In this document: one piece after another, positions 1 to 64,000 of the stretch
How positions within the stretch are numbered: the first letter of the stretch is position 1
Layout: every line of letters starts with the position of its first letter
Assembly: GCA_016861265.1 (NCBI GenBank)
Contig: BOLA01000001.1
Location: 852,136 to 916,135 of the forward strand
DNA length: 64,000 nucleotides
Source of the DNA: Patescibacteria group bacterium
Lineage (GTDB): Bacteria > Patescibacteriota > Dojkabacteria > J137
Direction: 5' to 3'
The notes under the pieces: model-generated
Seen by the model: only the letters and a program-made list of their open reading frames with translations
The model's database searches: none
What the model was told of the DNA's origin: nothing
Position numbers and translations under genes: made by a program

Positions 1-26
1 AGATTAAAAACTATTAAATTATAAAT

Positions 27-506
27 ATGAAAAGTAACTATAAAGATTTTAATTGTGAATATAATGTTGAAGGAATGCACTGTGCTGCTTGTGAATTATT
101 AATTGAGAAAAAATTTTCTAAAGTTGATGGTATACAAAAAGTAGATGCCCAACTCTCAAAAAGTAAGGTTTTTATAAAAACTAACAAGGAACTTAATGTT
201 AGTGATTTAAATGCGTTAATAGAACAAGATGGTTACAGGTTAGTTGAACAAATAAATACAAGAAATAGATTTAATTTGAAAAATTATTTTGTACCTTTTA
301 TTGCTGCAATAGTAATTTTTCTTGTTTTTCTTTTATTGCAGAAACTGGGAATAATAAATTTAACTAACACAAATTCGGAAATCACCTTGCCTTTTGTATT
401 TTTTATAGGAGTAATCGCTTCGTTATCTACATGCATGGCAGTAGTTGGGGTTTGGTTCTATCAATTTCATCTAGTTATACAAAACAACAGAAAACAGTTC
501 CATTAA
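27..506 (+). CDS. Heavy-metal-associated (HMA) domain protein fused to the first TM helix of a CcdA/DsbD-like membrane protein. Probably the N-terminal part of a frameshifted gene.
   Basis: It carries the GMHCAACE metal-binding motif (GMxCxxC) typical of HMA/CopZ domains. The C-terminal hydrophobic helix has a Cys (SLSTCMAVVG). The ORF stops in an A-rich run (caaaacaacagaaaacag), where the +2 frame continues as ORF 431..1051. Confidence 0.5.
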   Translation: MKSNYKDFNCEYNVEGMHCAACELLIEKKFSKVDGIQKVDAQLSKSKVFIKTNKELNVSDLNALIEQDGYRLVEQINTRNRFNLKNYFVPFIAAIVIFLVFLLLQKLGIINLTNTNSEITLPFVFFIGVIASLSTCMAVVGVWFYQFHLVIQNNRKQFH

Positions 507-1051
507 TTTCTTTTCACTTATCAAGGTTGTTCAGTTTTTTTGTTTTAGGCGGGATTATTGGAATGATAGGCAGTGCAGCAACACTAACGCCTTTGACATC
601 GTTTATATTGAATATAGTACTGTTTCTTGTAATGTTAATAATGGCATTTAATTTACTAGAAATTTTTTCGTTTACTAATAAATTTCAACTTAAAATGCCT
701 AAGACTTTTGCAAAGCGAATTATTAATATTGAAGATAAAGATAGTATTGTTATTCCTTTATTATTAGGTGCAGCAACATTTTTTCTTCCCTGCGGCTTTA
801 CACAATCAATGCAGCTTTATTCTCTGACTACAGGTAATGCTCTTTCGGGAGCAATAACAATGCTGGTATTTGCTTTGGGAACATTCCCAGTACTAGCAGC
901 AATAAGTTTTGCTTCAGCTAGATTCTCTAAAACATCCAATTCAGGTTTATTCTTTAAGACTGCGGGTTTTGTTGTAATCCTATTTGCTATATTTAATCTT
1001 GTGACATCTTTAGTTTCAATAGGTGTTCTGCCGCCAATCTTTAATATATAG
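431..1051 (+). CDS. CcdA/DsbD-like polytopic membrane protein (thiol-disulfide or metal transporter family). Likely the C-terminal continuation of 27..506 after a frameshift.
   Basis: It has several TM helices and a second conserved membrane Cys in FFLPCGFTQ, comparable to the SPC/LPC motifs of CcdA. It overlaps the upstream HMA ORF in a different frame. Confidence 0.45.
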   Translation: MHGSSWGLVLSISSSYTKQQKTVPLISFHLSRLFSFFVLGGIIGMIGSAATLTPLTSFILNIVLFLVMLIMAFNLLEIFSFTNKFQLKMPKTFAKRIINIEDKDSIVIPLLLGAATFFLPCGFTQSMQLYSLTTGNALSGAITMLVFALGTFPVLAAISFASARFSKTSNSGLFFKTAGFVVILFAIFNLVTSLVSIGVLPPIFNI

Positions 1052-1110
1052 CTAATTTATAGCCAAATCCTGGTTTTATATAATATAATTCCAGGATTAG
1101 TTAAATTGTA

Positions 1111-2289
1111 ATGCTAGATAGACAAAGAAGATCCTCTTCCGAAGTAGGTAAATTTTTTAATGAATTCAACGAGCCTTTGATTATAGAGGTGTCAGACAAA
1201 GCACTACTTCTACTCCGATTTTGGCTTACATATGCCCAAACTCAACCCCTAAAGATCGAAGATACAGATACATTATTAAAGATAATTAGACTTTGTGTAC
1301 AAGACTATACAAGTCAGCAAATAGTTCAAAAGCTGTCTGCCTACGGTATAGATGTACCAGATTCGTTCATAGATAGAATATACATAAGAATAAAAAGATT
1401 AATAATGATTATTTTAAAGGATGAGTATTCGGATTTAGATTTGGTTACCCCGGAATTTGGACTTAGAGAAGAAGAAGCAAGGGTATACGGAATTTATAAA
1501 GCTTTCTCGGAATTATCATGGCGTATAGCTGTATTAATAGGTCATAATAGGCAATTTGCAGAATTAGCCGCCTACAATCCTTTTTATACTGACTTCCTAC
1601 AATTATTTTCTTCAGGAACGAATGTAACAACTGCTCTTGAAAACGATGGATTGGAAATGAACAATTCAAAAAAACAGTCAATTTCCGAAAGCATAATATC
1701 CGCTATTGTACGTAAGAATTTTACTAAAAGTTTATATAAAGAAGTTCAAGCGTGGACTGTTTTATCGATGTTTCCTCATATTATTGAATCCGAAGACTTT
1801 GTTGCCGCAATAAAAAAATCTTTATTGCTTTATGTTGAAGGCGATTCCACAACACTTCCCAGGGTTACGGAGGTAAGGCGTTTCATGGAATTTATTGTTG
1901 TTTATTTATTCCCTTCACAAATCTCTTCAGCTGATTTCTACAGTATGACCGTAAAGCAAAGAACCTCCGCCCTAAAAACTTTTCTGGAGGATCCTATAAA
2001 ACTAAAGGAGATTGTAAACTATCTTGAAAACCTAATATGGTACTATTCAAAAACGGGGGATTTTGACTCATTTGTAAATGCAGTAAAAAGACCCGAGCTT
2101 ATGTATTCTAAAAAATATATAATGAGCACATTTTCTGCATCAATATCACTAGTTTTTTCGTGCATTCTTATTGCAACTTATACAGATTTTAATACTCTAT
2201 CAGAACAGGAGTTTATAAATTGGATCTCAAGAAATAGAAACTCAGAATGTTCATCCATTTTAAAAATAGTTGCAGGTGTGGAATCTTAG
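1111..2289 (+). CDS. hypothetical protein (C-terminal TM segment)
   Basis: An intact 392-aa ORF with host-like AT-rich codon usage. No family was recognised. Confidence 0.4.
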   Translation: MLDRQRRSSSEVGKFFNEFNEPLIIEVSDKALLLLRFWLTYAQTQPLKIEDTDTLLKIIRLCVQDYTSQQIVQKLSAYGIDVPDSFIDRIYIRIKRLIMIILKDEYSDLDLVTPEFGLREEEARVYGIYKAFSELSWRIAVLIGHNRQFAELAAYNPFYTDFLQLFSSGTNVTTALENDGLEMNNSKKQSISESIISAIVRKNFTKSLYKEVQAWTVLSMFPHIIESEDFVAAIKKSLLLYVEGDSTTLPRVTEVRRFMEFIVVYLFPSQISSADFYSMTVKQRTSALKTFLEDPIKLKEIVNYLENLIWYYSKTGDFDSFVNAVKRPELMYSKKYIMSTFSASISLVFSCILIATYTDFNTLSEQEFINWISRNRNSECSSILKIVAGVES

Positions 2290-2317
2290 TCTATAATTAA
2301 ATGAATTAATAATTCCT

Positions 2318-3148
2318 ATGAAAGAATTCTGGTTAAAACTAAATTTAAGAACAAAAGTAATATTTATATTCTTTATTTTTGTAATCTTCCTTTCCTTTGT
2401 GGGGTTTGCAAATTATAAGCCTACCGAACCTACTAATACTACAGACAATTCCGAGTTTATAGATAAGATCACAAATTTAAATCCAATATTGTCTTATCCT
2501 GTTTCGTATACTAACGAATGGACGGGAAGAATTACATTAGTTCCTGTAAGGGCCCGTGAGCTTGAATATACAGCATCGAGCACTACTCAATGTACAGGAA
2601 TTATAGGAAATATGGATGTTTATTACACCCCAACTCTTGATTCCATAATGATTATAACTAATAAAAACCTCCAGAAAACCGAAACTGATTTACTCAAATT
2701 TAATACAGCTAAAGATATTATTATAGGCATAAAGGATTTTGAATCAAGTAATGCAGAACTAAACACATTTCAAACCTATTGCTCGTATTTTACTCTTTAT
2801 AAAATAGATGAATTAAATAACACTTATGTTGGAACCGATTCCTCGCGGTCAATCTTGGGTCTTGGCTTAAGAAAGGAAGACTATGTTGATAATATTTCAA
2901 ACGTAGGATTGTACATTTACGTATACGGCGTTAAAGATGATAACCTGATTCAACTCAGCAGAAGTTTACAGGGTAGCTTTATATTCTCCCAATCTAACTG
3001 GGAACTTTGTCGAACAAAAGCATTGCAAAAAGATCAAAATGAATGTTTAAGTAATTTATATGAATCGGATTTATCTATGAGAAGTAAAATTGAAAGTGAG
3101 GCGTTAAATTTAATCTCCGAATTTAAACTTATAGATGAAGCAGAATAA
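2318..3148 (+). CDS. hypothetical secreted or membrane-anchored protein
   Basis: It has an N-terminal signal-anchor (KVIFIFFIFVIFLSFVGF). No family was recognised. Confidence 0.4.
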   Translation: MKEFWLKLNLRTKVIFIFFIFVIFLSFVGFANYKPTEPTNTTDNSEFIDKITNLNPILSYPVSYTNEWTGRITLVPVRARELEYTASSTTQCTGIIGNMDVYYTPTLDSIMIITNKNLQKTETDLLKFNTAKDIIIGIKDFESSNAELNTFQTYCSYFTLYKIDELNNTYVGTDSSRSILGLGLRKEDYVDNISNVGLYIYVYGVKDDNLIQLSRSLQGSFIFSQSNWELCRTKALQKDQNECLSNLYESDLSMRSKIESEALNLISEFKLIDEAE

Positions 3149-3293
3149 TAAATTAACAATTGCTATTTTAATCCCGATATTTCTTCTAATCCTATTTTTG
3201 TGCGGATGTTGTATTCTAACGATTGTTTTATACAATCATTGATTTCTACTTAGTTAAAGTATAGACTTTTTATATATTTCATTAATTTTTTAT

Positions 3294-4034
3294 ATGAAAA
3301 AATTTCTAGTGGTGGCTACTTCCCTGGTAATGATTATTACCAATATTCTCGCGAATGCGGTTCCCTTTAATAATCAGACAACAAAACAAATCTCTGATTC
3401 CTTTAAAGTATTTTTTGTTCCTGCAGGCTATGTTTTTGCAATCTGGGGTGTAATTTATTTGGGAATAATATTATTCAATATACTATTACTAACTAAGAAG
3501 GATGATAGTAAAAAGTTAAACAAAGTATTATGGGCTGTTGTAATATCGAATTTGGCTAATACAGCTTGGATTTTCTTATGGCACTACAATTATGTTGTTT
3601 TAAGTGTGGTCGTTATGCTTGTTCTGCTTGCAAGTCTAATATATATATATTTAAATCTTAATGTAAGAAAAGATTTGAATAAAAATGAATATTTATTTGC
3701 AAAAATTCCCTTTGGAATTTATCTTGGTTGGATTACTGTCGCCACAGTTGCGAACATAACAGTAGCACTTTATTCGTTAAATTGGGATGGCTTTGGAATT
3801 GATGGTCCTACATGGGCTACCTTACTTGTAGTAGTCTCGGCATTGCTAGGCATAATAATGTTGTTAAGGCACAGAGATGTAGCTTACTCGCTTGTTATTA
3901 TATGGGCTCTTATGGGAATTGCGGTTAATTTTTCTGGACTCAGCTTATTAAATACGGTAAGCCTAGGAAGTTGTTTGGTACTTTCCTTTGTTGTTGTATA
4001 TACTGTTTATAAGAAGTTTTTAAAGAAGGCCTAA
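3294..4034 (+). CDS. TspO/MBR-like tryptophan-rich membrane protein (tentative)
   Basis: The N-terminal segment LANAVPF..FFVPAGYVFAIWGVIYL resembles the TspO signature (ANALP...TPAGWAFSIWGVIY). It has multiple TM helices and Trp-rich helices (AWIFLWHYNY). Confidence 0.45.
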   Translation: MKKFLVVATSLVMIITNILANAVPFNNQTTKQISDSFKVFFVPAGYVFAIWGVIYLGIILFNILLLTKKDDSKKLNKVLWAVVISNLANTAWIFLWHYNYVVLSVVVMLVLLASLIYIYLNLNVRKDLNKNEYLFAKIPFGIYLGWITVATVANITVALYSLNWDGFGIDGPTWATLLVVVSALLGIIMLLRHRDVAYSLVIIWALMGIAVNFSGLSLLNTVSLGSCLVLSFVVVYTVYKKFLKKA

Positions 4035-4747
4035 TGTCTAGAAAATTTATTGCATTTCTAATTACAGTTTTTATTATTGTGGTACTTTCGTTGGTTGGTG
4101 TAGGTATTACATATATTCTTAGAGTTACTAACATTGACAGTAGTGTCAGAAATTTTCTAGAACGAAGAGATGTAGTTTCCTACACCACGGTTACTACTGT
4201 GGTGTCTTCTCCAGTATCTGATTTGGATAAAATTCCAGATAAAATAACAGTTCTAGATGCCACAACATCAAAACTAACATCGGAAGTATTAAAATTAACA
4301 TTTAATTACCAGTCCCTTGTAGGAAACTTTTCAGTACTTACAAATAAAAAGGGTAACAGAATATCAATTAAATCGGCAGAACAGGCTGAGGCTGATTCTC
4401 AGTATGTAGAATTATATTCTAAAAAAACAGATGAAAGCTTTGAGCAGGCCATAAATAGAATATTTTTAGATGGCGTGCCGGAAACTTTCTGCTACTTTAA
4501 ACCAGAAGCATTAAGTTATAAATTCGACAATAAAAACTATATCTTTGCTAGTATTATTGCTGGTACAGGCGTCAATCCGGAACAATGCCCTACTCCTTAC
4601 ACACGTAATCCCAATTCTGGCACCAGATTCTTTTTCTACGACCCTGCATTCCCTGATAGATTAGGATTTATTTATGTAGGAAATACATTTATTCCGGGGT
4701 CCACGGCATCTTCAAATTGGTTTGAGTCACTTCAATTTATTCAATAG
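4034..4747 (+). CDS. hypothetical membrane-anchored protein
   Basis: It has an N-terminal TM anchor. The start overlaps the stop of the upstream gene (translational coupling). Confidence 0.4.
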   Translation: MSRKFIAFLITVFIIVVLSLVGVGITYILRVTNIDSSVRNFLERRDVVSYTTVTTVVSSPVSDLDKIPDKITVLDATTSKLTSEVLKLTFNYQSLVGNFSVLTNKKGNRISIKSAEQAEADSQYVELYSKKTDESFEQAINRIFLDGVPETFCYFKPEALSYKFDNKNYIFASIIAGTGVNPEQCPTPYTRNPNSGTRFFFYDPAFPDRLGFIYVGNTFIPGSTASSNWFESLQFIQ

Positions 4748-4806
4748 CTTTTCAAACGATAGGTTGTATATTATAATTATACACCGCTCGTTTATGGAGG
4801 TGTTGA

Positions 4807-5103
4807 ATGGAATCTGATGTAGTTTTACGAATGTCCGTTCAGATATGGCAATTAATCCAATTATTAGGATTTGGCTGTCTAATTCTGAGCTGGCTGCTAT
4901 TTGCTTATGGGCTTGCCCAAAAGTTGAACGGAAGTAAACGAAAATGGATTAGGACACTATTAGTGTCACTTATGTTCCTTGTGATCTTTGGTATTTCAGT
5001 TTTTATCACAATAACTACGGAGTTGTTTGATGAAAGAACCCAAAGAATGTTCGATGAGAACATAACAATCCCCTTAATTACTGAAGAAAATCAGGGGCAT
5101 TGA
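4807..5103 (+). CDS. small membrane protein (2 TM)
   Basis: A 98-aa ORF with two hydrophobic helices. GGAGG lies upstream (ttatggaggtgttgaATG). Confidence 0.4.
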   Translation: MESDVVLRMSVQIWQLIQLLGFGCLILSWLLFAYGLAQKLNGSKRKWIRTLLVSLMFLVIFGISVFITITTELFDERTQRMFDENITIPLITEENQGH

Positions 5104-5120
5104 CAGTAAAAGAGCGTATA

Positions 5121-5145
5121 AAGGGCAACAAATAATGTTGCCCTT
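5121..5145 (+). terminator. rho-independent terminator hairpin
   Basis: AAGGGCAACA-aataa-TGTTGCCCTT stem-loop after the 4807..5103 stop, followed by a T-rich tract. Confidence 0.5.
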
Positions 5146-5259
5146 CGCATTTCTTATGTACTGCCATATTCCGTTGACAATCACAAACGGCCTATGGCCC
5201 TTCTAGGGATAGATTTTAGAGACCTATATTGTAATGTTATTGTAAATTTACCATCTGTA

Positions 5260-5289
5260 TTGACAATTACATATAAATAAGGGTATAAT
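5260..5289 (+). promoter_or_regulatory. near-consensus sigma70 promoter driving the GC-rich ORF 5322..5663
   Basis: TTGACA-18nt-TATAAT, followed by SD GGAGG at about 5313 and the ATG at 5322. Confidence 0.55.
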
Positions 5290-5321
5290 ATATTTGTTCA
5301 TAAAAAATTTGCGGAGGATGT

Positions 5322-5663
5322 ATGGCACAGCAAGTACGCCACTATCGCTCGTCCACCCATCAGTTGGACTTTTCTCGCCTTGACCCGCGTAAGCGGACTT
5401 GGTTGGATAAGGCTCTTGATTGGGCTGGTATCGTATGGACAGTGGTAAGGCTTGCCGCTACTGCTGTCCTCTCAATTGTCTTCTTCGGGTATGTAGGCAC
5501 TGTAGGAATGAACTTCTTCGGTGTCAGCACCTATGCTCAGATGCCTCACAGCATCTATACCACGTGGTTGCTCATGTCCGGGGTTGGCACTTTCCTGATC
5601 GGTGTAGTATTTTTCTGGGGTGAGATTTTCCCTCAGAAGTCGAAAACTCGCCGCTCACGGTAG
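5322..5663 (+). CDS. small 2-TM membrane protein encoded by GC-rich island A
   Basis: A 113-aa ORF. Its GC content (about 52%) and codon usage differ strongly from the flanking genes (about 33-38%). It has its own consensus promoter and SD and a downstream terminator. Two hydrophobic helices are present. Confidence 0.5.
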   Translation: MAQQVRHYRSSTHQLDFSRLDPRKRTWLDKALDWAGIVWTVVRLAATAVLSIVFFGYVGTVGMNFFGVSTYAQMPHSIYTTWLLMSGVGTFLIGVVFFWGEIFPQKSKTRRSR

Positions 5664-5680
5664 TTCGTGAACACGCTCAG

Positions 5681-5712
5681 GAGCGTCACTTGTCTCAGAC
5701 AAGCTGACGCTC
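5681..5712 (+). terminator. rho-independent terminator of the island A gene
   Basis: GAGCGTCAcTTGTCT-cag-AGACAAgcTGACGCTC hairpin followed by taaccttttttag. Confidence 0.55.
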
Positions 5713-5810
5713 TAACCTTTTTTAGAGGCTAGACTTTCAATTTACACTAAATTTATAATCCCAGTCAAGGTATACTTTAGATATTGTTACTGTTATATTG
5801 TTTTACTATA

Positions 5811-5840
5811 AAAAAAGGAGCTTTCGCTCCCTTTTTTTAT
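5811..5840. terminator. bidirectional terminator hairpin
   Basis: aaaaaaGGAGCtttcGCTCCcttttttt, with A-run and T-run flanks, downstream of hsp20 (minus). Confidence 0.55.
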
Positions 5841-5854
5841 TCTTTTGAAATGTT

Positions 5855-6292
5855 TTATTTTTTAGAAGTCTTTATAGCAATCGTCTTTGGCTTAACTTCT
5901 TCCATTTTAGGTAATGTTACTGTAATTACACCATTCTCAAAGCTTGCTTCTGCCTTTTCTGCATCTACTCTGGTAGGCAAAGATATAGATCTAATAAAGC
6001 TCTCACTTCTGATTTCCTTTAGGTGATACTTCTTGCCGCCCTCTTTTTGTTCATTTTCCTCCTGAATTTTGCCTTCTATTGTTAAAACGTTATCCTCTGT
6101 TGTTATAGTTACATCTTCCTCTTTGTAACCGGGGGCCTTAGCCTTAATTACAACTTCCGATTCCGTTTCGTACATATCTACATCTAACTGGGTAGCCATC
6201 ATTGTGCTTAGTCCTGTAGTATTAAAAAATTCATCTAAAAAAGTATCGAAAATTTGTGATGGTCTTACAACTGTTATTCTTCTATCGTTCAT
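5855..6292 (-). CDS. hsp20: small heat shock protein, Hsp20/alpha-crystallin family
   Basis: It has an alpha-crystallin-domain-like core (VDMYETESEVVIKAKAPGYKEEDVTI...ENGVITVTLPK) and is 145 aa. Confidence 0.8.
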   Translation of the reverse strand: MNDRRITVVRPSQIFDTFLDEFFNTTGLSTMMATQLDVDMYETESEVVIKAKAPGYKEEDVTITTEDNVLTIEGKIQEENEQKEGGKKYHLKEIRSESFIRSISLPTRVDAEKAEASFENGVITVTLPKMEEVKPKTIAIKTSKK

Positions 6293-6375
6293 AATTTGAA
6301 TTTAACAAATAATTTAGCAGTCAACTTGTCCTGCTGCTAAATTATATATTACAAAAAAAAATATTGTCAAGAATT

Positions 6376-6696
6376 CTAACCTAGGGTCTGTAGAATAAGG
6401 TTTATACACTTATCTATTCTATCGATATCTTCACTATTAGTTAATCTAGAGTTAAATTCCTTAGAGCGTATGAATTTAATCTCAAATTTAACACTTTTTA
6501 GTATGGATTTAGGGATTAAGTTGTCTAGAATCGCAAGTTCAAGCAAGAATGCTAATTGAGTAAACCAACCTTTTCTAACCTTCCAACCTTTACTCCCCGC
6601 TTTTGCAGAAGTACTATGAACAAGCTCAGTAGGAATTTCGTTTGTAAACGAATCTCTATAAAAAATTAATCTTTGTTTGAATTTATCTGTAGTCAT
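6376..6696 (-). CDS. hypothetical protein
   Basis: A 106-aa ORF with no recognisable family. Confidence 0.3.
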   Translation of the reverse strand: MTTDKFKQRLIFYRDSFTNEIPTELVHSTSAKAGSKGWKVRKGWFTQLAFLLELAILDNLIPKSILKSVKFEIKFIRSKEFNSRLTNSEDIDRIDKCINLILQTLG

Positions 6697-6760
6697 ACAA
6701 ATAGTATTATTTACTGGTATTTTAGCATTGTTTACATATATTATAGGTTATAATTACAGA

Positions 6761-7879
6761 ATGTCTAAAAGCCAAATTATAGAAATAAAACATGGGAATT
6801 TAACACTGCCTGCATTCATGCCGGATGCTACATATGGCTCTGTTAAAGCAGTCAGTTTTGATGATGTAGCAAAGACGGGAACGGAGGCAATTGTTACCAC
6901 TACTCTACATATAGAACAAAAAATCGGCAGTTTGTATATAAAGGAGTTTGGGGGTTTGCACAAATTCTTTGGCTGGAATAGGCCAATTCTTACAGATAGT
7001 GGGGGATGGCAAGTATTTAGTCTTATACAAAGTAAAAGAGATAAGGGTAAAAACAAAATAACAGATTTGGGTTGCTCTTTTGTTGATCCCAATACGGGAG
7101 AGCATGCTTTACTTACTCCTGAATCATCTCAGGTTATTCAGAATAATCTAGGGGCAGACATAGTAACAGTTTTAGATAATCCTATACTTGGAGATGCAAG
7201 CTATGCAGAAAGAAAGGACTGTGTAAGAATAAATACTCTATGGGCTAAAAGAAGTAAGAAAGAATTTGAAAGATTAAACAAAGATGTTGACTGCAAGTCT
7301 TTGATAGGAGCGGTAATTCAAGGCGGTAATGATACCGAATTAAGAAAGATAAGCGCGGAACAACTACTGGAGATTGATTTTGATATATATAATTTTGGTG
7401 GAATGCCTTTACACACTCAAGTGACTTGGCTCACTGAATCGAAAAAGGGTTTCTATCATGAAATGCTTGAGTATGTGTCTAGCTTAATTCCGAATAGCAA
7501 ATATAAATATGCAATGGGTGTAGGACAACCCGACGACATTGCTTTTTGTGTGGATGTTGGCTGGGATTTATTCGATACCGTTTTGCCCACAAGAAATGCA
7601 AGACATGGTTTGCTCTACGTCAGTGAAGGGCAAGGTGAAACTACAAAATCATATAAGAATCTAAGTTACGACACATTGCACTTAAAAACCGAAAGATATA
7701 AATTTGATGACAAGCCACTAGATGAAAACTGCTCCTGTGAAGCTTGCAGGACCGTAAGCAGGGCATATTTAAGACACTTGGTAAGATTGGGTGAAGCAAG
7801 TGGATTGCGATTGGCAACAATTCATAATCTGCAGTTCTATGCTGATTGGATGAATAAAATTAGAACCAATAAAAAATAA
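6761..7879 (+). CDS. tgt: queuine tRNA-ribosyltransferase (tRNA-guanine transglycosylase)
   Basis: It carries the LTLPAFMPDATYGSVK motif (Tgt TPxFMPVGT) and a C-terminal zinc site CSCEACR..H. The ORF track starts at 6677, but the ATG at 6761 (MSKSQIIEIKHG) fits the Tgt N-terminus and avoids overlap with the minus-strand ORF. Confidence 0.8.
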   Translation: MSKSQIIEIKHGNLTLPAFMPDATYGSVKAVSFDDVAKTGTEAIVTTTLHIEQKIGSLYIKEFGGLHKFFGWNRPILTDSGGWQVFSLIQSKRDKGKNKITDLGCSFVDPNTGEHALLTPESSQVIQNNLGADIVTVLDNPILGDASYAERKDCVRINTLWAKRSKKEFERLNKDVDCKSLIGAVIQGGNDTELRKISAEQLLEIDFDIYNFGGMPLHTQVTWLTESKKGFYHEMLEYVSSLIPNSKYKYAMGVGQPDDIAFCVDVGWDLFDTVLPTRNARHGLLYVSEGQGETTKSYKNLSYDTLHLKTERYKFDDKPLDENCSCEACRTVSRAYLRHLVRLGEASGLRLATIHNLQFYADWMNKIRTNKK

Positions 7880-7991
7880 ATTCGTAGATTACAGCCACGC
7901 AATTGCAATAATATACACATGTTTGATTTCCAACTCTTAACTTATTAATATATACTGTAATAGTTTAGTTTATGTATTAAAAGTTAAGAAC

Positions 7992-9545
7992 ATGCCCATT
8001 TCTCCAAAAAGACCAAGACCAGTTGTATTAGTATCAATGGATGGTGTTGGAGTCGCTCCTCCAGGACCTGGAAATGCAATTACCTTAGCTAATACCCAAA
8101 ATTTAGATAAATATTGGCCAATGTATCCTCATACCTATTTAGAGGCTGCAGGTTTAAATGTTGGCCTACCTTCCGGTACAGATGGAAACAGCGAGGTAGG
8201 ACACATGACTATGGGAGCAGGAAAAGTAATTTTTCAGAACTTACCTAGAATTGATAATGCAATCAGAACTGGATCATTCTTTCAGAACCCTGCAATTAAA
8301 CAGGCATTTGACTTTGCTAAAAAACATAACGGGAACGTACATTTGCTAGGATTAGTAGGCAGTGGTTTTGTACACGCATCTATGGATCACCTAGAGGCAA
8401 TTATTAAATTTGCTGCATTAGAAAAAATAGATTCCAATAGATTATTTGTTCATGCAATTACAGATGGAAGAGATTCACCTCCAAAGTCGGCTATTGAAAT
8501 TCTTGAAAAAATTGAGACGTGGTTAATACAAAGAAGAGTTGGAAAGCTAGCTTCCATTATTGGTAGAGCCTATGCTATGGATAGAAACAGGAATTGGACA
8601 AGAACTAAAATGGCTTACGATTTGTATACAATTGGGGGAACTAAGACTAAAGATTGGCATAAGGCTATAGAAGAATCTTACAAAAAAAATATTCTAGATG
8701 AATATTTTGAACCGATGAGCATAGTTAAAGGTAATGAGGATCCTGTTGTTATAAAGGAAAATGATGCAGTAATATTCTTTAACTTTAGACCAGACAGAGC
8801 ATACCAAATTGATTTAGCATTCGAAGCGGAGGAATTTAAGGAATGGGACAGAAATAAAATTAATAATCTATATTGGGTAGGTATGACTGATTACGAAAAC
8901 GGCTATCCTAAGATTAAAGCATTCCCTCCTGAAAAGGTAACAGTTCCATTGGGTAAAGTTCTATCCAGCAATGGATTAAAACAGTTGAGAATTGCGGAAT
9001 CCGAGAAATTTCCTCATGTGACTTATTTTTTTAATGGTCAGAATAAGGAAATTTCAGCTGGTGAAACCTGGATTGAAGTACCTTCACCAAAAGATGTTGC
9101 AACTTACGACCTAAAACCCGAAATGAGTCAGAAATGGGTTACAGATGTTTTAGTAGATAAAATTAAATCTGAACAATACGATTTTATAATGGTTAACTAC
9201 GCTGGACCTGACATGGTTGGTCACACTGGAGTAATAGATGCTGCGGTCAAGGCAATGGATGTATGCGATCAATGTTTAGGTAGACTTGTTGATGCAGTGT
9301 TACAACAAGACGGCGCAGTCGTAATTGCTGCCGATCACGGAAATGCTGAGGAAATGATTGATACTCAAACAGGGGCACCTGATACAAAACATTCAACTAA
9401 CCAGATTCCATTCTTGGTTATTGCTAACAATTTACCAGGAAGAGAATTGCCTGTTGGTGGTTTGGCAGATATTGCACCAACAATATTAAGCCTAATGGGT
9501 TTAGAAATACCTCCAGAAATGACAGGAAGAAATTTATTGGGTTAA
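7992..9545 (+). CDS. gpmI: 2,3-bisphosphoglycerate-independent phosphoglycerate mutase
   Basis: N-terminal VVLVSMDGVGVAP, the GNSEVGHMTMGAGKV catalytic Ser/His region, a C-terminal metal-binding region (ADHGNAE), and 517 aa. Confidence 0.85.
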   Translation: MPISPKRPRPVVLVSMDGVGVAPPGPGNAITLANTQNLDKYWPMYPHTYLEAAGLNVGLPSGTDGNSEVGHMTMGAGKVIFQNLPRIDNAIRTGSFFQNPAIKQAFDFAKKHNGNVHLLGLVGSGFVHASMDHLEAIIKFAALEKIDSNRLFVHAITDGRDSPPKSAIEILEKIETWLIQRRVGKLASIIGRAYAMDRNRNWTRTKMAYDLYTIGGTKTKDWHKAIEESYKKNILDEYFEPMSIVKGNEDPVVIKENDAVIFFNFRPDRAYQIDLAFEAEEFKEWDRNKINNLYWVGMTDYENGYPKIKAFPPEKVTVPLGKVLSSNGLKQLRIAESEKFPHVTYFFNGQNKEISAGETWIEVPSPKDVATYDLKPEMSQKWVTDVLVDKIKSEQYDFIMVNYAGPDMVGHTGVIDAAVKAMDVCDQCLGRLVDAVLQQDGAVVIAADHGNAEEMIDTQTGAPDTKHSTNQIPFLVIANNLPGRELPVGGLADIAPTILSLMGLEIPPEMTGRNLLG

Positions 9546-9558
9546 ATTTGCATCTAGA

Positions 9559-9585
9559 AGTAGGGCGAGCTTTGCTCGCCCTACT
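9559..9585. terminator. bidirectional GC-rich terminator between convergent gpmI and pyrG
   Basis: AGTAGGGCGAGC-ttt-GCTCGCCCTACT perfect 12-bp stem followed by tttactatt. Confidence 0.6.
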
Positions 9586-9606
9586 TTACTATTACTTTTT
9601 CATTCC

Positions 9607-11280
9607 CTATTTATTCTTTCTCTTAAACTTTTCACTTGCCAGCACAAATTCAAGAAAGAAAGGATGAGGGTTTAACGGACTGGACTTGTACTCTGGATGA
9701 GCCTGTGTTGCAATAAAAAACGGATGCATCTTCTTAGGCAGTTCAATTACTTCTACAAAGAAATCATCAGGACTTGTTCCACTAAATATCATCCCCTTTG
9801 CTTCCAGGTCTTGTCTGAATTCATTATTGAATTCAAATCTATGTCTATGTCTTTCGCTAACTAGTAGGTTTCCATTCCTTTGTTTCTTCCCAATTCCATA
9901 CTTTGAGTAAATACTATGGGCCAGTGTGTCTTTTTTTATTACACAATCGAATGCACCTAACCGCATTGAAGTACCTTCTCCTTTAATTACCTGATATTTT
10001 GGATCGAATGGAATTGAATGTATTATTTTATGTTTTGACTTTGCACTTACCTCTTCTGAGTTTGCATCTGAAAATCCCACAACATTTCTTGCAAATTCTA
10101 CACATGCCAATTGCATTCCAAAACATAACCCTAAGTATGGAACTTTATTCTGTCTTGCATATTCAACAGCCAAAATCTTTCCCTCTACTCCTCGGCTTCC
10201 CCACCCTATTGGAACTATTATTCCATCAACTCCCGATAAATATTTTTCTGCACCTTCTCTTTCTATGTCTTCTGTATTCACAAATTTAAAATCTACCCCT
10301 ATTTCTGTTCCCCAGCTAGCATGTTTTAGAGCATGGGTTAATGAATTGTATGCATCTGGTAATTGATAATCTCCTGTCGCAATATATTTACCTGCAATTG
10401 CAATCATTACCCTATTCTTCCTTTGAGAAGTAACTGTGGAAACTAAAGATTTCCATTTATCAAATTTTAATATTTTTGTTGAGAGCCCTAAGACCTTTAA
10501 TACTTTTTTATCGAATTTCTGTTCTTCAAATTTTATTGGTAACTCATAAATACTTTTTAAGTCTGCATTCATAATTAATCTTTCCTTTGGAATGTTACAT
10601 TGAATTGCAACTTTGTCCTTTCGTAGGGAATCTATTGGAAGATTACTTCTTAATACCAAAAAGTCAGGTTGTATGCCCGACATATTTAAAAATCTTAGTG
10701 ATAACTGTGTGGGTTTTGTTTTTGGTTCACCAAGATGCTCGGGTACAGGAACATATGTAATGTGTACATGAATTACATCTTCAGGCAAATCAAGTTTCAT
10801 CATTCTAGCTGCTTCGTAATTGAATATATTCTGATATTCACCCGCGGTTCCGCCCAGTTCAACTAAACATATATCAAACCCCTCACCTGCAGCTTTAATT
10901 CGGCTAATTATTTCGTTAGGAACAGTTGGTATTGCGTCCACAGTCTTTCCCCCATAACCCATAGACCGTTCTCTATCTATTATTGTTTGATAAACAATTC
11001 CCATTGTCATAAAATTTTTCCTTCCAATTGGAATGTCTAAAAATCTTTCATAGGTTCCTAAATCCATATCGGCTTCTAAACCATCATTACATAGAAAAGT
11101 ATCCCCGTGTTCGATAGGGTTTATTGTTCCCGAATCGACATTTAAATAACTTTCGCATTTTATTGCGGTGACCTTATAACCTCTAGACTTGAGTAAAACA
11201 CCTAGAGAAGCTGATGTGACTCCTTTTCCAAGACCGGAAATTACGCCACCAGAAATAAAAATATATTTTGTGGAAGACAT
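9607..11280 (-). CDS. pyrG: CTP synthase
   Basis: N-terminal KYIFISGGVISGLGKG and the glutaminase domain GLCFGMQ, with a catalytic Cys; 557 aa. Confidence 0.9.
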   Translation of the reverse strand: MSSTKYIFISGGVISGLGKGVTSASLGVLLKSRGYKVTAIKCESYLNVDSGTINPIEHGDTFLCNDGLEADMDLGTYERFLDIPIGRKNFMTMGIVYQTIIDRERSMGYGGKTVDAIPTVPNEIISRIKAAGEGFDICLVELGGTAGEYQNIFNYEAARMMKLDLPEDVIHVHITYVPVPEHLGEPKTKPTQLSLRFLNMSGIQPDFLVLRSNLPIDSLRKDKVAIQCNIPKERLIMNADLKSIYELPIKFEEQKFDKKVLKVLGLSTKILKFDKWKSLVSTVTSQRKNRVMIAIAGKYIATGDYQLPDAYNSLTHALKHASWGTEIGVDFKFVNTEDIEREGAEKYLSGVDGIIVPIGWGSRGVEGKILAVEYARQNKVPYLGLCFGMQLACVEFARNVVGFSDANSEEVSAKSKHKIIHSIPFDPKYQVIKGEGTSMRLGAFDCVIKKDTLAHSIYSKYGIGKKQRNGNLLVSERHRHRFEFNNEFRQDLEAKGMIFSGTSPDDFFVEVIELPKKMHPFFIATQAHPEYKSSPLNPHPFFLEFVLASEKFKRKNK

Positions 11281-11363
11281 AGTGTGTGATTGATAACTAT
11301 GTAACTCAGTTTATGGGAAATTCTCAATTTCGTAAATAGGCAATTTTGTATTAGTAATAAGTA

Positions 11364-12122
11364 CTATTTTTTACTTATTATCCAGAATCTATTCTTTTGA
11401 TTTATATCGGGCTGTACATCAATACTCCAGTGTCCGTCAAATTCTGATGTATCGGTGTGTGTATCGTCTACTTCTAATATTATTACGCCTTTGCTTTTAA
11501 GAAATTTAGGTGCTTGATCTAAAAGTTTACGAATATATTTTAATCCATCCTTTCCTCCGTCTAGTGCACCAATTGGTTCATAATCCTTAACGGAGGAATT
11601 CAGCTGCTTGATTCTAGTACTTGGTATATATGGTAAATTTGCAAAAATTACATCGAATTCTATTTCTGGGTAATCATTCATTAAATCGGACTTTATTAGT
11701 TTTATACACTTGTCCTGCGGCATTAGTGATTCCAAATTATCTCTGGCCATATTTAGAGCTTTAGGTGAAATGTCTGAAAGAATTCCGTAGTAGGTTAAGT
11801 TTCTCTTTGCTAGTTCTATTCCAAAGGAAATACCAATAGCTCCACTTCCAGTTCCAACATCGCAGTAAATAACGCTCCTTTTATGAGCAACATGCTTTAG
11901 TGCAATATCTATTATTTCTTCAGTTTCAATTCTTGGTATAAGTACCGAAGGGTCAACCTCAAAATCTCTTCCTCTAAATTCACTAAAACAGGTTATATAC
12001 TCTATTGGAATATCGGGATTTATTATATCTGCAAGGGTAAATGGATCTAGACCGTGTTTTGTTAGTTGATTTATTTCGTAAGCTGTAAACTGTCTTTTAG
12101 ACATATGTATTGTAAAAATCAA
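11364..12122 (-). CDS. prmC: release factor glutamine N5-methyltransferase (PrmC/HemK family)
   Basis: SAM-binding motif DVGTGSGAIGISF and the NPPY-type motif (NLPYIP). Confidence 0.7.
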   Translation of the reverse strand: MIFTIHMSKRQFTAYEINQLTKHGLDPFTLADIINPDIPIEYITCFSEFRGRDFEVDPSVLIPRIETEEIIDIALKHVAHKRSVIYCDVGTGSGAIGISFGIELAKRNLTYYGILSDISPKALNMARDNLESLMPQDKCIKLIKSDLMNDYPEIEFDVIFANLPYIPSTRIKQLNSSVKDYEPIGALDGGKDGLKYIRKLLDQAPKFLKSKGVIILEVDDTHTDTSEFDGHWSIDVQPDINQKNRFWIISKK

Positions 12123-12181
12123 CTAATTATAAAAAATCCCACTATTAAATAGTAGGATTTTTCGAATATTTAAGCCAGTTA

Positions 12182-12589
12182 TCAATTTTTCTTAAAGAAT
12201 TTTTTCTTCTTTCCTTCGTTTTCACCATCACGCATTTCTTTTAATACGCTTACTACCTTTAGTTTTCTTCCATTTCGTTTTACTTCTTCTTGTGCTTTTT
12301 CTAATAAATCAATTCTAATTAATTCCTTCAATAAATCTAATCTTTCTTTCGAAGTTGAAATTTTTTCTTCTAAAGCTTTAATGCTTTCATCATCTTTAAT
12401 TTTTTCTCTAATCTCCTTAACTCTTTTTGTTAATTTATCAAGTTCCTCGACCTCAGGATTCTGCAATTTAAGATCTTTAAGATCGTTTCTTAAAGTTCTC
12501 ATAATGTCTTTCATTTTAAAATATTCTTCTACTTTATCTAAACCTTCTACAGTTAATAGTTCGTCGTTTGAAATATTTACATCTGCCAT
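12182..12589 (-). CDS. hypothetical coiled-coil, Lys/Glu-rich protein
   Basis: A 135-aa ORF rich in charged heptads. No family was recognised. Confidence 0.35.
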   Translation of the reverse strand: MADVNISNDELLTVEGLDKVEEYFKMKDIMRTLRNDLKDLKLQNPEVEELDKLTKRVKEIREKIKDDESIKALEEKISTSKERLDLLKELIRIDLLEKAQEEVKRNGRKLKVVSVLKEMRDGENEGKKKKFFKKN

Positions 12590-12666
12590 AAAAATTCTAT
12601 AAAAGCTAACGTTTTAAATCTTACACTAAGTCTTTTGTTTTATCTATAAAAACAGCTGATTGCCTT

Positions 12667-13962
12667 ATGTTATTATTTTATATGTTTAATGAAGATGATC
12701 TTCTAAAAGGTGAAAAACCATTCAAAATCGGTGATTACTTATTACCAGGAGTTTTAGATTTAGCAGGGCAGCTAGAATTCTTGCGTACAGTTATGCCTAA
12801 CCCCGACTTAATTTACTATGGAGAATTTCCCCCCGAGTTTGAGTCTCCACTACTACCCTCCTCAATTTTAAATGAATACAGCAATGCTGCAGCAAAGTTT
12901 AGAGTCTTAATGACACTAATGGAAACTGCCGAATCAGAAAACCTATACGATTCAATAAACCAAGCCGTAGATACATATAGATCTATGTACCCTGCAGATT
13001 ATCAGGGCCTTGAAGTTACTTTCCTGGACGGGAGACTTATTGTGAGTATTTATAACCAAGATAACTTGAGTCTTCAGGTAATTATTGAAAAATCCGACAA
13101 ATCATGGCATGTCACTAAGTCTATGATTCATTTTAAACTCTACGAATATAACTTTGAGATTAGGGACAATTTACAAGGTAACGAGGTTGTAATTATTTAT
13201 CCTCAAAACGATAATCTCGGCATTATTCCTCATGTTCGAGATTATTCAGCAATTGCCTCCATAAGAATTCCTAACGACGAAGTAGAATGGTATATAAATA
13301 TTTTTAATGTAATAGAACTCAGAGACGATAAAGATACTGTCTTATATGATTATTTTACTATAGCCCCAGGCAGGAAAAGAGTCATTGATATTCATGAAGG
13401 CAATAATGTATACGAACAAATAATAATTTATCCTAGTGACCACGGCATAAGCATTCAAAAAATAGAAAGGACGAAACAAGTTCTGCCTGATGGGCAAATA
13501 GAAACATTGAGTCGATATTTAAAAGTTGTGGAAGCGGAAATTGATATAAATGCATTAAAAGTACGAGCATTAATTTCTAGAAATCAAAATCTTGAATCTC
13601 GTGTAAGTTTAGTAAAAAAACAAGGTTCTGAACTTCCAAAATCTACAAGAGTAGAATATTTTAAAAGAAAAGGAATTAAATCCTTAGATGTCAGATTTAG
13701 AGATGACATGTCCATTAGCTCAATTCTTGTCGATGAAAAGTTATATTTAGATGGTGAATTTGATTTATTTTTATCTACCGAAGGATATTATATTTTTGTA
13801 CTTGGCGATAACTCAAGGCGAATACCGGTAAGTTTTAGTACTGATTACACAATAGCTGTTCCAGAAGAAAAAATTGGGCCAGTATTTGATGTTGTGGATA
13901 ATAACATGATATTACCATTCTCTAGTGCATCGGGATTGGTAAGAGTAGTCAGTTTGAATTAA
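12667..13962 (+). CDS. hypothetical protein
   Basis: An intact 431-aa ORF with host-like composition. Confidence 0.4.
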   Translation: MLLFYMFNEDDLLKGEKPFKIGDYLLPGVLDLAGQLEFLRTVMPNPDLIYYGEFPPEFESPLLPSSILNEYSNAAAKFRVLMTLMETAESENLYDSINQAVDTYRSMYPADYQGLEVTFLDGRLIVSIYNQDNLSLQVIIEKSDKSWHVTKSMIHFKLYEYNFEIRDNLQGNEVVIIYPQNDNLGIIPHVRDYSAIASIRIPNDEVEWYINIFNVIELRDDKDTVLYDYFTIAPGRKRVIDIHEGNNVYEQIIIYPSDHGISIQKIERTKQVLPDGQIETLSRYLKVVEAEIDINALKVRALISRNQNLESRVSLVKKQGSELPKSTRVEYFKRKGIKSLDVRFRDDMSISSILVDEKLYLDGEFDLFLSTEGYYIFVLGDNSRRIPVSFSTDYTIAVPEEKIGPVFDVVDNNMILPFSSASGLVRVVSLN

Positions 13963-14040
13963 GTGAAATGACCGGTCTTAAGGCAACTCTGTTGCCAGCA
14001 AAGCCGAACCCGGAATAATTAGCGTATTGCCCAGTACTTC
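13963..14040 (-). other. tRNA-Lys 3'-end-like fragment (T-arm and acceptor copy with a 25-nt insertion)
   Basis: The minus strand reads TTCCGGGTTCGG-[CTTTGCTGGCAACAGAGTTGCCTTAAGA]-CCGGTCATTTCAC, against TTCCGGGTTCGAGTCCCGGTCACTTCAC in the intact tRNA-Lys 8 bp away. Confidence 0.4.
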
Positions 14041-14047
14041 ACAAAAG

Positions 14048-14119
14048 TGAAGTGACCGGGACTCGAACCCGGAACCAACTGCTTAAAAGGCAGCTGCTCT
14101 ACCATTGAGCTATCACTCC
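14048..14119 (-). tRNA. tRNA-Lys (anticodon UUU)
   Basis: It has a manually folded cloverleaf: acceptor GGAGTGA/TCACTTC, D-arm GCTC-AATGGTA-GAGC, anticodon arm GCTGC-CTTTTAA-GCAGT and T-arm CCGGG-TTCGAGT-CCCGG. CCA is not encoded. Confidence 0.75.
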
Positions 14120-14474
14120 ATACACTAAGGCTCGTGAATTATATCTAATCCCCAGGCTCTTGTCTACCGAGTTTGAATTCAGATACCAGAAGTAGGTAAT
14201 AACTTTAGCGATTATTACTCAAAATTTCCGTTATTAATACGCCTGCCGATAAGATTTTACAACTTTATGACTTCTTCTGCAAAATTAAAGAAATCGCCCA
14301 AAGCCTTTTAGAGCCTAATCAATCGCAATTGATGCTTTAATGTCTAAAAGTATATATAAGTTTCTGGCCAAATTATCACAAAGCTTAGTCGCTAATTACA
14401 TGAAAATGTAATGATACTAAATTCCCCCTGATCATAGTAATTTAACCTTCGGATAGAAAAGGCAAAATATCCTC

Positions 14475-14840
14475 CTAGCTATCAAAACTACCGGATGATG
14501 CATATATCTCATATTCGCTAGTAGTATCAACTGGGAAATCTAGTATTTTAGTCTTAGATATAATCCTCCCTATGCCTCGTCTGTTTATAACGACTTGTGC
14601 GACATTATCTTTCACTCCTAAAAATTCTCCATTAATTACTTCTGGTAATACGTGAGGAGGTTTATGAATTATTGCAACCTTATACCCTGTCTCTATTTCC
14701 TTAAAACTGGAGTACCTTATAAATCCATCTGATTCAATCTTCTCACGAAGTTGCCTAGTATGGGATTGAATGTGAACCTTGTCATAACCATAACCACTGC
14801 CCAAATCACCACTTTCTAGTCCGTACCAATTGAAGTCCAT
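14475..14840 (-). CDS. small protein ending in a Ser-rich tail (SSGSFDS). It is the last gene of the kinase/nucleotidyltransferase operon and may be an RRE or substrate-like protein.
   Basis: A 121-aa ORF lying 14 nt downstream of the kinase gene on the same strand. Confidence 0.4.
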   Translation of the reverse strand: MDFNWYGLESGDLGSGYGYDKVHIQSHTRQLREKIESDGFIRYSSFKEIETGYKVAIIHKPPHVLPEVINGEFLGVKDNVAQVVINRRGIGRIISKTKILDFPVDTTSEYEIYASSGSFDS

Positions 14841-14853
14841 ATGATTACATTTA

Positions 14854-16014
14854 TTAAAGTAATTTGATTTTTTGTATTAAGTAATTAAAATTCTTTCTGT
14901 AGTCAAAGCCAGATGATACTGAATAACTTTTTGTATTTTTAAATATTTGTATTAGTTCTTTTCTTCTTTCTTCTGTTTTTAAATTGGTCATTTTTGTTAA
15001 ACTCTTGAAAAGCATAACCGTAGGTGCAAGGCTTACTTCTAAAAATCTATCAACAATTTCAGTGAGGCTATTTTTCTTAATTGATATGCCAGACTTATTT
15101 TTATCTAGAGAAACCTTTAAAACATGGGTTATTTGATCGGTTGAAAGATTACCTTTACTTTTGGATAGAGCATCAAAATATATCGACATTTGTTCTTTCT
15201 TCCCAAGTTCGAATAGTTCTTTTTTCTTCATATGTGCCATATCTAAAAAAGCATTATTGATAATGCCAGCGTTAACAAAGAAATCTTTAAATTCTAAGTA
15301 TGTACCGACTCTGATATTGAAATAGTTTCTTATATTATAATTAAGTATCGCCCCATATCTCGTAACATATGTTGTTTCCTCTGTAATGATTTGCCAGCCA
15401 CTTGCTAAAAACAACAAAGCAAAAGTTGTTTTCCCACCTAAAGATGAATTACTGAGAAGAATATTGTTTTTCCCATCACTTACTAACCCACCATGCACTG
15501 CGTATAAGTCACCGTATAATAAGTACGGTGTAAGCAATAAAATATTAATCATAGTCAATGCTTTTTTCTCATTTTTAACTGCCATTAAGCATTCGCTAGA
15601 TTCCGTATTATAAATATAATAAAAATGATCGTAGCATTTGATAATGTAAAATTTATTATCAACTGTGCATTTTGAGCCAGAGGTATTGTGTGTTGCTAAG
15701 TTAAATTTCTTTACTCTCGGATTAGTAGACCATTCCGCGTGTAGAAATATCAACTCAATCTTTTGGAAAATATCTTCGTTTTCTAAGATAAAAGCTTTGA
15801 TGTTATTACGATTATTTTTCTGTGAAGTGCTTAATAGTGTATTGAAAGAATGACTAAATTCTATTAAGTGATCAGAACATAAGTCATAATTACAAGTTAT
15901 AGTTGTTATTAGATTATCACTAATCAAACTATGTACAGTATGGCTTGATTCATTTGTTATAGCTTTTAAACTATCAATAAAAATTTCGTTTACTTTTGCG
16001 GTTAAATCATTCAT
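14854..16014 (-). CDS. HPr-kinase-C-terminal-domain-like P-loop serine kinase
   Basis: YAVHGGLVSDGKNNILLSNSSLGGKTTFALLFLASGWQIITEETTYV matches the HprK_C pattern (HG.lv...G.llLitG.SG.GKSt.AL.L...G..lvaDD). Confidence 0.55.
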   Translation of the reverse strand: MNDLTAKVNEIFIDSLKAITNESSHTVHSLISDNLITTITCNYDLCSDHLIEFSHSFNTLLSTSQKNNRNNIKAFILENEDIFQKIELIFLHAEWSTNPRVKKFNLATHNTSGSKCTVDNKFYIIKCYDHFYYIYNTESSECLMAVKNEKKALTMINILLLTPYLLYGDLYAVHGGLVSDGKNNILLSNSSLGGKTTFALLFLASGWQIITEETTYVTRYGAILNYNIRNYFNIRVGTYLEFKDFFVNAGIINNAFLDMAHMKKKELFELGKKEQMSIYFDALSKSKGNLSTDQITHVLKVSLDKNKSGISIKKNSLTEIVDRFLEVSLAPTVMLFKSLTKMTNLKTEERRKELIQIFKNTKSYSVSSGFDYRKNFNYLIQKIKLL

Positions 16015-16028
16015 AGAAAATCCAGTGT

Positions 16029-17051
16029 TTACTTATAATTTTTTATAATATCGTATGAAAATAGTCTATCTATCAAACTTCCAGTATCTTCCATCTTTTT
16101 TTCAGGCTTATACTGGTCAAAAATTACTGTCATAATATTATCGCTTATATAACTATATTTCTGATAAAGTAAATTAACATTGTTTAATGACAGTATCTCT
16201 GGAAAAATCTCAGCGGTATAATTTAGTGTAAAAAACACATGTTTATCAAAACCGTACTTTAGAGAGTCTTCGAATATTTGGTCGATGTTAATTTGTTCGA
16301 AATATTTTTGGATAAAAGTATATATATCAACAAATTTATATAAATCCAATACCTTTCTTTTTTTTACAAGGTCTAATAAGGCTGAATCTTTGTAAAGGTG
16401 GCTACACAGATGGATAAATAGGTGTTCTTCTTTTAACGAATAGATTGAAAAGTTGTCATCACTAGAAATGAGAACTCGTTCCTCCAAAAAATAATCTACC
16501 ACTCCATTAGAGGTGTTTGGCGTCCAGTCTAAAGAAAAATTAACATCGATATCAATAGTTTTAATAGTTATTTCATTAAGTATTTTAACAAAAGGAGCCA
16601 TTTCACCTCTAGTATTTATAGATTGCGTAAGTGTGTGTTGGTCAAATTCGTTAACAATATCTTTACTATAATCATACTTGCCTTGCAAAAAACCTAAATC
16701 ATACAAAATCCCTTTTACTTTTTGAATTGATTTTTTTGATACTAATATATCTATATCATTAAAAGCTCTAGTACCTGAGGGGTAAATAGTACTTGATAAG
16801 ACTGATCCTTTTAAGAATGTATGTTTTACATTTGCTTCCGATAACTTTGAAGAAATGCTTTTAATATATTCTTTTTGTAAATCTGTTCTTATGCTTTGTG
16901 CCTGATGGATCATATAAATTGTGAAAAAAACAGGAAAATCTAGTTTTCTTACATCGATGGAGTTTACAACTTGATATGCAAGGCCAGCAACTCGGTGGTA
17001 GCATAAGTATCCTAAAACTTCGATCCAATTTAAAGTTTTATCACTCAGCAC
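16029..17051 (-). CDS. uncharacterised nucleotidyltransferase (PF14907-like, MNT/pol-beta superfamily)
   Basis: GSVLSSTIYPSGTRAFNDIDILV is a G-S...DxD nucleotidyltransferase motif. The ORF is about 340 aa, typical for this family, and appears to start with GTG. Confidence 0.5.
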   Translation of the reverse strand: MLSDKTLNWIEVLGYLCYHRVAGLAYQVVNSIDVRKLDFPVFFTIYMIHQAQSIRTDLQKEYIKSISSKLSEANVKHTFLKGSVLSSTIYPSGTRAFNDIDILVSKKSIQKVKGILYDLGFLQGKYDYSKDIVNEFDQHTLTQSINTRGEMAPFVKILNEITIKTIDIDVNFSLDWTPNTSNGVVDYFLEERVLISSDDNFSIYSLKEEHLFIHLCSHLYKDSALLDLVKKRKVLDLYKFVDIYTFIQKYFEQINIDQIFEDSLKYGFDKHVFFTLNYTAEIFPEILSLNNVNLLYQKYSYISDNIMTVIFDQYKPEKKMEDTGSLIDRLFSYDIIKNYK

Positions 17052-17208
17052 TTCAATAAGTCTTTCATTTTTTTTATTGCCTAATTTTACTATCTCTAGT
17101 ACAGCATTATGTTCTTTTTTTATAGTGGTTTCTTTATTAAATATATAACAGGAATGATAATATGAAGACGAGGTAAAGTCAAATCTGTCCAGTAAATCAG
17201 TTGATTAG

Positions 17209-18144
17209 ATGCAATTAGTATGGTATAAATCTTTTTTAGAATTAAAAAGTTTTATGAATATGCTTGATAACAAATATCATTCTTCAAAAATCTGTTTAGG
17301 AACATGGCGAATGGGAGGAGACGTTAAGCCAAATCCTAATAATGATGATGAAAAAGACATTGATGCCATTAAATATGCAATCAGTAAAGGTATTTCACAT
17401 ATAGATACCTCAGAAAGCTATGCAGATGGCAAATCTGAGTTGCTCGTTGGAGAAGCAATAAAAAAGATATCTAGGGACAAATATTTTTTAGCTACTAAAG
17501 TTCGTGAATATAATCTTTCTTATGACAGTGTTATTAGCTCCTGTGAAAAATCTCTACAAAGACTTAATGTTCCAAGCATTGACTTATATTACATCCATAA
17601 ACAAAATCCACTCATTCCCATTGAAGAAACAACTAGAGCCTTAAATAAGCTCATTGATACTGGACTTATTAAACATATAGGGCTGAGTAATGTCGGAATT
17701 GCTACGATAAAAAAATATTCTCAACTACTAAACAGTCCAATTTATGCAGTTCAAAATCAATATAATCTCGTTTGTCGTGAGTCTCAAAGAAAAGGTGTTA
17801 CAGATTATTGTAAACTAAGTGGAATTCAATTCATTGCGTGGAGACCTATTCTACTTTCATATCCGGGAGTTGTAGATCCCTATTATCATACTGGCACGTA
17901 CAGATTATTGGATGAAATGGCTAAAAAATATAACAAAACAAATACACAAATTGTGGCCAAGTGGCTTGTACAACAAGATGGAGTTTCTATTGTTTTTAAA
18001 AGTTCTAACAAAGAACATATTGATGAAATTTTAGATATTGAAAATTTTAAGCTTTCCGATAGTGATTGGGAAATATTAGATAAAGATTTTCCAGTGCAAA
18101 AAGATTTAGGGTGTACTGCTGACGTTTATTTTGAGTTATCGTAA
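17209..18144 (+). CDS. aldo/keto reductase family oxidoreductase
   Basis: It carries GTWRMGG, IDTSESYADGKSE and LLDEMAKKY, consistent with an AKR (alpha/beta)8 barrel. The true start is probably the internal ATG near 17254 (MNMLDNK). Confidence 0.7.
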   Translation: MQLVWYKSFLELKSFMNMLDNKYHSSKICLGTWRMGGDVKPNPNNDDEKDIDAIKYAISKGISHIDTSESYADGKSELLVGEAIKKISRDKYFLATKVREYNLSYDSVISSCEKSLQRLNVPSIDLYYIHKQNPLIPIEETTRALNKLIDTGLIKHIGLSNVGIATIKKYSQLLNSPIYAVQNQYNLVCRESQRKGVTDYCKLSGIQFIAWRPILLSYPGVVDPYYHTGTYRLLDEMAKKYNKTNTQIVAKWLVQQDGVSIVFKSSNKEHIDEILDIENFKLSDSDWEILDKDFPVQKDLGCTADVYFELS

Positions 18145-18224
18145 CAAATCGTTATCCTTATATCGCAATTTAGTTTGCTTAATGAGATAATACAATTTAT
18201 TTTACCAAGTCTAGAAAATGATCC

Positions 18225-19373
18225 ATGGTTAATATTATACAAAGAGATACAAAAATCAAAGAACCATATGAATCCCTTTACAAATTGAATATTGGCCTAT
18301 CTATTGACGAGTTTGAAGCAGAAGAGGCAATGTTGGAGATTTTGAAGGAAGAAAATTTACAAAAAAGAGTAAGTCTTTTAACAATGTTACTAAATGGGGT
18401 TATGATTAAGGGACCTTCTGTTTCTGAAGTAAAAGGATTAATAAACGCCTCATTATCGTTGGATGGTATATTAAAAACACCAAGACCAAAAATTATTTTG
18501 CCAAATAAAGAACTCTTAGTTGGTGTAGCGTCAAGTGGTAAAAAGGGGTTTAAAACAATAAATATTACTACACCTGCTAGTTTTGTTGCGGCTGCTTGTG
18601 GTGCATTTACTGCAAAGGCATGTTCACATTCAACGTCTTCCAAAACAGGTTCCTCTGATCTTTTAGAAATAATTGGTATCAATATAAATATCCCTTTCAA
18701 AGAAAAAGTCACAATATTACAAGAAAAGAGAATTGCTTTTTTTTCAATTGAAGACACAACTCCAAATTTTGCTAAAGTTTATGAAGGCGTATTTTATGCT
18801 CCGCACGCCATGAGTTTTGCCCTAGCTGGACTTAGCTTTCCGGTCAAAATTGATGCTCTTGTATATGGTTTGTCACATCCCAATGTTAAATTGTCGTTAG
18901 AGGTGTATAAAGAATATGGTTTTAAAAATGTTTTAGTCTACTCATCTAGTGAAGACGGTGTACATTATTTAGATGAATTACCAATCTCTGGTTACGCTAA
19001 TATCATAGGTATGAAAAATGGCAAGGTTGTCCGGAAAATATCAGCTAATATAAAAGATACATTTCCTTTCAATCCAAGTAATAGTTTAAAAGAATTAGCC
19101 GAAAAGGAAACGAAAATTGATAATGTCAAGGCTTCTCTAAGAGTACTAAATGGTATAGGCTTAGAAAGCCATACTGATGCTATATGCATTAACGCAGCAC
19201 CTATTATTCTTTTAGCGGGAAAGGTTAAGTCGTTAAAAGAAGGATATTTATTGGCAAAGAAAAATATTCAGGAAGGAAAAGTATTTAAATTGTTTTTAGA
19301 AGTGGTTGAATTGTATGGGGGAGATTTAAATCAAATAACGAATCTATTATCAGAATCTGATCCTTTAATTTGA
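18225..19373 (+). CDS. TrpD-fold protein (anthranilate phosphoribosyltransferase / glycosyltransferase family 3-like) with degenerate catalytic motifs. It is possibly YbiB-like.
   Basis: TINITTPASFVAAACGAFTAKACSHSTSSKTGSSDLLE aligns with TrpD [38 protein letters not shown]. GTGGD is replaced by ASSGKKG and KHGN by KACSHS. Confidence 0.5.
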   Translation: MVNIIQRDTKIKEPYESLYKLNIGLSIDEFEAEEAMLEILKEENLQKRVSLLTMLLNGVMIKGPSVSEVKGLINASLSLDGILKTPRPKIILPNKELLVGVASSGKKGFKTINITTPASFVAAACGAFTAKACSHSTSSKTGSSDLLEIIGININIPFKEKVTILQEKRIAFFSIEDTTPNFAKVYEGVFYAPHAMSFALAGLSFPVKIDALVYGLSHPNVKLSLEVYKEYGFKNVLVYSSSEDGVHYLDELPISGYANIIGMKNGKVVRKISANIKDTFPFNPSNSLKELAEKETKIDNVKASLRVLNGIGLESHTDAICINAAPIILLAGKVKSLKEGYLLAKKNIQEGKVFKLFLEVVELYGGDLNQITNLLSESDPLI

Positions 19374-19465
19374 AAGCAAGGTATCAGATATTTAAAAAGA
19401 ATTATGCTCTATATGCCTGTCTGTGCTATAATCCATTAATATTTATGTTTGTTAGATTATAAAAT

Positions 19466-20578
19466 ATGAATTCAAATTTTGAGGATCCGAATAAAGAAAA
19501 AGAGGAAAGACAGACTATTATAGAAAGGCCTATTGCTGAACAGCCGCTCGCATCTTTTGAGCAACAGGAGAGTATCCAATGGAAAGTTGAAATCTTTACA
19601 GGTATTAGACCAACTGGGGATTTGACGGTGGCTAATTTTGTAGGGGCAGTAGCACCTATTCTTGAATTGCAAAATAATGGCAAACATCCTATGGTTTTTG
19701 TAGCTGATCTTCATGCAATGACAGATAAAGAACCTAAGATAGCAATGCAATTCACCAATGATGTTGTTGCAGATTATATAGCTTTAGGACTCAATCCAGA
19801 GCAAACGGATATATTTGTACAGTCTACAATTGCTCAACAGGTTGGACAACTCACATTATATTTAATGAGACATATTTCAATTGCTGAGCTTATTAGAGTA
19901 CCTACATTGAAAGATAAACTGAAAGATGGTCAAAGAGAAGAAAATGCAAGTGCTTTACTAGCAACTTACCCTGTCATGATGGCTGCAGATATTTTAATAC
20001 AGAGAGCAAAAGAAGTTCCTGTTGGAGAAGATCAAGTTCCACATATTGAAGTGACAAGATTACTTGCTAAACGCTTTAACGCACAATATGGTCAAACCTT
20101 GTATGTACCCAAAGTTCAACAAGTAGAAACATTAAGAATACGATCTTTGAAAGGTGAAGGTAAGATGAGTAAAACAAATCCCAATGGTGCTATTTTTTTA
20201 ACTGATAGCCTTGATGAGGTTGCAAAAAAAATTAAAAAGGCTGAAACAGCATTTGCAGGAGAAATGAGTCCTACTCTAGCAAGTCATGTTACTCTAGCAA
20301 AAAATCTAACCTATAAACCAGAAGATAAAGTTCTAATAGATGAGATAATAGAAGCACATATGCAGGGGCAAACTGTAATGGGTGATTTTAAAAAGATATT
20401 TACAGAAATTACATTAAGGTTTATAGAAAATTTCCAACAAAGAAGGGCACAAGTAATGTCCGATCCTACATATATTCCATCTATTCTAGAATACGGAGCT
20501 AAAAAGGCAAGAGAAAATGCGGACGAAACATTAGGTTCCGTTTACGAAGCTATGACTAGTGGCGCAAAGGAGGGATAA
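19466..20578 (+). CDS. trpS: tryptophanyl-tRNA synthetase (class I; TIGN-type HIGH variant) with an N-terminal extension of about 40 aa
   Basis: FTGIRPTGDLTVANFVGA resembles the Bacillus-type SGIQPSG..TIGNYIGA, with the KMSKT (KMSKS) motif downstream, and PVGEDQVPHIEVTRLLAKRFN. Confidence 0.7.
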   Translation: MNSNFEDPNKEKEERQTIIERPIAEQPLASFEQQESIQWKVEIFTGIRPTGDLTVANFVGAVAPILELQNNGKHPMVFVADLHAMTDKEPKIAMQFTNDVVADYIALGLNPEQTDIFVQSTIAQQVGQLTLYLMRHISIAELIRVPTLKDKLKDGQREENASALLATYPVMMAADILIQRAKEVPVGEDQVPHIEVTRLLAKRFNAQYGQTLYVPKVQQVETLRIRSLKGEGKMSKTNPNGAIFLTDSLDEVAKKIKKAETAFAGEMSPTLASHVTLAKNLTYKPEDKVLIDEIIEAHMQGQTVMGDFKKIFTEITLRFIENFQQRRAQVMSDPTYIPSILEYGAKKARENADETLGSVYEAMTSGAKEG

Positions 20579-20628
20579 GATTCTTAGGAGTGCAAAAAAT
20601 ATGGTATATATAAATTTGTATATTTCTT

Positions 20629-21726
20629 TTATGATTTGATCTGGTGTGCAAATTTTTGTGCTTGTTTACTAATCAGGTCTGCATCTTCAAAATAATTAAT
20701 CCCGATTGCACTTTTAACTCTCTGTGTCGTTTGGGAAGCCACATTACGTGCTTCTCGGCTGCCTTCAAGCAATATTTTATAAACTTGTGGAATGTTTTTT
20801 TGATATTCCTCTCTCCTAGTACGAAGTGGCATTAATTCTTCTTGAATAACATCATTTAAGAAACTTTTTATTTTCGTATCGCCTAGACCTCCTCTTCTGT
20901 AATGATCTTTCAGCTCATCTAAATTATTATAACCAGCTAGGTATCTTTGTAAATGATTAGGTTTACAAAAAGCATCTAAATAAGTAAAAACTGGATTATT
21001 TTCAACAGTGCCGGGATCTTCTACTTTTAAATGATTGGGATCTGTAAACATCCCCATAATTTTTTTCTTAATTTCCTCTGGCGAGTCTGCAAGGTAAATA
21101 CCATTATTTAAAGACTTGCTCATTTTCGCTTTCCCATCTAAGCCTGGTAATCTGCTACAAATATCATTCTCTGGTAATGATGCATTTGGTTCTACCAAAG
21201 TTTCTCCATAGATAGAATTAAAACTTCTAACAATTTCTCGTGTTTGTTCTATCATCGGTAGTTGATCGTCACCTACTGGAACAATATTAGCGTCAAATGC
21301 TGTAATGTCAGCAGCTTGGCTCACTGGATATGTCAAGAATCCAGCAGGAATACTTTTATTAAAACCTCTTAACTTTATTTCTTCCTTTACAGTAGGATTC
21401 CTTTGTAATCTTGCTACTGTAACTAAATTCAGAAAATAATATGTTAACTCACATAGCTCAGGAATCTGGGACTGAATAAAGATAGTAGATTTATTGGGGT
21501 CAATACCACATGCTAAATAATCTAATGCTACCTCTATTACATTTTGTCTTACTTTTTCAACATTGTCTGCGTTATCAGAAAGTGCCTGAGCATCCGCGAT
21601 CATAATAAAGATACCATCAAACTTTCCAGAGTTTTGCAATTCAACTCTTTTCTTTAATGATCCAACATAGTGACCTAAATGCAGTTTTCCTGTGGGCCTG
21701 TCCCCAGTTAGAATAATATTTTTCAT
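20629..21726 (-). CDS. trpS: tryptophanyl-tRNA synthetase (canonical HLGH-type)
   Basis: It carries TGDRPTGKLHLGHYVGSL (HIGH), KMSKSLNN and VPVGDDQLPMIEQTREI, and is 365 aa. Confidence 0.8.
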   Translation of the reverse strand: MKNIILTGDRPTGKLHLGHYVGSLKKRVELQNSGKFDGIFIMIADAQALSDNADNVEKVRQNVIEVALDYLACGIDPNKSTIFIQSQIPELCELTYYFLNLVTVARLQRNPTVKEEIKLRGFNKSIPAGFLTYPVSQAADITAFDANIVPVGDDQLPMIEQTREIVRSFNSIYGETLVEPNASLPENDICSRLPGLDGKAKMSKSLNNGIYLADSPEEIKKKIMGMFTDPNHLKVEDPGTVENNPVFTYLDAFCKPNHLQRYLAGYNNLDELKDHYRRGGLGDTKIKSFLNDVIQEELMPLRTRREEYQKNIPQVYKILLEGSREARNVASQTTQRVKSAIGINYFEDADLISKQAQKFAHQIKS

Positions 21727-21738
21727 AAAGAAACAGTC

Positions 21739-22935
21739 TTAATTCTTATATAAAAATAGTTCGTTGTATGTATCAATATCTTTTTCATATTTCGATTCTT
21801 CCCAAAGGGTTTTAATTTCAATAAAAAACTTCAAATATTCATACTTTATTTTAGTCCAATCTTCGTAATTTTGTTCTAGATTTTCAAAAGCACTTTTGGC
21901 TTCTATTAACTTGTCGGGACTCCAATTAGAAGCAAGTATCATCATTTGTAAAATAACCTCCTCATTTCTCTTCCCACAGTCAATAATTTTCCTATGTAAT
22001 TCCTCTTCGCTATCTCCAACATTAATAGAAGAGTCTGGAATGCTTTTTGACATTTTAACATAAGGGAAAAGACCACCAATAAGCTTTCCATACAATGCAC
22101 CGATTTCAGCATCTTGATGAACCAAGCTATCCACGCCTCCACTCTTCACTTTCATCCTATTAAGTGCAATTCTTGCTAAATACGGATGGTGATGTTCTTC
22201 CAATCCTACCGGCACTATTACACCTCGTTTTTTGTCACGAACTATCGGTAGGATAATATCTGTCATTGTATATGTCCTACTCACCATTTTTGAGAAATCG
22301 TTCCCAAGCAATTGTAATCTTTTATACATATCGTTAGTTACTTCACGATTTTCGAGCAAATCTTCAGTACTTAAAACACTAGAAACAAGTGAAAACACTC
22401 GGGAATGATCATGAAAGTTATGTGTTCTAATTTCACCGTTTTTTTCATTAAATCCCAATTTCTTAATAAAAGATATAAACTGATAGGAATTTCTTATTAG
22501 CTCATTTAATGGCTTTTGTCTTGAATTTAATGCACTTAATTCAGAAATGATTATATGAGTATAAATACCTGTTTGTTTTTGAAGTTCAAGTACTCTAAAA
22601 ATAGAAGAAAGTGTACCGGCCGTTGGGGAATTAGTAGGACCAAATCCTGTTACAATAGCTAACTCGGTCGTAGGAATTTTATTAAAGATTTCTAAATTAT
22701 CGTAACACAAATATTTAGAATTTAATTCATTGTGCTTCCCATAGCCATGTAATTGAATATTATTAGGAAACTTAACATACTTAAAATCTTCGATTATTTT
22801 GCCAAGTTTGTTATTGGAATATTCCAAATCCTTTAATGCATGCTTAAGATCATTTGCAACTTCTTCAATCGATTTATTTTGTTTCTCTGCTATTTCTTTT
22901 AATTCATCATTTGACAAATTTAAATTGGTTTTCAT
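21739..22935 (-). CDS. divergent TrpRS/TyrRS-family class I aminoacyl-tRNA-synthetase-like paralog with a degenerate HIGH motif
   Basis: KMSKSIPDSSINVGD and VPVGLEEHHHPYLARIA align to TrpRS. The HIGH position reads TGFGPTNSPTAGTL, with no His. A coiled N-terminal extension of about 100 aa is present. Confidence 0.5.
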   Translation of the reverse strand: MKTNLNLSNDELKEIAEKQNKSIEEVANDLKHALKDLEYSNNKLGKIIEDFKYVKFPNNIQLHGYGKHNELNSKYLCYDNLEIFNKIPTTELAIVTGFGPTNSPTAGTLSSIFRVLELQKQTGIYTHIIISELSALNSRQKPLNELIRNSYQFISFIKKLGFNEKNGEIRTHNFHDHSRVFSLVSSVLSTEDLLENREVTNDMYKRLQLLGNDFSKMVSRTYTMTDIILPIVRDKKRGVIVPVGLEEHHHPYLARIALNRMKVKSGGVDSLVHQDAEIGALYGKLIGGLFPYVKMSKSIPDSSINVGDSEEELHRKIIDCGKRNEEVILQMMILASNWSPDKLIEAKSAFENLEQNYEDWTKIKYEYLKFFIEIKTLWEESKYEKDIDTYNELFLYKN

Positions 22936-23300
22936 GATTCACAATAGAATGTTTATAAATAAGTATTAAACGCTACACTGTAGCGAAAATTTAACATTTA
23001 TAAGATGTAGTGTCAATTTGTTTGTATTTCATATGAATTCAAAAAATCAGACATTAATGCCATATTTTTTTATTAAAGAATTTATAATTTATTAAATTTC
23101 TTTAAAAAACTACAATAATAGATGTTATTGCAATTTCTTACAAAAATATACATACCCCACTAATTCCATTTCTATCCATTGGTTTGTCCAAATATCAAAA
23201 ATAAATACAGGTACTTTCTTCCCAGATTATATATTTTTCTTGACAAACATAAAAAAGATGGAATAAGATTAGTTAGTTCCTAAATATTAATACTATAAGT

Positions 23301-24104
23301 ATGAACATAAAAGAAGTGGTGATTGAGCCAATATATAAATTATTTAGAGCAGGTCAAAACGCATATTATGAGGCTGGGTTAAATCGTTATCAAGGAGATA
23401 AGTATGACTTAACAACCTTACAAATATCAAATTACTTTTCATTTAGGACTTCTCCGTTTAATGTAGATTTAAGGAAGTTAGCATACTATACAGAACATCA
23501 AATGATACCAGCTCCTAAAAGAGTTGGTATCAATTCTTTTTTAGGTGGAAGTATAGGTAAATATAAATACAAAACATCATTAATGCTTTGGTATATTGGT
23601 GAACTTAAAAAAAGAGGCATTAAAAGTCAGGATGAATTAAGACTACACATTTATAACTACTTTCACACTGAAAATTTACCTCCAAAGCCTGTTTCAGATA
23701 CGCCTTTTGCTGAAAGGTATATTTATACTTGGAGAATAAGCAAAATAACACCTGTACTTTTACCTGAATTTGAAGACTTTAATATTTATATGGAAAATGA
23801 AGAGCCAATTCCTGCAAAAAAGGCCACCTACTATTTTGAAGGTAAGCCATTTGATCAAATTCTCTTCTTTGAACGAAACCTAACAGAAAAAGAAAATGAA
23901 TTTCTTAAGATCTTACGAAAAAACAAAGAGTTTTTAAGTGCAAGTGGTATCAAAACCTATATTCTCAATTCTAAAGAAGAAGTTGAACAAAAAGACATTA
24001 TGGATTTATTCGTGTTTAAAGACTATCCAATAGTTTCAGATGATGATGATAAAAAATCTTATCGAGATTTACTTAATAAAAAATATACTTTTCAAAATAT
24101 ATGA
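23301..24104 (+). CDS. hypothetical protein (element cargo)
   Basis: A 267-aa ORF preceded by a long AT-rich leader. Confidence 0.4.
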   Translation: MNIKEVVIEPIYKLFRAGQNAYYEAGLNRYQGDKYDLTTLQISNYFSFRTSPFNVDLRKLAYYTEHQMIPAPKRVGINSFLGGSIGKYKYKTSLMLWYIGELKKRGIKSQDELRLHIYNYFHTENLPPKPVSDTPFAERYIYTWRISKITPVLLPEFEDFNIYMENEEPIPAKKATYYFEGKPFDQILFFERNLTEKENEFLKILRKNKEFLSASGIKTYILNSKEEVEQKDIMDLFVFKDYPIVSDDDDKKSYRDLLNKKYTFQNI

Positions 24105-24346
24105 TCAAACAAAACGATGAACTGTATGAAATAATATCTTTAAAGGTAAGAAAGCATAATTTGTTGAAAATGATCAAGCCTAAAGCAATTGAAAATCTAA
24201 TCAAGATGATACTTTGGCAGAAAGATGGGGTAATAACACTGATAATTAATAATGCGGAAATTACTAAGTTAAAACACGATTTTGAGATACGTTTAAATGA
24301 GGAAGGAGATTTAAAGACTGACGATAAGACAAAATTTATTAAGTAA
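24101..24346 (+). CDS. small hypothetical protein
   Basis: An 81-aa ORF overlapping the upstream stop (coupled). Confidence 0.3.
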   Translation: MIKQNDELYEIISLKVRKHNLLKMIKPKAIENLIKMILWQKDGVITLIINNAEITKLKHDFEIRLNEEGDLKTDDKTKFIK

Positions 24347-24477
24347 TTCTAATTAACCTTAGCTAACTTGATTGTTTAGAGAGGTCTAAGTTTCAGAAAA
24401 AAGAACATGTTTCTTAATCTGAGATTTGGATCTCTTTTTTTTGTATATATTTTACTTTTTAACAATTTACCAAAAAT

Positions 24478-24876
24478 ATGTCGCTAAACACACCAAAGAT
24501 CATTAAGAACTTTTTGAATGCTAATGAGAAAACAGAGAATAACTTTATCACTGCACTACTGTTAGATAAATCACTATTATTAAAAGAAAAAGAATTGTTG
24601 CTTTTTATCTTTCATTTAGCAAATCGTTCTGGTGATTTAAAAGTAAGTACCAAACAATTGGCTACATTTACTCTTACAGATTTAGAAAAACTCAGGATTG
24701 CCTACAGTGCTAATGCGAGTATAGCTTTTCAAAAACTTCACAGATTAGAAATTATTAATTGGAATAAAACTGAACATACCTTTGAAATCAATAACGACTG
24801 GATAGATGAAATATTAACTAGAGATCAAAACACTAGACTAGAGTTCTTTTACAAGTTATTACTCAAACAAAACTAA
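24478..24876 (+). CDS. hypothetical protein
   Basis: A 132-aa ORF whose stop overlaps the start of the next gene. Confidence 0.35.
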   Translation: MSLNTPKIIKNFLNANEKTENNFITALLLDKSLLLKEKELLLFIFHLANRSGDLKVSTKQLATFTLTDLEKLRIAYSANASIAFQKLHRLEIINWNKTEHTFEINNDWIDEILTRDQNTRLEFFYKLLLKQN

Positions 24877-25811
24877 TGTCTGAAAAGGTTGTTTTAAAAA
24901 TCTCAAAAGAGTTAGATAGAGGTAAAGCCTTTGTGCAAATTTTATCTAACCTAATTCGTAGTCCTGAAATTTCAGATTCAGAATTTAGAACATTCTTAGC
25001 TTTACTTGATTTTAAATGGAATGGGCAATCTAAAATCTTTCCGTCATTAACAACTCTTGAAAAAATACGTCATAAAAGCAGAAAAAGAATTGTTGCTCAT
25101 TTAAAAGGTTTAAAACAGATAGGTTTAATCTCTTATCAGAAATCCTCTGAAAGAAATAGTAATGAATATTTTTTTAACAAGATTGAATTTGAAGCAATAG
25201 ATAAAACGCCACTAGTAGACAAAAGTAAACTAGTGTACAAAACTACACCATCGCTAGGGTCGAAAAGTACACTACAGATAGTGGCGAAAACTACACCCGA
25301 AAGATACGAATATAAGAATACTAAATTTAATAAGACGTTAGCTGAAAACGACTTAAAAAAAATTGCTGATAAAAAGTCACAACGAAGTGACTTTGGAAGT
25401 TTCAAAGTTGATCCCAAAACAGAAGATTTTACTAAATACAATCCAGAAGCACTTGAATATGCAAAGTTACTGGACAATCTTGAAGATATTAAGTTTTATC
25501 AAAACTTGCTTGATGAAAAACAATTTACTCACGAAGAATTGCAATCTGCTTTCTGGAAAACATGTAACGAAATAAATACAGATAAAAAAGATGGCAAAAT
25601 TTTCTGGAAAAAGCCAGGAGCTTTATTTAATAAAAACTTGAAAGCAATTTTAGAACGAAAGAAACAAATTAAGAACGGCTTAGATAAATTAACAGACAGT
25701 AAAACAATTCCTAAAGAAAAAACAGAAAACGAAAAGTTGTCAGAATTTAATAAAAAACGAAATCATGCACTTAATTTATCTCAGAAATTACTAAATAGAG
25801 AAGGAATATAA
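24876..25811 (+). CDS. putative HTH replication-initiator-like protein (tentative)
   Basis: The N-terminal winged-helix-like segment (RTFLALLDFKWNGQSKIFPSLTTLEKIRHKSRKRIVAHLKGLKQIGLI) is followed by a charged region. It lies immediately upstream of the origin-like repeats. Confidence 0.35.
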   Translation: MSEKVVLKISKELDRGKAFVQILSNLIRSPEISDSEFRTFLALLDFKWNGQSKIFPSLTTLEKIRHKSRKRIVAHLKGLKQIGLISYQKSSERNSNEYFFNKIEFEAIDKTPLVDKSKLVYKTTPSLGSKSTLQIVAKTTPERYEYKNTKFNKTLAENDLKKIADKKSQRSDFGSFKVDPKTEDFTKYNPEALEYAKLLDNLEDIKFYQNLLDEKQFTHEELQSAFWKTCNEINTDKKDGKIFWKKPGALFNKNLKAILERKKQIKNGLDKLTDSKTIPKEKTENEKLSEFNKKRNHALNLSQKLLNREGI

Positions 25812-25904
25812 CTGATGAACGAAGTGATGAAACTATGGTGAAACTGCTAATCCGAAAAAATGACTATTTTACGATCTTTAAAAACCTACCAAAGCGAGAG
25901 CCAC

Positions 25905-26165
25905 TAAACCTTACTAACTCCGAACGGGAGTGATTGGGTGCCCTCCTATCGGAGCCCACCCAATCACTCCCTCGACAAAGTTACACGTTGTGTTGTTTGT
26001 CGTCTGAGTTAGTAAGGTTTAGTAGGGTAGGTAGTAGGTAGTTAGTAATAGTAAGTTAGGTAGGATAGATAGAGAAGAATAAAGAAGAGAGATTGAGAAG
26101 ATAGAGATTTTAGGTAGGTTAGTTTTTAAGTATTTGTTGAGATTTATTATTTTTTAATTTTTTTA
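25905..26165. repeat. nested inverted repeats plus C-free purine-rich repeat tract (candidate ori, oriT or att region)
   Basis: The 18-bp inverted repeat ACTAAACCTTACTAACTC...GAGTTAGTAAGGTTTAGT encloses a perfect 15-bp hairpin GGGAGTGATTGGGTG-(16 nt)-CACCCAATCACTCCC (about 25926..25971) and the 7-bp CGACAAA...TTTGTCG. About 150 nt follow with almost no C on the + strand, containing TAGGTAG-like and GAGA/AAGA repeats. Confidence 0.6.
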
Positions 26166-26170
26166 TATAA

Positions 26171-27148
26171 ATGATTGGTTCAAATATTTTAAAAAGTTCT
26201 GATGTGGAAATTTTGTATACAGTGAGTATTTTTAAGTTTATTCCGCTTAAAGTTTTGGCTGATATTTTGATTGCTAAGAATATTTATAGTTTTTATCAAG
26301 GAGTTGCCAGAAGTATTACAAGACTCGAAAAACAGGGGTTGTTAAGAACTAAATACTATGCAAATCATTCAAAAATCATATTTTTATCAAAGACAGGTGC
26401 AGGAGTTTTATCAGTGAATAAAGGTATTCCACTAGAAAACATTAACTGTCCTGACCGAATTACTAATGTAAATTTCTTTGCCATTGAACATACAATTGAA
26501 GTGTCTAAATTGTTTTACATATTTTCTACTGAGTGCGAAAGATATGGATTTAAGCTAGTAGAATTCCAAGGAGATGCTTATCAAAGATACATATATTCTT
26601 TTAAGGAATGGATTAACAATGACCAAAAGAAAATAACTAAATATGTAATTCCAGATGCTTTTGTAAGAATTGATGTTGGAGATGAAAAGATTTATGAATT
26701 TTATGTTGAATATGATAAAGGTTCTGAATATTCAAAAGATATTGCAGAAAAATATCAAAAGTATTTTGAATACTATTCCCTTTCAGAAAAGTACAAGCTT
26801 AATAACGATGATAAGTTTCCATCTGTTTTATTCATAACGACAACTAAGAAAAGAATATTGAACCTTATTCCTGATATGCCTAAAAAGGATGGGAATAGAT
26901 ATGAGCTATACGGAAACAGAGGCTTAAGGAATGTAGTATTTCAAGGAATTGAAAACGCAAAGGGAGATACGAATCACGATAGTTACAGAATTCACAAGTT
27001 TTTGAAAGATGAAAACAAGTTTCTGTTCATTGAGTACGAAAGCCTATTAAAGAATAAGTTTGAAGCTACTTGGTTAAACTTTATTCAACAGCCAATTTCC
27101 TTACATTACTTTTTAACAAATCCATTTATTGAACCTAAATCTTATTGA
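26171..27148 (+). CDS. replication-relaxation-family-like protein (tentative)
   Basis: It has an N-terminal wHTH-like region (ILYTVSIFKFIPLKVLADIL...ITRLEKQGLL), as in the PF13814-type plasmid proteins. Confidence 0.35.
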   Translation: MIGSNILKSSDVEILYTVSIFKFIPLKVLADILIAKNIYSFYQGVARSITRLEKQGLLRTKYYANHSKIIFLSKTGAGVLSVNKGIPLENINCPDRITNVNFFAIEHTIEVSKLFYIFSTECERYGFKLVEFQGDAYQRYIYSFKEWINNDQKKITKYVIPDAFVRIDVGDEKIYEFYVEYDKGSEYSKDIAEKYQKYFEYYSLSEKYKLNNDDKFPSVLFITTTKKRILNLIPDMPKKDGNRYELYGNRGLRNVVFQGIENAKGDTNHDSYRIHKFLKDENKFLFIEYESLLKNKFEATWLNFIQQPISLHYFLTNPFIEPKSY

Positions 27149-27407
27149 TGAAAATCTAAAGTTTATAAATCAATTTGATATTGATTCTAAAGAAATTTCT
27201 GCTGAAAGAGCCAGAGAAATCTTGGGTTCAAAGGCTGACGGCTTGAATGATGATGAATTACAGGTTGTTATAAATATGGTGATGACTATGGCTGAAATAG
27301 CTGTCGGAGATTTTTTTAATAAAAAAGTACCAGAAGATGAAAAGAAGTTATATAATTTAACTGCAAATCAATCAAAAAGGGTAAAACGAAAGAAAACTAG
27401 ACTTTAG
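27129..27407 (+). CDS. small hypothetical protein
   Basis: A 92-aa ORF overlapping the upstream stop. Confidence 0.3.
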   Translation: MNLNLIDENLKFINQFDIDSKEISAERAREILGSKADGLNDDELQVVINMVMTMAEIAVGDFFNKKVPEDEKKLYNLTANQSKRVKRKKTRL

Positions 27408-27509
27408 TCTGTTATCTTTACAGATAAGGGGCTACTTGGAACAGTCTTTACCCAAAGATTGATTTGCACCAGGTAGTCCCTTTTCTGTTTAGTTTTTACT
27501 ATTTAAAAT

Positions 27510-29084
27510 ATGAACAAACCAAAAGCAGTCATTTACACTAGAGTTTCATCAGATAGACAGATTGATAATACAAGTCTTGCCGATCAATTAAAAAAAGGTA
27601 AAGAGTATTGTGAGCGAAGAGGCTTAGAATTCGTTACAGAATTTAGAGAAGAAGGAGAATCAGCAGAACTAGCAGATAGAACAATTTTGAAAGAAGCATT
27701 GAATTATTGTGGCTTAAAGAAAAATGATATTACATATTTTCTAGTATTTAAGTTCGATAGATTCTCTCGTTCTGTTGAAAACCACCACCTAATTAAAGCT
27801 ATATTAAGCCGTAGTGGAGTTAAATTGATCTCAATGACAGAAGAGACACCTGACACTCCGGCAGGAAGATTAACAGAAAATATGCTTGCAACAATAGCCC
27901 AGTTTGATAACGAAGTCCGAACTGAAAGATGTATTAATGGGATTAAAGCAAAATTAAGACAAGGTATTTGGGTTTATGATTCTCCACTTGGATATATGAA
28001 AGATACAAACTTTAAAGGTAGTGGTGCTAAACCAGATATTCCAGATCCAGCAAAGTTTGAAATTGTAAAAGAAGGATGGAAAATGATGCTAACTGGAAGA
28101 TATAGGTCAAAAGATGTTTTAGAGTTTTTTCATAAAAAGGGATTAAGAAATAGGTATGGGAATAAATTAATTGCACAATCTGTTTCAAAGATTTTTTACA
28201 ATAAGTTCTATGCAGGATTATTGTTTGTTGATAGTTTTGGAATTGAAGAAAAAGGACAGCACCAACCAATGATTACGCTAGATGAATTCTATGCAGTTCA
28301 AGCAATTTTGGCTAAATACAATAATGGAAATCAAGTTAAGCATTTAGGTTACAATCCAGAATTTCCACTGAATAAAACAATTAAGTGTACTTGTTGTGGG
28401 AAATTTATGACTGGTGCTTGGTCTAAACAAAAAGGAGTATTTGGATATTACGCGTGCAGAAGACCCGAATGTAAGGAAAGAGATAAAATCAAGAAAGCTG
28501 ATGCAGAGACTTCATTTATTGAGCTATTGGAGAGAATTACTCCATCTCAAGAATTAGTAGATTTATACAAGGAAGCAGTTACCAAAGTATATTTGAAAAA
28601 ACTTCGAGAGAAAGAAGATATACAAAGGCATATTAAAAGTGAACTAAATGAGCTTGAGGTTAGATTATCTAAACTTGAAGAGCTTGTTGAAACAGATGTC
28701 TATTCTGTTGAAAAGTTTAAAGAAAAGTCTAAACCACTTGTACATGAGATTGCAGTTAAGAAAGTATCACTTTCTGAAACAAACATTGATTTATATGATG
28801 CGGAGGAATGTGTTAATTACTCCGTAAATTTTTTACAACTTTTACCTAAATATTGGATATCTCTGTCTGTAAAGGCAAAACATAGATTGCATGAGGTACT
28901 TTTCCCCGAAGGTCTAATTCTCGAAAATGGAAGAGTTACAACCAAGGCATTAGCCCAGTTCTATAATGATATTGAAGCAATTTCAGATGGTAATGTCCCA
29001 TCTGGTACACCCGGAGGGAGTCGAACCCCCAACCTTCGGTTCCGAAGACCGCTGCTCTATCCATTGAGCTACGGGTGCGCATAA
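27510..29084 (+). CDS. large serine recombinase/integrase
   Basis: It has an N-terminal resolvase domain with the catalytic Ser (AVIYTRVSSDRQ), a recombinase domain and a zinc ribbon (CTCCGKF...YYACRRPEC), followed by a coiled coil. The 3' end reads through tRNA-Arg. Confidence 0.8.
   Translation: MNKPKAVIYTRVSSDRQIDNTSLADQLKKGKEYCERRGLEFVTEFREEGESAELADRTILKEALNYCGLKKNDITYFLVFKFDRFSRSVENHHLIKAILSRSGVKLISMTEETPDTPAGRLTENMLATIAQFDNEVRTERCINGIKAKLRQGIWVYDSPLGYMKDTNFKGSGAKPDIPDPAKFEIVKEGWKMMLTGRYRSKDVLEFFHKKGLRNRYGNKLIAQSVSKIFYNKFYAGLLFVDSFGIEEKGQHQPMITLDEFYAVQAILAKYNNGNQVKHLGYNPEFPLNKTIKCTCCGKFMTGAWSKQKGVFGYYACRRPECKERDKIKKADAETSFIELLERITPSQELVDLYKEAVTKVYLKKLREKEDIQRHIKSELNELEVRLSKLEELVETDVYSVEKFKEKSKPLVHEIAVKKVSLSETNIDLYDAEECVNYSVNFLQLLPKYWISLSVKAKHRLHEVLFPEGLILENGRVTTKALAQFYNDIEAISDGNVPSGTPGGSRTPNLRFRRPLLYPLSYGCA
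29004..29078 (-). tRNA. tRNA-Arg (anticodon UCG) with encoded CCA
   Basis: It folds manually as acceptor GCACCCG/CGGGTGT, U8A9, D-arm GCTC-AATGGATA-GAGC, anticodon arm GCGGT-CTTCGGA-ACCGA and T-arm GGGGG-TTCGACT-CCCTC, then A-CCA. Confidence 0.75.
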
Positions 29085-29119
29085 AAATTTTAGCACTTAA
29101 GCGTGATCTTGGATAATAC

Positions 29120-29932
29120 TTAAATTCGAGTTGCACTTATAATTAATCGTCCTCTACCTGTATCAACCTTGCCTGTAGTCACTATCTTTAGACTTTTGCT
29201 GTCTGCACTTATATTATTATAAATATTATCGTAATTGCCGTTTAGGTATTCCTGCTTCGTAATTTTATAGGTGGATTTTTCGCCATTAAATTCTAATTTT
29301 ATTTCGTCGTTAATTTCTAGAAGATTTAAGAAATAGCAGCTTCTTGGATCTGTGTTATCAAAGAATCTTCTTGTACATAAAAATACTAGTTCTCCCTGAT
29401 TGTAGCTGTAAGATGATTTGTGCATCCAAAACCCAAACTTTAATGCCATTGAACTTTTAGGAGATATATATGCCGGTGAGTTAATCCCAAGTTCTTCTAT
29501 GTTTATTACAAAGTTCTTATTAGATTCCTCGGTAATCCTTACAGGGCCTAGCTCAGAATCGGAATAAATTTCTTCAAAAAAGTTAGTTGATCCAGCAACA
29601 AAAGAATCGTCCTTTTCCGGAATAAAAAAACTATAATTTAAATTCATATCGGCAACGGCTTGCTGTTCAACAGTAAGCTCAACTGATGACTTCTCTACTC
29701 CCTCCAATGGTTCAACAACTGCAACAGGAGTATCTCTTCTGACAGGTATTTCAAAGTTATAGTCTAATCTGTTAATTCTTACAATATTAGAGATTTCGGC
29801 AACCGCGATATCTACTCCAGGTTGAATTATCTTCCAAATAATATTACCTATGGCTACTAATGCAATTATTGATACTGCAAAGATTACCAAAATCATAACT
29901 AGTATATTTTTATCGTCTTTATTTGTGTACAT
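29120..29932 (-). CDS. hypothetical membrane-anchored extracytoplasmic protein
   Basis: It has an N-terminal TM (ILVMILVIFAVSIIALVAIG). No secure family was recognised; a weak sortase-like impression is unconfirmed. Confidence 0.4.
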   Translation of the reverse strand: MYTNKDDKNILVMILVIFAVSIIALVAIGNIIWKIIQPGVDIAVAEISNIVRINRLDYNFEIPVRRDTPVAVVEPLEGVEKSSVELTVEQQAVADMNLNYSFFIPEKDDSFVAGSTNFFEEIYSDSELGPVRITEESNKNFVINIEELGINSPAYISPKSSMALKFGFWMHKSSYSYNQGELVFLCTRRFFDNTDPRSCYFLNLLEINDEIKLEFNGEKSTYKITKQEYLNGNYDNIYNNISADSKSLKIVTTGKVDTGRGRLIISATRI

Positions 29933-30031
29933 TTAGCTAGTCAAATTAATGTCTTTTATATAAAATGTAAATCGAAGTAATTATAGCATAATAGCCCTGC
30001 TGTTTTAAATATTGGGTATATATCAATAATT

Positions 30032-30550
30032 ATGTTTCTTATTAAAAAATATAGAATAGCCTTATTAGTAACCTTAGTAGTTGGTGCAATTATAGGTGGA
30101 ATAGTTATATTCTCCAACCAACCAACTATAGCTCTGTACAAATTCAATTCCGGATTAACATTGAATTTTGATTTGAATAAGTGGAGATTAATACCTAATT
30201 CTACTAACGGAGATATAATTGAAAGCCAAAACAAAGACGTTTCAATTTTTCTTACTGCTGCAGAACTAGAAGACAAATCTAAAGCATTAGATAATATTGT
30301 AACGGATAGAGTATCTGCATTAAATAAACAGAACATATCGGTTACAACTACCCAAATAGAAATTAATGATTTACCTTTTTATAAAATCGAATATACAGAT
30401 ACCGGGGATGAGAATATAAAACCAGAAGAAGCAGGTGTGGGCTTTGTAACCTTGTATAATGGAACATATACTACCATTCAAATTTATTACAAAACAAATT
30501 CAGATATTACGGAGGCGCTAGATATTGTTTCGAGTGTTAAAGCTAATTAG
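30032..30550 (+). CDS. hypothetical membrane-anchored protein
   Basis: A 172-aa ORF with an N-terminal TM. Confidence 0.4.
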   Translation: MFLIKKYRIALLVTLVVGAIIGGIVIFSNQPTIALYKFNSGLTLNFDLNKWRLIPNSTNGDIIESQNKDVSIFLTAAELEDKSKALDNIVTDRVSALNKQNISVTTTQIEINDLPFYKIEYTDTGDENIKPEEAGVGFVTLYNGTYTTIQIYYKTNSDITEALDIVSSVKAN

Positions 30551-32618
30551 TACTAATAAGCTTTAAGGTATTTTCTGAAGGTATACTTGTAAAAATAATC
30601 TGCTGTGGTTTCAATCCATGTACAAACTTTACTAAATCATCTGAATAGTTATTTAGTCTAATAATCAGCTCAAGGTTTTTTTCCTTTGCTAACGCTTTGA
30701 GCAACTGCAATGTCTTTACACCAATTTCGTGATCAACATCTCGAATCTCACTTCTGAAAGTAAGAGCCTTAAGCAATTTTGAATAGTTAACAACAATTCC
30801 GTCTATTCTATTTTTTTCAATTCTATCGAGTTCAAATATAAAGGAAGGAATTGCAACTTCTGCATAAATTCTAAAATTGCCTGTCCTCTTTAATCCATTT
30901 ATAGTAAATACTTTTTCTATGTCCTCTAAGTTGCTTAGATTTCGGACAGCTGGAATACATACATTAATATTTCTGCTGTTATGTGTAATTCTAGATTTTT
31001 TTATTGCGGCAACCTCTAGTCCTAAGCTTTCCGGGTAGTCAATAAATCTTTCATCAAGGTTGTACTTGTATTTATTTTCTTTTACTCCTAATAGTGTCAA
31101 TTCCGCCGATGAAATTGACGACAGCTGATAAATCATTGGCTTATGAATTGCACATCTAGCAGCGGTGGATAAGTCTAGAGAATATTTTTCCAACAAGTTA
31201 ATTAATACTTTTTGGTTTGTAGAATATTCTTCAGGGAGAATATTATTATTTAAAATCATTTCGGTTCCGTCAAAGAAGCTTCCGCTAAAATACTGTAATG
31301 CACTTAAGTGTTTTGAATTCATTTTTGAAATATCCAAAAACACACCGGAATCAAAAAAGAAATCGTCTATATATTTTATTCTTGCATCTTCAGGTTCCTT
31401 ATCCTTTTTTAGCTCTGGGAAGTTCATTTCTCGTTCTTTTATAGGTTCTTCTACTTCAGGTATTACCTCTATTATTGGTTCATCTTCCTTCCCGTCGACT
31501 ATATCAAAGACTTCCTCTGCAAGCTTTTCTATGTCCGGCTCTTTATTTTTTGTTTGCTTCTCTTCTTTTTTCTCCGGTTTTTTCTCAGCAACTTTTACTT
31601 CCCTTTTTCGTTCTACAGTAGGTAGTTCCAATGGGTCTAATGCTAGTATATATATTTCCCCGGCTTCTATTCCCCATTTTACGCTTACATCTTGTTTAAA
31701 AAGTAACTCAATTTTTCTTGTAACTTTGGAAATATATACAATTGTCTCGTCATCTAATTTAGGATTCTTTTTCCAATTAGAAGATAATTCCACTTTTATG
31801 AATTTTTGTTTATCGGTTTTTTTTAATTCGTGAATATACATATGGTCTTGAGGAACAATATGGCTATTCACAATCGCAAATGTTTTATTATCTACCACAT
31901 AACTATCGCTGAACTCTTCAAAATTTTCATTCTCAATTCCATAAACAGCTCGTACTTGAATTTCGTTTTTGCTGAATACTGTGGCACTGTTAGCAATTCC
32001 AGAAACTTCTGCACGAATTAACTTTTGAATAATTAATCCTACACTAATTTCTCCCTTGTAATAACCATTTGCTCTGAATTCAATTGCCTCCTCACTAAAT
32101 AATTGAGCCCAAGAAGCTTTTATTTGATGTATTAAATCATCCTGTCCCTGTAATAGTATCTCTCCGGTATTTAGCCTGGTTGGAGGAACAAACTTTTCTT
32201 CAATAATATTCGAAGTGATGATTGTTACTATCGGGTTTTCGTTATTCTGACTTAGTTTTTTATATGCAAATTCAAGATCCTTTTGCAGCTTTTCCGGAAG
32301 TTTTGCTTCCATTATCAATTTTTTTATAGAAGCCGATGCTTCCTTCGCTGATTGTTTAATGAATGGTCTAACTTTTTTTAATTCTTTTGCAATAGGTGAA
32401 ACTAAATTGTTACTAACCAAAAATTCATCAAAGGCAACAGTGGAAATAATAAATGACGAAGGTATAGGAATATTTTCCTTTACTAGAAAAGCCAAATCAA
32501 TCGCTTCTCTTCCCGAAAGTTCAAAATCTCTTTCTCTTAAATTTTTTGGAATAAGAATAAATTCCGGAATTTTGTTGGCCATAGTTATCAATTCATTATG
32601 AAAGTTTAAAAAACCCAT
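30543..32618 (-). CDS. PEP-utilising-enzyme-like protein: a PPDK/PEP-synthase N-terminal nucleotide-binding domain and a C-terminal PEP-utiliser barrel-like domain joined by a Lys/Glu-rich linker
   Basis: The N-terminal segment GREAIDLAFLVKENIPIPSSFIISTVAFDEF resembles PPDK_N. The C-terminal RIDGIVVNYSKLLKAL region resembles the PEP-utiliser catalytic region. A low-complexity KE-rich linker of about 90 aa lies between them. Confidence 0.4.
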   Translation of the reverse strand: MGFLNFHNELITMANKIPEFILIPKNLRERDFELSGREAIDLAFLVKENIPIPSSFIISTVAFDEFLVSNNLVSPIAKELKKVRPFIKQSAKEASASIKKLIMEAKLPEKLQKDLEFAYKKLSQNNENPIVTIITSNIIEEKFVPPTRLNTGEILLQGQDDLIHQIKASWAQLFSEEAIEFRANGYYKGEISVGLIIQKLIRAEVSGIANSATVFSKNEIQVRAVYGIENENFEEFSDSYVVDNKTFAIVNSHIVPQDHMYIHELKKTDKQKFIKVELSSNWKKNPKLDDETIVYISKVTRKIELLFKQDVSVKWGIEAGEIYILALDPLELPTVERKREVKVAEKKPEKKEEKQTKNKEPDIEKLAEEVFDIVDGKEDEPIIEVIPEVEEPIKEREMNFPELKKDKEPEDARIKYIDDFFFDSGVFLDISKMNSKHLSALQYFSGSFFDGTEMILNNNILPEEYSTNQKVLINLLEKYSLDLSTAARCAIHKPMIYQLSSISSAELTLLGVKENKYKYNLDERFIDYPESLGLEVAAIKKSRITHNSRNINVCIPAVRNLSNLEDIEKVFTINGLKRTGNFRIYAEVAIPSFIFELDRIEKNRIDGIVVNYSKLLKALTFRSEIRDVDHEIGVKTLQLLKALAKEKNLELIIRLNNYSDDLVKFVHGLKPQQIIFTSIPSENTLKLISTN

Positions 32619-32685
32619 GTCAATGATTTTCTATTTTGTTTAAACTAAGTTTAGAGATTGTGATATATTTTGCTGCCGGTTTGTG

Positions 32686-32715
32686 TTGACGATATGCGAT
32701 ATTGTGATATATAAT
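32686..32715 (+). promoter_or_regulatory. sigma70-like promoter (TTGACG-18-TATAAT) for the island B gene 1
   Basis: SD AGAGGAG follows, 8 nt before the ATG at 32762. Confidence 0.45.
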
Positions 32716-32761
32716 AATTATATCTATTGGCAATGCGAATGCATTCAGAGGAGTTTTTAAA

Positions 32762-33070
32762 ATGGCTGTTACACAGCAACAATCAGATACGGTGAGGGTC
32801 AGTGGAATCTCTTGGCTTGAGCGGACATGGTACATGTTGCTTGCACTCATCCGCTCCACTGCCGTTCTGATTTTCGCCATCGGGATTCTTTTAATCGGAG
32901 TTGCGCTTATCTCGGAAAGCAATGTCCGGGTAATCGCCCAAACTGATGAGGAAGGCTGCATCACCTCGGTGTATGCGACCAACCACCCGATGAACGACCA
33001 ATGGGTCGTCCGTATCTGGGGTGATAAACCCGCAGACGATGGCAAGCCCGATCCGCACTTCTGCCACTAG
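32762..33070 (+). CDS. small TM-anchored protein encoded by GC-rich island B
   Basis: A 102-aa, GC-rich ORF with a central TM (LIFAIGILLIGVALI). Its own terminator hairpin lies at about 33076..33100. Confidence 0.45.
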   Translation: MAVTQQQSDTVRVSGISWLERTWYMLLALIRSTAVLIFAIGILLIGVALISESNVRVIAQTDEEGCITSVYATNHPMNDQWVVRIWGDKPADDGKPDPHFCH

Positions 33071-33075
33071 CACAA

Positions 33076-33100
33076 AGGGGGTACTGCTAACAGCACCCCC
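33076..33100 (+). terminator. terminator hairpin after the island B gene 1
   Basis: GGGGGTaCTG-ctaa-CAGcACCCCC. Confidence 0.4.
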
Positions 33101-33176
33101 CAAACTTTTCCAATTTCAATTCTGTATATACTGTTTATATATGTTATAATATATTCAGCACTAAGGAGGTGCACGA

Positions 33177-33482
33177 ATGTTAAAAAAGCTCTTAGTAGTT
33201 ACCCTATTGGCTGTGTTGCTCGGAGTGTTTCCAGTAGCAGCGCAGGAAGACGATTCGCAGGTCAGCGAGTTTACCGTCTACTTGCCTCCATTCTCCGTAG
33301 AATTCTTCTACGCGGACTGGCTGGCTGACGACACTACTTGCCAGTTCTGGGGAACGTCGTTCGGTCTCATGCGTGAGATTGGCGAGCAAATGCCGAAAGC
33401 CTACCGCTTAAATGTGGTGTACGGCGGATGTGGCGTGTTGCGAACGTCAATCTTCACCTACGATGCCAATAGCGAGAAATAA
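33177..33482 (+). CDS. small secreted protein (signal peptide) encoded by GC-rich island B
   Basis: A 101-aa ORF with signal peptide MLKKLLVVTLLAVLLGVFPVAAQ. Upstream are TATAAT at about 33145 and SD AAGGAGG. It is GC-rich. Confidence 0.5.
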   Translation: MLKKLLVVTLLAVLLGVFPVAAQEDDSQVSEFTVYLPPFSVEFFYADWLADDTTCQFWGTSFGLMREIGEQMPKAYRLNVVYGGCGVLRTSIFTYDANSEK

Positions 33483-33505
33483 CTACCCTCCGTAACGTGT
33501 CCGCA

Positions 33506-33530
33506 GGCTTCGGGAGTAACTCCCGAAGCC
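33506..33530. terminator. bidirectional terminator hairpin
   Basis: GGCTTCGGGAG-taa-CTCCCGAAGCC lies between island B and the clpC stop. Confidence 0.55.
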
Positions 33531-33540
33531 TTAAGTTTGC

Positions 33541-36006
33541 CTAGGCAATTGAGAATTTTTTCCCCTTATAAACAATTCTTACTTTCTGTCCTGACTTTAT
33601 TTTATCGTCAAGAATTAAACTAGAAAGTAAATTATCGATTTCACTTTGGACAGCCCTTTTTATTGGTCTAGCACCATATTGAGGATTGTAGCTGATATCC
33701 GCAATTTCATTCACAACACTTTCGTCGAATTCAACTTCAATATTTTGCGACCTCATTAGGGTTTTTGTATTATCTAGAATTAGCCTTACAATTTCGTTAA
33801 CTTCTTGCCTTGTAAGAGCTTTAAATACAATAATTTCATCAAGTCGATTTAAGAACTCCGGTCTAAAAAATTTTCTTAAGAGTTGAAATATGCCGGCTCT
33901 AACTTCGTCCCATGATGGAGTATCTTCGGAATTATCCTTTAATTTTATTAAGCCTTCGTGGCTTTCCTTGGGTCTGGTAACCTTACTTTGCTCATTTAAC
34001 CCAATTGAAGTTAGTATTAAATCACTTCCTATATTGCTTGTTGCAATAATTATCGTATTTTTAAAGTCTACTACTCTACCTTTCCCGTCTGTTAATTTCC
34101 CGTCGTCCAAGACTTGTAGCAGAATATTAAATACATCTGGATGTGCCTTTTCGAGCTCGTCTAGAAGTATTACAGAATAAGGTTTACGTCGTACTTTTTC
34201 GGTGAGTTGTCCGCCTTCTTCGTAGCCTACATAACCTGGAGGGGCTCCAATTAAACGTGTTACGGAGAATTTTTCCATATATTCACTCATATCAATTCTT
34301 ATGAGTGCATCTTCGTCCCCAAATACAATCTCAGATAAAGCTTTGGCTAGCTCAGTTTTTCCAACTCCAGTTGGTCCTAGAAATAGAAAACTGGCGATAG
34401 GTCTTCTGGGATCTTTTAATCCAGTTCTAGATCTCCTAATTGCCTGGGCAACTAAATGCACGGCCTCATGCTGGCCAATAACTCTTTCGTGCAATTTCTG
34501 CTCAAGATTCTTTAAACTTTCCTTTTCCGCCTTATTTAATTCAGTAATAGGAATACCAGTCATTCTACTTATAATCTCGTGAATGTCTGAAACAGTAACT
34601 TCTGGAGTTCCTGTGCCTCTTTGTTTTAACCAGTCTTCTTCAATAGGCTTGAGTTCTTCTTTAAGTTGTTCAATTTTCACTTTTATTTCGGCAGCTTCTT
34701 TGTGTTGAGAGGCTCTAGTTAAAGACTCTCTTTCCGTTTCAAGTTTCTTGATTTCATCTTTGAGTGTTCTAAGTTCTTTTGGTTCGCTAGTAAATTTTAT
34801 TCTTACTCTGCTTGCAGCTTCGTCCACAATGTCTATTGCCTTGTCGGGTAAAAAACGGTTTTTTATATATCTATCCGATAGATTTGCTGCAGCTACTAAA
34901 GCTTCTTCTTGTATTTTTAATTTGTGATGAGCTTCGTATCTTTCTTTTATTCCCTTCAAAATTAATACAGTTTGATCCACACTTGGCTCATTTACTAATA
35001 CGGGCTGAAATCTTCTTTCTAATGCCGCATCTTTTTCTATATATTTTTGATATTCATTTAGTGTAGTTGCACCAATTACTTGTAATTCGCCCCTTGCAAG
35101 AGCGGGTTTAATCATATTACTAAAGTCTAGTTCTCCGCTCTGAGCTCCGCTTCCAACAATTGTATGCAATTCGTCAATAAACAGAATTACGTTTCGTTCT
35201 ACTTTCTCTAGGTCATCAATTAATTTTTTAACTCTTTCTTCGAATTCGCCTCTAAATTTTGAACCTGCAACTAGCTTACTTAAATCTAGTGCACGTACGG
35301 TTTTGTTGCGTAAAACTTCGGGAACCTGATCTAAGACTATTTTTTGTGCTAGTCCTTCTGCTATTGCAGTTTTTCCTACTCCGGGTTCACCAATTAGCAC
35401 TGGGTTATTCTTTTTTCTTCGGGATAAAATTTCAATTACCCTAGTTATTTCATCTTCTCTGCCGATGACGGGATCAATTTTATCTTGTCTAGCAAGCTCA
35501 TTAAGATCTTTTGAAAATTCGTTAAGAGTAGGTGTATCTAGACCATTTCCCACTTTGTTACCTTCTTTATCACCTTCGCCAACAACTTTTATAACCGCTT
35601 GCCTTGCTTGAACATGATTAATGGCATATTTTCTAAGAATTTGCGCAGCCAAACCTTCCTGTTCAAGAATTAATCCTAGGAAAATATGTTCTGTTCCAAT
35701 GTAATTATGTCTTAGTTCAATGGATTCATTGTTTGCTAGTTGTAGTACCTGATAGGCTCTAGGAGTAAAGTTTGGAGTTTCCATAGAGAAGCTTCCTTGA
35801 GGGATTTGCTTATCAAGGTATTCTCTTAATTCATTTACGTTAACGCCTAGTTCCTTAAATACCCTCTTCATCACAACTTCGTCTTCGGTAATGCCATAAA
35901 GTATATGTTCAGTATCTATAGCTCTTTGCCCTTTCTGTTGGGCAACTTCAAATGCTTTTTGAAGTGCTTCTTGTGTTCTTTTTGAAAATTGATCTGGTAA
36001 ATTCAT
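33541..36006 (-). CDS. clpC: Clp/Hsp100 AAA+ chaperone (ClpC/ClpB family), ATP-binding subunit
   Basis: It has Clp_N repeats and two AAA modules ([14 protein letters not shown]; [18 protein letters not shown]), with a short middle domain. At 821 aa it is called ClpC-type rather than ClpB. Confidence 0.85.
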
Positions 36007-36155
36007 ATATTTTTCATTTTAAAATTTAAAAATGAATTATTTATACATATAAGCATATTTTAGCAGACAACCCGGCAGTCTGCTAATTTTTTAATTACAA
36101 GTGTAATCAATAGCTTTATCTGTTAGAATTTTAAAAGTTATACGTTTCTAATTTA

Positions 36156-36881
36156 ATGAGTTCTGCAGTGTATCCTGACGACAACCTAGAGCCAGATTTT
36201 CTTGATCAATTGGACGAAGAATCTGCACAGCCAAATGCAGTTAATCAGGATGCAAATCCTACATCATTTGCTGCAGGCAGAAAACTTTTAAGAGATTCTG
36301 TTTACAAGGGTGCTAATTTAGAAATCAGAAGAAAGGCCATTATTGCTAACATTGCTAAGTCCAAATATAGTCAATATAGCGAACAGAGATCTCTAAGAAT
36401 GGCTGCATCTGAGTATGATCAGATGGTTCAATTAGCATATGCAAAAATAAGAGGAGAAATGCCGGATTTAGATGCTGCTCAAGCAAGACTGCTGGCTGAA
36501 CAGGAGGTCTTAAAGGCCCAAGGTACATTGAAAACAAATGCACAAGCCCTAGCCTCTAAAGGAGGAAAGTTAGCAAAAAAAGGATTTAAAAAAGGAGTTA
36601 AATATGTAGGTAATATTTTATTACCGGGACTTGGTTCCGTATTGCACTTCTTTATTTTCAATAAAATTGGGAGAATAATCATTGTCTTAATTTGTTTATG
36701 CTGTTTCTTTTTAATTATAGAGGTATGGCAGACTTTTGCATCGGAAGATAAATGGAACTCTATTAGAGAATCAGCTAACTTAGTAAGCTGTGCTGGAGGT
36801 ACCGATAACGATAAGCTAGCTAAATGTTTATTTGATCAGAAAATTGAAGAGTATTCGCTTCAAGAACCAACACCTGAATAA
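36156..36881 (+). CDS. hypothetical membrane protein
   Basis: A 241-aa ORF with a C-terminal TM segment, lying 3 nt upstream of the giant hydrolase gene. Confidence 0.4.
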   Translation: MSSAVYPDDNLEPDFLDQLDEESAQPNAVNQDANPTSFAAGRKLLRDSVYKGANLEIRRKAIIANIAKSKYSQYSEQRSLRMAASEYDQMVQLAYAKIRGEMPDLDAAQARLLAEQEVLKAQGTLKTNAQALASKGGKLAKKGFKKGVKYVGNILLPGLGSVLHFFIFNKIGRIIIVLICLCCFFLIIEVWQTFASEDKWNSIRESANLVSCAGGTDNDKLAKCLFDQKIEEYSLQEPTPE

Positions 36882-36884
36882 AAC

Positions 36885-39800
36885 ATGGGAGACAAATTTT
36901 TGAATTTAAAAAATGAACTAAAGAATAAATTAATTGAAAGATTACCAATAATATTTATTGTAATAATTTCAATACTATTCACCTACTCCTTCATTAAGGA
37001 GAGTATTACGGTAAATATACAAACAGGAGCAGCTATTCCCAACTCTATAGTCAATTCTATTGTAGTGGCATTAGATAGTACAGTTAATCCAAATGGAATA
37101 ATTGCCGCAGCAGTAGATATTTCTGAAAAGGTACAAAACGGAGAGGGAATAATTGTAAAAGATGTATTCGATAGGTGTGTAATTCAAAGTGATAACAGAG
37201 TCAGCGATGGATTTTACCAGCCATTCGATACAAAAGCCGGTGTAAACAATGGTGATCCTATTGGAGATGGTAATGGTGGCGACGAAATTAGAAAATATTT
37301 AAGATACGACAACAGATCTTCGTTGGATTTAGAAGCAAGTCAAAACGTTGTAATTTTAATGAAAGGAACAGGACCAACTGTTCTGGCATCGGCAATTAGG
37401 AATATAAACGAAAAAGGAATGATACCTATAATCAGATTAGGTGTAATTGACATGGGAGATTATCCGTTTCAACTAACTGAAGATGCAAGTGAAATGGTTA
37501 ACTACTTTACACAAGTAGGTGATGAATTAATGCGTGAAAATAAAGGTTGGAAGGCCGTATTATCTTTAGGGCCTAATGAACCTACTACAGGAGGTGCTGG
37601 AGAAGGTAATATTCAGGTTATGGGTATTCCTGATTACCAGACAATGGTACAAAGAGAAAATCAGGCTGCTGATCAGTTACAAAAATACAGAGTTGTTAAT
37701 GGTGGTCCATTCTGGCTTGCACCTGCCATCTTTAATGGAACGGCATCTTATCAGGCAAATGGAAGAGAATATTCTCAAGATGTATATAGGCACTTGTATA
37801 TTGATGGAGAAGATACGAGTACAGAAAAAGACTACTGGAAAAGAAAAAGCATTGACCCAGACCTATTCGACGTGATGCTTGCAAACATATACATGAATGT
37901 GGCAAAACCTGCATATAACTTTTATAAGGAATTTGGGTTAAAAGAATATGTAGATAAAAGACCTGGATTAGTAACAATCGTTACAGAATTTGGAATAGAT
38001 CCATTCTCACCATCTTTAGTTACTGCTGATTTGAAACCTGACTTTAAGGCGTTCTACGAGGATCCTAAGGTAGAAGGAATAAATTGGTTTAGAGCACTTA
38101 AAGATAAGCCAGCCCCAGCCCCTGCTCCTTCACCAGAGCAAAGTGCTACCCTTGAGGACTTTATTAAATTCTTGGAACAATCCGGGAAGACGGCTAAAAA
38201 AATATCTCTAAAGAACTTTTCTTGGGTTAATTGCGCTTTGGGTACAACAATAGAACGAACTTCTACATCTTCAAGTGGTTCCAGCAGCGGAACTTTAAAT
38301 CCAACAACAAAGGGTGGTTTAAATGAAGGAGAGAACGCACCAGGCGGTGGTGCAACAATGGATACAGCTAAATCTTATGGGTTGGCAGGCTATAGTTTAG
38401 CAATTATAAACAATCCAGGCGACAGTGCTGCAGCAATTCAATTCATTAGCGAGTCAATTTCTAAAGGCTTCACACCGATTATACGTTTATGCGTAAACGT
38501 ATCTGGTTCATGTGGGTTTAATCTTTCCGGAGGCAGAGCCGATGATTTAGTGAGCTTTTATAATGCTGTATCACAAGGTGCATCTGGTAGCTTTATTGGA
38601 ATTGTGGGACCTAATGAACCTAGCACCGAATGGGGTGTATTTAATGCCTCGAGTATGGACGAAGTAAAAAGAGCTGCCGTTACAGCAGCAAAAACAATAA
38701 ACAAGAATGGAAAGATGCTGATTGGTACCCCAGCATTTAATCTCCAAACTCAGGATTTAACACAATTCAAAAGTGCATTTGGCGAAGCTAAGTTCGATGT
38801 TTTAATCGGCAATGCCTACAATATTGGAACAGCAAAAGCGGATGAAATTGCGGGCGAAGCCATCTCAACTTCTAAAGCAAACGGACTAAAATTTATTTTG
38901 ACGGAAACCGGTGCTATAAAAGGTGCTGCAGAAGATTTTGAAACTACAATCGGAAGATTATGTTCCCAAGTAGATGGATTCATGTTATTTAGATCTCAGG
39001 AAAGTTCTCCGGGGGGGAATTATGAGAATGTACCCCAGCCATTCGGGCCTGAAAAACTAAAGGCAATTGCTGCTGCATGCAATGGTAGCAACCCAACTTC
39101 CAGTAACGATAGTAATTCTACCGATAGCCGAGATGATTCATCAAATTCTGCTATTCAATGTACATCCGGGGTGGCAGATGACCAGATCATATTCCTAGGT
39201 GACAGTCTAACTAACGAACTTGTAGCAAAACAGTTTCCTGGCTCAAAAAATTTAGGATTTCCAGGAGCCAGCACTGAATGGTTAGTACCTGGATCCGAAC
39301 CAGCCAACGATAAGTCCGATCAATTAAATACGACTTTAAACGATCCAAAGTATAAAGCAATTGTAATTGAATTTGGAACGAACGACTGCGGAGGAGTAGA
39401 TGTAGGTAGGTTTAAACAAAATTTAACAACAATTATTAATAATATTAAGAATGTTAATGCTGAAGTAGACATTATCTTGAGTACAATACCGAGAGCGCAT
39501 AAAGCATGTTCAGCAAGTACAATAGACAGTTTTAATGCAGCTATTAACGAAGTTCGTTCATCTACAGGAGTTTTAGGCAGGGAACTTGGAGGTTCATTAT
39601 TCGATGAATCTGACTTAAGATCAGGTGACGACAGACACTTAACCGACGAAGCTTATGCTGAAATTGCACAAATAACCAAGGAGGCATTAGGCGGAGTTTG
39701 CGTAGGATCTAATACAGGAACAACTACAGAAACTACATTAGGTGCAGGATCTCTTGCACTTAGTTGTGGTGTTGAAGAAGACAAACCTGCTGAATTCTAC

Positions 39801-42800
39801 CAAGGCAAGAATGCCGCAGCATTAAGAGTTAGGTGTGCAGGAGGATCATGTACAACAAAAATGGTGGGAACAATCGAGATCGAAGCACCAACAAAATTAT
39901 TCTCTACAAATACTCCAAATGGGACCATGAGATTAAGATACGTACCGGTTTCTCAAGTTGCAGCAAGTCAATCAAAAACTGATGGCTACGACGGACTAAA
40001 TATGTTTGCCGGAGAAATAAAAATTGGTTCCGACAGTTATCCTCTACCGGGTTTGGGTAGTGCAATTAATTCAGCTACAGAGATATTAGAGGAAACAATG
40101 ACGTCGGGTGATCCTAAGAGATTCTCCACTCCAAGCGGACAATCATTATTAAAATGGACAAGAAATAAACTTGAAATACAGAGTCAACAGGGAAAAACAA
40201 TCGGTGTTGTTGGCGAGAAGAATGTAGGAGGGTTCACCACGAATGCATTCTCTATACAGGAAAAAGAAGGAAATAGCCTAGAGTCTATAAATGAAAGAGC
40301 TGTTACTTACGATGGCTTAACATTTAATAACGATGCTGGTTTAGCTGATTGGAGGAAAAACTTAATGCCTTATGACCCTTCAATTGCATTCCCAACCTAT
40401 ATTGCACCTAAAGCTTGTCAGCAAAGTGAAATGAAATTTATTAATAATTTAGATAATTACGTTACTGGTCCTGAATTAGTGGTAGAGGAAGAAAAAACTG
40501 TTACTACAAATACAACTCAGCAAATCTGTTGGATGTATGCCGGAAGAAGTATTCCAGGAAGAACTCCATATATGTCTGGTGACGGTGTTAAGACTTGCGG
40601 TTATATTTTTGATACAAGAATATTCTCAGATGCAAATATAGATGCAATTTCACCAAGAAAGGGTAAGCCGTTACATAGAATCTACGAGACTGTATATAAC
40701 GAACTATTGGGTACTTATGTAACAACAAGTCGAATTGAAGAAGGCAATTGGACTTGTCAGGAATTATTTACCGGGCAGGCAAATGGTACAGACGGTGTGG
40801 ACGAAGATGCAGAATTCAAGAATGTTGAAGCACCTAAGGTATTACCAAATTGTGACTTCGACGATTATTATTTTGAATTATATAAAGGTAAACTATCAGA
40901 TGCACCAGGCAATCCTGCTAGAAGCGGTAGATGCGATATTCCTGCGGATCTAGTTTCCTGCTTAAGATACGATGCTCAGGATTCAGACGAGGTCTATATT
41001 CATACCGAAAAATACCCAATAGCAAGTAAAGTTAAAATTCCAAAAATCTACTCTGCTCTTTACGGCCTTTACGATAGATTACAAACAATGATGAGTAACC
41101 GAAACATGAAGATGGTATTCAGGGAAAATATTGGAATGAAATTCAAGGTAAACTCAAAAATTCGAGACGCAAACGAATCCATTAGTGCAGTTCAATATGA
41201 CTTCTCAACACAGTACGATAATTATTATCAACCTGAATTAATTGATAATACTTTACCTTTGGCATCAAACAATCCTACAAAGACTCAATTTCAATATTTT
41301 GATGATCTAGGTTACCTGGATATTTTGCAGGAATATACTGTAGCCTATGCTAATGAACAAGCAATAATAGGAGATCATGTAATGGATAATCCTTTTGTAG
41401 AAAAAGGAATCTTTAACCCACTACAGGATAGAACAAAAATTGTTGCAGGAGGAGAATCTAATTTAAGTCTAGCAAATCCAATACTAACCTGCGATCAAGT
41501 CGAGATCTGTAAAAACTATACGTATACTGAACTTGAAACAACTTTCGGACCAACAATGGCGCTTAGGCTTTGTCCATTAACCGAAAAACTACCGGTTGAT
41601 GCTAAGAAGAACTGTATAACAAATATTTCAGATGATAGATTTATTGATAGGTTGAATACAACGCTATGTGCTAGAGGTTTTAATGTAGACGAAAACTGTC
41701 ATTTTCAATGTTCAGTTTCAGGTCAAGGTGGTAATAACAGTGGTGGTAATGGTACAACACCCGTAATTATTAATGGTACATATTCAACGCTATTTCCTGT
41801 AAGTAAATCTAGACAAATTCCAAACTGTACTGAACCTGCAAGTGTTCAAGTTGTAAATACTGATAGACCTGTACAAAACGATGAAGGTATGACCAGCATT
41901 AGTCTAATACCTGTTGCCAAGCAGGCGCTAGAACAGATGATGGCCGCTATGAAACAAAACGATCCTTCTACCTACGCAAAATGCGGATTTGCATATGGCT
42001 ACAGAAGTGCCGAAATGCAGGGTACGTACACTTGTGGATCCGGTACGGCATGTAAGTGTCACAGTGAACATCAACTAGGTACTACTGTAGACTTTAGAAA
42101 TGCCGAAGATATGTCTGCCGCAAATAAGTTTAACGGTTCAGCATGTAGTAATTGGCTAAGGTCTAATGCTGCTAATTACGGATTTATTCAGTCTTATACT
42201 GGTGCAGATCCAGATTACGTTGCAGAATCGTGGCACTACAGATACATTGGAATAGAAGAAGCTCAGAAATTCAAGGCACAAAGTCAATATACATACTTAA
42301 GAGCCTATCTTGAAAGTATACAATCGGGAGGTAACTCTTCAGGGAATGGTAATACATCAAATATTCCAGGAGACTTTAAAGTAAGATATCCTACGGAGTT
42401 CGATACCTTAACCGGAAATTACGGAACTAAGGGAGGTTATGCAACCCATACTGGTGTAGATATAAGAGTTTCGGGGGTTGGAGGAACTATATTCGCTGCA
42501 GAATCCGGTACGGTTCTTTATGCTGGACCAGATAACGAAAATAATGCTAACTATACATGCGTAACCGATTCTAATAGCAATAAATATAGTCCATTATGTC
42601 AACAATTAGGTCTAAGTAATATTGGTGCATACGGATTCATGGTAAAAATACTACATCCAAATGGTAAGGTAACCCTATATGCCCATAATTCCGATTTAAA
42701 GGTAAAGACTGGAGATTGTGTTAATAAAGGGGATTTAATTGCACTAGCAGGCAGTGTTGGTAATTCTACTGGCCCACATAGTCACTTTGAAATTAGAAAG

Positions 42801-44306
42801 AACTCTTCATGTTCTTGGGACGGTAACAGTTTGGGAGTATGTACTGAACCACCAGAAGATTATCTTGTTCCAGGTGGCGGAAACACTTCGGTATTTACTA
42901 GCGATCAAATTAAAAGTGTATGTAATGGTGTGCTGCCACCTACAGATCCTGGAACGGGTGATGGGGATGAAATCGTATGTAGACCAACAGGTGAAGATGA
43001 AATTCCTACAGATGATAATCCAAAGCAGACACCTGGAGGTGCATTGTGCTTAATTAAGAAAGCAGCAGATTCACTAACTGCTAACGGTATACCTACAAAT
43101 CCATATATGATGTATGCAATATTACATCAAGAAACACAGTCACTATTAGATCCTTTAGCAGGTAAGAATGACTTTATTTGTCCTACAACCTGGGACGATT
43201 GGGCTCTAAATATTGGTAATTTGTCTTCCTTGCCAAAGTGTACAGGTGATCCAAATCAGAAAGCATTTGCGTCATTTAACAGATCGAATCCACCAAATAT
43301 TGATGTAAGAGGATTAACACAGTTCTACTCTGCTACGTTTAATGGGATTATTAATAATTACGATAGCGTAATGACAAATTGCATTAACGATTTAGGTGTA
43401 GATAACACAATTGCAAACAGTATTTGGTTAGATCCATTAAGTAGTCAGCCAGGTAAATTCAGTAGGCATAGAGTTGGAGATGCTATCTGTGCTCAAGCTG
43501 TTAAGTTAATGAACGATGCAAGAACTGCAAATGGAGGCACTTACCTTACAGTGGAAGAATGGTTGAGTAATCCGGAGATAATAAGGCAAACCGCATGTAC
43601 TTATTATGGTGCATGTCAGGACAATTACGAGGTCAATGTATTGAGATACTTTAATGAAGCAGTTCAAGCAAAGGTATTCGACAATTTAGATTGTAGCGGA
43701 AATTCAACCGGTCCAGATCCAAGCGGCGTACTAAGTTGTAATGTTAATACAAGTGCAGCATCTACCACACCCGACTTTAGTAAGAGTGCATTGTCCTGGG
43801 AAGCTTACATTAGAGCTTTAAATCTTGATAATAATTCAAGCTATGTATGGTTTGCAAACCCTAATGGCGAAAGTGACAACCTAAAGCAAAGGTTAATAAA
43901 TAAGCTAGGCAGTGAGTCTGCTTACCAACAGGACTATAATCAAAGATTACAGGTTACTAATGCGTTTATAGACAAGGCCAAGTCATTGGGAATAAATCCT
44001 CAGTTTGCATTAACACTGTGGTTTGAAGAAACTGAATTCTCTGCTGTGGGTAAGGCTGCATTAGGCTGTTTGTATTTTAGAAATGGTACACAAACAACAG
44101 ACATTCCTAGAGATGGTAATCCCGCAAGCCAAATAGCCCACTTAAATCAGCAATTAGAATGTTTAAACACCTATGTTGATGAATTCACGGAGTTTAGACA
44201 ATTTATGTGTACATATTCCGGAGAAGTTGGTAGGCCTAACTGTACGGAATTCAAGAACAATCCGAACTTCCCGAAAAATATTTGCAGATATTACGATTGG
44301 TTTTAA
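36885..44306 (+). CDS. giant (2473-aa) membrane-anchored multi-domain cell-wall hydrolase carrying SGNH/GDSL esterase, peptidase M15 (VanY-like D-Ala-D-Ala carboxypeptidase) and peptidase M23 domains
   Basis: N-terminal TM. GDSL block IIFLGDSLTNE plus DRHLTDEAYAEIA (SGNH block V). M15 motifs CHSEHQLGTTVDFRN and ESWHYRY. M23 motifs YATHTGVDI...HNSDLKVKTGDCVNKGDLIALAGSVGNSTGPHSHFEI. A PAPAPAPSPE linker. An uninterrupted 7.4-kb ORF. Confidence 0.7.
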   Translation: MGDKFLNLKNELKNKLIERLPIIFIVIISILFTYSFIKESITVNIQTGAAIPNSIVNSIVVALDSTVNPNGIIAAAVDISEKVQNGEGIIVKDVFDRCVIQSDNRVSDGFYQPFDTKAGVNNGDPIGDGNGGDEIRKYLRYDNRSSLDLEASQNVVILMKGTGPTVLASAIRNINEKGMIPIIRLGVIDMGDYPFQLTEDASEMVNYFTQVGDELMRENKGWKAVLSLGPNEPTTGGAGEGNIQVMGIPDYQTMVQRENQAADQLQKYRVVNGGPFWLAPAIFNGTASYQANGREYSQDVYRHLYIDGEDTSTEKDYWKRKSIDPDLFDVMLANIYMNVAKPAYNFYKEFGLKEYVDKRPGLVTIVTEFGIDPFSPSLVTADLKPDFKAFYEDPKVEGINWFRALKDKPAPAPAPSPEQSATLEDFIKFLEQSGKTAKKISLKNFSWVNCALGTTIERTSTSSSGSSSGTLNPTTKGGLNEGENAPGGGATMDTAKSYGLAGYSLAIINNPGDSAAAIQFISESISKGFTPIIRLCVNVSGSCGFNLSGGRADDLVSFYNAVSQGASGSFIGIVGPNEPSTEWGVFNASSMDEVKRAAVTAAKTINKNGKMLIGTPAFNLQTQDLTQFKSAFGEAKFDVLIGNAYNIGTAKADEIAGEAISTSKANGLKFILTETGAIKGAAEDFETTIGRLCSQVDGFMLFRSQESSPGGNYENVPQPFGPEKLKAIAAACNGSNPTSSNDSNSTDSRDDSSNSAIQCTSGVADDQIIFLGDSLTNELVAKQFPGSKNLGFPGASTEWLVPGSEPANDKSDQLNTTLNDPKYKAIVIEFGTNDCGGVDVGRFKQNLTTIINNIKNVNAEVDIILSTIPRAHKACSASTIDSFNAAINEVRSSTGVLGRELGGSLFDESDLRSGDDRHLTDEAYAEIAQITKEALGGVCVGSNTGTTTETTLGAGSLALSCGVEEDKPAEFYQGKNAAALRVRCAGGSCTTKMVGTIEIEAPTKLFSTNTPNGTMRLRYVPVSQVAASQSKTDGYDGLNMFAGEIKIGSDSYPLPGLGSAINSATEILEETMTSGDPKRFSTPSGQSLLKWTRNKLEIQSQQGKTIGVVGEKNVGGFTTNAFSIQEKEGNSLESINERAVTYDGLTFNNDAGLADWRKNLMPYDPSIAFPTYIAPKACQQSEMKFINNLDNYVTGPELVVEEEKTVTTNTTQQICWMYAGRSIPGRTPYMSGDGVKTCGYIFDTRIFSDANIDAISPRKGKPLHRIYETVYNELLGTYVTTSRIEEGNWTCQELFTGQANGTDGVDEDAEFKNVEAPKVLPNCDFDDYYFELYKGKLSDAPGNPARSGRCDIPADLVSCLRYDAQDSDEVYIHTEKYPIASKVKIPKIYSALYGLYDRLQTMMSNRNMKMVFRENIGMKFKVNSKIRDANESISAVQYDFSTQYDNYYQPELIDNTLPLASNNPTKTQFQYFDDLGYLDILQEYTVAYANEQAIIGDHVMDNPFVEKGIFNPLQDRTKIVAGGESNLSLANPILTCDQVEICKNYTYTELETTFGPTMALRLCPLTEKLPVDAKKNCITNISDDRFIDRLNTTLCARGFNVDENCHFQCSVSGQGGNNSGGNGTTPVIINGTYSTLFPVSKSRQIPNCTEPASVQVVNTDRPVQNDEGMTSISLIPVAKQALEQMMAAMKQNDPSTYAKCGFAYGYRSAEMQGTYTCGSGTACKCHSEHQLGTTVDFRNAEDMSAANKFNGSACSNWLRSNAANYGFIQSYTGADPDYVAESWHYRYIGIEEAQKFKAQSQYTYLRAYLESIQSGGNSSGNGNTSNIPGDFKVRYPTEFDTLTGNYGTKGGYATHTGVDIRVSGVGGTIFAAESGTVLYAGPDNENNANYTCVTDSNSNKYSPLCQQLGLSNIGAYGFMVKILHPNGKVTLYAHNSDLKVKTGDCVNKGDLIALAGSVGNSTGPHSHFEIRKNSSCSWDGNSLGVCTEPPEDYLVPGGGNTSVFTSDQIKSVCNGVLPPTDPGTGDGDEIVCRPTGEDEIPTDDNPKQTPGGALCLIKKAADSLTANGIPTNPYMMYAILHQETQSLLDPLAGKNDFICPTTWDDWALNIGNLSSLPKCTGDPNQKAFASFNRSNPPNIDVRGLTQFYSATFNGIINNYDSVMTNCINDLGVDNTIANSIWLDPLSSQPGKFSRHRVGDAICAQAVKLMNDARTANGGTYLTVEEWLSNPEIIRQTACTYYGACQDNYEVNVLRYFNEAVQAKVFDNLDCSGNSTGPDPSGVLSCNVNTSAASTTPDFSKSALSWEAYIRALNLDNNSSYVWFANPNGESDNLKQRLINKLGSESAYQQDYNQRLQVTNAFIDKAKSLGINPQFALTLWFEETEFSAVGKAALGCLYFRNGTQTTDIPRDGNPASQIAHLNQQLECLNTYVDEFTEFRQFMCTYSGEVGRPNCTEFKNNPNFPKNICRYYDWF

Positions 44307-44315
44307 AATATAATT

Positions 44316-44774
44316 ATGGAAGATAAACAACAGACAAAAAAGAAAAAACGATTTAATTTAGACTTCACGAATGCTTTTATTGCATTAATGGGTGTGGCAT
44401 TAGTTTCTGTTGTGATTTATGCAATAATCTTAAACATTACAGGGGTTAATAATACAGATACATCAACCAATCAGCTTAATGGCCAGATTCAAGAACCAAA
44501 GAAAGAAGTTACGATAGCTGGTGATGGCTATATTGTTTATAAAATAGGCTCACAATACTATTTAGAGGTTACGGATGGAAGAAAAGTTAAAGATGTAAAC
44601 GCACTTTTAAGAAGTCTTGAATTACCTACAGACACCGAAATTATTAATCCTGCAGCGGCGTACCCTAGACCTGTACCTACAGAAGAAATGCCTACGGATA
44701 CGGAACATGAAGATGATAATTTCGATCCAATAAATCCAAATCCGTCAACTCCTGAAAGTGACCCTAACGAATAG
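44316..44774 (+). CDS. small membrane-anchored protein with a Pro/Thr/Glu-rich C-terminus
   Basis: A 152-aa ORF with a TM (IALMGVALVSVVIYAIIL) and a C-terminal PTEEMPTDTEHEDD stretch. Confidence 0.4.
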   Translation: MEDKQQTKKKKRFNLDFTNAFIALMGVALVSVVIYAIILNITGVNNTDTSTNQLNGQIQEPKKEVTIAGDGYIVYKIGSQYYLEVTDGRKVKDVNALLRSLELPTDTEIINPAAAYPRPVPTEEMPTDTEHEDDNFDPINPNPSTPESDPNE

Positions 44775-44866
44775 GCTTATCACATAATGTTCATAGCCTG
44801 TGCAGTTGAATAAATTTGATTATTGAATTATACTTTTTCCTGTTACATTAAGCGTTTCCCAAAATT

Positions 44867-47800
44867 ATGGCAAATAAAATCTCATCAATATTTGACTTGA
44901 ACTCAAGACAAATTAAGTCTACCGACAAAGCATTCCAAAAGATAAGATCATTAAAAGATGACGTTGAAAAAATGTCTTATGAAGACATGCAGAAAAGAAT
45001 AAAGGAAATGAAGGCCGAGTTAACTAAAATGACGGATGAAATTCCTTTCGAAAAAAAATTATCCTTAAGAAAGATAGATAGAACAAAGCCTCTACCAAAG
45101 GAAGAAATCGCAATTCAGAATAAATTAAATGAATTTCTACCAGAAGTTTTCGCATTCATGGATGAGGTCTTTTTTAGAAAAGTCGGTTTTAGATATCATG
45201 ATGTTCAGTTAAGAGCAGGAATAATTTTGGCACAAGGTCAAAGACTAGTAGAACTCTATACTGGAGAAGGTAAAACAATGACCTTCCAATTACCTTTAGT
45301 GCTCTACTCTCTAGCTGGACGAGGAGCCCATTTGGTAACTGTGAATGACTATTTATCACGAAGAGATGGTGAGTATGCAGGTCATATTGCATCTGCCCTA
45401 GGCTTAACGGTAGGTATTGTAAGTTCAACTGCTTCTTATAAATTTGTTTTCGATGAACAGCTAAAATTTGTAAAAGGTGAAGGAGCGGCTGAATTAAGAG
45501 AAAAAATGCCAAAGATTCAGATTAGTGCAATGGATGGTATAAACTTAGTGGAATGTGTAAAACGGGAATCCTATAACTGTGATATTACATATGGAACAAA
45601 CAATGAATACGGCTTTGATTATCTAAGGGATAATATGTCTTGGGATTTAAATAATATTTCCCAACGAGAATTATACTTCTGTATTATTGACGAGGCTGAC
45701 TCAATCTTAATTGATGAAGCCAGAACTCCACTTATTATCTCCGGCATTCCTACTGATGCAAATGTAAGTAAATATAAATTATTTGCAGAGGCAGTAAATG
45801 ACTTGGTTGAAAATGAACACTACGAAGTAGATCATAAAACTAGAAGAGTAATGCTTACTGAAGAAGGTATTCAAATGGTAGAAAATAAACTTGGCGTTGA
45901 TAACCTATGGAAGGATTACTCAATGGCATACCATATTGAAAATGCACTGAAAGCACAGACAATGTTTAATCGGGATGAACATTACCTTGTTAAGGGAGGT
46001 GAAGTTTTAATAGTAGATGAATTCACCGGAAGAATTTTAAAAGGAAGACGATATTCAGAAGGTTTACATCAAGCCATTGAAGCAAAAGAAGGTGTAGAAG
46101 TAAGACAAGAAAGTAAGACTTATGCAACAATCACATTCCAAAACTTTTTCAGACTCTATAAAGTATTATGTGGTGGTTCCGGAACAGTTATGACAGAAGC
46201 AGAAGAATTCTACAAAATCTATGGTCTTGAGACTGTTCAAGTACCTACAAATAGACCCGTAGTTAGAGTTGATAGTCCTGACTTAATTTACAAGAACCAG
46301 AATGCGAAATATAAGGCAGTGGTTGCAGAAATAAAAGAAAGGCACTCTAAAGGCCAACCTGTATTAGTTGGTACTACATCTGTAGATAAATCAGAAATAA
46401 TTTCAAATTTACTAGACATAGAAAGAATTCCACACGAAGTCTTGAATGCTAAATACCACGAACAGGAAGCTAAGATTATTGAAAAGGCAGGTAGAAAAGG
46501 AGCTGTAACAGTTGCAACTAATATGGCAGGAAGAGGTGCTGACATTGTTATCGGAGGAGGATCAAGAGGCGATGAGGCCTATGAAGAGATTAAAGCATTA
46601 GGCGGTTTGCATGTAATCGGTACAGAAAGGCACGAATCTAGAAGAATTGATAATCAGCTAAGAGGTAGAACGGGACGACAGGGTGAGCCCGGTTCATCAA
46701 GATTTTACGTTGCCCTAGATGATCAATTAATGAGAATTCTTGGTGGAGACATGATGGGAAGTCTTATGGCAAGAGTCGGCATGGATGACGATACACCAAT
46801 TGAATTAAAGCTTATTTCAAAACAAATTGAATCCGCTCAAAAAAGAATTGAAGGAATGAATTTTGACTCAAGAAAACAAATTGTTGACTACGACGATGTT
46901 ATGAATCAACATAGAGAAATTTTCTATAGCAGGAGAAGAAACTTCCTACAGAGTGCTGAGGAAGCATCAGGGAAATTTATCGAACAGGGTAATCTAGTAG
47001 TAGTTAGTTCTTTAGATAAACAACACCAGGAGCAATACAACTCCAAAATAGAATCTGCACAAGAAAATTTAATAAAAATTATTAAAGCTTTAGTAGATTT
47101 AGAGGTTTCTAATTTTACTAAAACTCAATTATCCAATAACAAGAAATGGAATAAGGAAGTAGTTTCAAATATTGTAAAGAATTTTACTGAAATTATTCCT
47201 GTTTCGATATTGGCTAAAGTTCTAAATATTCAGACCAGCAAAGTAACGGAATTCTTGTCAGAAGAGTTATTAAAAGATAAATCTGATAAGTCCGAGAAAT
47301 ATCTTGTAGAACTAGCAGATAAGGTAATAGATGAAAAACAAAAAGAATTTGGAAAAGAATTCTATTATGTAGCTAAGGCAATCACACTACAGACAATGGA
47401 TAATATTTGGGTCGATCATCTTGAGTTGATGAAAGATATTAGAGATGGGATTGGATTACAAGCATACGCACAAAAGGATCCGTTGGTTGAATATAAAAAT
47501 GAGGCGTATATTGTATTTGAATCCTTCATTCAAAATATTAATAAAGATGTGGTAAAGCAGATACTATCAATTCAGAGACTAACACCTGAAATGGTAAATG
47601 CTCAACCTACGTTAGCAAATGCAGTAACCAATGAAGATCAAATTACAGATGTTCTAACCGAAGACAGAGAGTTTATTGCAGACCAAGGTAACGACAATAA
47701 GGTTCTGGCATCGTCATTAGTTGGAAGACTCGAAAGTGAAAGAAAGCAGAATGCTGTAAGTGGCGGATTAGGCCAGGAAAATAATACAAGAAAAATTAAC

Positions 47801-47935
47801 GCGAAGGCATTTAAACAATTTAATAGAAACGATAGAGTTACTGTTAGATATTCAGATGGTGAAGTTCAAAAGGATGTTAAGTTCAAGAAGGTTGAAAACG
47901 ATTTATTAACCGGTAAGGCAGTTATTGTAGATTAA
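44867..47935 (+). CDS. secA: preprotein translocase ATPase SecA
   Basis: It has the DEAD-like motor (ELYTGEGKTMTFQLP, IIDEADSILIDEARTPLIISG), the preprotein cross-linking and helical scaffold domains, and a long C-terminal tail; 1022 aa. Confidence 0.9.
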   Translation: MANKISSIFDLNSRQIKSTDKAFQKIRSLKDDVEKMSYEDMQKRIKEMKAELTKMTDEIPFEKKLSLRKIDRTKPLPKEEIAIQNKLNEFLPEVFAFMDEVFFRKVGFRYHDVQLRAGIILAQGQRLVELYTGEGKTMTFQLPLVLYSLAGRGAHLVTVNDYLSRRDGEYAGHIASALGLTVGIVSSTASYKFVFDEQLKFVKGEGAAELREKMPKIQISAMDGINLVECVKRESYNCDITYGTNNEYGFDYLRDNMSWDLNNISQRELYFCIIDEADSILIDEARTPLIISGIPTDANVSKYKLFAEAVNDLVENEHYEVDHKTRRVMLTEEGIQMVENKLGVDNLWKDYSMAYHIENALKAQTMFNRDEHYLVKGGEVLIVDEFTGRILKGRRYSEGLHQAIEAKEGVEVRQESKTYATITFQNFFRLYKVLCGGSGTVMTEAEEFYKIYGLETVQVPTNRPVVRVDSPDLIYKNQNAKYKAVVAEIKERHSKGQPVLVGTTSVDKSEIISNLLDIERIPHEVLNAKYHEQEAKIIEKAGRKGAVTVATNMAGRGADIVIGGGSRGDEAYEEIKALGGLHVIGTERHESRRIDNQLRGRTGRQGEPGSSRFYVALDDQLMRILGGDMMGSLMARVGMDDDTPIELKLISKQIESAQKRIEGMNFDSRKQIVDYDDVMNQHREIFYSRRRNFLQSAEEASGKFIEQGNLVVVSSLDKQHQEQYNSKIESAQENLIKIIKALVDLEVSNFTKTQLSNNKKWNKEVVSNIVKNFTEIIPVSILAKVLNIQTSKVTEFLSEELLKDKSDKSEKYLVELADKVIDEKQKEFGKEFYYVAKAITLQTMDNIWVDHLELMKDIRDGIGLQAYAQKDPLVEYKNEAYIVFESFIQNINKDVVKQILSIQRLTPEMVNAQPTLANAVTNEDQITDVLTEDREFIADQGNDNKVLASSLVGRLESERKQNAVSGGLGQENNTRKINAKAFKQFNRNDRVTVRYSDGEVQKDVKFKKVENDLLTGKAVIVD

Positions 47936-47946
47936 TATGTAGGTCG

Positions 47947-47967
47947 GCCTGAGCTTCGCTCAGGCCT
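47947..47967 (+). terminator. rho-independent terminator after secA
   Basis: GGCCTGAGC-ttcg-CTCAGGCC followed by ttttta. Confidence 0.6.
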
Positions 47968-47969
47968 TT

Positions 47970-49160
47970 TTATAGACTTAAACTTCCTTCGTCGCCCAAT
48001 CTCCAATAGGAAATTCCGTTTATTCCGTAATCTGCCGCTAACTTCTTTCTAACTTCAATAGAATCTTTATTAGAATATACTATCCATCTTTTTTGTCCAT
48101 TAAAATCATAAGACCCAAGCATTTCGCCCCAATTCTCAATAAATTTTTGATCTACAGAATAGTTAGAAAATAGTTTATCTACTCCATTATGATAATATGC
48201 AACAGCTGCCTCGGAACCAAAATCATTATCAGGAAGTCCTTCTGTAGTGTAATAAAGTAGATCATATTGAATTGGTCTATCAGACCAATCTTGTGCATAA
48301 GTATTAATTCCTAATACTATTTTCTCTCTTGGAACTCCCTCTTTTATTGCGTACCTAATAATATCTTCTAGCCAGTCTAAAGGCCCAATTGGACCAATAG
48401 TATTGCTATTAGTTGGAGTGTAGGAATATCCTTGTATTATAAATACATCAACTATCTCTCCTAGCTTTTTGTAATCTAGGGTTGCCCTAGTCTGAGCGTA
48501 CGATATATTATTGCCCCACTTAGCTAACGCACTAAAATATAGTTTTTTATTGATTGTATTAAGTCTCTCTTTTAGCTGGGCAAGCATATCAAGAAAGGGT
48601 TTTTGATCGTTTACATAAAAGCTTTCAAAGTCTAAATCAATTCCCTGATAATTATTTTGTTGAATATATTCAATTGTCTCGTTAATAAATCTGTTTACGT
48701 ATTCTTGGGAATTTAGTACCCGATTTAGTTTATCTCTTTCGAATGCTGTAATTGTGGGAACAAGATCAATATTATTATTTGAAGTATACTCTATAAATGT
48801 ACTCCAATTTGTATACCCGTTAGTAGCTAGGCTTCCATTATCATTTAAATCAAACCAAAAAGGGCTTACGCTGGTTATCAATGAGTTATTCTGTAGTGTT
48901 GTTAAACCATCCTGCATATCCCAATCAGGTATCCATCCGTAAAACTTTAGTTCGCCTATGTCTTTTTGTTGCTTTGGAATAGATTGTATAGCATCAATTT
49001 CAAGGTCGAAATCGGTCTTGTTAGATGTGTAAATCTTTATTTCATTTGTCTCTTCTATCGTTTTAATGTTTGGATTATTATATTTTTGATATGCAAAAAA
49101 GGAAGCAACTCCAATTACTAAAAATAATACAATTACAATTATTAATCGCATATTAATCAC
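47970..49160 (-). CDS. glycoside hydrolase family 18-like protein (chitinase / YaaH-type peptidoglycan hydrolase-like), membrane-anchored
   Basis: The GH18 catalytic motif variant QGIDLDFESF (DxxDxDxE) is present, with an N-terminal TM. Confidence 0.5.
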   Translation of the reverse strand: MINMRLIIVIVLFLVIGVASFFAYQKYNNPNIKTIEETNEIKIYTSNKTDFDLEIDAIQSIPKQQKDIGELKFYGWIPDWDMQDGLTTLQNNSLITSVSPFWFDLNDNGSLATNGYTNWSTFIEYTSNNNIDLVPTITAFERDKLNRVLNSQEYVNRFINETIEYIQQNNYQGIDLDFESFYVNDQKPFLDMLAQLKERLNTINKKLYFSALAKWGNNISYAQTRATLDYKKLGEIVDVFIIQGYSYTPTNSNTIGPIGPLDWLEDIIRYAIKEGVPREKIVLGINTYAQDWSDRPIQYDLLYYTTEGLPDNDFGSEAAVAYYHNGVDKLFSNYSVDQKFIENWGEMLGSYDFNGQKRWIVYSNKDSIEVRKKLAADYGINGISYWRLGDEGSLSL

Positions 49161-50301
49161 CTAAAGTTAAAGGTTTCTCAACATCTTCACTTGTTAGTTC
49201 AATAACTTCACCAGTAATTTTATAAATATCTTTATCGATTTTCTTATATTCTGTTCTAGCATCATTATAGGCAACTACTGATGTACCTAGATTCTTGCCC
49301 AACTTGGCCATATTGGATTCAAAACTTGCTAAGTGTTTTTGTAATTTTTCCACATTACTTTTTATTTCTAAAGCCTGCTCCTCTATTTTTAGAGCATTAA
49401 GTCCTTGTAAAACTGTTTGTAGGTAAGCGAGGAATGACGTAGGAGATGTTATTATTACATTTTTCTGTTTAAATGCGTATTCAATTAAATCGGTAGTACT
49501 GGTTTTTACTGCGCCGATTTGGTTTATTAGTAAATCATAATAAATTCCTTCTGAAGGTATAAACATAAAAGCAAAACCCATGGTTTTTTCGTCGGGTCGA
49601 ATATACTTAGATGTTTCATCAATTCTATTTTTTAAATCGATTTTAAATAATTTCTCTAGTCTTTCTCTTTCAGTGTCGTCTTTACATTCAATTATCTTAT
49701 TATAATTTTCCAGTGAGAATTTAGAATCAATTGGAATTATCTTATCCTTAACAAAAACGACCGAGTCTACTATTTCCCCATTCGTAAATTTGTATTGCAT
49801 TTGGAACGATCCCGGAGGAAGAACATTTTTAAGTAATGTTTCAAGGAAATATTCTCCCAAGATACCTCTTTGCTTAGGGTTCTTTAAAATATTCTCTAGA
49901 CCCTGCAGTTGTTCCGCAACTCCAACTACTTGTTTATTAGTTTCGTCTAACTTAGTAAGCTTCTCGGTGACCTCTTTAATTATCTTGCTGGCAGTATCGC
50001 TAGTATCTTTCATGCTTCTTTGGGTTAGCTGAAACTGTTGTAACAAACCAGTATTAGAACTTTTAAACTGTTCATTTATTGTTAAGTTTTGCTCCCTTAA
50101 CCTGTCGTTCAATTCTTTTAAAGTTCTATCAAGTTTTTCATCTTGCTTAGAAGTTAGAGCATTGATTTGGTTTTGTAAGAATAGGATAGATTTATCCAGA
50201 CCTGAGTCTTGGCTTGGCTTATTTACTTTGGAAATTAAGTACACGACTGCACCTATTAAGACAATCAATAGAACAATGGCTACAATTATTAAGGCGTCCA
50301 T
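49153..50301 (-). CDS. rmuC: DNA recombination protein RmuC-like (N-terminal TM, long coiled coil, C-terminal RmuC domain)
   Basis: It has this architecture together with the conserved FMFIPSEGIYYDL region. Confidence 0.5.
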   Translation of the reverse strand: MDALIIVAIVLLIVLIGAVVYLISKVNKPSQDSGLDKSILFLQNQINALTSKQDEKLDRTLKELNDRLREQNLTINEQFKSSNTGLLQQFQLTQRSMKDTSDTASKIIKEVTEKLTKLDETNKQVVGVAEQLQGLENILKNPKQRGILGEYFLETLLKNVLPPGSFQMQYKFTNGEIVDSVVFVKDKIIPIDSKFSLENYNKIIECKDDTERERLEKLFKIDLKNRIDETSKYIRPDEKTMGFAFMFIPSEGIYYDLLINQIGAVKTSTTDLIEYAFKQKNVIITSPTSFLAYLQTVLQGLNALKIEEQALEIKSNVEKLQKHLASFESNMAKLGKNLGTSVVAYNDARTEYKKIDKDIYKITGEVIELTSEDVEKPLTLGD

Positions 50302-50356
50302 AAATATTAAGTTAATATAAACTTAATTATTCTATCATAAGTATACCTGTGGGATT

Positions 50357-50387
50357 TATTGTTGCACTTTGTTGTCGGAACTTTCCC
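50357..50387 (-). terminator. terminator hairpin downstream of the island C gene 50413..50634
   Basis: CTTTGTTGTCGG-aactttc-CCGACAACAAAG (12-bp perfect stem). Confidence 0.5.
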
Positions 50388-50412
50388 GACAACAAAGTTT
50401 AGCGCGGTGAGC

Positions 50413-50634
50413 CTAAGCAGCTTGGGATGCAACTAGCTTAATATGATCGTCCATCTGTTGCTTTACATCAGATGAAGCGCACTCATAAGAGCTTGTGTAG
50501 CAATTCTGAGCTTCAAAAAGCTCCATTCCGGCTTCTTCACTGGAACTCCCAGTTCCATGACGCGCCAGTCTTTTTGAACGCTCCTGTGCTTCCACCAGTC
50601 GCTCCCAACATTGCTTCAGTTCTTCAAAGTTCAT
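50413..50634 (-). CDS. small cytoplasmic protein encoded by GC-rich island C
   Basis: A 73-aa, GC-rich ORF with an SD-like GAGGA upstream on the minus strand. It is flanked by hairpins. Confidence 0.4.
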   Translation of the reverse strand: MNFEELKQCWERLVEAQERSKRLARHGTGSSSEEAGMELFEAQNCYTSSYECASSDVKQQMDDHIKLVASQAA

Positions 50635-50709
50635 TGAAAAGTCCTCATGTCTTTACCGTGCCAGGAAGTATATCATTTGTTATTAATTTTAGACAACATT
50701 TGAAGTGTT

Positions 50710-50733
50710 GTGGGCGAGCATTACGCTCGCCCA
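50710..50733 (-). terminator. terminator hairpin immediately after the stop of 50738..51010
   Basis: GTGGGCGAGC-atta-GCTCGCCCAC. Confidence 0.5.
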
Positions 50734-50737
50734 CGGA

Positions 50738-51010
50738 TCACTCCGAAGGCACGTTATTTTTCATGTCTTCGAAGGCAGCTACAATATGCGGCTCGCATTC
50801 TGCGAGCCGCCTTTCCAGTTTCCCATTCTCAGAATCTTTGATTGCCAGAGCCTTTTTGTATTCAAACTCTGGTACCAAATTGATTTTGGTAACTGGATTC
50901 TCATAGCTGTTAATGATTTCCTCAGCAGCAAGTACAAGGCTGTATATGCCGCATAAGCCGACTAACAGCCACATCTCAGCAGCTGTTAACGAGTGCTTTG
51001 CAGATTCCAT
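50738..51010 (-). CDS. small TM-anchored protein encoded by GC-rich island C
   Basis: A 90-aa ORF with a TM (MWLLVGLCGIYSLVLAA). On the minus strand upstream are the promoter TTGCAA-16-TATAAT (about 51043..51070) and SD AGGAG. Confidence 0.45.
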   Translation of the reverse strand: MESAKHSLTAAEMWLLVGLCGIYSLVLAAEEIINSYENPVTKINLVPEFEYKKALAIKDSENGKLERRLAECEPHIVAAFEDMKNNVPSE

Positions 51011-51042
51011 TGTTTACTCCTACTATAAAAGCACAACTGGGA

Positions 51043-51070
51043 TTATATGTTGATTAGATAATCTTTGCAA
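51043..51070 (-). promoter_or_regulatory. sigma70-like promoter for the island C gene 50738..51010
   Basis: The reverse complement reads TTGCAA-agattatctaatcaaca-TATAAT ... AGGAGtaaacaATG. Confidence 0.45.
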
Positions 51071-51124
51071 AACTTTAGTAGTTTTATCGGCTGTGATAAA
51101 CTTTATGCATTTAATACTCAATTT

Positions 51125-52132
51125 ATGGAACAACTATCAGTAATTTTAGGATTCACTATACTTTCAATGATTGTAACTGCTCTGTACGCTCCCCTATTAA
51201 TTAAGCTTTTATACAAAATGCAAATTGTAGTAAGGCATTCACTTATGGGAAATAAAATGAATGAGGAGTTTATCAAAATACAAGGTCATAAAACTGGAAC
51301 TCCTACTCTTGGCGGACTAATGATTTCAATTTCTGTTTTAGTATTAGGGCTAGTATTTTTGCCAGAGAATAATCTAAAGTTACTATTTCTTATTTTTTGG
51401 GGGTTATTTACACTCTATGGTTTAATTGAAGGTCTTATAGTTTACGCTAGAAAGCTAAGTGATAAGTTCAAACTCTTAGAATCAAGCTTTGAATGGAGAA
51501 TGGGAAAATTATTTGTACTTTACTTAATATGTTTAATGGCTGTAGCCGCAACATGTAAGTTTTTAGCGATTGATCAAATAGAATTATTTGGAATAACTAT
51601 TATTATTAACACACTGTCTGTTTTTATAGGCTCATTTTTCTTTGTGTTGGCAATGTATGCTATGGAAATCACAGATGGTGCAGATGGTCTTGTAACTGGG
51701 CAATTCTTAATTGCAATTATTTCCTATGTAGTTATAAGTATGCTTACTGGTAAAACAGAATTAGTTCCAATCCTTGGGTTAATTCTTGGTTCCAGTATTG
51801 TGTATTTATACTTTAATATAAATCCTGCTAGAGTATTTATGGGGGGGACAGGGACTTTTCCTATTGCCTTTGCAATACTTATATCTTCTGTAATTACTAA
51901 TACAGTAGATATTCTTCTAATAATCGGAATTATATTCTGGATTGAATTAGGATCAAGTGCACTACAAATATTATGGATAAAATTATTCAAAAAACGATTG
52001 TTTAAAATAGCCCCATTTCACCATTACTTTGAGTCCGTTGGATGGCCTGAAACTAAGATGGTACAAAGATTCTGGTTGTTTTCAGCTATATTTGCATTGG
52101 TGGGATTATGGATATTTAGTCTTATTAAATAG
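51125..52132 (+). CDS. mraY: phospho-N-acetylmuramoyl-pentapeptide transferase (MraY; glycosyltransferase family 4)
   Basis: KTGTPTLGG (MraY KxGTPTMGG), ITDGADGLVTG, and the C-terminal PFHHYFESVGWPE (MraY PxHHHFEL.GW.E). The start is chosen at ATG 51125 (MEQLS) rather than the TTG at 51065, which is the -35 of the minus-strand promoter. Confidence 0.75.
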   Translation: MEQLSVILGFTILSMIVTALYAPLLIKLLYKMQIVVRHSLMGNKMNEEFIKIQGHKTGTPTLGGLMISISVLVLGLVFLPENNLKLLFLIFWGLFTLYGLIEGLIVYARKLSDKFKLLESSFEWRMGKLFVLYLICLMAVAATCKFLAIDQIELFGITIIINTLSVFIGSFFFVLAMYAMEITDGADGLVTGQFLIAIISYVVISMLTGKTELVPILGLILGSSIVYLYFNINPARVFMGGTGTFPIAFAILISSVITNTVDILLIIGIIFWIELGSSALQILWIKLFKKRLFKIAPFHHYFESVGWPETKMVQRFWLFSAIFALVGLWIFSLIK

Positions 52133-52134
52133 TA

Positions 52135-52644
52135 TTATAACCAGCTTTGATCAATATTATTTAAGAAGTTGTCGTCCTTGAAAATGTTAAAGCTTTTATT
52201 GTATAGTCTAAATAGTTCAATTGTTGCCTTATAAAAGTCGTTTACTAATTCATGGCTAACCCGGTCAAATGCTTTATCTAGTCTTTCTTCGGCATCTCTA
52301 TGTACAAAAATATTTCTATACTTAATGAGTGAATTCAACCTTTGGTATAGATTATCTTTCTCATGCAATATTTCCTTTGAGTGATATTTTGAGATCTTAG
52401 GTAGGATTATTAACCTATTTTTAATTGAAATTCTTTCTAGGTATTCATAGTTAATAACGTAGGTGTATCCAAAGTCGTTAACAAAACTTTCTAAAGCGAG
52501 CTCAATAAGTATTAAACAATTTATTAGATAAACTTTTCTATGTTCACTAATGTATTTAGAAGATTGTTTCGAGGAGTCTGATTTATTGAACTGCTCTTTG
52601 GCAAGTTCAAGATATTTCTTATATAGTTTTCTATCGGTATTCAA
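52135..52644 (-). CDS. hypothetical protein
   Basis: A 169-aa ORF with no family recognised. Confidence 0.35.
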   Translation of the reverse strand: MNTDRKLYKKYLELAKEQFNKSDSSKQSSKYISEHRKVYLINCLILIELALESFVNDFGYTYVINYEYLERISIKNRLIILPKISKYHSKEILHEKDNLYQRLNSLIKYRNIFVHRDAEERLDKAFDRVSHELVNDFYKATIELFRLYNKSFNIFKDDNFLNNIDQSWL

Positions 52645-52689
52645 TCTAATTAATAATCATGTATTTTTACATTATATCATTCGTTTCTG

Positions 52690-53330
52690 GGGTGTATAAA
52701 ATTGCAAAAGGCGGTCCCTCATAAAGAGAAACCGCCTTCCGCTGCTAACCTTTCGGATCGCAGCTTTCACAGCCTTTCGGCTGTGTGTAGAACCTAGAGT
52801 AAACTCTGGTATCCTAAGCGGGAACCCAACACTTCTGCTGGGAACTGGAATACCTTACCCTAGGTCAGTGAGTGATACCGATACCGAATTTTGTAGCGAG
52901 CAAGCTGCTACAAACCTTCGTCCGCTAATATCGGTATCGTGCCGAATGTGGGGGACACACTCGGCAGTCAATTTTGGTGCCGCATTTCACCGCTTCCTTG
53001 CGAGTGAATGCTGCAAATTGAAAACGTGATTTTCACTTTGCAATATTCAGTTGAGATTTTCGCTCGGTATACAAAGATACCGAGCGGTCCGTTAAGCGTA
53101 TTTCTACGCATTATTCTAGACTTTTCCATCCCCATGTTTTGGTTCAAAGTCCTGACAGGGGCCTTGCCTTGGCTTTCTTTCGAAAGACGGCCTAAATAAA
53201 CTGAATTTACTTAAGTTGTCCTTTGAAATTATGTTGTTAAATGTCTGGGAAGCATTCTATGAATGCTTCCCGCTAGTTCGTGAAAGTCCGGTTCCTCAAT
53301 GAGGACCAGTCAGCACTAACGGGTGGATTT
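52690..53330. ncRNA. GC-rich, highly structured non-coding region (candidate large ncRNA, class undetermined)
   Basis: About 640 nt at about 52% GC with no credible ORF and many perfect stems. These include CACAGCC-tttc-GGCTGTG, TTTGTAGC-gagcaa-GCTGCTACAAA, GATACCGATA...TATCGGTATC (long-range), CGCTCGGTAT-acaaag-ATACCGAGCG, GGGAAGCATTC-tat-GAATGCTTCCC and TCTTTCGAAAGA. It contains GAAAGUCCGG, an RNase P CR-I-like decamer, but in the wrong position for RNase P. Confidence 0.45.
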
Positions 53331-53441
53331 AAATTTTCATTAAATACTTATATCCAACCCACTAGTACATTTAATTTAACGAGCTATAATCATTATATAC
53401 CAAAGCACGCTTAAAGTAAATACTCCTGGGACGCGTTGATT

Positions 53442-53600
53442 TAGTTATAACTCTGCCGCAACCTTATTCGGTAGATATTCCAACAGTAAATTATGTCTAT
53501 CGACTTTATATCGATATCTAACCTTCCCAGTAGGTCTTTGTCTTCTACTGTAGAAACTTACTATACCAAAGGCCACGATTACTGAGACGATTTCGCCCAT
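53442..53600 (-). CDS. possible small Arg-rich TM protein (52 aa). Low confidence.
   Basis: AAGGAG lies 8 nt upstream of the ATG. The ORF reads MGEIVSVIVAFGIVSFYSRRQRPTGKVRYRYKVDRHNLLLEYLPNKVAAEL. It is adjacent to the structured RNA region. Confidence 0.25.
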
Positions 53601-53800
53601 ATAATCTGCTCCTTAAAAATAGTATATATGGTTACTATACAGAGCTGTTGGTTCTTTGTACGTATGCCATACATAGAGATTATATAATATCTTACCCATA
53701 AGTCAATAAACAATGGCGACAAAATTTGCACATAATTTATTATTTAAATAGTTGTGAATTGCTTTACCTGCTATAATAATTCCGTATTAAACAAATTCAA

Positions 53801-55732
53801 ATGAATAAGAAAATTAGAAATTTTTGTATTATTGCTCATATCGACCATGGAAAATCAACCTTAGCTGACAGATTGATTGAAACTACAGGAGCAGTATCTT
53901 CTCGAGAAATGAAGGACAGAATGTTAGATACACTTGAATTGGAACAAGAAAGAGGTATTACCATAAAGCTTCAGACTGCCCGATTAAAGTATGAATATAA
54001 AGGCGAAAACGCCGAAAAGGGTGATTATATTCTTAACCTTATTGATACACCGGGTCATGTAGATTTTAGTTACGAGGTATCTCGTTCAGTTGCTGCCAGT
54101 GAAGGTTGCTTGTTATTGGTTGACGCGACCCAAGGTGTTCAGGCTCAAACACTAACTACTGTTTATAAGGCAATGGAATATGATTTAAAAATAATTCCTG
54201 TAATTAATAAGGTAGATATGGACATTGCCGAAGTTGAAAGAACCAAGCAAGAGATGATTGAAACCTTTGGATTTTCCGAGGACGAAATTATTATGGCATC
54301 TGGTAAGTCAGGAATCGGTGTTCACGAAATATTAGATGCAATTGTAGAAAGAATTCCTCCTTATAAAAAAGAGGAAACAAAAATATTAGCTGACGAAGAT
54401 GAGTTGTTAATTCTAGAAGGCAAAGAGACTAAAATTACAAAGGCGTTAATCTTTGACGCGTTCTTCCATGAATATAAGGGTGTAACTGCTTTAGTTAAGG
54501 TAATAAGTGGAGAAATCAAAAAAGGAGATAAGGTTTACTTTATAAGTACTCAAACCGATGTAACACCAATAGAAATTGGTTATCTACTGCCCAAAATGAC
54601 AGAGTCCGACTCTATAAAAGAAGGCGAAGTAGGTTATGTAGCAACGGGTTTAAAGGATATTCACAGAATTCATTCAGGCGATACAATCACTCTATTCCAC
54701 TCAAATCATAGTCATGAATCTGTTGAACCGCTTAAGGGTTACCGACAGCCAAAACCAATGGTGTACGCAAGCTTATATCCTGTAGAAGCTAGTGATTACG
54801 AAAGTTTTAAAGAAGCTTTAGAAAAATTATCACTAAACGATGCTGCTTTAACTTACCAAAAAGAATATTCTCAGGCATTAGGAACAGGTTTTGTTTGCGG
54901 ATTTTTAGGACTTTTACATTTAGAAATTACTCAAGACAGATTAGAGCGAGAACACAATATTGATTTAATTAGTACTACTCCGACTGTAGAATTTAAAGTG
55001 CTGTTAAAAACGAGGGATTACTCCAAGATTCCAAATATAAATGTGTCTAATATTGAAACCGAAACAAATATTGCAACTATACGTACAGCTGCAGAATTCC
55101 CTGAAGGAAGTATGTACGAAGAAGTTTACGAGCCTTGGGTAAAACTAGATATTATTACTCCTGAAGAATACATTGGTCCAATAATGGAACTTTGTCAAAA
55201 CAGAAGAGGTGTATATAAGCACATGAACTTCTTGAACAAGTCAGGGAATAAGAATCATGCAATTATAGAATATGAAATGCCTACTGTAGAGATTATTGTT
55301 AACTTTTTTGACAGATTAAAGTCAATTAGTCACGGATACGCCTCTATGGACTATTCGTTAATTGAATACAGGAGAGGTGATATTGTTAAGGTCTCTATTT
55401 TGGTTAATGAAGAACCTGCCGAATCTTTAAGCTTTTTAACTCACAGAAGCAATGCCGTAAGAAGGGGTCGTGAAATGGCTGATAAATTAAAGGAGTTAAT
55501 CCCAAGACAGAACTTTAAGGTTCCAATTCAGGCTGCAATTGGTGCGCAGATTATTGCAAGGGTAACAATAGACGCCTATAGAAAAGACGTCCTCGCAAAG
55601 TTATATGGAGGTGATGTTACTAGAAAATTAAAACTTCTTGAAAAGCAAAAGAAGGGAAAAAAGAAAATGAAGGCAATTGGTAATGTTGAAATTCCTAAAG
55701 AAGCTTTCTTAGCTGCATTAAAGATTGATTAA
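53801..55732 (+). CDS. lepA: elongation factor 4 (LepA)
   Basis: N-terminal NFCIIAHIDHGKSTLADRL, then DTPGHVDF and NKVD, and the LepA-specific C-terminal domain. Confidence 0.9.
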   Translation: MNKKIRNFCIIAHIDHGKSTLADRLIETTGAVSSREMKDRMLDTLELEQERGITIKLQTARLKYEYKGENAEKGDYILNLIDTPGHVDFSYEVSRSVAASEGCLLLVDATQGVQAQTLTTVYKAMEYDLKIIPVINKVDMDIAEVERTKQEMIETFGFSEDEIIMASGKSGIGVHEILDAIVERIPPYKKEETKILADEDELLILEGKETKITKALIFDAFFHEYKGVTALVKVISGEIKKGDKVYFISTQTDVTPIEIGYLLPKMTESDSIKEGEVGYVATGLKDIHRIHSGDTITLFHSNHSHESVEPLKGYRQPKPMVYASLYPVEASDYESFKEALEKLSLNDAALTYQKEYSQALGTGFVCGFLGLLHLEITQDRLEREHNIDLISTTPTVEFKVLLKTRDYSKIPNINVSNIETETNIATIRTAAEFPEGSMYEEVYEPWVKLDIITPEEYIGPIMELCQNRRGVYKHMNFLNKSGNKNHAIIEYEMPTVEIIVNFFDRLKSISHGYASMDYSLIEYRRGDIVKVSILVNEEPAESLSFLTHRSNAVRRGREMADKLKELIPRQNFKVPIQAAIGAQIIARVTIDAYRKDVLAKLYGGDVTRKLKLLEKQKKGKKKMKAIGNVEIPKEAFLAALKID

Positions 55733-55735
55733 CTT

Positions 55736-55766
55736 CAGAGGGTTGGGGATAAATCCCCTTCCCTCT
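55736..55766 (+). terminator. terminator hairpin after lepA
   Basis: AGAGGGTTGGGG-ataaat-CCCCTTCCCTCT. Confidence 0.45.
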
Positions 55767-55795
55767 TAAAACACCACGTGGATGTTATTAAAGCC

Positions 55796-55817
55796 GATCT
55801 CGCGCTAGCGCGAGATC
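55796..55817 (-). terminator. perfect palindromic hairpin overlapping the stop of 55805..56146
   Basis: GATCTCGCGC-TAGC-GCGCGAGATC, with the stop codon in the loop. Confidence 0.45.
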
Positions 55818-56146
55818 AGCAGGTCGATTCCGTAGCATCCGTAATCCGGATTTTGCGGTTCGGCGTGCGCGAGACTGTGGAATTGCTGCGGCATATTATC
55901 GAGCGGCAAGCAAACCTCATCACCACTTTGAAGGTTAAAGGTTTCGCTTCCTAGAATCACGTCATAGTCCGTGTTGTTGTTGGTACGGAAAATGGCGGTT
56001 TCGCCGGGTTCCACTTCAACAACATAACTGTGACCGATTCCATTCTGGTATTGAATCTTCACGGCCACTTGGGCAGTGGGTGTTCCGAAAACCAGAGCCA
56101 TGAGAATCGACAGTAGCCAGCGAATCAATTCGTACATACGACACAC
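55805..56146 (-). CDS. small secreted protein (signal peptide) encoded by GC-rich island E
   Basis: A 113-aa ORF with signal peptide LIRWLLSILMALVFGTPTAQV. On the minus strand upstream are TTGTAT-16-TATAAT and SD AAGGAG. It is GC-rich. Confidence 0.45.
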   Translation of the reverse strand: MCRMYELIRWLLSILMALVFGTPTAQVAVKIQYQNGIGHSYVVEVEPGETAIFRTNNNTDYDVILGSETFNLQSGDEVCLPLDNMPQQFHSLAHAEPQNPDYGCYGIDLLISR

Positions 56147-56293
56147 TCCTTGCTTTTTAAGTTGCTTTTAATTATAGCACTTATTGCTATATATACAATA
56201 TATACTGGGGTTGGATTGAAGGGAAAGTTTATTATAAAAAGCAATTGGCAGGTTGGGAGTTTTATTTCCCTTCCTGCCAATGTAGTGCGCTAC

Positions 56294-56683
56294 TTACTGT
56301 GCGTCTGCAACAGTGAAGCAGCGTTTGTCGCCGTCAACCTCTCCGCGAGTGTTGAACGGCGCCGGAATCACGAAGCTGCTGACGCAAACCCGATCATCCG
56401 CTGCAATCTGCACCTGCTGGGTATTTACCGTCAGCAAGGCGCCCCCATTGTTACTTTTTACGAAGGTAAACACCGTGTGCGGGGGGCGCACCGGGTACCG
56501 GTCATTCATGCCACTTGCGTGGCTGACCGCGATCTCTGCGTTTGGAACGACAGTGGGTTGCCCCGCCTGTCGAGCCTCGGTGATGATCTGACGAGCCGTA
56601 TTGCGGTACTTTACCGCTAACGCTGCCAGTATCACCAAAATAATCACCAACGCAAGCCGCTTCACTCTCTTGGATTTCTTCAT
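56294..56683 (-). CDS. small membrane-anchored protein encoded by GC-rich island E
   Basis: A 129-aa ORF with an N-terminal KR-rich region plus TM (LALVIILVILAALAV). SD GGAGG and TATAAT lie upstream on the minus strand, and a hairpin lies downstream. The overlapping + ORF 56150..56620 is judged spurious. Confidence 0.45.
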   Translation of the reverse strand: MKKSKRVKRLALVIILVILAALAVKYRNTARQIITEARQAGQPTVVPNAEIAVSHASGMNDRYPVRPPHTVFTFVKSNNGGALLTVNTQQVQIAADDRVCVSSFVIPAPFNTRGEVDGDKRCFTVADAQ

Positions 56684-56806
56684 CTGACACCTCCGTCAAT
56701 AATCAAGAGACATATATATTATATCATATTTAGATATATTAGGTATATATTCAGTACTTTAGTGCTTATTTTGCCACTTATTCAATAATCGTATATAATC
56801 CAATCT

Positions 56807-57916
56807 ATGGGAATTTTAGAAAAAATTGACTTAATCCAAAGCAGAATAGATGCAATTGTATCCAAGAAAGATCTTAATAAGCTTATCGCCGAAAGAGATC
56901 AAATGGAGGCTAGCACTATGGCTAATGGCTTTTGGAATAATAACGAAGAAGCTCAAAAGACTATGCAATCATTAGGCGGGTTAAAGTCAGAAATTGCTGA
57001 TGTAGAAAATTTGGTTAAAACTATAAAAGACATTAAAGATTTGGCTTCTGACGATTCAATCTCTTCCATTAAAGATCAATCCGAAGAAGAAGATAATGAA
57101 CTGATTCAAATGATTAACTCAGGTCTAGAAGATTTAGAAAAGAAAGTAGAAGAAGTTGAACTAACAACATTCTTAAGTGGTAAATTTGATACAAGTAATG
57201 CGATTCTTAAAATTATTGCGGGACAAGGAGGAACCGAGGCATGTGACTGGGCGAGTATGGTTTTAAGAATGTATACAAGGTATGCTAACGATAAAGGTTG
57301 GACAGTAACAATTTTAGATAAAGTGGATGGTACGGAAGCAGGTATTGCTAGTGCTGAATTGTTAATTGAAGGTAGATATGCTTATGGCTATTTAAAACAC
57401 GAACATGGAACTCATAGATTAGTTAGAAACTCCCCTTTTAACGCACAGGGCTTAAGGCAGACTTCCTTTGTTGGGGTAGAAGTACTTCCGGAAGTAAATG
57501 AAGATATTGACATAGAGGTGAGGGACGAGGATATTGAATTCAATGCAATAAGATCCAGCGGAGCCGGAGGGCAAAATGTAAATAAAGTTGCCTCTAAAGT
57601 AAGGATTGTTCATAAGCCAAGCGGTATTGTTATTGAGGCATCGGCCCAAAGAACTCAGCACGCTAACCGAGAAGCTGCAATGCGTTTGCTTAAGGCAAGG
57701 CTATACGAAATTGAAGAAAATAAGCAAAAAGCAGAACTGGCTTCTAATAAAGGGGAATATAAAATTGCCGGTTGGGGCAATCAAATTCGAAATTATGTTC
57801 TTCAGCCCTATAAATTAGTTAAGGATGTTAGAACTGAAATTGAAACTCCAAATGCAGACGGTGTTTTGGATGGTGATTTGCAAATGTTTATTGATGCAGA
57901 AATTCGTATGCTTTAA
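56807..57916 (+). CDS. prfB: peptide chain release factor 2
   Basis: It has the SPF tripeptide (VRNSPFNAQG) and GGQ (SSGAGGQNVNK). It is a single uninterrupted frame with no programmed +1 frameshift site. Confidence 0.85.
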   Translation: MGILEKIDLIQSRIDAIVSKKDLNKLIAERDQMEASTMANGFWNNNEEAQKTMQSLGGLKSEIADVENLVKTIKDIKDLASDDSISSIKDQSEEEDNELIQMINSGLEDLEKKVEEVELTTFLSGKFDTSNAILKIIAGQGGTEACDWASMVLRMYTRYANDKGWTVTILDKVDGTEAGIASAELLIEGRYAYGYLKHEHGTHRLVRNSPFNAQGLRQTSFVGVEVLPEVNEDIDIEVRDEDIEFNAIRSSGAGGQNVNKVASKVRIVHKPSGIVIEASAQRTQHANREAAMRLLKARLYEIEENKQKAELASNKGEYKIAGWGNQIRNYVLQPYKLVKDVRTEIETPNADGVLDGDLQMFIDAEIRML

Positions 57917-58368
57917 TTGGTAATATCTACCAGTATAGATTTATTTCCTACCTGTGTATTGAATAATACATTTTTAACTAGATCTACCAAGTCGTTTACG
58001 TCTGTATCGGATTTTGCGGCATAAGAATGTGCTCCAAGTCCCATTAACTGCTTTATTACAAGGTCTCCACCCATATTGCTAATTACTACAAATTTGGGTT
58101 TTCTATCAGGAATATTTTTAAAGTGTTGTAATGTTTCAAATCCGTCCATTCTAGGCATAAAAACGTCTAGTAAAACTAAATCGTAGTTATTATTCTCTAT
58201 TTTTTCTATACATTCTTTTCCATCGCCTGCGTAATCAATAACAAAATCAAAATATCTCAAAAGAATTTCGCCAAAAATTTCTCTAGCTTCGGGCTCATCA
58301 TCTACAATTAGGATTCTATTAAAAACAGGAGTGTCATTTGAGTCTGACGAAGATGCTATATCTGCCAT
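57913..58368 (-). CDS. single-domain response regulator (CheY-like receiver)
   Basis: ILIVDDEPEAREI...YDLVLLDVFMPRMDGF...KFVVIS, with the phospho-acceptor Asp context. 151 aa. Confidence 0.7.
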   Translation of the reverse strand: MADIASSSDSNDTPVFNRILIVDDEPEAREIFGEILLRYFDFVIDYAGDGKECIEKIENNNYDLVLLDVFMPRMDGFETLQHFKNIPDRKPKFVVISNMGGDLVIKQLMGLGAHSYAAKSDTDVNDLVDLVKNVLFNTQVGNKSILVDITN

Positions 58369-58559
58369 TGTTGAAGCATAATATTTTATAAGGGAATTAT
58401 ATTTTGAAATTTAAATTCTGTCAAACCCTTTTGGAAAGTTCTATATCTAGTAACAAATTCCCGGATATATACTACATATTTTTTATATTAAATACAATGA
58501 GCATTGCTGTAATTATGCGTAGTATTATAATGATATAATCAATTGATTAACTAAATATT

Positions 58560-60023
58560 ATGGACATTAGAACAAGATTTGCTCCAAGCCCAACAGGCTC
58601 TTTGCATATTGGTGGTATTAGAACTGCTTTATATTGTTACGCCTGGGCAAAAAAGAATAGCGGAAAATTTATTGTAAGAATTGAAGATACTGACCAGACT
58701 CGTTTTGTAGAGGGTGCAACAGAGGAAGTTTTTGAAATGCTGAATGCTTATGGCCTTAACCCTGATGAAAGTATGAACAATGGGGGCGATTACGGGCCAT
58801 ACATACAAAGCCAACGAAAAGATATTTATTTAAAATATGCAGAAGAATTAATAAAGAAGGGTTATGCATATTATTGTTTCTTGGAACCAGAGGAATTAAA
58901 AATTCTACAGGAAGCAACAAGAGGTACAGGTTTTAGGTCTAAATATAGAGATCAGGATATAGAAACTTCTAAAAAAATGGTAGACGAAGGTAAGCCCTAT
59001 GTAATAAGGCTTAAAGTTCCTGAGAATGAAACTATAATCTATAAAGATGGTGTTCAAGGAAGTATAAAATTCGATACAAATCTTGTTAATGACGAAATTC
59101 TAATTAAATCCAATGGATTTGGGTCTTATCATTTGGCTGTTGTAGTTGACGACCACCTAATGAAGGTCAGTCATGTATTTAGAGCTGTGGAGTGGTTACC
59201 GAGTACACCAAAGCAAATTCTTTTATATAGATATTTAGGTTGGGAAATGCCTCCTTTCTATCATGTGAGCGCAATCCTCGATCCATCGGGAGGAAAGTTG
59301 TCGAAAAGAAAAGGCTCAGTATCTGCTAAGGGTTTTCTACAAGACGGTTATCTACCAGAAGCAATGCTTAATTTCTTAATGTTATTAGGTTGGTCTTCTC
59401 CGGAGAAAAGGGAATTCGGTGAGAAAGAAAGAGAAATCTACTCTCTCGAAGAATTTGTAGAATTATTCGATGTTAAAGATTTCAATAAAAGCAATCCTGT
59501 ATTTAATAGGGAAAAGTTAACATGGTTCAATAAAGAGTATTTTAAAATTAAAACTAACGCAGAATTGAAGGAGAGTTTTATAAATTGGTTTAAGGAATAC
59601 TCCGAAGATATTGATTTAAGCAATTATATTCTTCAGGATTACGATCTTGAAGAAAAGATAGGCCTAGTAAAAGAAAGAGCAACAACTTTAATGGAAATAT
59701 TAGAGCAAATTAAATTCTTCTATAAATCACCTAAAGATATAGATTGGAATATAAAACAAACTCAGAATACTATTGAAATTATTTCTGATTTAAAGAAAGA
59801 TTTTGTTGAAATGTTTACTGGTTTCGCTGATAATTCAAAAGAATGGAAGCATGAGGATTGGGAGCCAAGAATGAGATCAATTGGAGATAAGTATTCAAAA
59901 AAACATGGAGATATATTTATGGTACTTAGAATGGCAATTGTAGGAAGTCCATTCTCTCCTCCATTGTTCGAATCTATGCAGTTATTAGGTAAGAATGAAG
60001 TGTTAAAAAGATTAACTGCCTAA
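58560..60023 (+). CDS. gltX: glutamyl-tRNA synthetase
   Basis: It carries RFAPSPTGSLHIGGIRTALY (HIGH) and KLSKR (KMSKS), and is 487 aa. Confidence 0.85.
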   Translation: MDIRTRFAPSPTGSLHIGGIRTALYCYAWAKKNSGKFIVRIEDTDQTRFVEGATEEVFEMLNAYGLNPDESMNNGGDYGPYIQSQRKDIYLKYAEELIKKGYAYYCFLEPEELKILQEATRGTGFRSKYRDQDIETSKKMVDEGKPYVIRLKVPENETIIYKDGVQGSIKFDTNLVNDEILIKSNGFGSYHLAVVVDDHLMKVSHVFRAVEWLPSTPKQILLYRYLGWEMPPFYHVSAILDPSGGKLSKRKGSVSAKGFLQDGYLPEAMLNFLMLLGWSSPEKREFGEKEREIYSLEEFVELFDVKDFNKSNPVFNREKLTWFNKEYFKIKTNAELKESFINWFKEYSEDIDLSNYILQDYDLEEKIGLVKERATTLMEILEQIKFFYKSPKDIDWNIKQTQNTIEIISDLKKDFVEMFTGFADNSKEWKHEDWEPRMRSIGDKYSKKHGDIFMVLRMAIVGSPFSPPLFESMQLLGKNEVLKRLTA

Positions 60024-60053
60024 ACCTAAAAAATGGTGTAGAATAATGCAGTT

Positions 60054-61115
60054 ATGTCCCAAATTCGAAAGAAAAATTCTAAACAATATATTGGCGGCTT
60101 TGGTCTATTTTCAGAAATAAAAAGACGAATAGTCAGTAGATTATTCTGGGGAAGAAGTTCGCTTTATAAGAATGTTGTCCACGTTCTAGTCATTTTTATT
60201 ACCATATCTGTTACGTTAAGTGGAATAATATATCGAGTTTCAGATGTTAGCGCGAGCGGCTCCGCATTAAGTGGTGAATATACAATCGGAACAAATGATT
60301 TACTAACCCAAGGGGGTTCTATTGCCACTGTACTTAGAACTGATAATACAAACCTTAGCGCACTTCAGAACAGAAGGTACACCGTTCAATCGGGTGATAC
60401 TTTAGAGTCTATTGCAAACTCCTATAGTGTTTCTATGGATACAATCAGATGGGCAAATCCTAATTTAATTAGTCCTTTTACTAACGATATTCAAGCAGGC
60501 TGGGAATTGGCAATTCCTGAAATTAATGGAGTTTTATATACTGTTAGAGATAACCAATCCCTAGACGATATTATTTCATTGACTAGTGTAAATAACAACG
60601 AGTCCAACAGGTTTAACATTATTGAGTTGAATCAACTTGAGCCTCCCTATTCTTTGCGAGCCGGAACAAAGCTATTTATTCCCGATGGTAATTTATATAC
60701 GCAAAGCGTAAATGTTGAGGGAATTCCTAGAGGCGTATTTGTAAATCCATTATCCAGTGAGGACTGCAGTGGGTATATTTATCAGAGAGGTTTTACTTCC
60801 TATCACGATGGAGTGGACTTATCGAAATGGGACGGATGTACAATCGAAGCCATGGCCAACGGAACAGTTTACTATGCAGGTTGGGAGACTCTTTCCGGTC
60901 TTTGTGTAAAAATTGATCATGGTGGAGGAATTCATACATACTATTATCATTTGCAAGATATATACGTTAAAGCTGGAGATAGAATTCAGCAGGGCGACAA
61001 AATCGGTTACATGGGATCTACTGGAAACAGTACAGGAACTCATTTGCACTTTGTGTTAAAAAAAGACTTTATTCCTGTAGACCCGGAACCATATGTTCCA
61101 TATAATAAGTATTAA
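60054..61115 (+). CDS. LysM-domain peptidase M23 (peptidoglycan endopeptidase)
   Basis: It has two LysM repeats (YTVQSGDTLESIANSY; YTVRDNQSLDDIISL) and an M23 core YHDGVDL...GYMGSTGNSTGTHLHFVL, with an N-terminal TM. Confidence 0.8.
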   Translation: MSQIRKKNSKQYIGGFGLFSEIKRRIVSRLFWGRSSLYKNVVHVLVIFITISVTLSGIIYRVSDVSASGSALSGEYTIGTNDLLTQGGSIATVLRTDNTNLSALQNRRYTVQSGDTLESIANSYSVSMDTIRWANPNLISPFTNDIQAGWELAIPEINGVLYTVRDNQSLDDIISLTSVNNNESNRFNIIELNQLEPPYSLRAGTKLFIPDGNLYTQSVNVEGIPRGVFVNPLSSEDCSGYIYQRGFTSYHDGVDLSKWDGCTIEAMANGTVYYAGWETLSGLCVKIDHGGGIHTYYYHLQDIYVKAGDRIQQGDKIGYMGSTGNSTGTHLHFVLKKDFIPVDPEPYVPYNKY

Positions 61116-62431
61116 TGCTTAAAATTAATTGGACTACAAAATATTTACTTCTGTTAGGAATGCTTTCTATAACCACATTTCTGTGGATTTTTACCAAGCT
61201 GAGCATTGAACAAGTAAATCTACTAGATAAACCTTTCCGGAACTTAGCACAACTATTAGGCTTATTAGCGATAAATTTTTTTACAGTTAATTTTATTCTT
61301 GCAACAAGATTTTATTTTATTGAAAAGTTATTCGGTGGACTCGATAAAATGTACAAGTTTCATAAATTTGTTGCTAGGATTGCATTTACTCTCGCTTGGG
61401 CACATCCAATATTGCTTATATTAGAAAACTTCATGGGTACGGCAACAATTCAAAGATATTTTTTGTTCGGGAGTAATACTCGTTGGAATGCCGGAATGGC
61501 GGCTCTCTATTTAATGACGCTACTTGTGTTATTTAGTGTTACAAAGTTTTTACCTTATCACATATGGAAGAACTCCCATAGATTTATGGTTTTTGTGATG
61601 GGCTTTCTATTTATTCATGTACTAACTGCTCCAGGAAGTGTAGATGCTAATGTTTTTCTTAAGCTCTGGATTATTGGATTAATTACTGTTGCAATCTTAT
61701 GCTGGTTATATATAGAACTACTATACAAAAGAATTGGTCCGGTTTTTTATTATAAAGTTACAAGTAATAATAAAATAGGAGCAATAAATGAATTAATTCT
61801 CGAACCACAAAATCGACCCATGACTTATAAGGCAGGACAATTTACCTTTTTATCCTTCCTGAATAATAAAAATATATCAAGAGAATTGCATCCATTCACA
61901 ATTTCTTCCAATCCGCATGAATATCATATTAGAATATCTGCAAAAGATTCTGGTGACTATACCTCGGAGCTATTTAACGCAAAGCCAGGAGATCTGGTTA
62001 AACTTATTGGTCCTTATGGTTATTTTACAAGGGATCGATTGCTTAATTCCAGAAAACAAATCTGGATTGCAGGAGGAATTGGTATTACTCCATTCTTAAG
62101 TATGCTTGCTGCCGAGAGTGCTGAACCATCGGGCAATAAGATAAACCTATTTTATACAGTTAAATCAGAACAGGAAGCCGTGTATAAGGATGAACTAATA
62201 AAAAATTCTGACCAAATAACAGATTTAGAATTGACTCTTAACTTCGACTCAATTGAAGGATACTTAACAGCAAAAAGAATTGAAGAAAACTTAGACTATA
62301 ATATTAAAGAAGCAAGTATTCTGCTATGCGGTCCCACACAAATGATGCATTCACTTAGGAAACAATTCATGGATATGGGATTAGATAGTGAACAAATAAT
62401 ATTCGAGGACTTTGCTTTGAAACCTGTGTAG
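61115..62431 (+). CDS. ferric reductase / NADPH oxidase (NOX)-like transmembrane flavoprotein
   Basis: It has a 6-TM ferric-reductase-like domain with heme-ligand His residues, the FAD motif HPFTISS and the NAD(P)H motif GGIGITPFLSML. Confidence 0.65.
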   Translation: MLKINWTTKYLLLLGMLSITTFLWIFTKLSIEQVNLLDKPFRNLAQLLGLLAINFFTVNFILATRFYFIEKLFGGLDKMYKFHKFVARIAFTLAWAHPILLILENFMGTATIQRYFLFGSNTRWNAGMAALYLMTLLVLFSVTKFLPYHIWKNSHRFMVFVMGFLFIHVLTAPGSVDANVFLKLWIIGLITVAILCWLYIELLYKRIGPVFYYKVTSNNKIGAINELILEPQNRPMTYKAGQFTFLSFLNNKNISRELHPFTISSNPHEYHIRISAKDSGDYTSELFNAKPGDLVKLIGPYGYFTRDRLLNSRKQIWIAGGIGITPFLSMLAAESAEPSGNKINLFYTVKSEQEAVYKDELIKNSDQITDLELTLNFDSIEGYLTAKRIEENLDYNIKEASILLCGPTQMMHSLRKQFMDMGLDSEQIIFEDFALKPV

Positions 62432-62486
62432 CATATAATAAATTATTAGTGTTTTGATTAGTTTGTAGGCCTAAAGGCAAATAAAA

Positions 62487-64000
62487 ATGGATTTATCAAC
62501 ATTCCTTCTAATAATTGGAGCTTTTATAGTATTTACTTTTGTAGCTAATATTGTTCTGCAAAGATATTACAACCTCTTAACGAAAGTTAACGAAACTATA
62601 AAGGATAAAGTCATATTAAAAATTGCGGTTCCCGTTAAAAACGACAAGAAAGCATTGGCAGCGGAACAGCTTTTTCAATCCCTGCATGGAATATTAAAAG
62701 GTGACAAGGCATCAAAGGATCTTTACTCTTTCGAAATTTTTGCGGCAAACCACGGAATATATTTTGTTGTGGTCTGCTCAAACCGATATAGAACTTTCCT
62801 TGAGAATCAAATTTACGCCCAATACCCTGAAGCTCAACTAAACGTAGTTCCAGATTATTCTGTACTTCACCCACTAGACAAAGTTTCTATAACTGAATTA
62901 GGGCTAACCAAGGATTTCTTTTTGCCAATTAGAACTTTTACAAGTTTCGAAGTTGACCCTCTGGCGTCAATAACTAGTGCCGTATCAAATTTAACTCCAG
63001 GCTTTGAAGTGTGGATTCAACTCTTAACAAGGCCAATAGATAATGAATGGCAGGTAAAGGGTAAAGAATATGTTGAGAAGCTTAAAAATCAAAAAGATTC
63101 TGAAGGTAATAAGAAGGATCCAGATTCTGCTCTCGCAGAAACATTTAAAGATATTTCAACTAAGTCGGATAAGGTTGGTTTTCAGTTTAAAGTTAGGATT
63201 CTAGCAAAGGGACCAGACGAAAGTATTGTAAAAAGCCTAGTTGAAGATACAGAGGCTGCATTTAAGCAATTCCAAACAACAAAATTGAATAGTATTGGAA
63301 AATCAAAACAAAAGAAAAAGAATGCTCTCGAAAAGTGGCTCGATAATATAAACAAAAAATTAACCTTCTTCTTTTCTGGAAAAAGACTGGGGGATAATCT
63401 TAACTCTATTCAAAAGTATCAGTTAAGGTATTTAGACGAAAGGGAAAAAAATATCGCAAACATTGAAGAACTAGCATCTTTATATCATTTACCAAATGAA
63501 TCCGTAAAAACACCAAATATTGCATGGGCAAAATCTAAAAAGTTAGAATTCCCATTAAATCTGCCGGTTCTTAGACAGAATCCTGCAGAAAACAAAGGTA
63601 TTCGTGCTTTAGCGCTAACGGATTATAGAAATATACATATACCTTTTGGCATAAAGGCAGAAGACAGAAGAAGGCACATGTACCTATTAGGAAAAACCGG
63701 TACAGGTAAATCAACTTTCTTAAAGAATATGATTGTTGGAGATATATTAGACGGTAATGGTTTAGCAGTATTAGATCCTCACGGCGATTTAGTAGAAGAG
63801 ATTCTAGACTTAATACCTGAGTATAGAATTAAAGATGTAATTTATCTTGACCCATCTGATATGGAATATCCAATAGGTTTAAACATGTTGGATATTAAAG
63901 AAGGAGAAACATTAGATTTATTAGCAGATGGTATTGTAAATGTATTTAAAAAATTCTTTGGCGAAATGAGTTGGGGACCTAGGCTTCAGCACTTGCTATA
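62487..64000 (+). CDS. partial (3'-truncated by the window end) P-loop ATPase of the TrwB/VirD4/TraD (type IV coupling protein)-like family with an N-terminal TM
   Basis: The frame is open from the ATG at 62487 to the window end and is not in the ORF track because there is no stop. Walker A YLLGKTGTGKSTFL is followed by AVLDPHGDL, as in TrwB (GATGTGKSV...IVDPNGD). The N-terminal TM reads LLIIGAFIVFTFVANIVL. Confidence 0.5.
   Translation, partial: MDLSTFLLIIGAFIVFTFVANIVLQRYYNLLTKVNETIKDKVILKIAVPVKNDKKALAAEQLFQSLHGILKGDKASKDLYSFEIFAANHGIYFVVVCSNRYRTFLENQIYAQYPEAQLNVVPDYSVLHPLDKVSITELGLTKDFFLPIRTFTSFEVDPLASITSAVSNLTPGFEVWIQLLTRPIDNEWQVKGKEYVEKLKNQKDSEGNKKDPDSALAETFKDISTKSDKVGFQFKVRILAKGPDESIVKSLVEDTEAAFKQFQTTKLNSIGKSKQKKKNALEKWLDNINKKLTFFFSGKRLGDNLNSIQKYQLRYLDEREKNIANIEELASLYHLPNESVKTPNIAWAKSKKLEFPLNLPVLRQNPAENKGIRALALTDYRNIHIPFGIKAEDRRRHMYLLGKTGTGKSTFLKNMIVGDILDGNGLAVLDPHGDLVEEILDLIPEYRIKDVIYLDPSDMEYPIGLNMLDIKEGETLDLLADGIVNVFKKFFGEMSWGPRLQHLL

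Follow-up and report, generated by a model that had tools for sequence, protein, structure and literature searches.

Between positions 23301 and 29084 of the window (the whole stretch of DNA analyzed; 64,000 nucleotides), there are seven ORFs that reach 75 aa and do not overlap (267, 81, 132, 311, 325, 92, and 524 aa). All are encoded on the plus strand, as stated in a preliminary description of the same DNA, which had counted eight of them. The first (267 aa; 23301–24104) had no family match; it is present with 82% identity at the related locus L139 and absent from the variants at L004, L138, and L002. It is preceded by a leader (23215–23300, plus strand) conserved with L139, where a σ70-like promoter match (TTGACA-18-TAAGAT, 23240–23269) was found; this is a consensus match only, of a kind not enriched over shuffled sequence. 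The 81-aa ORF (24101–24346) is a candidate accessory or directionality factor. With the 132-aa ORF (24478–24876; 67–82% identity in L002, L004, L138, and L139) begins a core common to all six related elements. Next comes a replication initiator–like protein of 311 aa (24876–25811), which matched Pfam HTH_36 (E = 6e-6) and two PHROG families for initiation of replication, phrog_270 (E = 1.3e-6) and phrog_678 (E = 4.2e-6). A 325-aa protein of the Replic_Relax family (26171–27148; PF13814, E = 5.9e-11) follows; its match in PHROG (E = 2e-12) was phrog_9381, “replication initiation by nicking.” The latter is, from these matches, likely a nicking initiator or relaxase. Both proteins had been named in the preliminary description. 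No relative of the Replic_Relax protein was found among PLSDB plasmids. The family matches of the replication proteins are weak. The 92-aa ORF (27129–27407), a candidate directionality factor, has a counterpart of 89–110 aa in the equivalent place of related elements.

Between the two replication genes lies inverted-repeat DNA predicted to form a three-way junction (25899–26027; DNA fold −46 kcal/mol, z = −11.8), a candidate origin or nick site. Its core is invariant in four elements, and of 48 pairs aligned across six elements, seven show compensatory changes; a comparison with Rfam gave no meaningful family match. It runs into G-rich, imperfect, iteron-like direct repeats on the plus strand (AGTTAGTAAGG...GGTAGG; 26007–26064; GC skew 0.55). 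Replication of an excised circle would start from this conserved region and use both the nicking protein of the Replic_Relax family and the initiator-like protein with HTH_36. As there are no transfer genes in the element, its spread from cell to cell would have to rely on host functions.

The last gene (27510–29084, plus strand) encodes a large serine recombinase (LSR) of 524 aa with matches to Resolvase (E = 1.5e-27), Recombinase (E = 1e-6), and, just above the cut-off of 25.3 bits, Zn_ribbon_recom (25.4 bits), in agreement with the zinc-ribbon serine recombinase described initially. The catalytic serine (S13) and four cysteines are invariant in an alignment of 19 sequences. Its final 27 codons (SGTPGGSRTPNLRFRRPLLYPLSYGCA), with the stop codon TAA at 29082–29084, span a whole tRNA plus 6 nt. 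This intact host tRNA-Arg(UCG) occupies 29006–29078 (ARAGORN, 29003–29078, tcg; Rfam, 29006–29078, 65.6 bits). The preliminary description had the recombinase reading through it; the tRNA is real and wholly overlapped, but it is encoded on the minus strand, and the overlap is antisense. The conserved part of the protein ends ...PSGT (codon ACA, 29006–29008), and the final 25 residues come from the antisense strand of the host tRNA.

Ends of the element and position of the crossover

Comparison with related contigs placed attL at the TAC of 23212–23214 and attR at the TAC of 29006–29008, which delimits an element of 5.8 kb (23212–29008) flanked by TAC at both ends. On the left, the host arm (...AAATAAATACAGG) is followed by TAC and the P′ arm of the element (TTTCTTCCCAGATT...). 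Homology with the element of L139 begins exactly at 23212 (TAC TTTCTTCCCAGATT in the window, TAC TTACTTCCCAGATT in L139), while the left flanks are unrelated; this left end lies inside the AT-rich stretch 22936–23300, where it had been expected. On the right, the P arm (GATGGTAATGTCCCATCTGG; 28985–29005, plus strand) lies inside the final integrase codons and is identical or nearly identical in L005, L138, L139, and L004, whereas closely related LSR loci diverge immediately past the TAC, which is the antisense of tRNA nucleotides 73–71.

These alignments place the crossover within tRNA nucleotides 71–73, so that no segment of the tRNA is displaced or duplicated. A long direct repeat of the tRNA was not found, as had been anticipated for a serine integrase; the junctions have only the 3-bp core TAC in common. 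The encoded CCA of the tRNA in the window comes from TGG of the element (29003–29005); in place of this CCA, the empty site of L007 (see below) has TTG. By this comparison, integration leaves the tRNA whole and swaps its 3′ trailer for element DNA starting with CCA. The predicted attP is GATGGTAATGTCCCATCTGG-TAC-TTTCTTCCCAGATTATATATT, roughly 50 bp, and the reconstructed attB is …AAATAAATACAGG-TAC-ACCCGGAGGGAGTCGAACC. The crossover dinucleotide would be TA or AC. TA is the best-centered candidate, yet it is palindromic, and the orientation of insertion is invariant in this LSR family. In LSRs studied so far, cores are asymmetric, and a palindromic core dinucleotide would abolish polarity. The type-B attP has no visible palindrome, unlike most LSR attP sites.

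Empty site, related loci, and target recognition

Locus L007 is collinear with the window over 36034–29114 and 13980–5811. It contains, in this order, the sortase gene, tRNA-Arg, 104 bp, and tRNA-Lys, and encodes 0 of 13 proteins of the element or of the adjacent island. Its tRNA-Arg is identical to that of the window through ...GGGTGTA (A73) and diverges after it. By gene order and sequence, L007 is an empty-site relative, with the same tRNA-Arg and sortase gene and without the element. The search for such a site, proposed in the preliminary description, was therefore successful, and the locus is polymorphic for presence of the element. No genome with the 398-aa gene immediately beside tRNA-Arg was found to have an empty site.

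The same element resides at tRNA-Leu(UAA) in L139, where the LSR is 97% identical. In L005 and L138, the target is the tRNA-Arg used in the window, with the right flank of the window as well; L138 holds a variant of the element, and its tRNA carries a compensatory change of the 7–66 pair. At L002, an LSR of 84% identity is found at tRNA-Leu, and at L004, one of 95% identity is found at a non-tRNA site that resembles tRNA antisense (11 of 2,000 shuffles score as well). Thus, 23212–29008 is very probably an integrative plasmid-like element of a Saccharibacteria-type bacterium, inserted at the 3′ terminus of tRNA-Arg(UCG) by its own LSR. The empty L007 and the second location in L139 bear out the discrete element of about 6 kb that had been proposed.

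The acceptor and T arm of the tRNA contain the putative B′ half-site GGAGGGAGTCGAACCC (29013–29028), a 16-mer that the tRNA-Leu targeted in L139 contains without any change. If the LSR recognizes this sequence, as we infer, it would explain why nearly identical integrases are found at tRNA-Arg, at tRNA-Leu, and at a tRNA-like relic. LSRs at least 90% identical have ...PSGT in common, after which their C-termini diverge according to the sequence past TAC. The gene–tRNA overlap had been taken to mark an att site, and this pattern agrees with it: the C-terminal tail of the integrase depends on the integration site and changes with each. Integrated here, the LSR has 524 aa; the predicted excised form has 516 aa and ends ...SGTFFPDYIFFLTNIKKME.

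Extent and mobility of the inserted DNA

There is more extra DNA at this locus than the element of the preliminary description. To the left of the element, a further 9 kb without an integrase gene (14187–23211) is absent from L007. This island encodes proteins of 121 and 386 aa, an NTP_transf_5 protein, an aldo-keto reductase, a TrpD-like protein, two TrpRS, and a divergent TrpRS-like protein; it may be an older block, accreted earlier. At its outer edge, 65 nt from tRNA-Lys and at the synteny break with L007, lies an att-like end (TACCAGAAGTA, a type-A P′ motif; 14184–14194, plus strand). The mobile unit might instead span all 14.8 kb from tRNA-Lys to tRNA-Arg (14187–29005), as one composite element or as a tandem accretion of island and 5.8-kb element, from which the same integrase could excise either a 5.8-kb or a 14.8-kb circle. 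All of the 14.8 kb is missing in L007, and the synteny break carries TAC followed by an exact TACCAGAAGTA, of which the window holds two exact matches with ∼0.14 expected (a base-composition estimate). In L004 and L138 (LSRs 93–95% identical), members of the same 11-mer family lie where the element ends on the left, at a local peak of conservation. Joined to the P arm, the motif yields a perfect 12-bp palindrome (TCTGGTACCAGA), and L052 offers an independent palindromic attP; the host arm at 14170–14183 furthermore resembles the tRNA-Arg trailer of L007 (TGAATT, same register). Against the larger unit, L139 shows the 5.8-kb unit moving alone, and genes of the island recur in L141 and L143 in other contexts, differently arranged and without any LSR. 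The family of the 398-aa gene is broadly conserved (412 homologues, 60–97% identity), more like a resident than cargo. Similarity to the left ends in L004 and L138 does not extend past the 11 nt of the motif; these two loci have a common left flank (BlaI/BlaR1) and different right flanks, which makes the motif less than fully secure as a true element end, and an alternative MAFFT alignment of the spacer moves the break to a point 40 nt away from the tRNA. On balance, we regard the 14.8-kb unit as unlikely, if worth keeping in mind.

That the 5.8-kb element is a fixed, immobile relic, whose integrase ORF runs on because the tRNA antisense happens to be stop-free, is considerably less probable still. 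Neither an excised circle nor an attP junction was found (0 hits for the type-B attP in IMG/VR; 38 chance hits in a scan for type-A attP, none adjoining an LSR), and strain L142, which is 93% identical, shares the attL junction, without polymorphism visible at that distance. Yet the full-length LSR retains all family-invariant residues, the core genes are all intact, the conserved origin-like structure shows compensatory changes, and the 97%-identical LSR at a different tRNA in L139 implies recent movement; the antisense overlap also recurs in distant relatives (see below). A tRNA traveling as cargo, with the att sites elsewhere, would equally predict that the integrase–tRNA overlap is kept across the family. 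This reading is hardly tenable: L007 retains an identical tRNA-Arg by the same sortase gene without the element, integrases of 95–97% identity adjoin various tRNAs or no tRNA at all, each time with different host flanks, and identity among related elements stops at TAC and not past the tRNA.

Comparison with known systems

The LSR of the 5.8-kb element resembles the phage integrases of φC31, Bxb1, TP901-1, and A118 in the order of catalytic resolvase domain, recombinase domain, and zinc ribbon. In both cases, the att sites are short, the core that they have in common is very small, and long direct repeats are absent. The LSR is at most 25–28% identical to integrases in 50,697 phage records, and sequence matches to solved structures are limited to the catalytic domain. 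Known phage LSRs target protein-coding genes. In archaeal tyrosine integrases of the SSV1 type, the att site lies within the int coding sequence and matches a tRNA gene; integration alters the int ORF, which is split in two with neither part active, and a long stretch of the tRNA becomes duplicated. The LSR gene described here is not that of a tyrosine recombinase and stays whole, exchanging only a dispensable tail past ...SGT.

In their LSR atlas, Durrant et al (PMC10083194) describe protein-coding targets and leave tRNA unmentioned, and for IMEs with a serine recombinase, disruption of dispensable genes is described (PMC5704250); the target in the window, in contrast, is a tRNA 3′ end, which is left intact. 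Integration of serine recombinases into tRNA genes is called rare in passages of Ghinet et al, 2011 (PMC3218068), which also describe Mycobacterium AICEs integrated in a tRNA-Leu gene. As described there, AICEs are likewise small, with a serine recombinase containing a Recombinase domain, a replication module, and insertion in a tRNA gene. These actinobacterial elements have an FtsK-like Tra and RepSA/RepAM-type initiators, as opposed to HTH_36 and Replic_Relax proteins and no transfer gene here, and the passages do not report antisense read-through of a tRNA or a crossover at the discriminator for them. According to passages of PMC4471427 and PMC3218068, the Ralstonia filamentous phages φRSM1 and φRSM3 also use a serine-family recombinase and the end of a tRNA gene (tRNA-Ser) as attB; their Int is of the small resolvase/invertase type, unlike the LSR, and the core common to attP and tRNA has 13 bases instead of three.

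Tandem accretion at tRNA sites (attL-decayed ICE-attI-IME-attR, CIME-like) is known for tyrosine integrases, which regenerate the full target (PMC5704250). The integrase-less block with an att-like end, in tandem with an autonomous element by the same tRNA, is reminiscent of this; with an LSR, however, one would expect a P/P′ hybrid at the internal junction, and none was recognized at 23212. Tycheposons of Prochlorococcus (bioRxiv 10.1101/2020.12.28.424599), also found at tRNA genes, are similarly small integrative elements that carry cargo and have replication genes of their own, and 27 of 937 encode an LSR. Almost all use tyrosine recombinases with partial tRNA repeats, and their hosts and replication genes are unrelated to those of the element in the window.

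Distant relatives of the recombinase

Among metagenomic relatives of the LSR (29–58% identity), an antisense tRNA overlaps the 3′ end or stop codon of the recombinase gene in 36 of the 48 that could be resolved; under a looser criterion, one was present in 39 of 59 loci with the stop inside the locus. As the surveyed loci contain only 54 tRNAs in 755 kb, such overlap is not due to chance and reflects the location of the att site. On this survey, the LSR of the element is a member of a large clade, widespread and little described, whose genes end antisense inside tRNA genes. The tRNAs in the surveyed loci are those for Glu, Ala, Lys, and Met.

Boundaries of the element and its integration sites

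The gene for the large serine recombinase (LSR; 27510-29084, plus strand) ends in a tRNA gene. tRNA-Arg(tcg), predicted by both ARAGORN and Rfam at 29003/29006-29078, is located on the minus strand, and the recombinase ORF reads the antisense of the whole tRNA before reaching its stop codon 6 nt past it; the tail of the protein, SGTPGGSRTPNLRFRRPLLYPLSYGCA, is translated tRNA-Arg antisense. The preliminary description had the end of the recombinase coincide with tRNA-Arg, which was right as to the overlap and wrong as to the strand. In the cluster of LSRs at 90% identity or more that surrounds this recombinase, all proteins have ...DGN(V/I)PSGT in common, followed by wholly different C-termini. 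Likewise, the DNA of related loci is identical through TCTGGTAC and divergent beyond, where it continues as tRNA-Arg in contigs L005 and L138, as tRNA-Leu(taa) in both L139 and L002 (the LSR of the latter being 84% identical), and as non-tRNA sequence in L004 and L144 (P0127; 2648-3199, LSR at least 90% identical). The right flank of L144, starting with AGAACGGGGAAATACAAAT and giving rise to a 578-aa ORF, contained neither a tRNA nor a match to known element ends. That of L004 was not recognized as a tRNA by ARAGORN or Rfam, even at E ≤ 10; its likeness to tRNA antisense exceeds that of more than 99% of shuffled sequences.

An empty tRNA-Arg site, for which the preliminary description had suggested comparison with related genomes, was found in contig L007, and a variant element occupies the site in L138. 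Collinearity of L007 with the window extends on either side of the site (78-5552 corresponding to window 36034-29114, and 5821-14999 to 13980-5811); the contig carries the same sortase gene and matched none of the element's proteins. Its tRNA-Arg is identical to that of the window through ...GGGTGTA (position 73), beyond which L007 reads TTGAAATTC and the window CCAGATGGG. Together with the divergence among the relatives, this places the right junction at the TAC of 29006-29008, which corresponds to tRNA nucleotides 73-71 read in antisense. As CCA is encoded neither at the empty site of L007 nor in the window's tRNA-Lys, that of tRNA-Arg is supplied by the element. Pair 7-66 of tRNA-Arg has changed in a compensatory way between the window and L138, which indicates that the tRNA adjoining the element is still under selection. 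The element was also considered as the source of U72 (G1-C72 to G1·U72), which was dismissed because the tRNA at the empty site of L007 has U72 already.

The left end was defined by L139, where homologues of the 267-aa, 132-aa, HTH_36, and Replic_Relax proteins and an LSR of 97% identity lie next to tRNA-Leu(taa). Homology between the two contigs begins exactly at window position 23212, the sequences to the left of it being unrelated, and runs from TAC to TAC in L139; the left junction reads ...AAATACAGG TAC TTTCTTCCCAGATT... in the window and ...AAAATGTA TAC TTACTTCCCAGATT... in L139. The element is, therefore, bounded by TAC at 23212-23214 and 29006-29008 and measures 5.8 kb in the window and 6.2 kb in L139, a unit inserted at two different tRNAs. 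GGTAC at 23211-23215 had been regarded as a possible chance match (estimated chance ∼0.2), a notion overturned by L139. The integrative element of about 6 kb described previously is thus real and was correctly interpreted, including the AT-rich region proposed to contain its left end, inside which 23212-23214 falls. Also borne out was the expectation of no long direct repeat: attL and attR have only (GG)TAC in common, and no tRNA-derived direct repeat was detected in the element region, left end included. Several of the contigs on which these comparisons rest were assembled from metagenomes or by Logan and could be chimeric.

Attachment sites and the variable integrase tail

The conserved part of the integrase coding region ends in the P arm of attP, which makes up its last ∼20 bases (28985-29005). 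Crossover takes place within TAC and leaves the tRNA uninterrupted. The crossover dinucleotide is probably either TA, which is palindromic, or AC, which is asymmetric; TA is the center of the palindrome formed with the type-A motif (the outer att-like motif family found at window 14184-14194 and in L004 and L138), and represents the only bases common to both junctions of L052, a distant relative. For the left end at 23212 (type B, window and L139), the predicted junction attP-B is CCCATCTGGTACTTTCTTCCCAGATT, and the corresponding empty site AAATAAATACAGGTACACCCGGAGGGAG; for type A, attP-A would be CCCATCTGGTACCAGAAGTAGG and the outer empty site GAATTCAGATACACCCGGAGGG. The acceptor/T-arm of the host tRNA probably serves as the B′ half-site. 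Arg and Leu targets have an identical block, GGAGGGAGTCGAACCC, with one mismatch in L002, and a degraded version of it is present at the L004 site. On the host side, the arms are rich in A+T and show T(G/A)AA(A/T)(A/T) at about −10 to −5.

The excised circle was sought through its junction in IMG/VR only, where the type-B attP pattern yielded no match, a weak negative; the type-A pattern yielded 38 matches, none near an LSR, which is about the number that we estimate for a 16-mer by chance. When left ends were searched for by means of palindromes at 31 loci, the outcome was convincing only for L052, which has an independent, longer palindromic attP; L028 is possible, and L029, L033, and L003 are doubtful. 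TAC CATTGG near position 6100 is tentatively the left end of L002, and none was found for L003 within 10 kb.

Residues past T497 of the LSR vary with the integration site while the ORF remains whole. Since the ORF is not split, and only the residues after T497 differ, the element does not have a partitioned integrase of the SSV1 type. Neither is it a classical tyrosine-type tRNA island, as the integrase is of the serine type and no tRNA fragment is repeated. If the ORF is joined to the left end of the element itself, the predicted excised-state protein has 516 aa and ends ...SGTFFPDYIFFLTNIKKME.

Proteins and putative replication region of the element

In the window, which is AT-rich (G+C ∼31%), the region 23301-29084 contains seven non-overlapping plus-strand ORFs of at least 75 aa (267, 81, 132, 311, 325, 92, and 524 aa). 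Eight co-oriented ORFs had been reported before; the orientation was correct, the number was not. The 524-aa protein fits the sequence criteria for a large serine recombinase. Its catalytic domain (PF00239, residues 6-153, E = 1.5e-27) is followed by a Recombinase domain (PF07508, residues 181-269, E = 1e-6; Pfam) and a zinc ribbon (PF13408, Zn_ribbon_recom, residues 287-338), the latter scoring 25.4 bits against a cut-off of 25.3. The catalytic S13 (in YTRVSSDRQ), R11, D83, R84, and R87, as well as C293, C296, C316, and C321, are invariant in an alignment of 19 homologues. Residues ∼345-440, a candidate coiled-coil insertion in the zinc-ribbon domain, appear heptad-like and charged when the alignment is judged by eye. 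In PHROGs, the protein matched integrases (phrog_95, E = 2.4e-67).

The proteins previously described as HTH initiator-like and replication-relaxation-like were recovered as Pfam matches of the 311-aa protein to HTH_36 and of the 325-aa protein to Replic_Relax; both fall into replication-initiation families of PHROGs, the Replic_Relax protein into one "by nicking." The latter could be a relaxase or a replication nickase, judging from these family matches; it had no plasmid relatives in PLSDB. Between the initiator-like and Replic_Relax genes lies an inverted repeat predicted to form a three-way junction (DNA fold z = −11.8), followed by G-rich repeats. Its core is invariant in four elements, and its outer stem covaries, with seven compensated pairs among six elements; the only Rfam match of the region was sub-threshold and meaningless. 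The structure may be the origin or nick site of a rolling circle-type replicon, or an oriT. In L005 (102-240), the outer stem combines a window-type 5′ arm with an L004-type 3′ arm, so that several pairs are broken, and this suggests a recombinant between element variants.

Neither Tra nor type IV secretion (T4SS) nor coupling proteins were detected among the seven ORFs with Pfam and PHROGs. Spread of the element would, we speculate, rely on host functions. A prophage was rejected because 5.8 kb is too small and phage genes for capsid, terminase, tail, and lysis were absent, PHROGs matches being confined to the integrase and replication families. The ORFs of unknown function gave no significant match to a defense system in PADLOC.

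The neighboring 9-kb island

The distance between tRNA-Arg and tRNA-Lys is 104 bp in L007 versus 14.9 kb in the window, where a further block (14187-23211) precedes the element on the left. It encodes two hypothetical proteins, an NTP_transf_5 protein, an aldo-keto reductase, a TrpD-like protein, two tryptophanyl-tRNA synthetases (TrpRS) above the TIGR00233 cut-off, and a divergent TrpRS-like protein of 398 aa. Whether island and element form one composite unit of 14.8 kb had to be considered. The left border of the island, GAATTCAGA TAC CAGAAGTAGG, contains an exact copy of the 11-mer TACCAGAAGTA; the motif family (TACCAGAAATACAT) recurs in L004 and L138, where it marks the left edge of each element variant and coincides with a local conservation peak; and the border motif joined to the P arm creates a 12-bp palindrome, TCTGGTACCAGA, to which the attP of L052 provides an independent parallel. 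However, the island genes occur in other arrangements without any LSR in L141 and L143, the family of the 398-aa protein is large and well conserved, and L004 and L138 have a common left flank but different right flanks, so that the motif is not fully secure as an element end. We consider the composite rather unlikely, and a single 14.8-kb element was rejected as the main answer because the 5.8-kb unit moves alone in L139 and island genes are LSR-free elsewhere. The 9-kb block is therefore treated as a neighboring island outside the 5.8-kb element, which a similar integration may have added at an earlier time.

The tryptophan-themed block (14475-22935), which also contains a 386-aa ORF of unknown function, may be a gene cluster for biosynthesis or for self-resistance to an antibiotic. 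Its 398-aa TrpRS-like gene has 412 homologues of 60-97% identity, and L143 has the same genes rearranged, together with an aromatic ammonia-lyase, a radical SAM/SPASM protein, and an HTH_17 protein. On the minus strand, TACCAGAAGTA is repeated exactly and in inverted orientation at 14637-14647, within the ORF 14475-14840 and 442 bp from the copy at 14184. This second copy, of which ∼0.03 would be expected in the island by chance, could be fortuitous or a second recombinase site permitting inversion; L004 does not conserve it.

The island region is a recombination hot spot. A 93%-identical strain (L141) has the three TrpRS-like genes in common with the window and departs from it at 23021, 190 bp before the left end of the element and with 29 nt (L141 1-29) left to the contig end; past 19232, this strain has DsbB and another class I synthetase in place of the window's block. 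The common left flank of L004 (1-6600) and L138 (1-1600) encodes a BlaR1-like M56 peptidase and a BlaI-like repressor, and is combined with tRNA-Arg and sortase on the right in L138 and with a tRNA-like relic and an FAD oxidoreductase in L004; either the BlaR1/BlaI flank moves together with the element, or a rearrangement has affected the locus.

A family of recombinases overlapping tRNA genes

Scanning metagenome contigs with a degenerate pattern and an alignment of 19 homologues yielded 80 loci with LSRs of 29-58% identity, of which 48 were resolvable (at least 60 nt of contig past the LSR stop codon). An opposite-strand tRNA overlaps the 3′ end of the LSR ORF in 36 of these, and at one further locus the ORF runs right through tRNA-Lys. 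The overlapping tRNAs were Glu(ttc) at 15 loci, Glu(ctc) at 13, Ala at four, and Met and Lys at two each; the background is 54 tRNAs in the 755 kb of all survey loci together. In most cases, the element side meets the tRNA with TGG, so that a CCA is encoded. Relatives without a tRNA tend toward a helix-like C-terminal extension instead. Two relatives (39-40% identity) are located at the ends of viral contigs of 40-53 kb. The LSR itself is only remotely related to characterized ones; compared with the integrases in 50,697 phage records, its identity did not exceed 28%. In L003 (1-9900), a 47%-identical LSR overlaps tRNA-Ile(tat) and is preceded by a Phage_CRI-type replication gene, an HTH/M78 peptidase pair, and a complete type I restriction-modification system, which are possibly cargo.

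The enzyme class, and the idea of islands adjacent to tRNAs, are already familiar. In PMC3218068, integration into tRNA genes by serine recombinases is regarded as rare, tyrosine integrases being the usual users of tRNAs, and eight Mycobacterium AICEs with a serine recombinase are all found in one tRNA-Leu. A small resolvase-type enzyme, that of phiRSM1, targets tRNA-Ser, according to PMC3218068 and PMC4471427. IMEs with serine recombinases are described as disrupting dispensable protein genes (PMC5704250), and an LSR atlas analyzed protein targets alone, nowhere mentioning tRNA (PMC10083194). Our literature search found no account of a broad LSR clade that combines attP in the terminal codons of the integrase gene, crossover at tRNA positions 71-73, no duplication of the tRNA, and an integrase tail varying with the site, nor of such an element in Saccharibacteria or other ultra-small Patescibacteria.

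Descriptions of mobile elements from these bacteria are, to our knowledge, few. Taken together, the features above might define a widespread, hitherto undescribed clade of LSRs that carry attP in their own last codons and, upon integration, functionally rewrite both the tRNA trailer and the integrase tail; as a joint claim, this is improbable. The conserved acceptor/T-arm of the tRNA would represent one half of attB, with crossover at the discriminator. The CCA supplied by the element would switch the 3′-processing route of the tRNA, and the swapped tail would signal the state of the element, integrated or free, and contribute to the choice of recombination direction with no need for a classical directionality factor. 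A loose requirement for the other half-site would permit accretion of islands beside tRNAs, such as the TrpRS-rich 9-kb block. This anatomy poses testable points: polarity with a TA core, the role of the tail, and the effect of CCA on tRNA maturation.

Of moderate interest alone, the element gains more as an entry to a neglected clade of tRNA-targeting LSRs, the antisense-tRNA arrangement occurring in dozens of metagenomic lineages of the survey. Because no tRNA fragment is duplicated, such islands would escape methods relying on tRNA-fragment repeats. Saccharibacteria and other ultra-small Patescibacteria are hard to manipulate genetically, and a native LSR with precisely mapped predicted attP and attB in a tRNA gene that stays intact, plus a candidate replicon, is a starting point for integration or shuttle vectors and a possible genetic tool for Saccharibacteria.

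A G+C-rich segment elsewhere in the window

Between genes for PPDK_N-like and ClpB-like proteins, 0.9 kb (32620-33540) has a G+C content of 43-50%, compared with 31% for the genome. The segment had no Rfam match at E ≤ 1. Its one notable ORF (33177-33482, 101 aa) has a signal peptide-like start, and the segment looks foreign.

Follow-up and report, generated by a model that had tools for sequence, protein, structure and literature searches.

A branched inverted-repeat nest beside a MOBC-family relaxase gene as a candidate origin of transfer in a Patescibacterial integrated element

A nest of inverted repeats lies upstream of a MOBC-family relaxase gene in the window, the whole 64,000-nucleotide stretch of Patescibacterial DNA analyzed here, and from its sequence we read it, with more confidence than doubt, as the cis-acting DNA-processing site (oriT) of a small integrative mobilizable element. 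An earlier note on this DNA had listed an oriT or nick site among several options, and relaxase linkage, synteny, anatomy, and conservation all favored that option. The features it described were present in the sequence where it had placed them, and the flanking genes were those it named, an initiator-like gene upstream and a Replic_Relax gene downstream (Table 1).

Table 1 Coordinates of the nest, its flanking repeats and tracts, and the genes and boundaries of the host element within the window.
Feature	Position	Strand	Evidence or remarks
Integrated element, ~5.8 kb	23213..29008		Left end ACTTTCTTCCCAGATT; right end ...CCCATCTGGTAC, abutting the tRNA-Arg 3′ end
Replication-initiator-like gene (HTH_36)	24876..25811	+	Pfam HTH_36, E = 6e-6
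Three short direct repeats, TGATGAAC(GAAG) / TGATGAAAC(TA) / TGGTGAAAC(TG)	25813..25846		11–12 nt spacing
Branched structure (three-way junction), whole; proposed oriT core	25884..26033		Fold z-scores; same architecture in >40 related loci
P1 outer stem, 5′ arm	25903..25923		Pairs with 26003–26023; 21 nt, 95% complementary
P2, hairpin A	25926..25971		15-bp proximal stem, arms GTGATTGGGTG / CACCCAATCAC; conserved sequence
19-mer ACCCAATCACTCCCTCGAC, P2 3′ arm + junction (TCCC)TCGAC; candidate recognition and nick region	25958..25976	+
P3, hairpin B (CGACAAA / TTTGTCG)	25973..26002		Arms 25973–79 / 25996–26002; loop GT-rich
P1 outer stem, 3′ arm	26003..26023		Inverted-repeat search and cognate duplex test
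C-free run, 176 nt	26005..26180	+	Longest in the 64-kb window
Degenerate tetranucleotide part, (TAGN)n/(GATA)n/(GAGA)n	26034–26119	+	Inside the C-free run
90% A+T block	26120..26170	+	Clade-conserved, directly 5′ of the relaxase start codon
MOBC-family relaxase gene (Replic_Relax, PF13814), 325 aa	26171..27148	+	Pfam 43.2 bits, E = 5.9e-11
Large serine integrase gene	27510..29084	+	Resolvase, Recombinase, and Zn_ribbon_recom domains; PHROG integrase, E = 2e-67
tRNA-Arg	29003–29078	−

The ends of the host element were mapped by homology with relatives in other flanks, which starts at 23212–23213 and ends at 29027–29031. Relatives of the element are inserted at other tRNA genes. The integrase ORF crosses attR into the tRNA-Arg gene, which lies on the opposite strand, and the att sites at 23213 and ~29008 have only an AC core in common, with a rebuilt attP of ...CCCATCTGGT-AC-TTTCTTCCCAGAT.... 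Neither T4SS genes, among the window ORFs tested, nor circular contigs of excised elements were found. The initiator-like gene also matched PHROGs annotated as ‘replication initiation protein / O-like’ (E = 1e-6 to 4e-6).

The relaxase gene starts 148 nt past the outer stem, and its product scored well above the PF13814 cut-off of 25.3 bits and additionally matched PHROG 9381, ‘replication initiation by nicking’ (E = 2e-12). Residues H107, P161-D162, E180-x-D182, and K194 were invariant in 12 sequences that included TraX of pTEF1, and the PD-(D/E)XK nuclease motif of the window relaxase is intact. An AlphaFold2 model (pLDDT 86.4) contained an N-terminal winged helix and an alpha/beta core, and Foldseek searches with it returned MarR-type winged helices and the restriction enzyme PfoI at weak E values of 0.01–0.03. 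A profile search found no relatives of the relaxase in the PDB, and tblastn against 72,556 plasmids gave no match.

As single-stranded DNA, the nest (25884–26033) folded at −49.9 kcal/mol vs −16.6 ± 3.0 kcal/mol for shuffled sequences (z = −11.1), and as RNA it gave z = −8.6 for the + strand and −8.4 for the − strand. Its fold stability is far beyond chance. The earlier note had described three concentric inverted repeats. The middle one has 15 perfect base pairs (25926–25940 / 25957–25971) and a 4-bp distal stem. The outer one exists, but its arms are 21 nt rather than 18 and are 95% complementary. The 7-bp CGACAAA/TTTGTCG repeat is also real, but it forms a second hairpin beside the first instead of sitting concentrically within the nest. 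The outer stem (P1) thus closes a Y-shaped three-way junction with two side-by-side hairpins inside it (P2 and P3). P1 is lengthened by a CCTACC/GGTAGG extension (25884–90 / 26027–33), and P2 continues above its proximal stem through a CC/CC internal loop to the 4-bp distal stem (25943–46 / 25951–54) and a TATC loop.

The same three-way-junction architecture was present in >40 related loci, and across Saccharibacteria, Dojkabacteria, and Nomurabacteria it is conserved, its core being invariant. The 19-mer ACCCAATCACTCCCTCGAC occurs once in the window (chance expectation 0), and a DNA search found exact copies in 37 Patescibacterial genome stretches and one viral contig. Part of the apparent invariance of the 19-mer is ascertainment, because this search demanded an exact match; in loci found through the relaxase protein alone, the exact 19-mer was present in 10 of 11. 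Six non-Patescibacterial matches (Selenomonas, Desulfosporosinus, and others) were rejected as coding coincidence, since they encode H-P-I-T-P-S-T in 2-oxoacid:ferredoxin oxidoreductases. BLAST of the region in distant mode against 72,556 plasmids and 50,697 phages returned only a spurious A+T-rich Bacillus match.

Outside the core, pairing was kept while sequence was not. P1 comprised 19 outer-stem sequence families that were mutually just 33% identical, yet all retained long complementarity, with cognate duplexes at −36.1 kcal/mol vs −20.9 ± 6.4 kcal/mol for non-cognate ones. Because 19 divergent families all stay complementary, the junction structure is under selection. This duplex comparison replaced RNAalifold on a MAFFT alignment, which picked up nothing beyond the invariant stem because the variable arms do not align. 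The proximal stem of P2 was invariant in 43 sequences except for one compensatory change from G-C to T-A, and its distal part varied in length and sequence with pairing kept. Among the protein-found loci, the 3′ arm of P2 was invariant and the 5′ arm varied at three positions; the 5′ arm tolerates pair-breaking changes, while the 3′ arm and the junction do not vary. The conserved P2 arm is apparently read as sequence and not merely as a pairing partner. We use as an analogy the usual pattern of HUH relaxase recognition, in which an invariant arm lies beside nic. The stem sequence of P3 varied among families, with a nearly invariant TGTGT in the loop, and P3 is a second candidate nick site.

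The junction was common to three kinds of loci: mini-elements with an integrase, elements with a relaxase, and larger loci that encode an ATPase, a sortase, and an M23 peptidase. At 23 of the 38 Patescibacterial loci found by DNA, a same-strand PF13814 homolog followed the 19-mer at a distance of 70–110 nt, and these homologs were 27–45% identical to the window relaxase (84% in L025). Such adjacency to the relaxase gene was also seen in 10 of the 11 protein-found loci. The larger (class-2) loci had the order M23 peptidase, HTH_36, an 864-aa membrane-anchored HerA/FtsK/TrwB-like ATPase, junction, MOBC relaxase, and sortase. The initiator-like gene in these loci is ~2.8 kb off and the junction is still beside the relaxase gene. 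The resemblance of the 864-aa ATPase to a coupling protein was weak, at 19.4 bits to TrwB_AAD_bind (cut-off 20.5) and E = 0.009 by BLASTP to a pTEF1 protein. Several relatives had the junction and no relaxase (L029, L045, and the compact type represented by L030, L038, and L040), as expected of a cis site usable in trans, and the junction was also present where the downstream gene was unrelated or on the opposite strand. The converse arrangement, relaxase present and junction absent, occurred in the L007/L065 type. No large inverted repeat was found upstream of distant PF13814 genes in other phyla, so the junction is not a universal trait of that family.

To our knowledge, the biochemistry of MOBC relaxases comes essentially from one protein of a single plasmid. 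Two papers equate PF13814 with the MobC relaxase superfamily, which has a PD-(D/E)XK fold (PMC5357655, PMC3424549), and we found that the pAD1-type TraX of pTEF1 also matches PF13814. The oriT2 and TraX of Enterococcus faecalis pAD1/pAM373 therefore offer a comparison in which both relaxases are PF13814 proteins with a winged helix and a PD-(D/E)XK motif; our statements on pAD1 oriT2 rest on reviews and on the pTEF1 sequence read here. In that sequence, the relaxase gene is preceded by oriT2, a nested inverted repeat of 142 bp (z = −12.2), and five direct repeats spaced by 12 nt lie on the side away from traX. The window shares this anatomy: a nested inverted repeat of ~140–150 bp with comparable stability, upstream of the relaxase gene and flanked, on the side away from that gene, by short direct repeats spaced by about one helical turn. 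According to a review, TraX binds five direct repeats located 70–120 bp from nic (PMC12857230). The gene order of pAD1/pTEF1 (T4CP-like gene, oriT2, traX) matches that of the larger relatives of the window, in which the site also lies between the ATPase gene and the relaxase gene.

The two systems also differ. There was no DNA or pairwise protein similarity between them, and homology rests on the shared Pfam profile and motif. The pTEF1 inverted repeat is strictly concentric, whereas the window has a three-way junction with two adjacent hairpins; pTEF1 has five direct repeats and the window three; and in pTEF1 a small ORF intervenes and ~600 nt separate oriT2 from the start of the relaxase gene, compared with 150 nt in the window. 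Furthermore, pAD1 is a conjugative plasmid with no C-free tract, whereas the window site belongs to a 5.8-kb tRNA-integrated element with a serine integrase. The element also resembles the streptococcal IME_Class_8 (serine integrase, MobC PF13814 relaxase, VirD4), as characterized in passages of PMC5357655, with which it shares the integrase-relaxase pairing and the compact integrated form. It differs from IME_Class_8 in having no coupling-protein gene, in carrying initiator-like genes, and in its host phylum, and those passages describe no oriT for IME_Class_8.

The three direct repeats of the window begin just past the HTH_36 stop codon (best lag 11, 9/10 matches, shuffle P = 0.02), and alignment showed them kept in all close relatives. 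In other families, the repeats that precede the junction were not individually significant; significance was found solely in the clade of the window. We consider the three repeats of the window a candidate binding site for the winged-helix domain of the relaxase, a role for which they are better suited than the C-free tract. They were absent from the earlier note and lie just outside the region it covered.

As an oriT, the nest would work as follows. The serine integrase would excise the element from the tRNA-Arg gene, as the att anatomy suggests, and the large inverted repeat would be extruded, or form on an unwound strand, as a three-way junction. The MOBC relaxase would be positioned through its winged-helix domain, possibly anchored at the direct repeats, and would recognize the invariant arm and junction (CACCCAATCAC-TCCC-TCGAC), nicking one strand either at the recognized arm/junction or in the GT-rich loop of hairpin B. 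A type IV secretion system provided in trans would then take over the nicked strand, and rolling-circle copying of the circle may also be primed from the nick. We infer the nick itself, where and on which strand it falls, and the transfer of the element.

Patescibacteria (the candidate phyla radiation) are ultra-small bacteria that account for a large share of bacterial diversity, and nearly all have type IV secretion systems. In a recent survey, no more than ~100 genomes had relaxases, most often of class MOBC, and functions other than conjugation were considered probable for Patescibacterial secretion systems (PMC12102498). The literature searched contained no oriT described for Patescibacteria. 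If the nest is a real oriT, it would provide a sequence handle to find mobilisable DNA in Patescibacterial genomes, make conjugation by Patescibacteria directly testable, and extend the knowledge of MOBC relaxases to a second and very distant case. Combined with the tRNA-targeting serine integrase, it would also supply parts for genetic tools in organisms that are only just tractable.

We assign a low, though not negligible, probability to the junction being a replication origin or single-strand initiation site of the excised circle. The HTH_36/RepO-like initiator would bind the direct repeats, and either the A+T block would melt or the folded junction would, on single-stranded DNA, recruit primase or RNA polymerase in the manner of the sso and ssi sites of rolling-circle plasmids. 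The region is directly downstream of the initiator-like gene, the three repeats with 11–12-nt spacing follow its stop codon, a 90% A+T block is at hand, and the PHROG matched by the relaxase is named for replication initiation by nicking. An initiator-like gene (HTH_36 or RepO-like) was present in all junction-bearing element classes, relaxase-less compact ones included, and in every such element examined except four uncharacterised loci, so co-occurrence alone cannot separate an oriT from a replication origin. Gene order argues for the relaxase, however. In class-2 loci, the initiator-like gene is cut off by a 2.6-kb ATPase gene from the junction, which stays by the relaxase gene, and in the compact elements the junction and the RepO-like gene have two other genes between them. 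The core is also identical although the initiator-like proteins are merely 23–33% identical, which is unusual for initiator-specific origins.

The specific form of this alternative raised by the earlier note, an iteron origin, did not hold up. Like the window, iteron origins (Rep_3 plasmids, lambda ori) have short direct repeats, a block very rich in A+T, and a neighboring initiator-like gene for a winged-helix protein, but their repeats are 17–22 nt in four or more copies, whereas those of the window are 8–9 nt in three. Tandem Repeats Finder and autocorrelation found no set of three or more direct repeats of ~17–22 bp at helical-turn spacing, and no DnaA box was found at ≤2 mismatches in the intergenic region. 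The 4-nt period of the tract and the way the structure travels with the relaxase gene in relatives are further differences from iteron origins. The single-strand sites ssoA/ssoU, ssi, and F Frpo are similar in being large folded single-strand structures with conserved unpaired bases among variable paired stems, but these are strongly strand-specific, whereas the strands of the window fold equally well. In addition, the window junction is linked to a relaxase gene rather than a rolling-circle Rep gene. The RSB and CS-6 motifs that are conserved in ssoA were not noticed on reading the window sequence.

It is improbable that the junction is a structured RNA, either part of an HTH_36-relaxase transcript or a separate small RNA, that affects how mRNA is stabilized or processed, controls translation of the relaxase, or assists element enzymes as a cofactor, with the C-free tract as an unstructured leader. 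The genes on either side of the junction share a strand, and neither a terminator nor a promoter consensus was found between them, so the junction is probably transcribed; its RNA fold is strong on either strand; its stems are maintained by compensatory changes; and the unpaired CUCCCUC seems to resemble an anti-Shine-Dalgarno sequence. Yet the downstream relaxase genes have no Shine-Dalgarno sequence to mask, the junction persists where the downstream gene is unrelated or inverted, and Rfam offered no match even at E ≤ 5. Only two tRNAs in the window reached an Rfam 15 gathering score, and the best scores in 25780–26200 were 12–14 bits vs cut-offs of 40–48. Diverged RNA helices are usually G-U enriched on one strand, whereas GU pairs in the nest were rare and similar on the two strands (8.2% on one, 5.9% on the other) with equal energies. 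This strand test, in which fold energies, GU counts, and 1x1 mismatches were compared between strands, detected no asymmetry by any of the three, favoring neither strand and lending no support to an RNA. Equal pairing on both strands fits a DNA-level repeat.

We attach similarly little weight to the idea that the junction, as a folded single strand (a transcript, or transferred or displaced DNA), would be a structure-specific substrate or cofactor for the PD-(D/E)XK nuclease or the integrase. Examples are a branched-DNA ‘lock’ read as by Holliday-junction nucleases, or an element-encoded RNA in mobility, and on such a reading the C-free tract would serve as a loading zone kept unstructured on purpose. 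If true, relaxases would have a new way of recognizing their substrates, and there would be evidence that Patescibacterial secretion systems move DNA.

A recombination site, whether a serine-integrase attP or a site for relaxase-mediated site-specific recombination, is very improbable. Hairpin A, an imperfect dyad of ~46 bp, is as long as a serine-integrase att site, and in L050 the right-hand part of the junction is joined, between TCC and ACC, to a tRNA-Ala gene at its 3′ end. TraX of pAD1 is also reported to recombine two oriT2 copies (PMC5714925). However, L050 has no second half-site, and the half-site distance in hairpin A varies by >20 bp among relatives, a misfit for a serine-recombinase site. 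In the window, the junction is intact and mid-element, and the real att sites, which share the AC core only, rebuild an unrelated attP. The mapped ends, unlike the nest and with the nest unsplit between them, refute its identity as attP and exclude for this element the recombination site that the earlier note had also proposed.

Least credible is a plain intergenic terminator and low-complexity spacer that do nothing specific: the tract is indeed low-complexity with a 4-nt period and the hairpins come after a stop codon, but none of the stems has a T-run behind it (AGGGTAGG comes after P1), a scan of 25812–26170 found no terminator-like site, the structure is 150 nt long and branched with an invariant core across three Patescibacterial groups, and the avoidance of C in the tract survives divergence.

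The A+T block upstream of the relaxase start codon is probably a promoter or translation-start context, although a promoter scan of the block found no sigma-70 consensus. The C-free, purine-rich tract that overlaps it was put at about 150 nt in the earlier note and is longer than that, with 176 nt devoid of C in a window where the C frequency is 0.166 and the next longest C-free run is 65 nt. A GC-skew check agreed with the strand-asymmetric composition claimed for the tract (+0.89 to +1.0). The claim that it is iteron-like did not survive, since its sole periodicity was 4 nt (autocorrelation z = 8 at lag 4) with nothing at 10–22 nt, and Tandem Repeats Finder returned only three weak two-copy arrays (period 7–10, scores 32–33). 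The tract was limited to the close clade of the window (8 elements) and is an addition specific to that clade, placed between the junction and the start of the relaxase gene. Within the clade alignment, C made up 8/1136 aligned bases and 7/97 minor states (binomial P = 0.006) at 67–87% identity, so that avoidance of C was kept through 13–33% divergence. Our best guess is that the tract is a spacer or leader, unable to form G-C pairs and hence unstructured.

The 359-nt gap between the initiator-like HTH_36 gene (24876-25811) and the Replic_Relax gene (26171-27148) consisted of four blocks, listed in the table below. Inverted repeats and a C-rare tract had been reported here by the earlier note, and both were confirmed in the sequence. 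The note described three concentric repeats; all three were present, but the third is adjacent to the others, which makes the structure a three-way junction of an outer stem (P1) and two hairpins (P2 or hairpin A, and P3). As single-stranded DNA the structure folded at -49.9 kcal/mol vs -16.6 +/- 3.0 in shuffled sequences (z = -11.1), and as RNA the + and - strands folded about equally well. In most families hairpin A was broken by a conserved pyrimidine-pyrimidine mismatch (25941-25942 / 25955-25956 in the window, and equivalent positions elsewhere), for which the window has CC/CC and relatives with GGACTCC-TTC-GGACTCC have a single C.C. Because this mismatch is conserved, the dyad is deliberately imperfect there.

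Features of the gap upstream of the relaxase gene (window positions).
Feature	Position	Description
Three direct repeats	25813-25846	TGATGAAC, TGATGAAAC, TGGTGAAAC; 11-12 nt spacing
Large branched inverted repeat	25884-26033	
P1 outer stem	25903-25923 / 26003-26023	21 nt, 95% complementary; lengthened by CCTACC/GGTAGG pairing
P2 hairpin	25926-25971	15 perfect bp, CC/CC internal loop, 4 more bp, TATC loop
P3 hairpin	25973-26002	stem CGACAAA/TTTGTCG
C-free run	26005-26180	176 nt
A+T block	26120-26170	90% A+T; touches the relaxase start codon

The gap lies within an element of ~5.8 kb with ORFs of 267, 81, and 132 aa followed by HTH_36 (311 aa), the gap, Replic_Relax (325 aa), a 92-aa ORF, and a large serine recombinase. 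PHROGs labels for the HTH_36, Replic_Relax, and recombinase proteins were 'replication initiation O-like', 'replication initiation by nicking', and integrase, respectively. Relatives of the element, of which all informative ones were Patescibacteria, occurred in quite different chromosomal flanks, and their homology to the window spanned 23212-23213 through 29027-29031. Genes outside the element were housekeeping genes for class I tRNA synthetases, ClpB, SecA, and LepA.

The junction is real and conserved. In a gap alignment of elements found by their relaxase protein, the proximal stem of P2 and the next junction bases were identical even at 39-43% relaxase identity, and the remainder of the gap was unalignable. 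We scanned the 19-mer covering the P2 3' arm and the junction (25958-25976, ACCCAATCACTCCCTCGAC) against 185,579 species genomes and obtained 43 matches, 37 in Patescibacteria, often several per genome, and six in others; one viral-collection contig also contained it. The six non-Patescibacterial matches were rejected as coding coincidences in 2-oxoacid:ferredoxin oxidoreductase genes (L020, L027, L032, L042, L043, and L056), where the exact 19-mer encodes H-P-I-T-P-S-T near the alpha-subunit N-terminus, a trap for motif searches. In 23 of 38 19-mer loci a same-strand PF13814 gene began 70-110 nt downstream, with proteins 27-45% identical to that of the window and one close relative at 84%. 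Against the ascertainment bias of an exact 19-mer search, we also ran a protein-only search of metagenome contigs. The exact 19-mer was present in 10/11 protein-found loci with a relaxase at least 40% identical, 92-97 nt upstream of it (185 nt once), and in the same search it was absent from more distant, high-G+C relaxase-family members of other phyla.

Every copy of the junction had the same architecture. P1 fell into 19 sequence families with a mutual identity of only 33%, yet cognate arms paired at a mean of -36.1 kcal/mol vs -20.9 +/- 6.4 when the arms were non-cognate; ranked as a partner, the cognate arm came first in 11/19 families and among the top five in all 19. P3 and distal P2 varied in length and sequence with pairing kept. 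Among loci found by protein, the P2 3' arm and junction were invariant while the 5' arm was variable and at times pair-breaking, so the 3' arm is constrained as sequence and not merely as a pairing partner.

The junction also occurred in other gene contexts. A second Patescibacterial class had the order M23 peptidase, HTH_36, 864-aa ATPase, junction, MOBC, and sortase. The ATPase was N-terminally anchored and HerA/FtsK/TrwB-like, so the junction was again flanked by a putative coupling protein on one side and the relaxase on the other; its distance to the initiator-like gene was ~2.8 kb. The junction was also retained in a third class, compact and lacking a relaxase, where it was followed by an XRE-type repressor, a 121-aa ORF, a RepO-like ORF, a 73-aa ORF, and a serine integrase, beside a tRNA. 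Loci L029 and L045 had lost the relaxase gene and retained the junction, followed by a 92-aa-type ORF and the integrase. Many mobilisable elements are known that have an oriT alone (PMC11389934). Loci of the L007 type (L007, L008, L009, and L065), which have the integrase and a 48%-identical relaxase without the junction or the HTH_36 gene, are the reciprocal deletion variants of L029/L045. Compact and ATPase-linked loci (L030, L038, L040, L024, L035, L021, L062, L048, and L059) also had a moderately conserved block of ~40 nt located 35-90 nt 5' of the junction (consensus near GATTGCCTACTGGTT..TCAACCAGAAGCAACC), often with GNAAC-type words ~10 nt apart. The compact elements had this block right at their left end.

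PF13814 is the MOBC relaxase superfamily, with a PD-(D/E)XK fold (PMC5357655, PMC3424549). The same model matched TraX, the relaxase of the pAD1-type E. faecalis plasmid pTEF1, and an H...PD...ExD...K pattern was common to TraX, the window relaxase, and ten Patescibacterial homologs. The AlphaFold2 model of the window relaxase (pLDDT 86.4) started with a winged helix at the N-terminus and continued into an alpha/beta core, and Foldseek matched it to MarR-type winged helices and, weakly, to the restriction enzyme PfoI. According to a review (PMC12857230), the direct repeats bound by TraX number five and lie 70-120 bp from nic, and no covalent intermediate has been observed. Reading the pTEF1 sequence directly, we found five repeats with 12-nt spacing upstream of traX, past a T4CP-like gene, and beside them a 142-bp nested inverted repeat (z = -12.2). 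pTEF1 and the window were thus alike in order and orientation, with short repeats, a large nested inverted repeat, and then the relaxase gene. Together, the relaxase family, the pTEF1 order, the ATPase-linked class, and the loci that keep the junction without a relaxase are best explained by an oriT-type nick site, which we consider probable; nicking, its strand and position, and transfer are all inferred. Our preferred reading is that the junction serves as oriT for one family of small mobilisable Patescibacteria elements, which integrate at tRNA genes and use MOBC relaxases. Its value lies in the phylum concerned and in the testability of the oriT idea.

A replication origin or single-strand initiation site would suit the adjoining initiator-like gene, the short repeats, and the A+T block, but it is unlikely given that the junction stays with the relaxase gene, its core is invariant across very different initiators, and iterons and DnaA boxes are both missing. 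Somewhat less likely again is a structured RNA. The region is probably transcribed and the fold is strong, but Rfam returned no match and P1 was without strand asymmetry, both in GU pairs (55/674 on + vs 39/663 on -) and in total energy (-766 vs -775 kcal/mol). We regard a recombination site as very improbable: the attP rebuilt from the element ends (...CCCATCTGGT-AC-TTTCTTCCCAGAT...) had nothing in common with the nest, which is excluded as attP of the window element. One oddity in its favor is locus L050 (4663-4754, - strand), where the 3' end of a tRNA-Ala(ggc) runs directly into the right-hand portion of the junction (19-mer, P3, and P1 3' arm) at ..CAGGTCC|ACC.. The structure's left half was gone, and a second half-site was not found within 8 kb. 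This fusion may be a recombination relic marking a break point in the hairpin A 3' arm, and could reflect relaxase-mediated recombination; recombination activity has been reported for TraX (PMC5714925). A plain terminator plus spacer is scarcely credible, as none of the stems is followed by a T-run and conservation is too deep.

Beside the putative oriT, the C-free run far exceeded the next longest in the window (65 nt), where C is 16.6% of bases. The main tract is followed 480 nt downstream by that second run (26659-26723), which falls inside the relaxase gene. The tract had been called iteron-like, a description that failed, as its middle (26034-26119) consisted of degenerate tetranucleotide repeats with a 4-nt period and none longer. 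It was limited to the close clade of the window, eight elements with relaxases 82-88% identical, in which the junction-to-gene distance was ~190 nt vs ~90 elsewhere. Tract identity within this clade was 67-87%, with 81/159 aligned columns variable, while C made up 7/97 minor states (binomial P = 0.006) and 8/1136 bases. So few C states despite the variable columns indicate that C-avoidance is maintained on this strand, whether through selection or because slippage keeps renewing the C-free tetranucleotides. The tract does not correspond to the binding repeats of pAD1, as its period and its side are both wrong. Our guess is that the tract, which cannot form G-C pairs, would be an unstructured stretch beside a very stable junction, in the relaxase mRNA leader or in single-stranded DNA.

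The right end of the element adjoined the 3' end of tRNA-Arg(tcg), where relatives adjoined tRNA-Leu, tRNA-Ser, tRNA-Asp, tRNA-His, or tRNA-Glu instead. The two element-chromosome junctions had nothing but an AC core in common, the pattern expected of a serine integrase, and attL and attR of window-type elements likewise shared this core alone. The integrase ORF (27510-29084) crosses attR and the entire tRNA gene (29003-29078, opposite strand), and its product is 524 aa vs 504-516 aa in relatives. The last tRNA-Arg bases (..GT-ACCA) come from the element, changing the first acceptor pair to G1.U72. We compared integrase targets between the window (23213 / ~29008) and L001, L006, L007, L012, L029, L036, L038, L040, L047, L051, and L060. 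Integrases 84-97% identical occurred at the 3' ends of tRNA genes that differed between elements (Arg-tcg, Leu-tag, and Leu-taa), with more distant family members at genes for tRNA-Leu-caa, Ser, Asp, His, and Glu; the common target seems to be acceptor/T-arm sequence (..TCGAACC..). Just left of the element was an adjacent pair of class Ib (Trp/Tyr-type) tRNA synthetase genes (20629-21726 and 21739-22935), the second fitting its Pfam model weakly (32 bits). Elsewhere in the window, a 2473-aa ORF (36885-44306) combined GDSL lipase, VanY D-Ala-D-Ala carboxypeptidase, and M23 peptidase domains, making it a giant multi-domain cell-wall/lipid-degrading protein, plausibly tied to the epibiotic lifestyle.

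Follow-up and report, generated by a model that had tools for sequence, protein, structure and literature searches.

Layout and inheritance of the locus

The window, by which is meant the whole 64-kb stretch of DNA that was analysed, carries two small genes, B1 and B2, arranged in tandem between a gene encoding a PPDK_N-domain protein and clpC. The two genes and their signals make up island B. The features of the locus are as follows.

30543-32618, minus strand: left flank, PPDK_N-domain (PEP-utiliser-like) gene; Pfam PF01326 on the orthologue; native composition, GC3 0.26
32686-32715, plus strand: B1 promoter, TTGACG (-35), 18-nt spacer, TATAAT (-10); 11 of 12 consensus positions; region of 22% GC
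32749-32753, plus strand: B1 Shine-Dalgarno AGGAG, 8 nt 5' of the ATG; AAGGAG is the equivalent at the orthologous locus L008
32762-33070, plus strand: B1 gene, ORF of 102 aa; GC3 0.62; predicted signal-anchor
33077-33100, plus strand: terminator-like hairpin 3' of B1, then CAAACUUUUCC; dG -14.9 kcal/mol, z = -2.35
33142-33150, plus strand: B2 promoter, extended -10 TGtTATAAT, within a spacer of 18% GC; identical in the L005 lineage
33163-33169, plus strand: B2 Shine-Dalgarno AAGGAGG, 7 nt 5' of the ATG; TAAGGAG is conserved in L008
33177-33482, plus strand: B2 gene, ORF of 101 aa; GC3 0.63; predicted Sec-type signal peptide
33505-33531, no strand assigned: GC-rich hairpin with a perfect stem of 12-13 bp, where B2 and clpC converge; z = -3.5 (plus) and -3.3 (minus)
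33541-36006, minus strand: right flank, clpC, 821 aa; Clp_N, AAA and AAA_2 on the orthologue; native composition, GC3 0.25

The initial annotation described two mini-genes with a promoter, a ribosome-binding site, and a 3' hairpin apiece, forming a GC-rich island wedged between a PEP-utiliser-like gene and clpC. This picture has been corroborated. All of the elements are where they were placed, the flanking genes are as described, and GC content is 51-58% across 32756-33575 compared with 34.5% for the genome. The true start of the PPDK_N-like gene is probably the ATG at 32582 (MANKIPEF); the orthologues in L006, L007, and L008 begin with the same residues. An antisense ORF at 32620-33045 was rejected as a real gene, since the frame it occupies with respect to the sense gene is not kept in L007 and L008.

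The number of promoter-like matches here does not exceed that in shuffled sequences (5 found against 3.1 +/- 1.9 expected). Support for the promoters comes from their conservation. The -35 hexamer of B1 and the GTGATATATAAT block are identical in L006/L008, a lineage of only 75% nucleotide identity overall, and L008 carries TATATATGTTAATAT at the position of the B2 promoter. The proposed terminators are a mixed case. Stable and conserved hairpins do lie at 33077-33100 and 33505-33531, but the tails that follow them are short on U (CAAACUUUUCC and UUAAGUUUG, respectively) and a consensus terminator scan called neither. The 3' hairpins of both genes are preserved through compensating changes. 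The one after B1 is retained with different pairs in the L005 lineage (dG -15.4), and a hairpin of different sequence (GGGAACAC...GUGUUCCC) occupies this position in L008. The stem at 33505-33531 is conserved in L005 with an altered loop and in L007/L008 with one added compensating U-A pair. Its dG is -25.4 kcal/mol on the plus strand and -26.9 on the minus strand, and it might terminate transcription from either side.

It is clear that the B1-B2 pair is vertically inherited at one fixed locus, because its neighbours are the same in all three Saccharibacteria lineages that carry it (the window and L001; L002-5; L006-8 and L010). The distribution is not patchy. Every related contig that spans the PPDK_N-clpC site, in all three lineages, has island B there, and no empty site was found in the clade, which is what was sampled. 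A metagenome scan for an empty site, made with the PPDK_N-like alignment, returned one 22%-identical locus (L009) that is useless for this purpose. The genome-scan contig L006, which belongs to the same lineage as L008, stops 12 nt past the B1 promoter and so does not cover the island itself. An apparent loss of ORF1 in L012-L014 was rejected; the gene is uncalled in these, yet they have an intact ORF that does not differ from that of the window. A chimeric assembly was raised as a possible artefact from the outset. However, island B occurs in at least 12 independent assemblies (Logan, ENA, JGI, and NCBI), including a 1.11-Mb NCBI contig, which excludes that explanation.

Coding status and export of the two proteins

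B1 and B2 are real protein-coding genes, because dN/dS is approximately 0.12 and substitutions are in excess at third codon positions. For B1, dN/dS is 0.116 and the differences by codon position are 6/3/22 (22 of 31 at the third position). For B2 the corresponding values are 0.128 and 5/3/17 (17 of 25). Both proteins evolve several times faster than neighbouring genes but are still under purifying selection, and their length, signal peptide or TM segment, and Cys positions are preserved at approximately 50% identity. L007, L008, and L010 carry orthologues of B1 (111-112 aa, approximately 50% identical) at this locus. The sole homologues of B2 are P0001 (approximately 91% identical) and P0003 (43-51%, varying with the alignment), the latter likewise being 101 aa long with a signal peptide and Cys positions as in B2.

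Both products are most likely extracytoplasmic, with B1 anchored and B2 cleaved. This agrees with the initial annotation, which had a membrane-anchored protein of 102 aa and a secreted, two-Cys protein of 101 aa. The calls are rule-based (Kyte-Doolittle profiles, charge distribution, and the -3/-1 rule) and do not come from trained predictors. B1 is predicted to consist of a short N-terminal cytoplasmic tail, one TM helix (approximately residues 24-51), and an acidic ectodomain of 52 aa that contains Cys66 and Cys101. Its maximum Kyte-Doolittle value over 19 residues is 2.74, at residues 33-51. R12, R21, and R31 precede the hydrophobic core, and E52, D62, E63, and E64 come after it. One helix of approximately 20 residues, no cleavage motif and positive charge on the N-side are what a single-pass signal-anchor is expected to have, and the B1 sequence has all three. 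AlphaFold places a helix at residues 18-52 (pLDDT 79-89). The ectodomain is the best conserved part of B1. A role as the target of a diversity-generating retroelement was rejected on account of this conservation and the lack of a template repeat.

The N-terminus of B2 reads MLKKLLVVTLLAVLLGVFPVAA followed by QEDD. Its predicted signal peptide is residues 1-22, ending in V-A-A before Q, and it has the parts of a Sec type I signal peptide in order: a positively charged n-region (MLKK), a hydrophobic h-region (LLVVTLLAVLLGVF), and a c-region whose residues at -3 and -1 are small (PVAA before the Q). The Kyte-Doolittle mean over 19 residues is 2.41 at residues 5-23. P0003 keeps this layout despite its diverged sequence (K2, ITLLLIVAALALGVGL, and QVVA before Q). 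The lipobox of a type II signal peptide (L-[AS]-[GA]-C) is absent from B2, which has no Cys before residue 55. Mature B2 would be an acidic protein of 79 aa (pI 4.13) with Cys55 and Cys85. In both proteins the two Cys presumably form a disulfide.

Do these proteins belong to a known family? Searches of Pfam, PHROGs, NCBIfam, and PADLOC with B1, B2, and the five other mini-genes of the window returned only noise (E >= 0.03), and a PDB sequence search with family profiles gave no meaningful match to B1 or B2. No homologues of either were found outside the clade in collections of 5.8 and 1.84 billion proteins. A HMMER search with mature B2 did return TPR and repeat proteins (P0004-6), which were discarded as repeat artefacts. 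Structure prediction had been proposed as a check on both proteins. AlphaFold2 models were obtained, but from two-sequence alignments and with low confidence (pLDDT 53.9 for B2 and 61.6 for B1), and fold comparison with them is uninformative; a Foldseek search of the PDB with the low-confidence B2 model (pLDDT 53.9) found nothing at E <= 0.001. Judged by their sequences, B1 and B2 are lineage-restricted orphans of no described family.

Base composition and RNA folding

In 200-nt windows, GC is 0.525-0.565 within 32800-33099 and 0.53-0.54 within 33200-33499, against a mean of 0.345 for the 64-kb window. By segment, the promoters of island B have 18-22% GC, the CDSs 51-53%, and the 3' hairpins 57-60%. 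In other words, raised GC is limited to the transcribed CDS and 3' hairpin. GC3 is 0.62 in B1 and 0.63 in B2, compared with 0.26 in the PPDK_N-like gene, 0.25 in clpC, and 0.19-0.30 in the ordinary genes of the window (with one exception at 0.36). GC1 and GC2 are also elevated relative to the neighbouring genes. Over the lineages, island GC3 spans 0.51-0.66 where that of the flanks spans 0.16-0.27, and GC at four-fold sites is 0.50-0.77 and 0.13-0.25, respectively. Four-fold differences at the deepest split are saturated, with p = 0.57-0.73 in the flanks (JC d >= 1.08) and 0.64-0.83 in the island. The GC-richness of island B is actively maintained, and has been over a very long time at a fixed locus.

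Island B is not alone in its composition. The window has at least four such islands with at least seven such mini-genes. Those outside island B are listed here.

5322-5663, plus strand: island A, mini-gene of 113 aa with two transmembrane segments; GC3 0.59; CDS folding z = -2.4; promoter TTGACA-17-TATAAT at 5262-5290; hairpin at 5680-5711
50413-51010, minus strand: island D, mini-genes of 90 aa and 73 aa with a hairpin after each; GC3 0.48 and 0.41; folding z = -7.3 and -3.8
55805-56134, minus strand: island C gene 1 (C1), signal-peptide protein of 109 aa with two Cys; own promoter, AAGGAG, and hairpin; GC3 0.58; folding z = -2.4 and -3.1
56294-56683, minus strand: island C gene 2 (C2), 129 aa, N-terminally anchored; own promoter and hairpin; GC3 0.66; folding z = -4.0 and -4.3

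C1 is the counterpart of B2, without sequence homology to it. C2 has an architecture like that of B1, with two Cys in its predicted exported part. A further GC-rich element, without an ORF, lies at 52690-53020; its folding z is -9.5.

Folding of the CDSs was compared with that of dinucleotide shuffles. The seven mini-genes of the window (GC3 0.41-0.66) have z values from -2.1 to -7.3, with a mean of -3.75, and the orthologue CDSs have values from -3.0 to -7.4. Control values are -0.29 +/- 1.18 for 23 native-gene segments (Mann-Whitney p = 1.5e-5 against the mini-genes) and -0.81 +/- 1.18 for 30 E. coli CDS segments at 53% GC (p = 6e-6). Shuffling of synonymous codons agrees on the excess (p = 1.3e-4). 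The self-complementarity of the mini-gene RNA exceeds what is predicted by composition, dinucleotides, protein sequence, and codon usage. Reverse complements of the CDSs also over-fold (z = -0.5 to -5.9). In B1 either strand may therefore be the one under selection, and the excess may have a DNA-level or antisense-RNA cause. Compensatory pairs number 13 of 73, a circular count in that the structure came from the same alignment, with three distinct lineages. In Rfam 15, only two tRNAs reach the gathering score in the window, and nothing matches at E <= 1 in 32600-33600.

Explanations for the GC-rich mini-genes

On balance, the probable explanation is that B1 and B2 are lineage-specific exported small proteins with GC-rich, highly structured mRNAs that are kept by selection, as two independent units. 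B1 would be a single-pass (N-in, C-out) membrane protein displaying a two-Cys ectodomain of approximately 50 aa, and B2 a Sec-secreted, acidic two-Cys protein of approximately 79 aa. Both would be orphans, inherited vertically between the PPDK_N-like gene and clpC in a human-gut Saccharibacteria genome, and we infer a role for them at the cell surface or in host-bacterium contact. Because raised GC is confined to the CDS and hairpin, persists at four-fold sites and comes with excess folding, the most likely cause of the composition is selection at the mRNA level that favours a transcript rich in GC and strongly folded. The excess mRNA folding is a second, independent signal pointing to selection on synonymous sites. 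What might such a transcript gain? Perhaps it is long-lived. Alternatively, slow translation might give a message of approximately 100 codons time for co-translational export.

Small Sec-secreted or signal-anchored proteins of monoderms (below approximately 100 aa) offer a close parallel. B1 and B2 are like them in size, in the exported Cys pair and in being monocistronic with their own promoter and hairpin. B2 shares the n-h-c signal peptide and V-A-A cleavage, and B1 the single N-terminal TM anchor. Unlike these proteins, B1 and B2 have no described family, a codon composition opposite to that of the host, and excess structure in the CDS.

Compositionally odd ORFans are usually dismissed as recent horizontal transfer, and the term "island" in the initial annotation carried that meaning. 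According to this explanation, the locus would be recently acquired foreign DNA from an organism of approximately 50-55% GC, not yet ameliorated. Island B does resemble acquired genomic islets in having atypical base composition and codon usage (GC3 0.62-0.63 against 0.25-0.27 in the neighbours, with GC1 and GC2 raised too), in encoding orphan proteins and in lying between housekeeping genes. However, the default fails a direct test here, because approximately 60% GC3 is held across saturated divergence in a genome of approximately 25% GC3. Lineages that have diverged to saturation at four-fold sites (JC d >= 1.08) carry both genes in the same place, yet four-fold GC is 0.50-0.77 and island GC3 is still 0.51-0.66, which excludes an un-ameliorated recent transfer. 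Even an ancestor of 100% GC3 is calculated to have fallen below approximately 0.5 under the mutation regime of the flanks, an argument that presupposes the same regime in the island. Nor are there signatures of mobility or of a donor. No integrase, tRNA, or flanking direct repeats were found at the borders, a blastn search with the island gave no match in collections of phage and plasmid DNA, and no donor homologue is among the 5.8 or 1.84 billion proteins. The island's internal promoters are rich in AT and look native, and genes from a genome of 53% GC have no folding excess. A recent foreign origin is largely refuted and must be considered highly improbable. What if the composition was instead produced by a recombination hotspot with GC-biased gene conversion, in which frequent exchange of alleles at surface-protein genes lifts GC at every site, and no selection on RNA at all? 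Strains that are otherwise approximately 99.8% identical have 20 differences clustered at 32500-33000, the promoter and B1 N-terminus exist in two circulating haplotypes, and four-fold divergence between L007 and L008 is 0.33 in B1 but 0.10 in the flanking gene. Nevertheless, conversion acts on tracts, whereas GC falls to 18-22% in the inner promoters and rises exactly at each CDS. Composition alone cannot explain folding beyond dinucleotide and synonymous shuffles, and B2 has no synonymous excess (0.12 against 0.44 in clpC). Gene conversion is an unlikely cause.

Other explanations concern the products. A toxin/immunity or bacteriocin-like fold was suggested at the start; B2 would be a secreted toxin or bacteriocin, B1 its membrane immunity protein, and island C a second pair. 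Saccharibacteria live attached to other bacteria, and fast protein evolution relative to the neighbours would suit this role. As in Sec-dependent class II bacteriocin/immunity pairs, a small secreted Cys protein adjoins a small membrane protein, and the arrangement recurs in island C. However, no bacteriocin, toxin, or immunity family was matched in Pfam, NCBIfam, PHROGs, or PADLOC, nor was there a match in the PDB. Mature B2 is acidic (pI 4.1) where the class II peptides are cationic. The membrane gene comes first instead of being a co-transcribed downstream immunity gene, and a conserved hairpin and a second promoter divide the two into separate transcription units. There are no adjoining transporter, processing, or regulatory genes, and an ectodomain that is the most conserved part of B1 would be unusual in a simple immunity protein. 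The suggestion has no support and is quite unlikely. Alternatively, the primary products might be structured non-coding or dual-function RNAs, with the ORFs secondary or incidental. GC-rich islands reportedly mark structural RNA genes in AT-rich genomes, and island B has the same sharp GC peak and unusually stable predicted fold. The strong folding excess in 7 of 7 mini-genes and in orthologues, together with the ORF-less element at 52690-53020 (z = -9.5), would fit. Yet a purely non-coding reading is excluded by three-periodic substitutions, dN/dS of approximately 0.12 and protein features kept at 50% identity. Unlike structural RNAs, the B1 and B2 transcripts are translated, with selection at the protein level, and nothing in Rfam matches even at E <= 1. 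RNA as the primary product is very unlikely, although a dual function (RNA and protein) for these transcripts is possible. Type I toxin-antitoxin and dual-function sRNA loci (hok/sok, tisB/istR, RNAIII/hld, SR1/SR1P) similarly combine small membrane-active or exported peptides with stable, structured, independently transcribed RNAs. Unlike type I toxins, which are hydrophobic peptides of less than 60 aa, B1 and B2 have 101-102 aa and sizeable soluble exported domains. No antisense RNA gene, conserved antisense promoter, or Rfam match was found at island B. An antisense promoter-like site at 32739-32711 is weak (9/12). It lies 5' of the B1 CDS, overlapping B1's promoter and 5' UTR, and is directed away from the CDS.

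The explanation based on exported proteins with selected mRNAs might extend beyond island B. It is conceivable, if rather doubtful, that this clade of Saccharibacteria has a genome-wide class of autonomously transcribed, hyper-structured GC-rich mini-genes in which the RNA fold is functional and selection opposes AT drift, and which provide anchored and secreted orphan pairs at the host-bacterium interface. The fold might then make the mRNA extremely long-lived in an ultra-small, ribosome-poor cell, programme slow translation for the export of proteins of approximately 100 aa, or have a second regulatory or exported-RNA function. No description of GC-rich mini-genes in Saccharibacteria was found in the literature, and a paper on clade G6 mentions low GC only. 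As far as could be found, a class of protein-coding "GC islands" is undescribed. If the class is genome-wide, a GC peak combined with a folding z-score would be a simple finder of exported small proteins in uncultured Patescibacteria. It would also be a clear natural case of strong selection on bacterial mRNA structure or composition, and would single out a short list of surface and secreted proteins as candidates in the interaction between epibiont and host, which is poorly understood.

Relationships between the mini-genes were also considered. Paralogy was rejected for B1 with B2, for B2 with C1, and from island to island, the one exception being that C1 and C2 have a weak similarity to each other (E = 0.002 in a database of seven sequences).

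Layout and conservation of island B

Island B is a GC-rich segment that carries two tandem mini-genes, B1 and B2. The promoter, Shine-Dalgarno sequence and hairpin that the initial annotation had assigned to each of them were all found, as was the location of the pair between a PEP-utiliser-like gene, which encodes a PPDK_N domain, and clpC.

Features of island B and its flanks (window coordinates)
30543-32618, - strand: PPDK_N-domain gene (flank)
32686-32715, + strand: B1 promoter TTGACG-18-TATAAT, 11/12 consensus positions
32749-32753, + strand: B1 ribosome-binding site AGGAG
32762-33070, + strand: B1 ORF, 102 aa, in the GC peak
33077-33100, + strand: hairpin 3' of B1, dG -14.9 kcal/mol
33142-33150, + strand: B2 extended -10, TGtTATAAT
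33163-33169, + strand: B2 ribosome-binding site AAGGAGG
33177-33482, + strand: B2 ORF, 101 aa, in the GC peak
33505-33531, both strands fold: perfect hairpin of 12-13 bp
33541-36006, - strand: clpC (flank)

GC content tracks these transcription units closely. It reaches 56-59% in 150-nt windows within 32756-33575, compared with a window mean of 34.5%. By segment it is 18-22% in the promoters, 51-53% in the CDSs and 57-60% in the 3' hairpins. Promoter-like matches number 5 where 3.1 +/- 1.9 are expected, a count that by itself is not above chance. The island B promoters are instead supported because they are conserved between lineages.

Relatives are few. Word-indexed searches of 5.8 billion proteins matched B1 and B2 to nothing beyond their own 90% clusters. 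With mature B2 as query, a full HMMER search of 1.84 billion representative proteins yielded one further true homologue (P0003; 101 aa, 49% identity), and a B1 profile search added P0007 and P0008 (111-112 aa, ~50% identity). The contigs bearing these homologues (L007, L008, and L010) represent the same locus as the window. The pair is again flanked by the PPDK_N-like gene (81-84% amino acid identity) and clpC (78%). In the interval, the homologue of B1 is followed by a hairpin and an AT-rich promoter, and that of B2 by the terminal hairpin seen in the window. L006, a GTDB genome contig of the same lineage as L008, ends 12 nt past the B1 promoter. Conservation extends to the -35 hexamer and the GTGATATATAAT block, to the ribosome-binding site of each gene and the Cys pair of each product, to the terminal hairpin stem and to a juxtamembrane motif (W-[LF]-E-R-x-W-Y-M). 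At the position of the hairpin after B1, a different hairpin substitutes in the relatives.

The initial annotation had named a chimeric assembly as something that would refute its reading. This is excluded because island B is present in independent assemblies and runs from Logan, ENA and NCBI. An identical B2 protein is encoded on 7 Logan contigs, which come from different runs, and on an NCBI contig of 1,114,243 bp. A lineage with 91% nucleotide identity was recovered from one Logan run and from three human-gut assemblies in ENA, of which one carries the label Hadza/Nepal. Judged by sequence comparison, B1 and B2 are protein-coding. Comparison of the window with the 91% lineage gives a dN/dS of 0.116 for B1 and 0.128 for B2 (0.027 for the flanking clpC), with differences at codon positions 1/2/3 of 6/3/22 and 5/3/17, respectively. 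In the window, B1 and a long antisense ORF (32620-33045) have their wobble positions in common. The relative frame of this ORF differs in L007 and L008, and therefore it is not the conserved reading frame.

The start of the PPDK_N-like ORF (ATG 32618, -) is probably wrong; its orthologues in L006, L007, L008, and L010 begin MANKIPEF, which corresponds to ATG 32582. With that start, a TTGACA-17-CATAAT match at 32623-32595 would make the mRNA almost leaderless. Strain variation is concentrated at 32500-33000, with 20 differences from the related contig L001 compared with 0-3 in each 250 nt over the span 29000-35000. For the B1 promoter and the first 22 codons the strains fall into two haplotypes, that of the window and that of L001/L016/L017; B2 is identical across both. 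Metagenomic contigs of the clade repeatedly end within island B or at its border (the ends of L006 and L010, the starts of L002-L004 and L015), possibly through a drop in coverage of the GC-rich segment or through these haplotypes.

Predicted products, composition and RNA folding

Export of both products is predicted from hydropathy, charge and cleavage motif, and these rule-based features agree with the earlier reading of B1 as membrane-anchored and B2 as secreted with two Cys. The B2 N-terminus (MLKK-LLVVTLLAVLLGVF-PVAA, followed across the cleavage site by QEDD) is by these rules a canonical Sec signal peptide without a lipobox. Mature B2 would comprise ~79 aa and be acidic (pI 4.1), with Cys55 and Cys85. 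B1 has one hydrophobic helix, with a 19-residue Kyte-Doolittle mean of 2.74 at residues 33-51; AlphaFold places a helix at residues 18-52. Arg lies N-terminal of the helix and acidic residues follow it, and therefore an N-in, C-out topology is predicted, with a 52-aa acidic ectodomain containing Cys66 and Cys101. The AlphaFold models are of low confidence (pLDDT 53.9 for B2 and 61.6 for B1). A Foldseek search of the PDB with the B2 model, too uncertain to be informative about fold, returned nothing at E <= 0.001. No relationship was found between B1 and B2.

GC3 is 0.62 in B1 and 0.63 in B2, whereas ordinary window genes fall almost all at 0.19-0.30, with one at 0.36. C3 and G3 are both elevated, so this is not a simple preference for NNC codons. 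Orthologues have a GC3 of 0.51-0.66, compared with 0.16-0.21 in their flanks. Four-fold-site differences between the window and L007/L008 (p = 0.57-0.73 in the flanks, JC d >= 1.08; p = 0.64-0.83 in island B) indicate that both are saturated. Despite this, four-fold GC is 0.50-0.77 in island B and 0.13-0.25 in the flanks. Assuming an equilibrium near 0.2 and flanks ~88% of the way toward saturation, an insert under neutral decay would by this time have fallen below ~0.5 even from an initial 100% GC3. The sequence data thus indicate a composition that is maintained rather than left over.

The transcripts also fold more strongly than expected. Compared with dinucleotide shuffles, the putative mRNAs have z = -3.0 (B1) and -4.85 (B2). 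For CDSs alone, z is -2.1 to -7.3 (mean -3.75) in the window's seven GC-enriched mini-genes (GC3 0.41-0.66) and -3.0 to -7.4 in B1/B2 orthologues, compared with -0.29 +/- 1.18 in 23 native-gene segments (Mann-Whitney p = 1.5e-5) and -0.81 +/- 1.18 in 30 E. coli K-12 CDS segments of 53% GC (p = 6e-6). With synonymous-codon shuffles, which keep protein and codon usage, the mini-genes remain at -1.5 to -5.6 and controls at -0.32 +/- 1.42 (p = 1.3e-4). Reverse complements likewise over-fold, and the sense strand is consistently stronger for B2 only. An RNAalifold consensus for B2 has compensatory changes in 13 of 73 pairs (5.7 +/- 1.8 in shuffles), which is only suggestive because there are three distinct sequences and the structure derives from the same alignment.

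A mini-gene class and its interpretation

Island B is one member of a class. Five further mini-genes in islands A, C, and D each have a promoter-like site and a 3' hairpin, and all show excess CDS folding.

Other GC-enriched islands (window coordinates)
5322-5663, + strand: island A, perfect TTGACA-17-TATAAT promoter, 113-aa two-transmembrane protein, hairpin
50413-51010, - strand: island D, two mini-genes (50413-50634, 50738-51010)
55805-56683, - strand: island C, two genes (55805-56134, 56294-56683)

Island C repeats the island B layout exactly: promoter, anchored 129-aa protein, hairpin, second promoter, 109-aa signal-peptide protein and hairpin. The pairing of a membrane-anchored with a secreted protein thus recurs, and each of the four proteins has exactly two Cys in its predicted exported part. 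No sequence homology was detectable between islands A-D.

The best-supported account treats B1 and B2 as small, lineage-specific proteins that are exported and whose transcripts are selected to be GC-rich and strongly folded. The fold might prolong mRNA life. Alternatively, it might slow translation of a short message and so favor co-translational export, or serve a second RNA-level role. A surface or host-contact function would be plausible for an epibiont. As small exported proteins, B1 and B2 are new members of a broad, already known kind; no description of maintained reverse composition with hyper-structured coding regions was found in the literature searched.

What else might explain these properties? 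GC-biased conversion at a recombination hotspot would fit the strain variation at 32500-33000, but it explains neither the AT-rich promoters within island B nor the folding excess, and is unlikely. A toxin/immunity or bacteriocin pair, in line with the folds that the initial annotation proposed searching for, is less likely still. Pfam, PHROG, NCBIfam, PADLOC, PDB, and Rfam held no family match for island B, so family searches lend it no positive evidence. B2 is moreover acidic. A role played mainly at the RNA level would accord with the folding, but its non-coding-only version is excluded, and what is left of it ranks lower again. Recent horizontal transfer is the least probable of these. It is rejected as the cause of the GC-richness because saturated sites stay GC-rich, the borders lack mobility genes, tRNA and repeats, and no donor was found in the protein searches (5.8 and 1.84 billion) or in phage/plasmid DNA.

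Other features of the window

Adjoining island A, a gene for a 98-aa membrane protein (4807-5103, +) may belong to the mini-gene class as an intermediate form. Its GC3 is only slightly raised (0.36), and its CDS too folds in excess (z = -2.7 relative to synonymous shuffles). Between a gene at 52135-52644 (-) and lepA, the segment 52690-53020 is a candidate structured non-coding RNA. It is ~50% GC, with no ORF >= 60 aa and no Rfam match, and folds into at least 7 hairpins in a row, with more to ~53330 (- strand MFE -148.4 kcal/mol, z = -9.5; + strand z = -6.4).

The ~14.8 kb at ~14200-29000 is probably an integrative mobile element. It is inserted between tRNA-Lys (14047-14119) and tRNA-Arg (29003-29078), two genes separated by 118 nt in L001, a near-identical strain. 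Its products include a large serine recombinase (27510-29084) and a Replic_Relax protein (26171-27148). Also encoded are three paralogues of the TrpRS/TyrRS family (19466-22935), an aldo-keto reductase and a family-3 glycosyltransferase. Finally, 36156-44306 encodes a 241-aa protein and a 2473-aa secreted protein with GDSL lipase, VanY and M23 peptidase domains. This region diverges by ~5% from L001, compared with ~0.2% in the preceding 7 kb, and the larger product appears to be a giant, hypervariable surface protein that acts on the cell wall.
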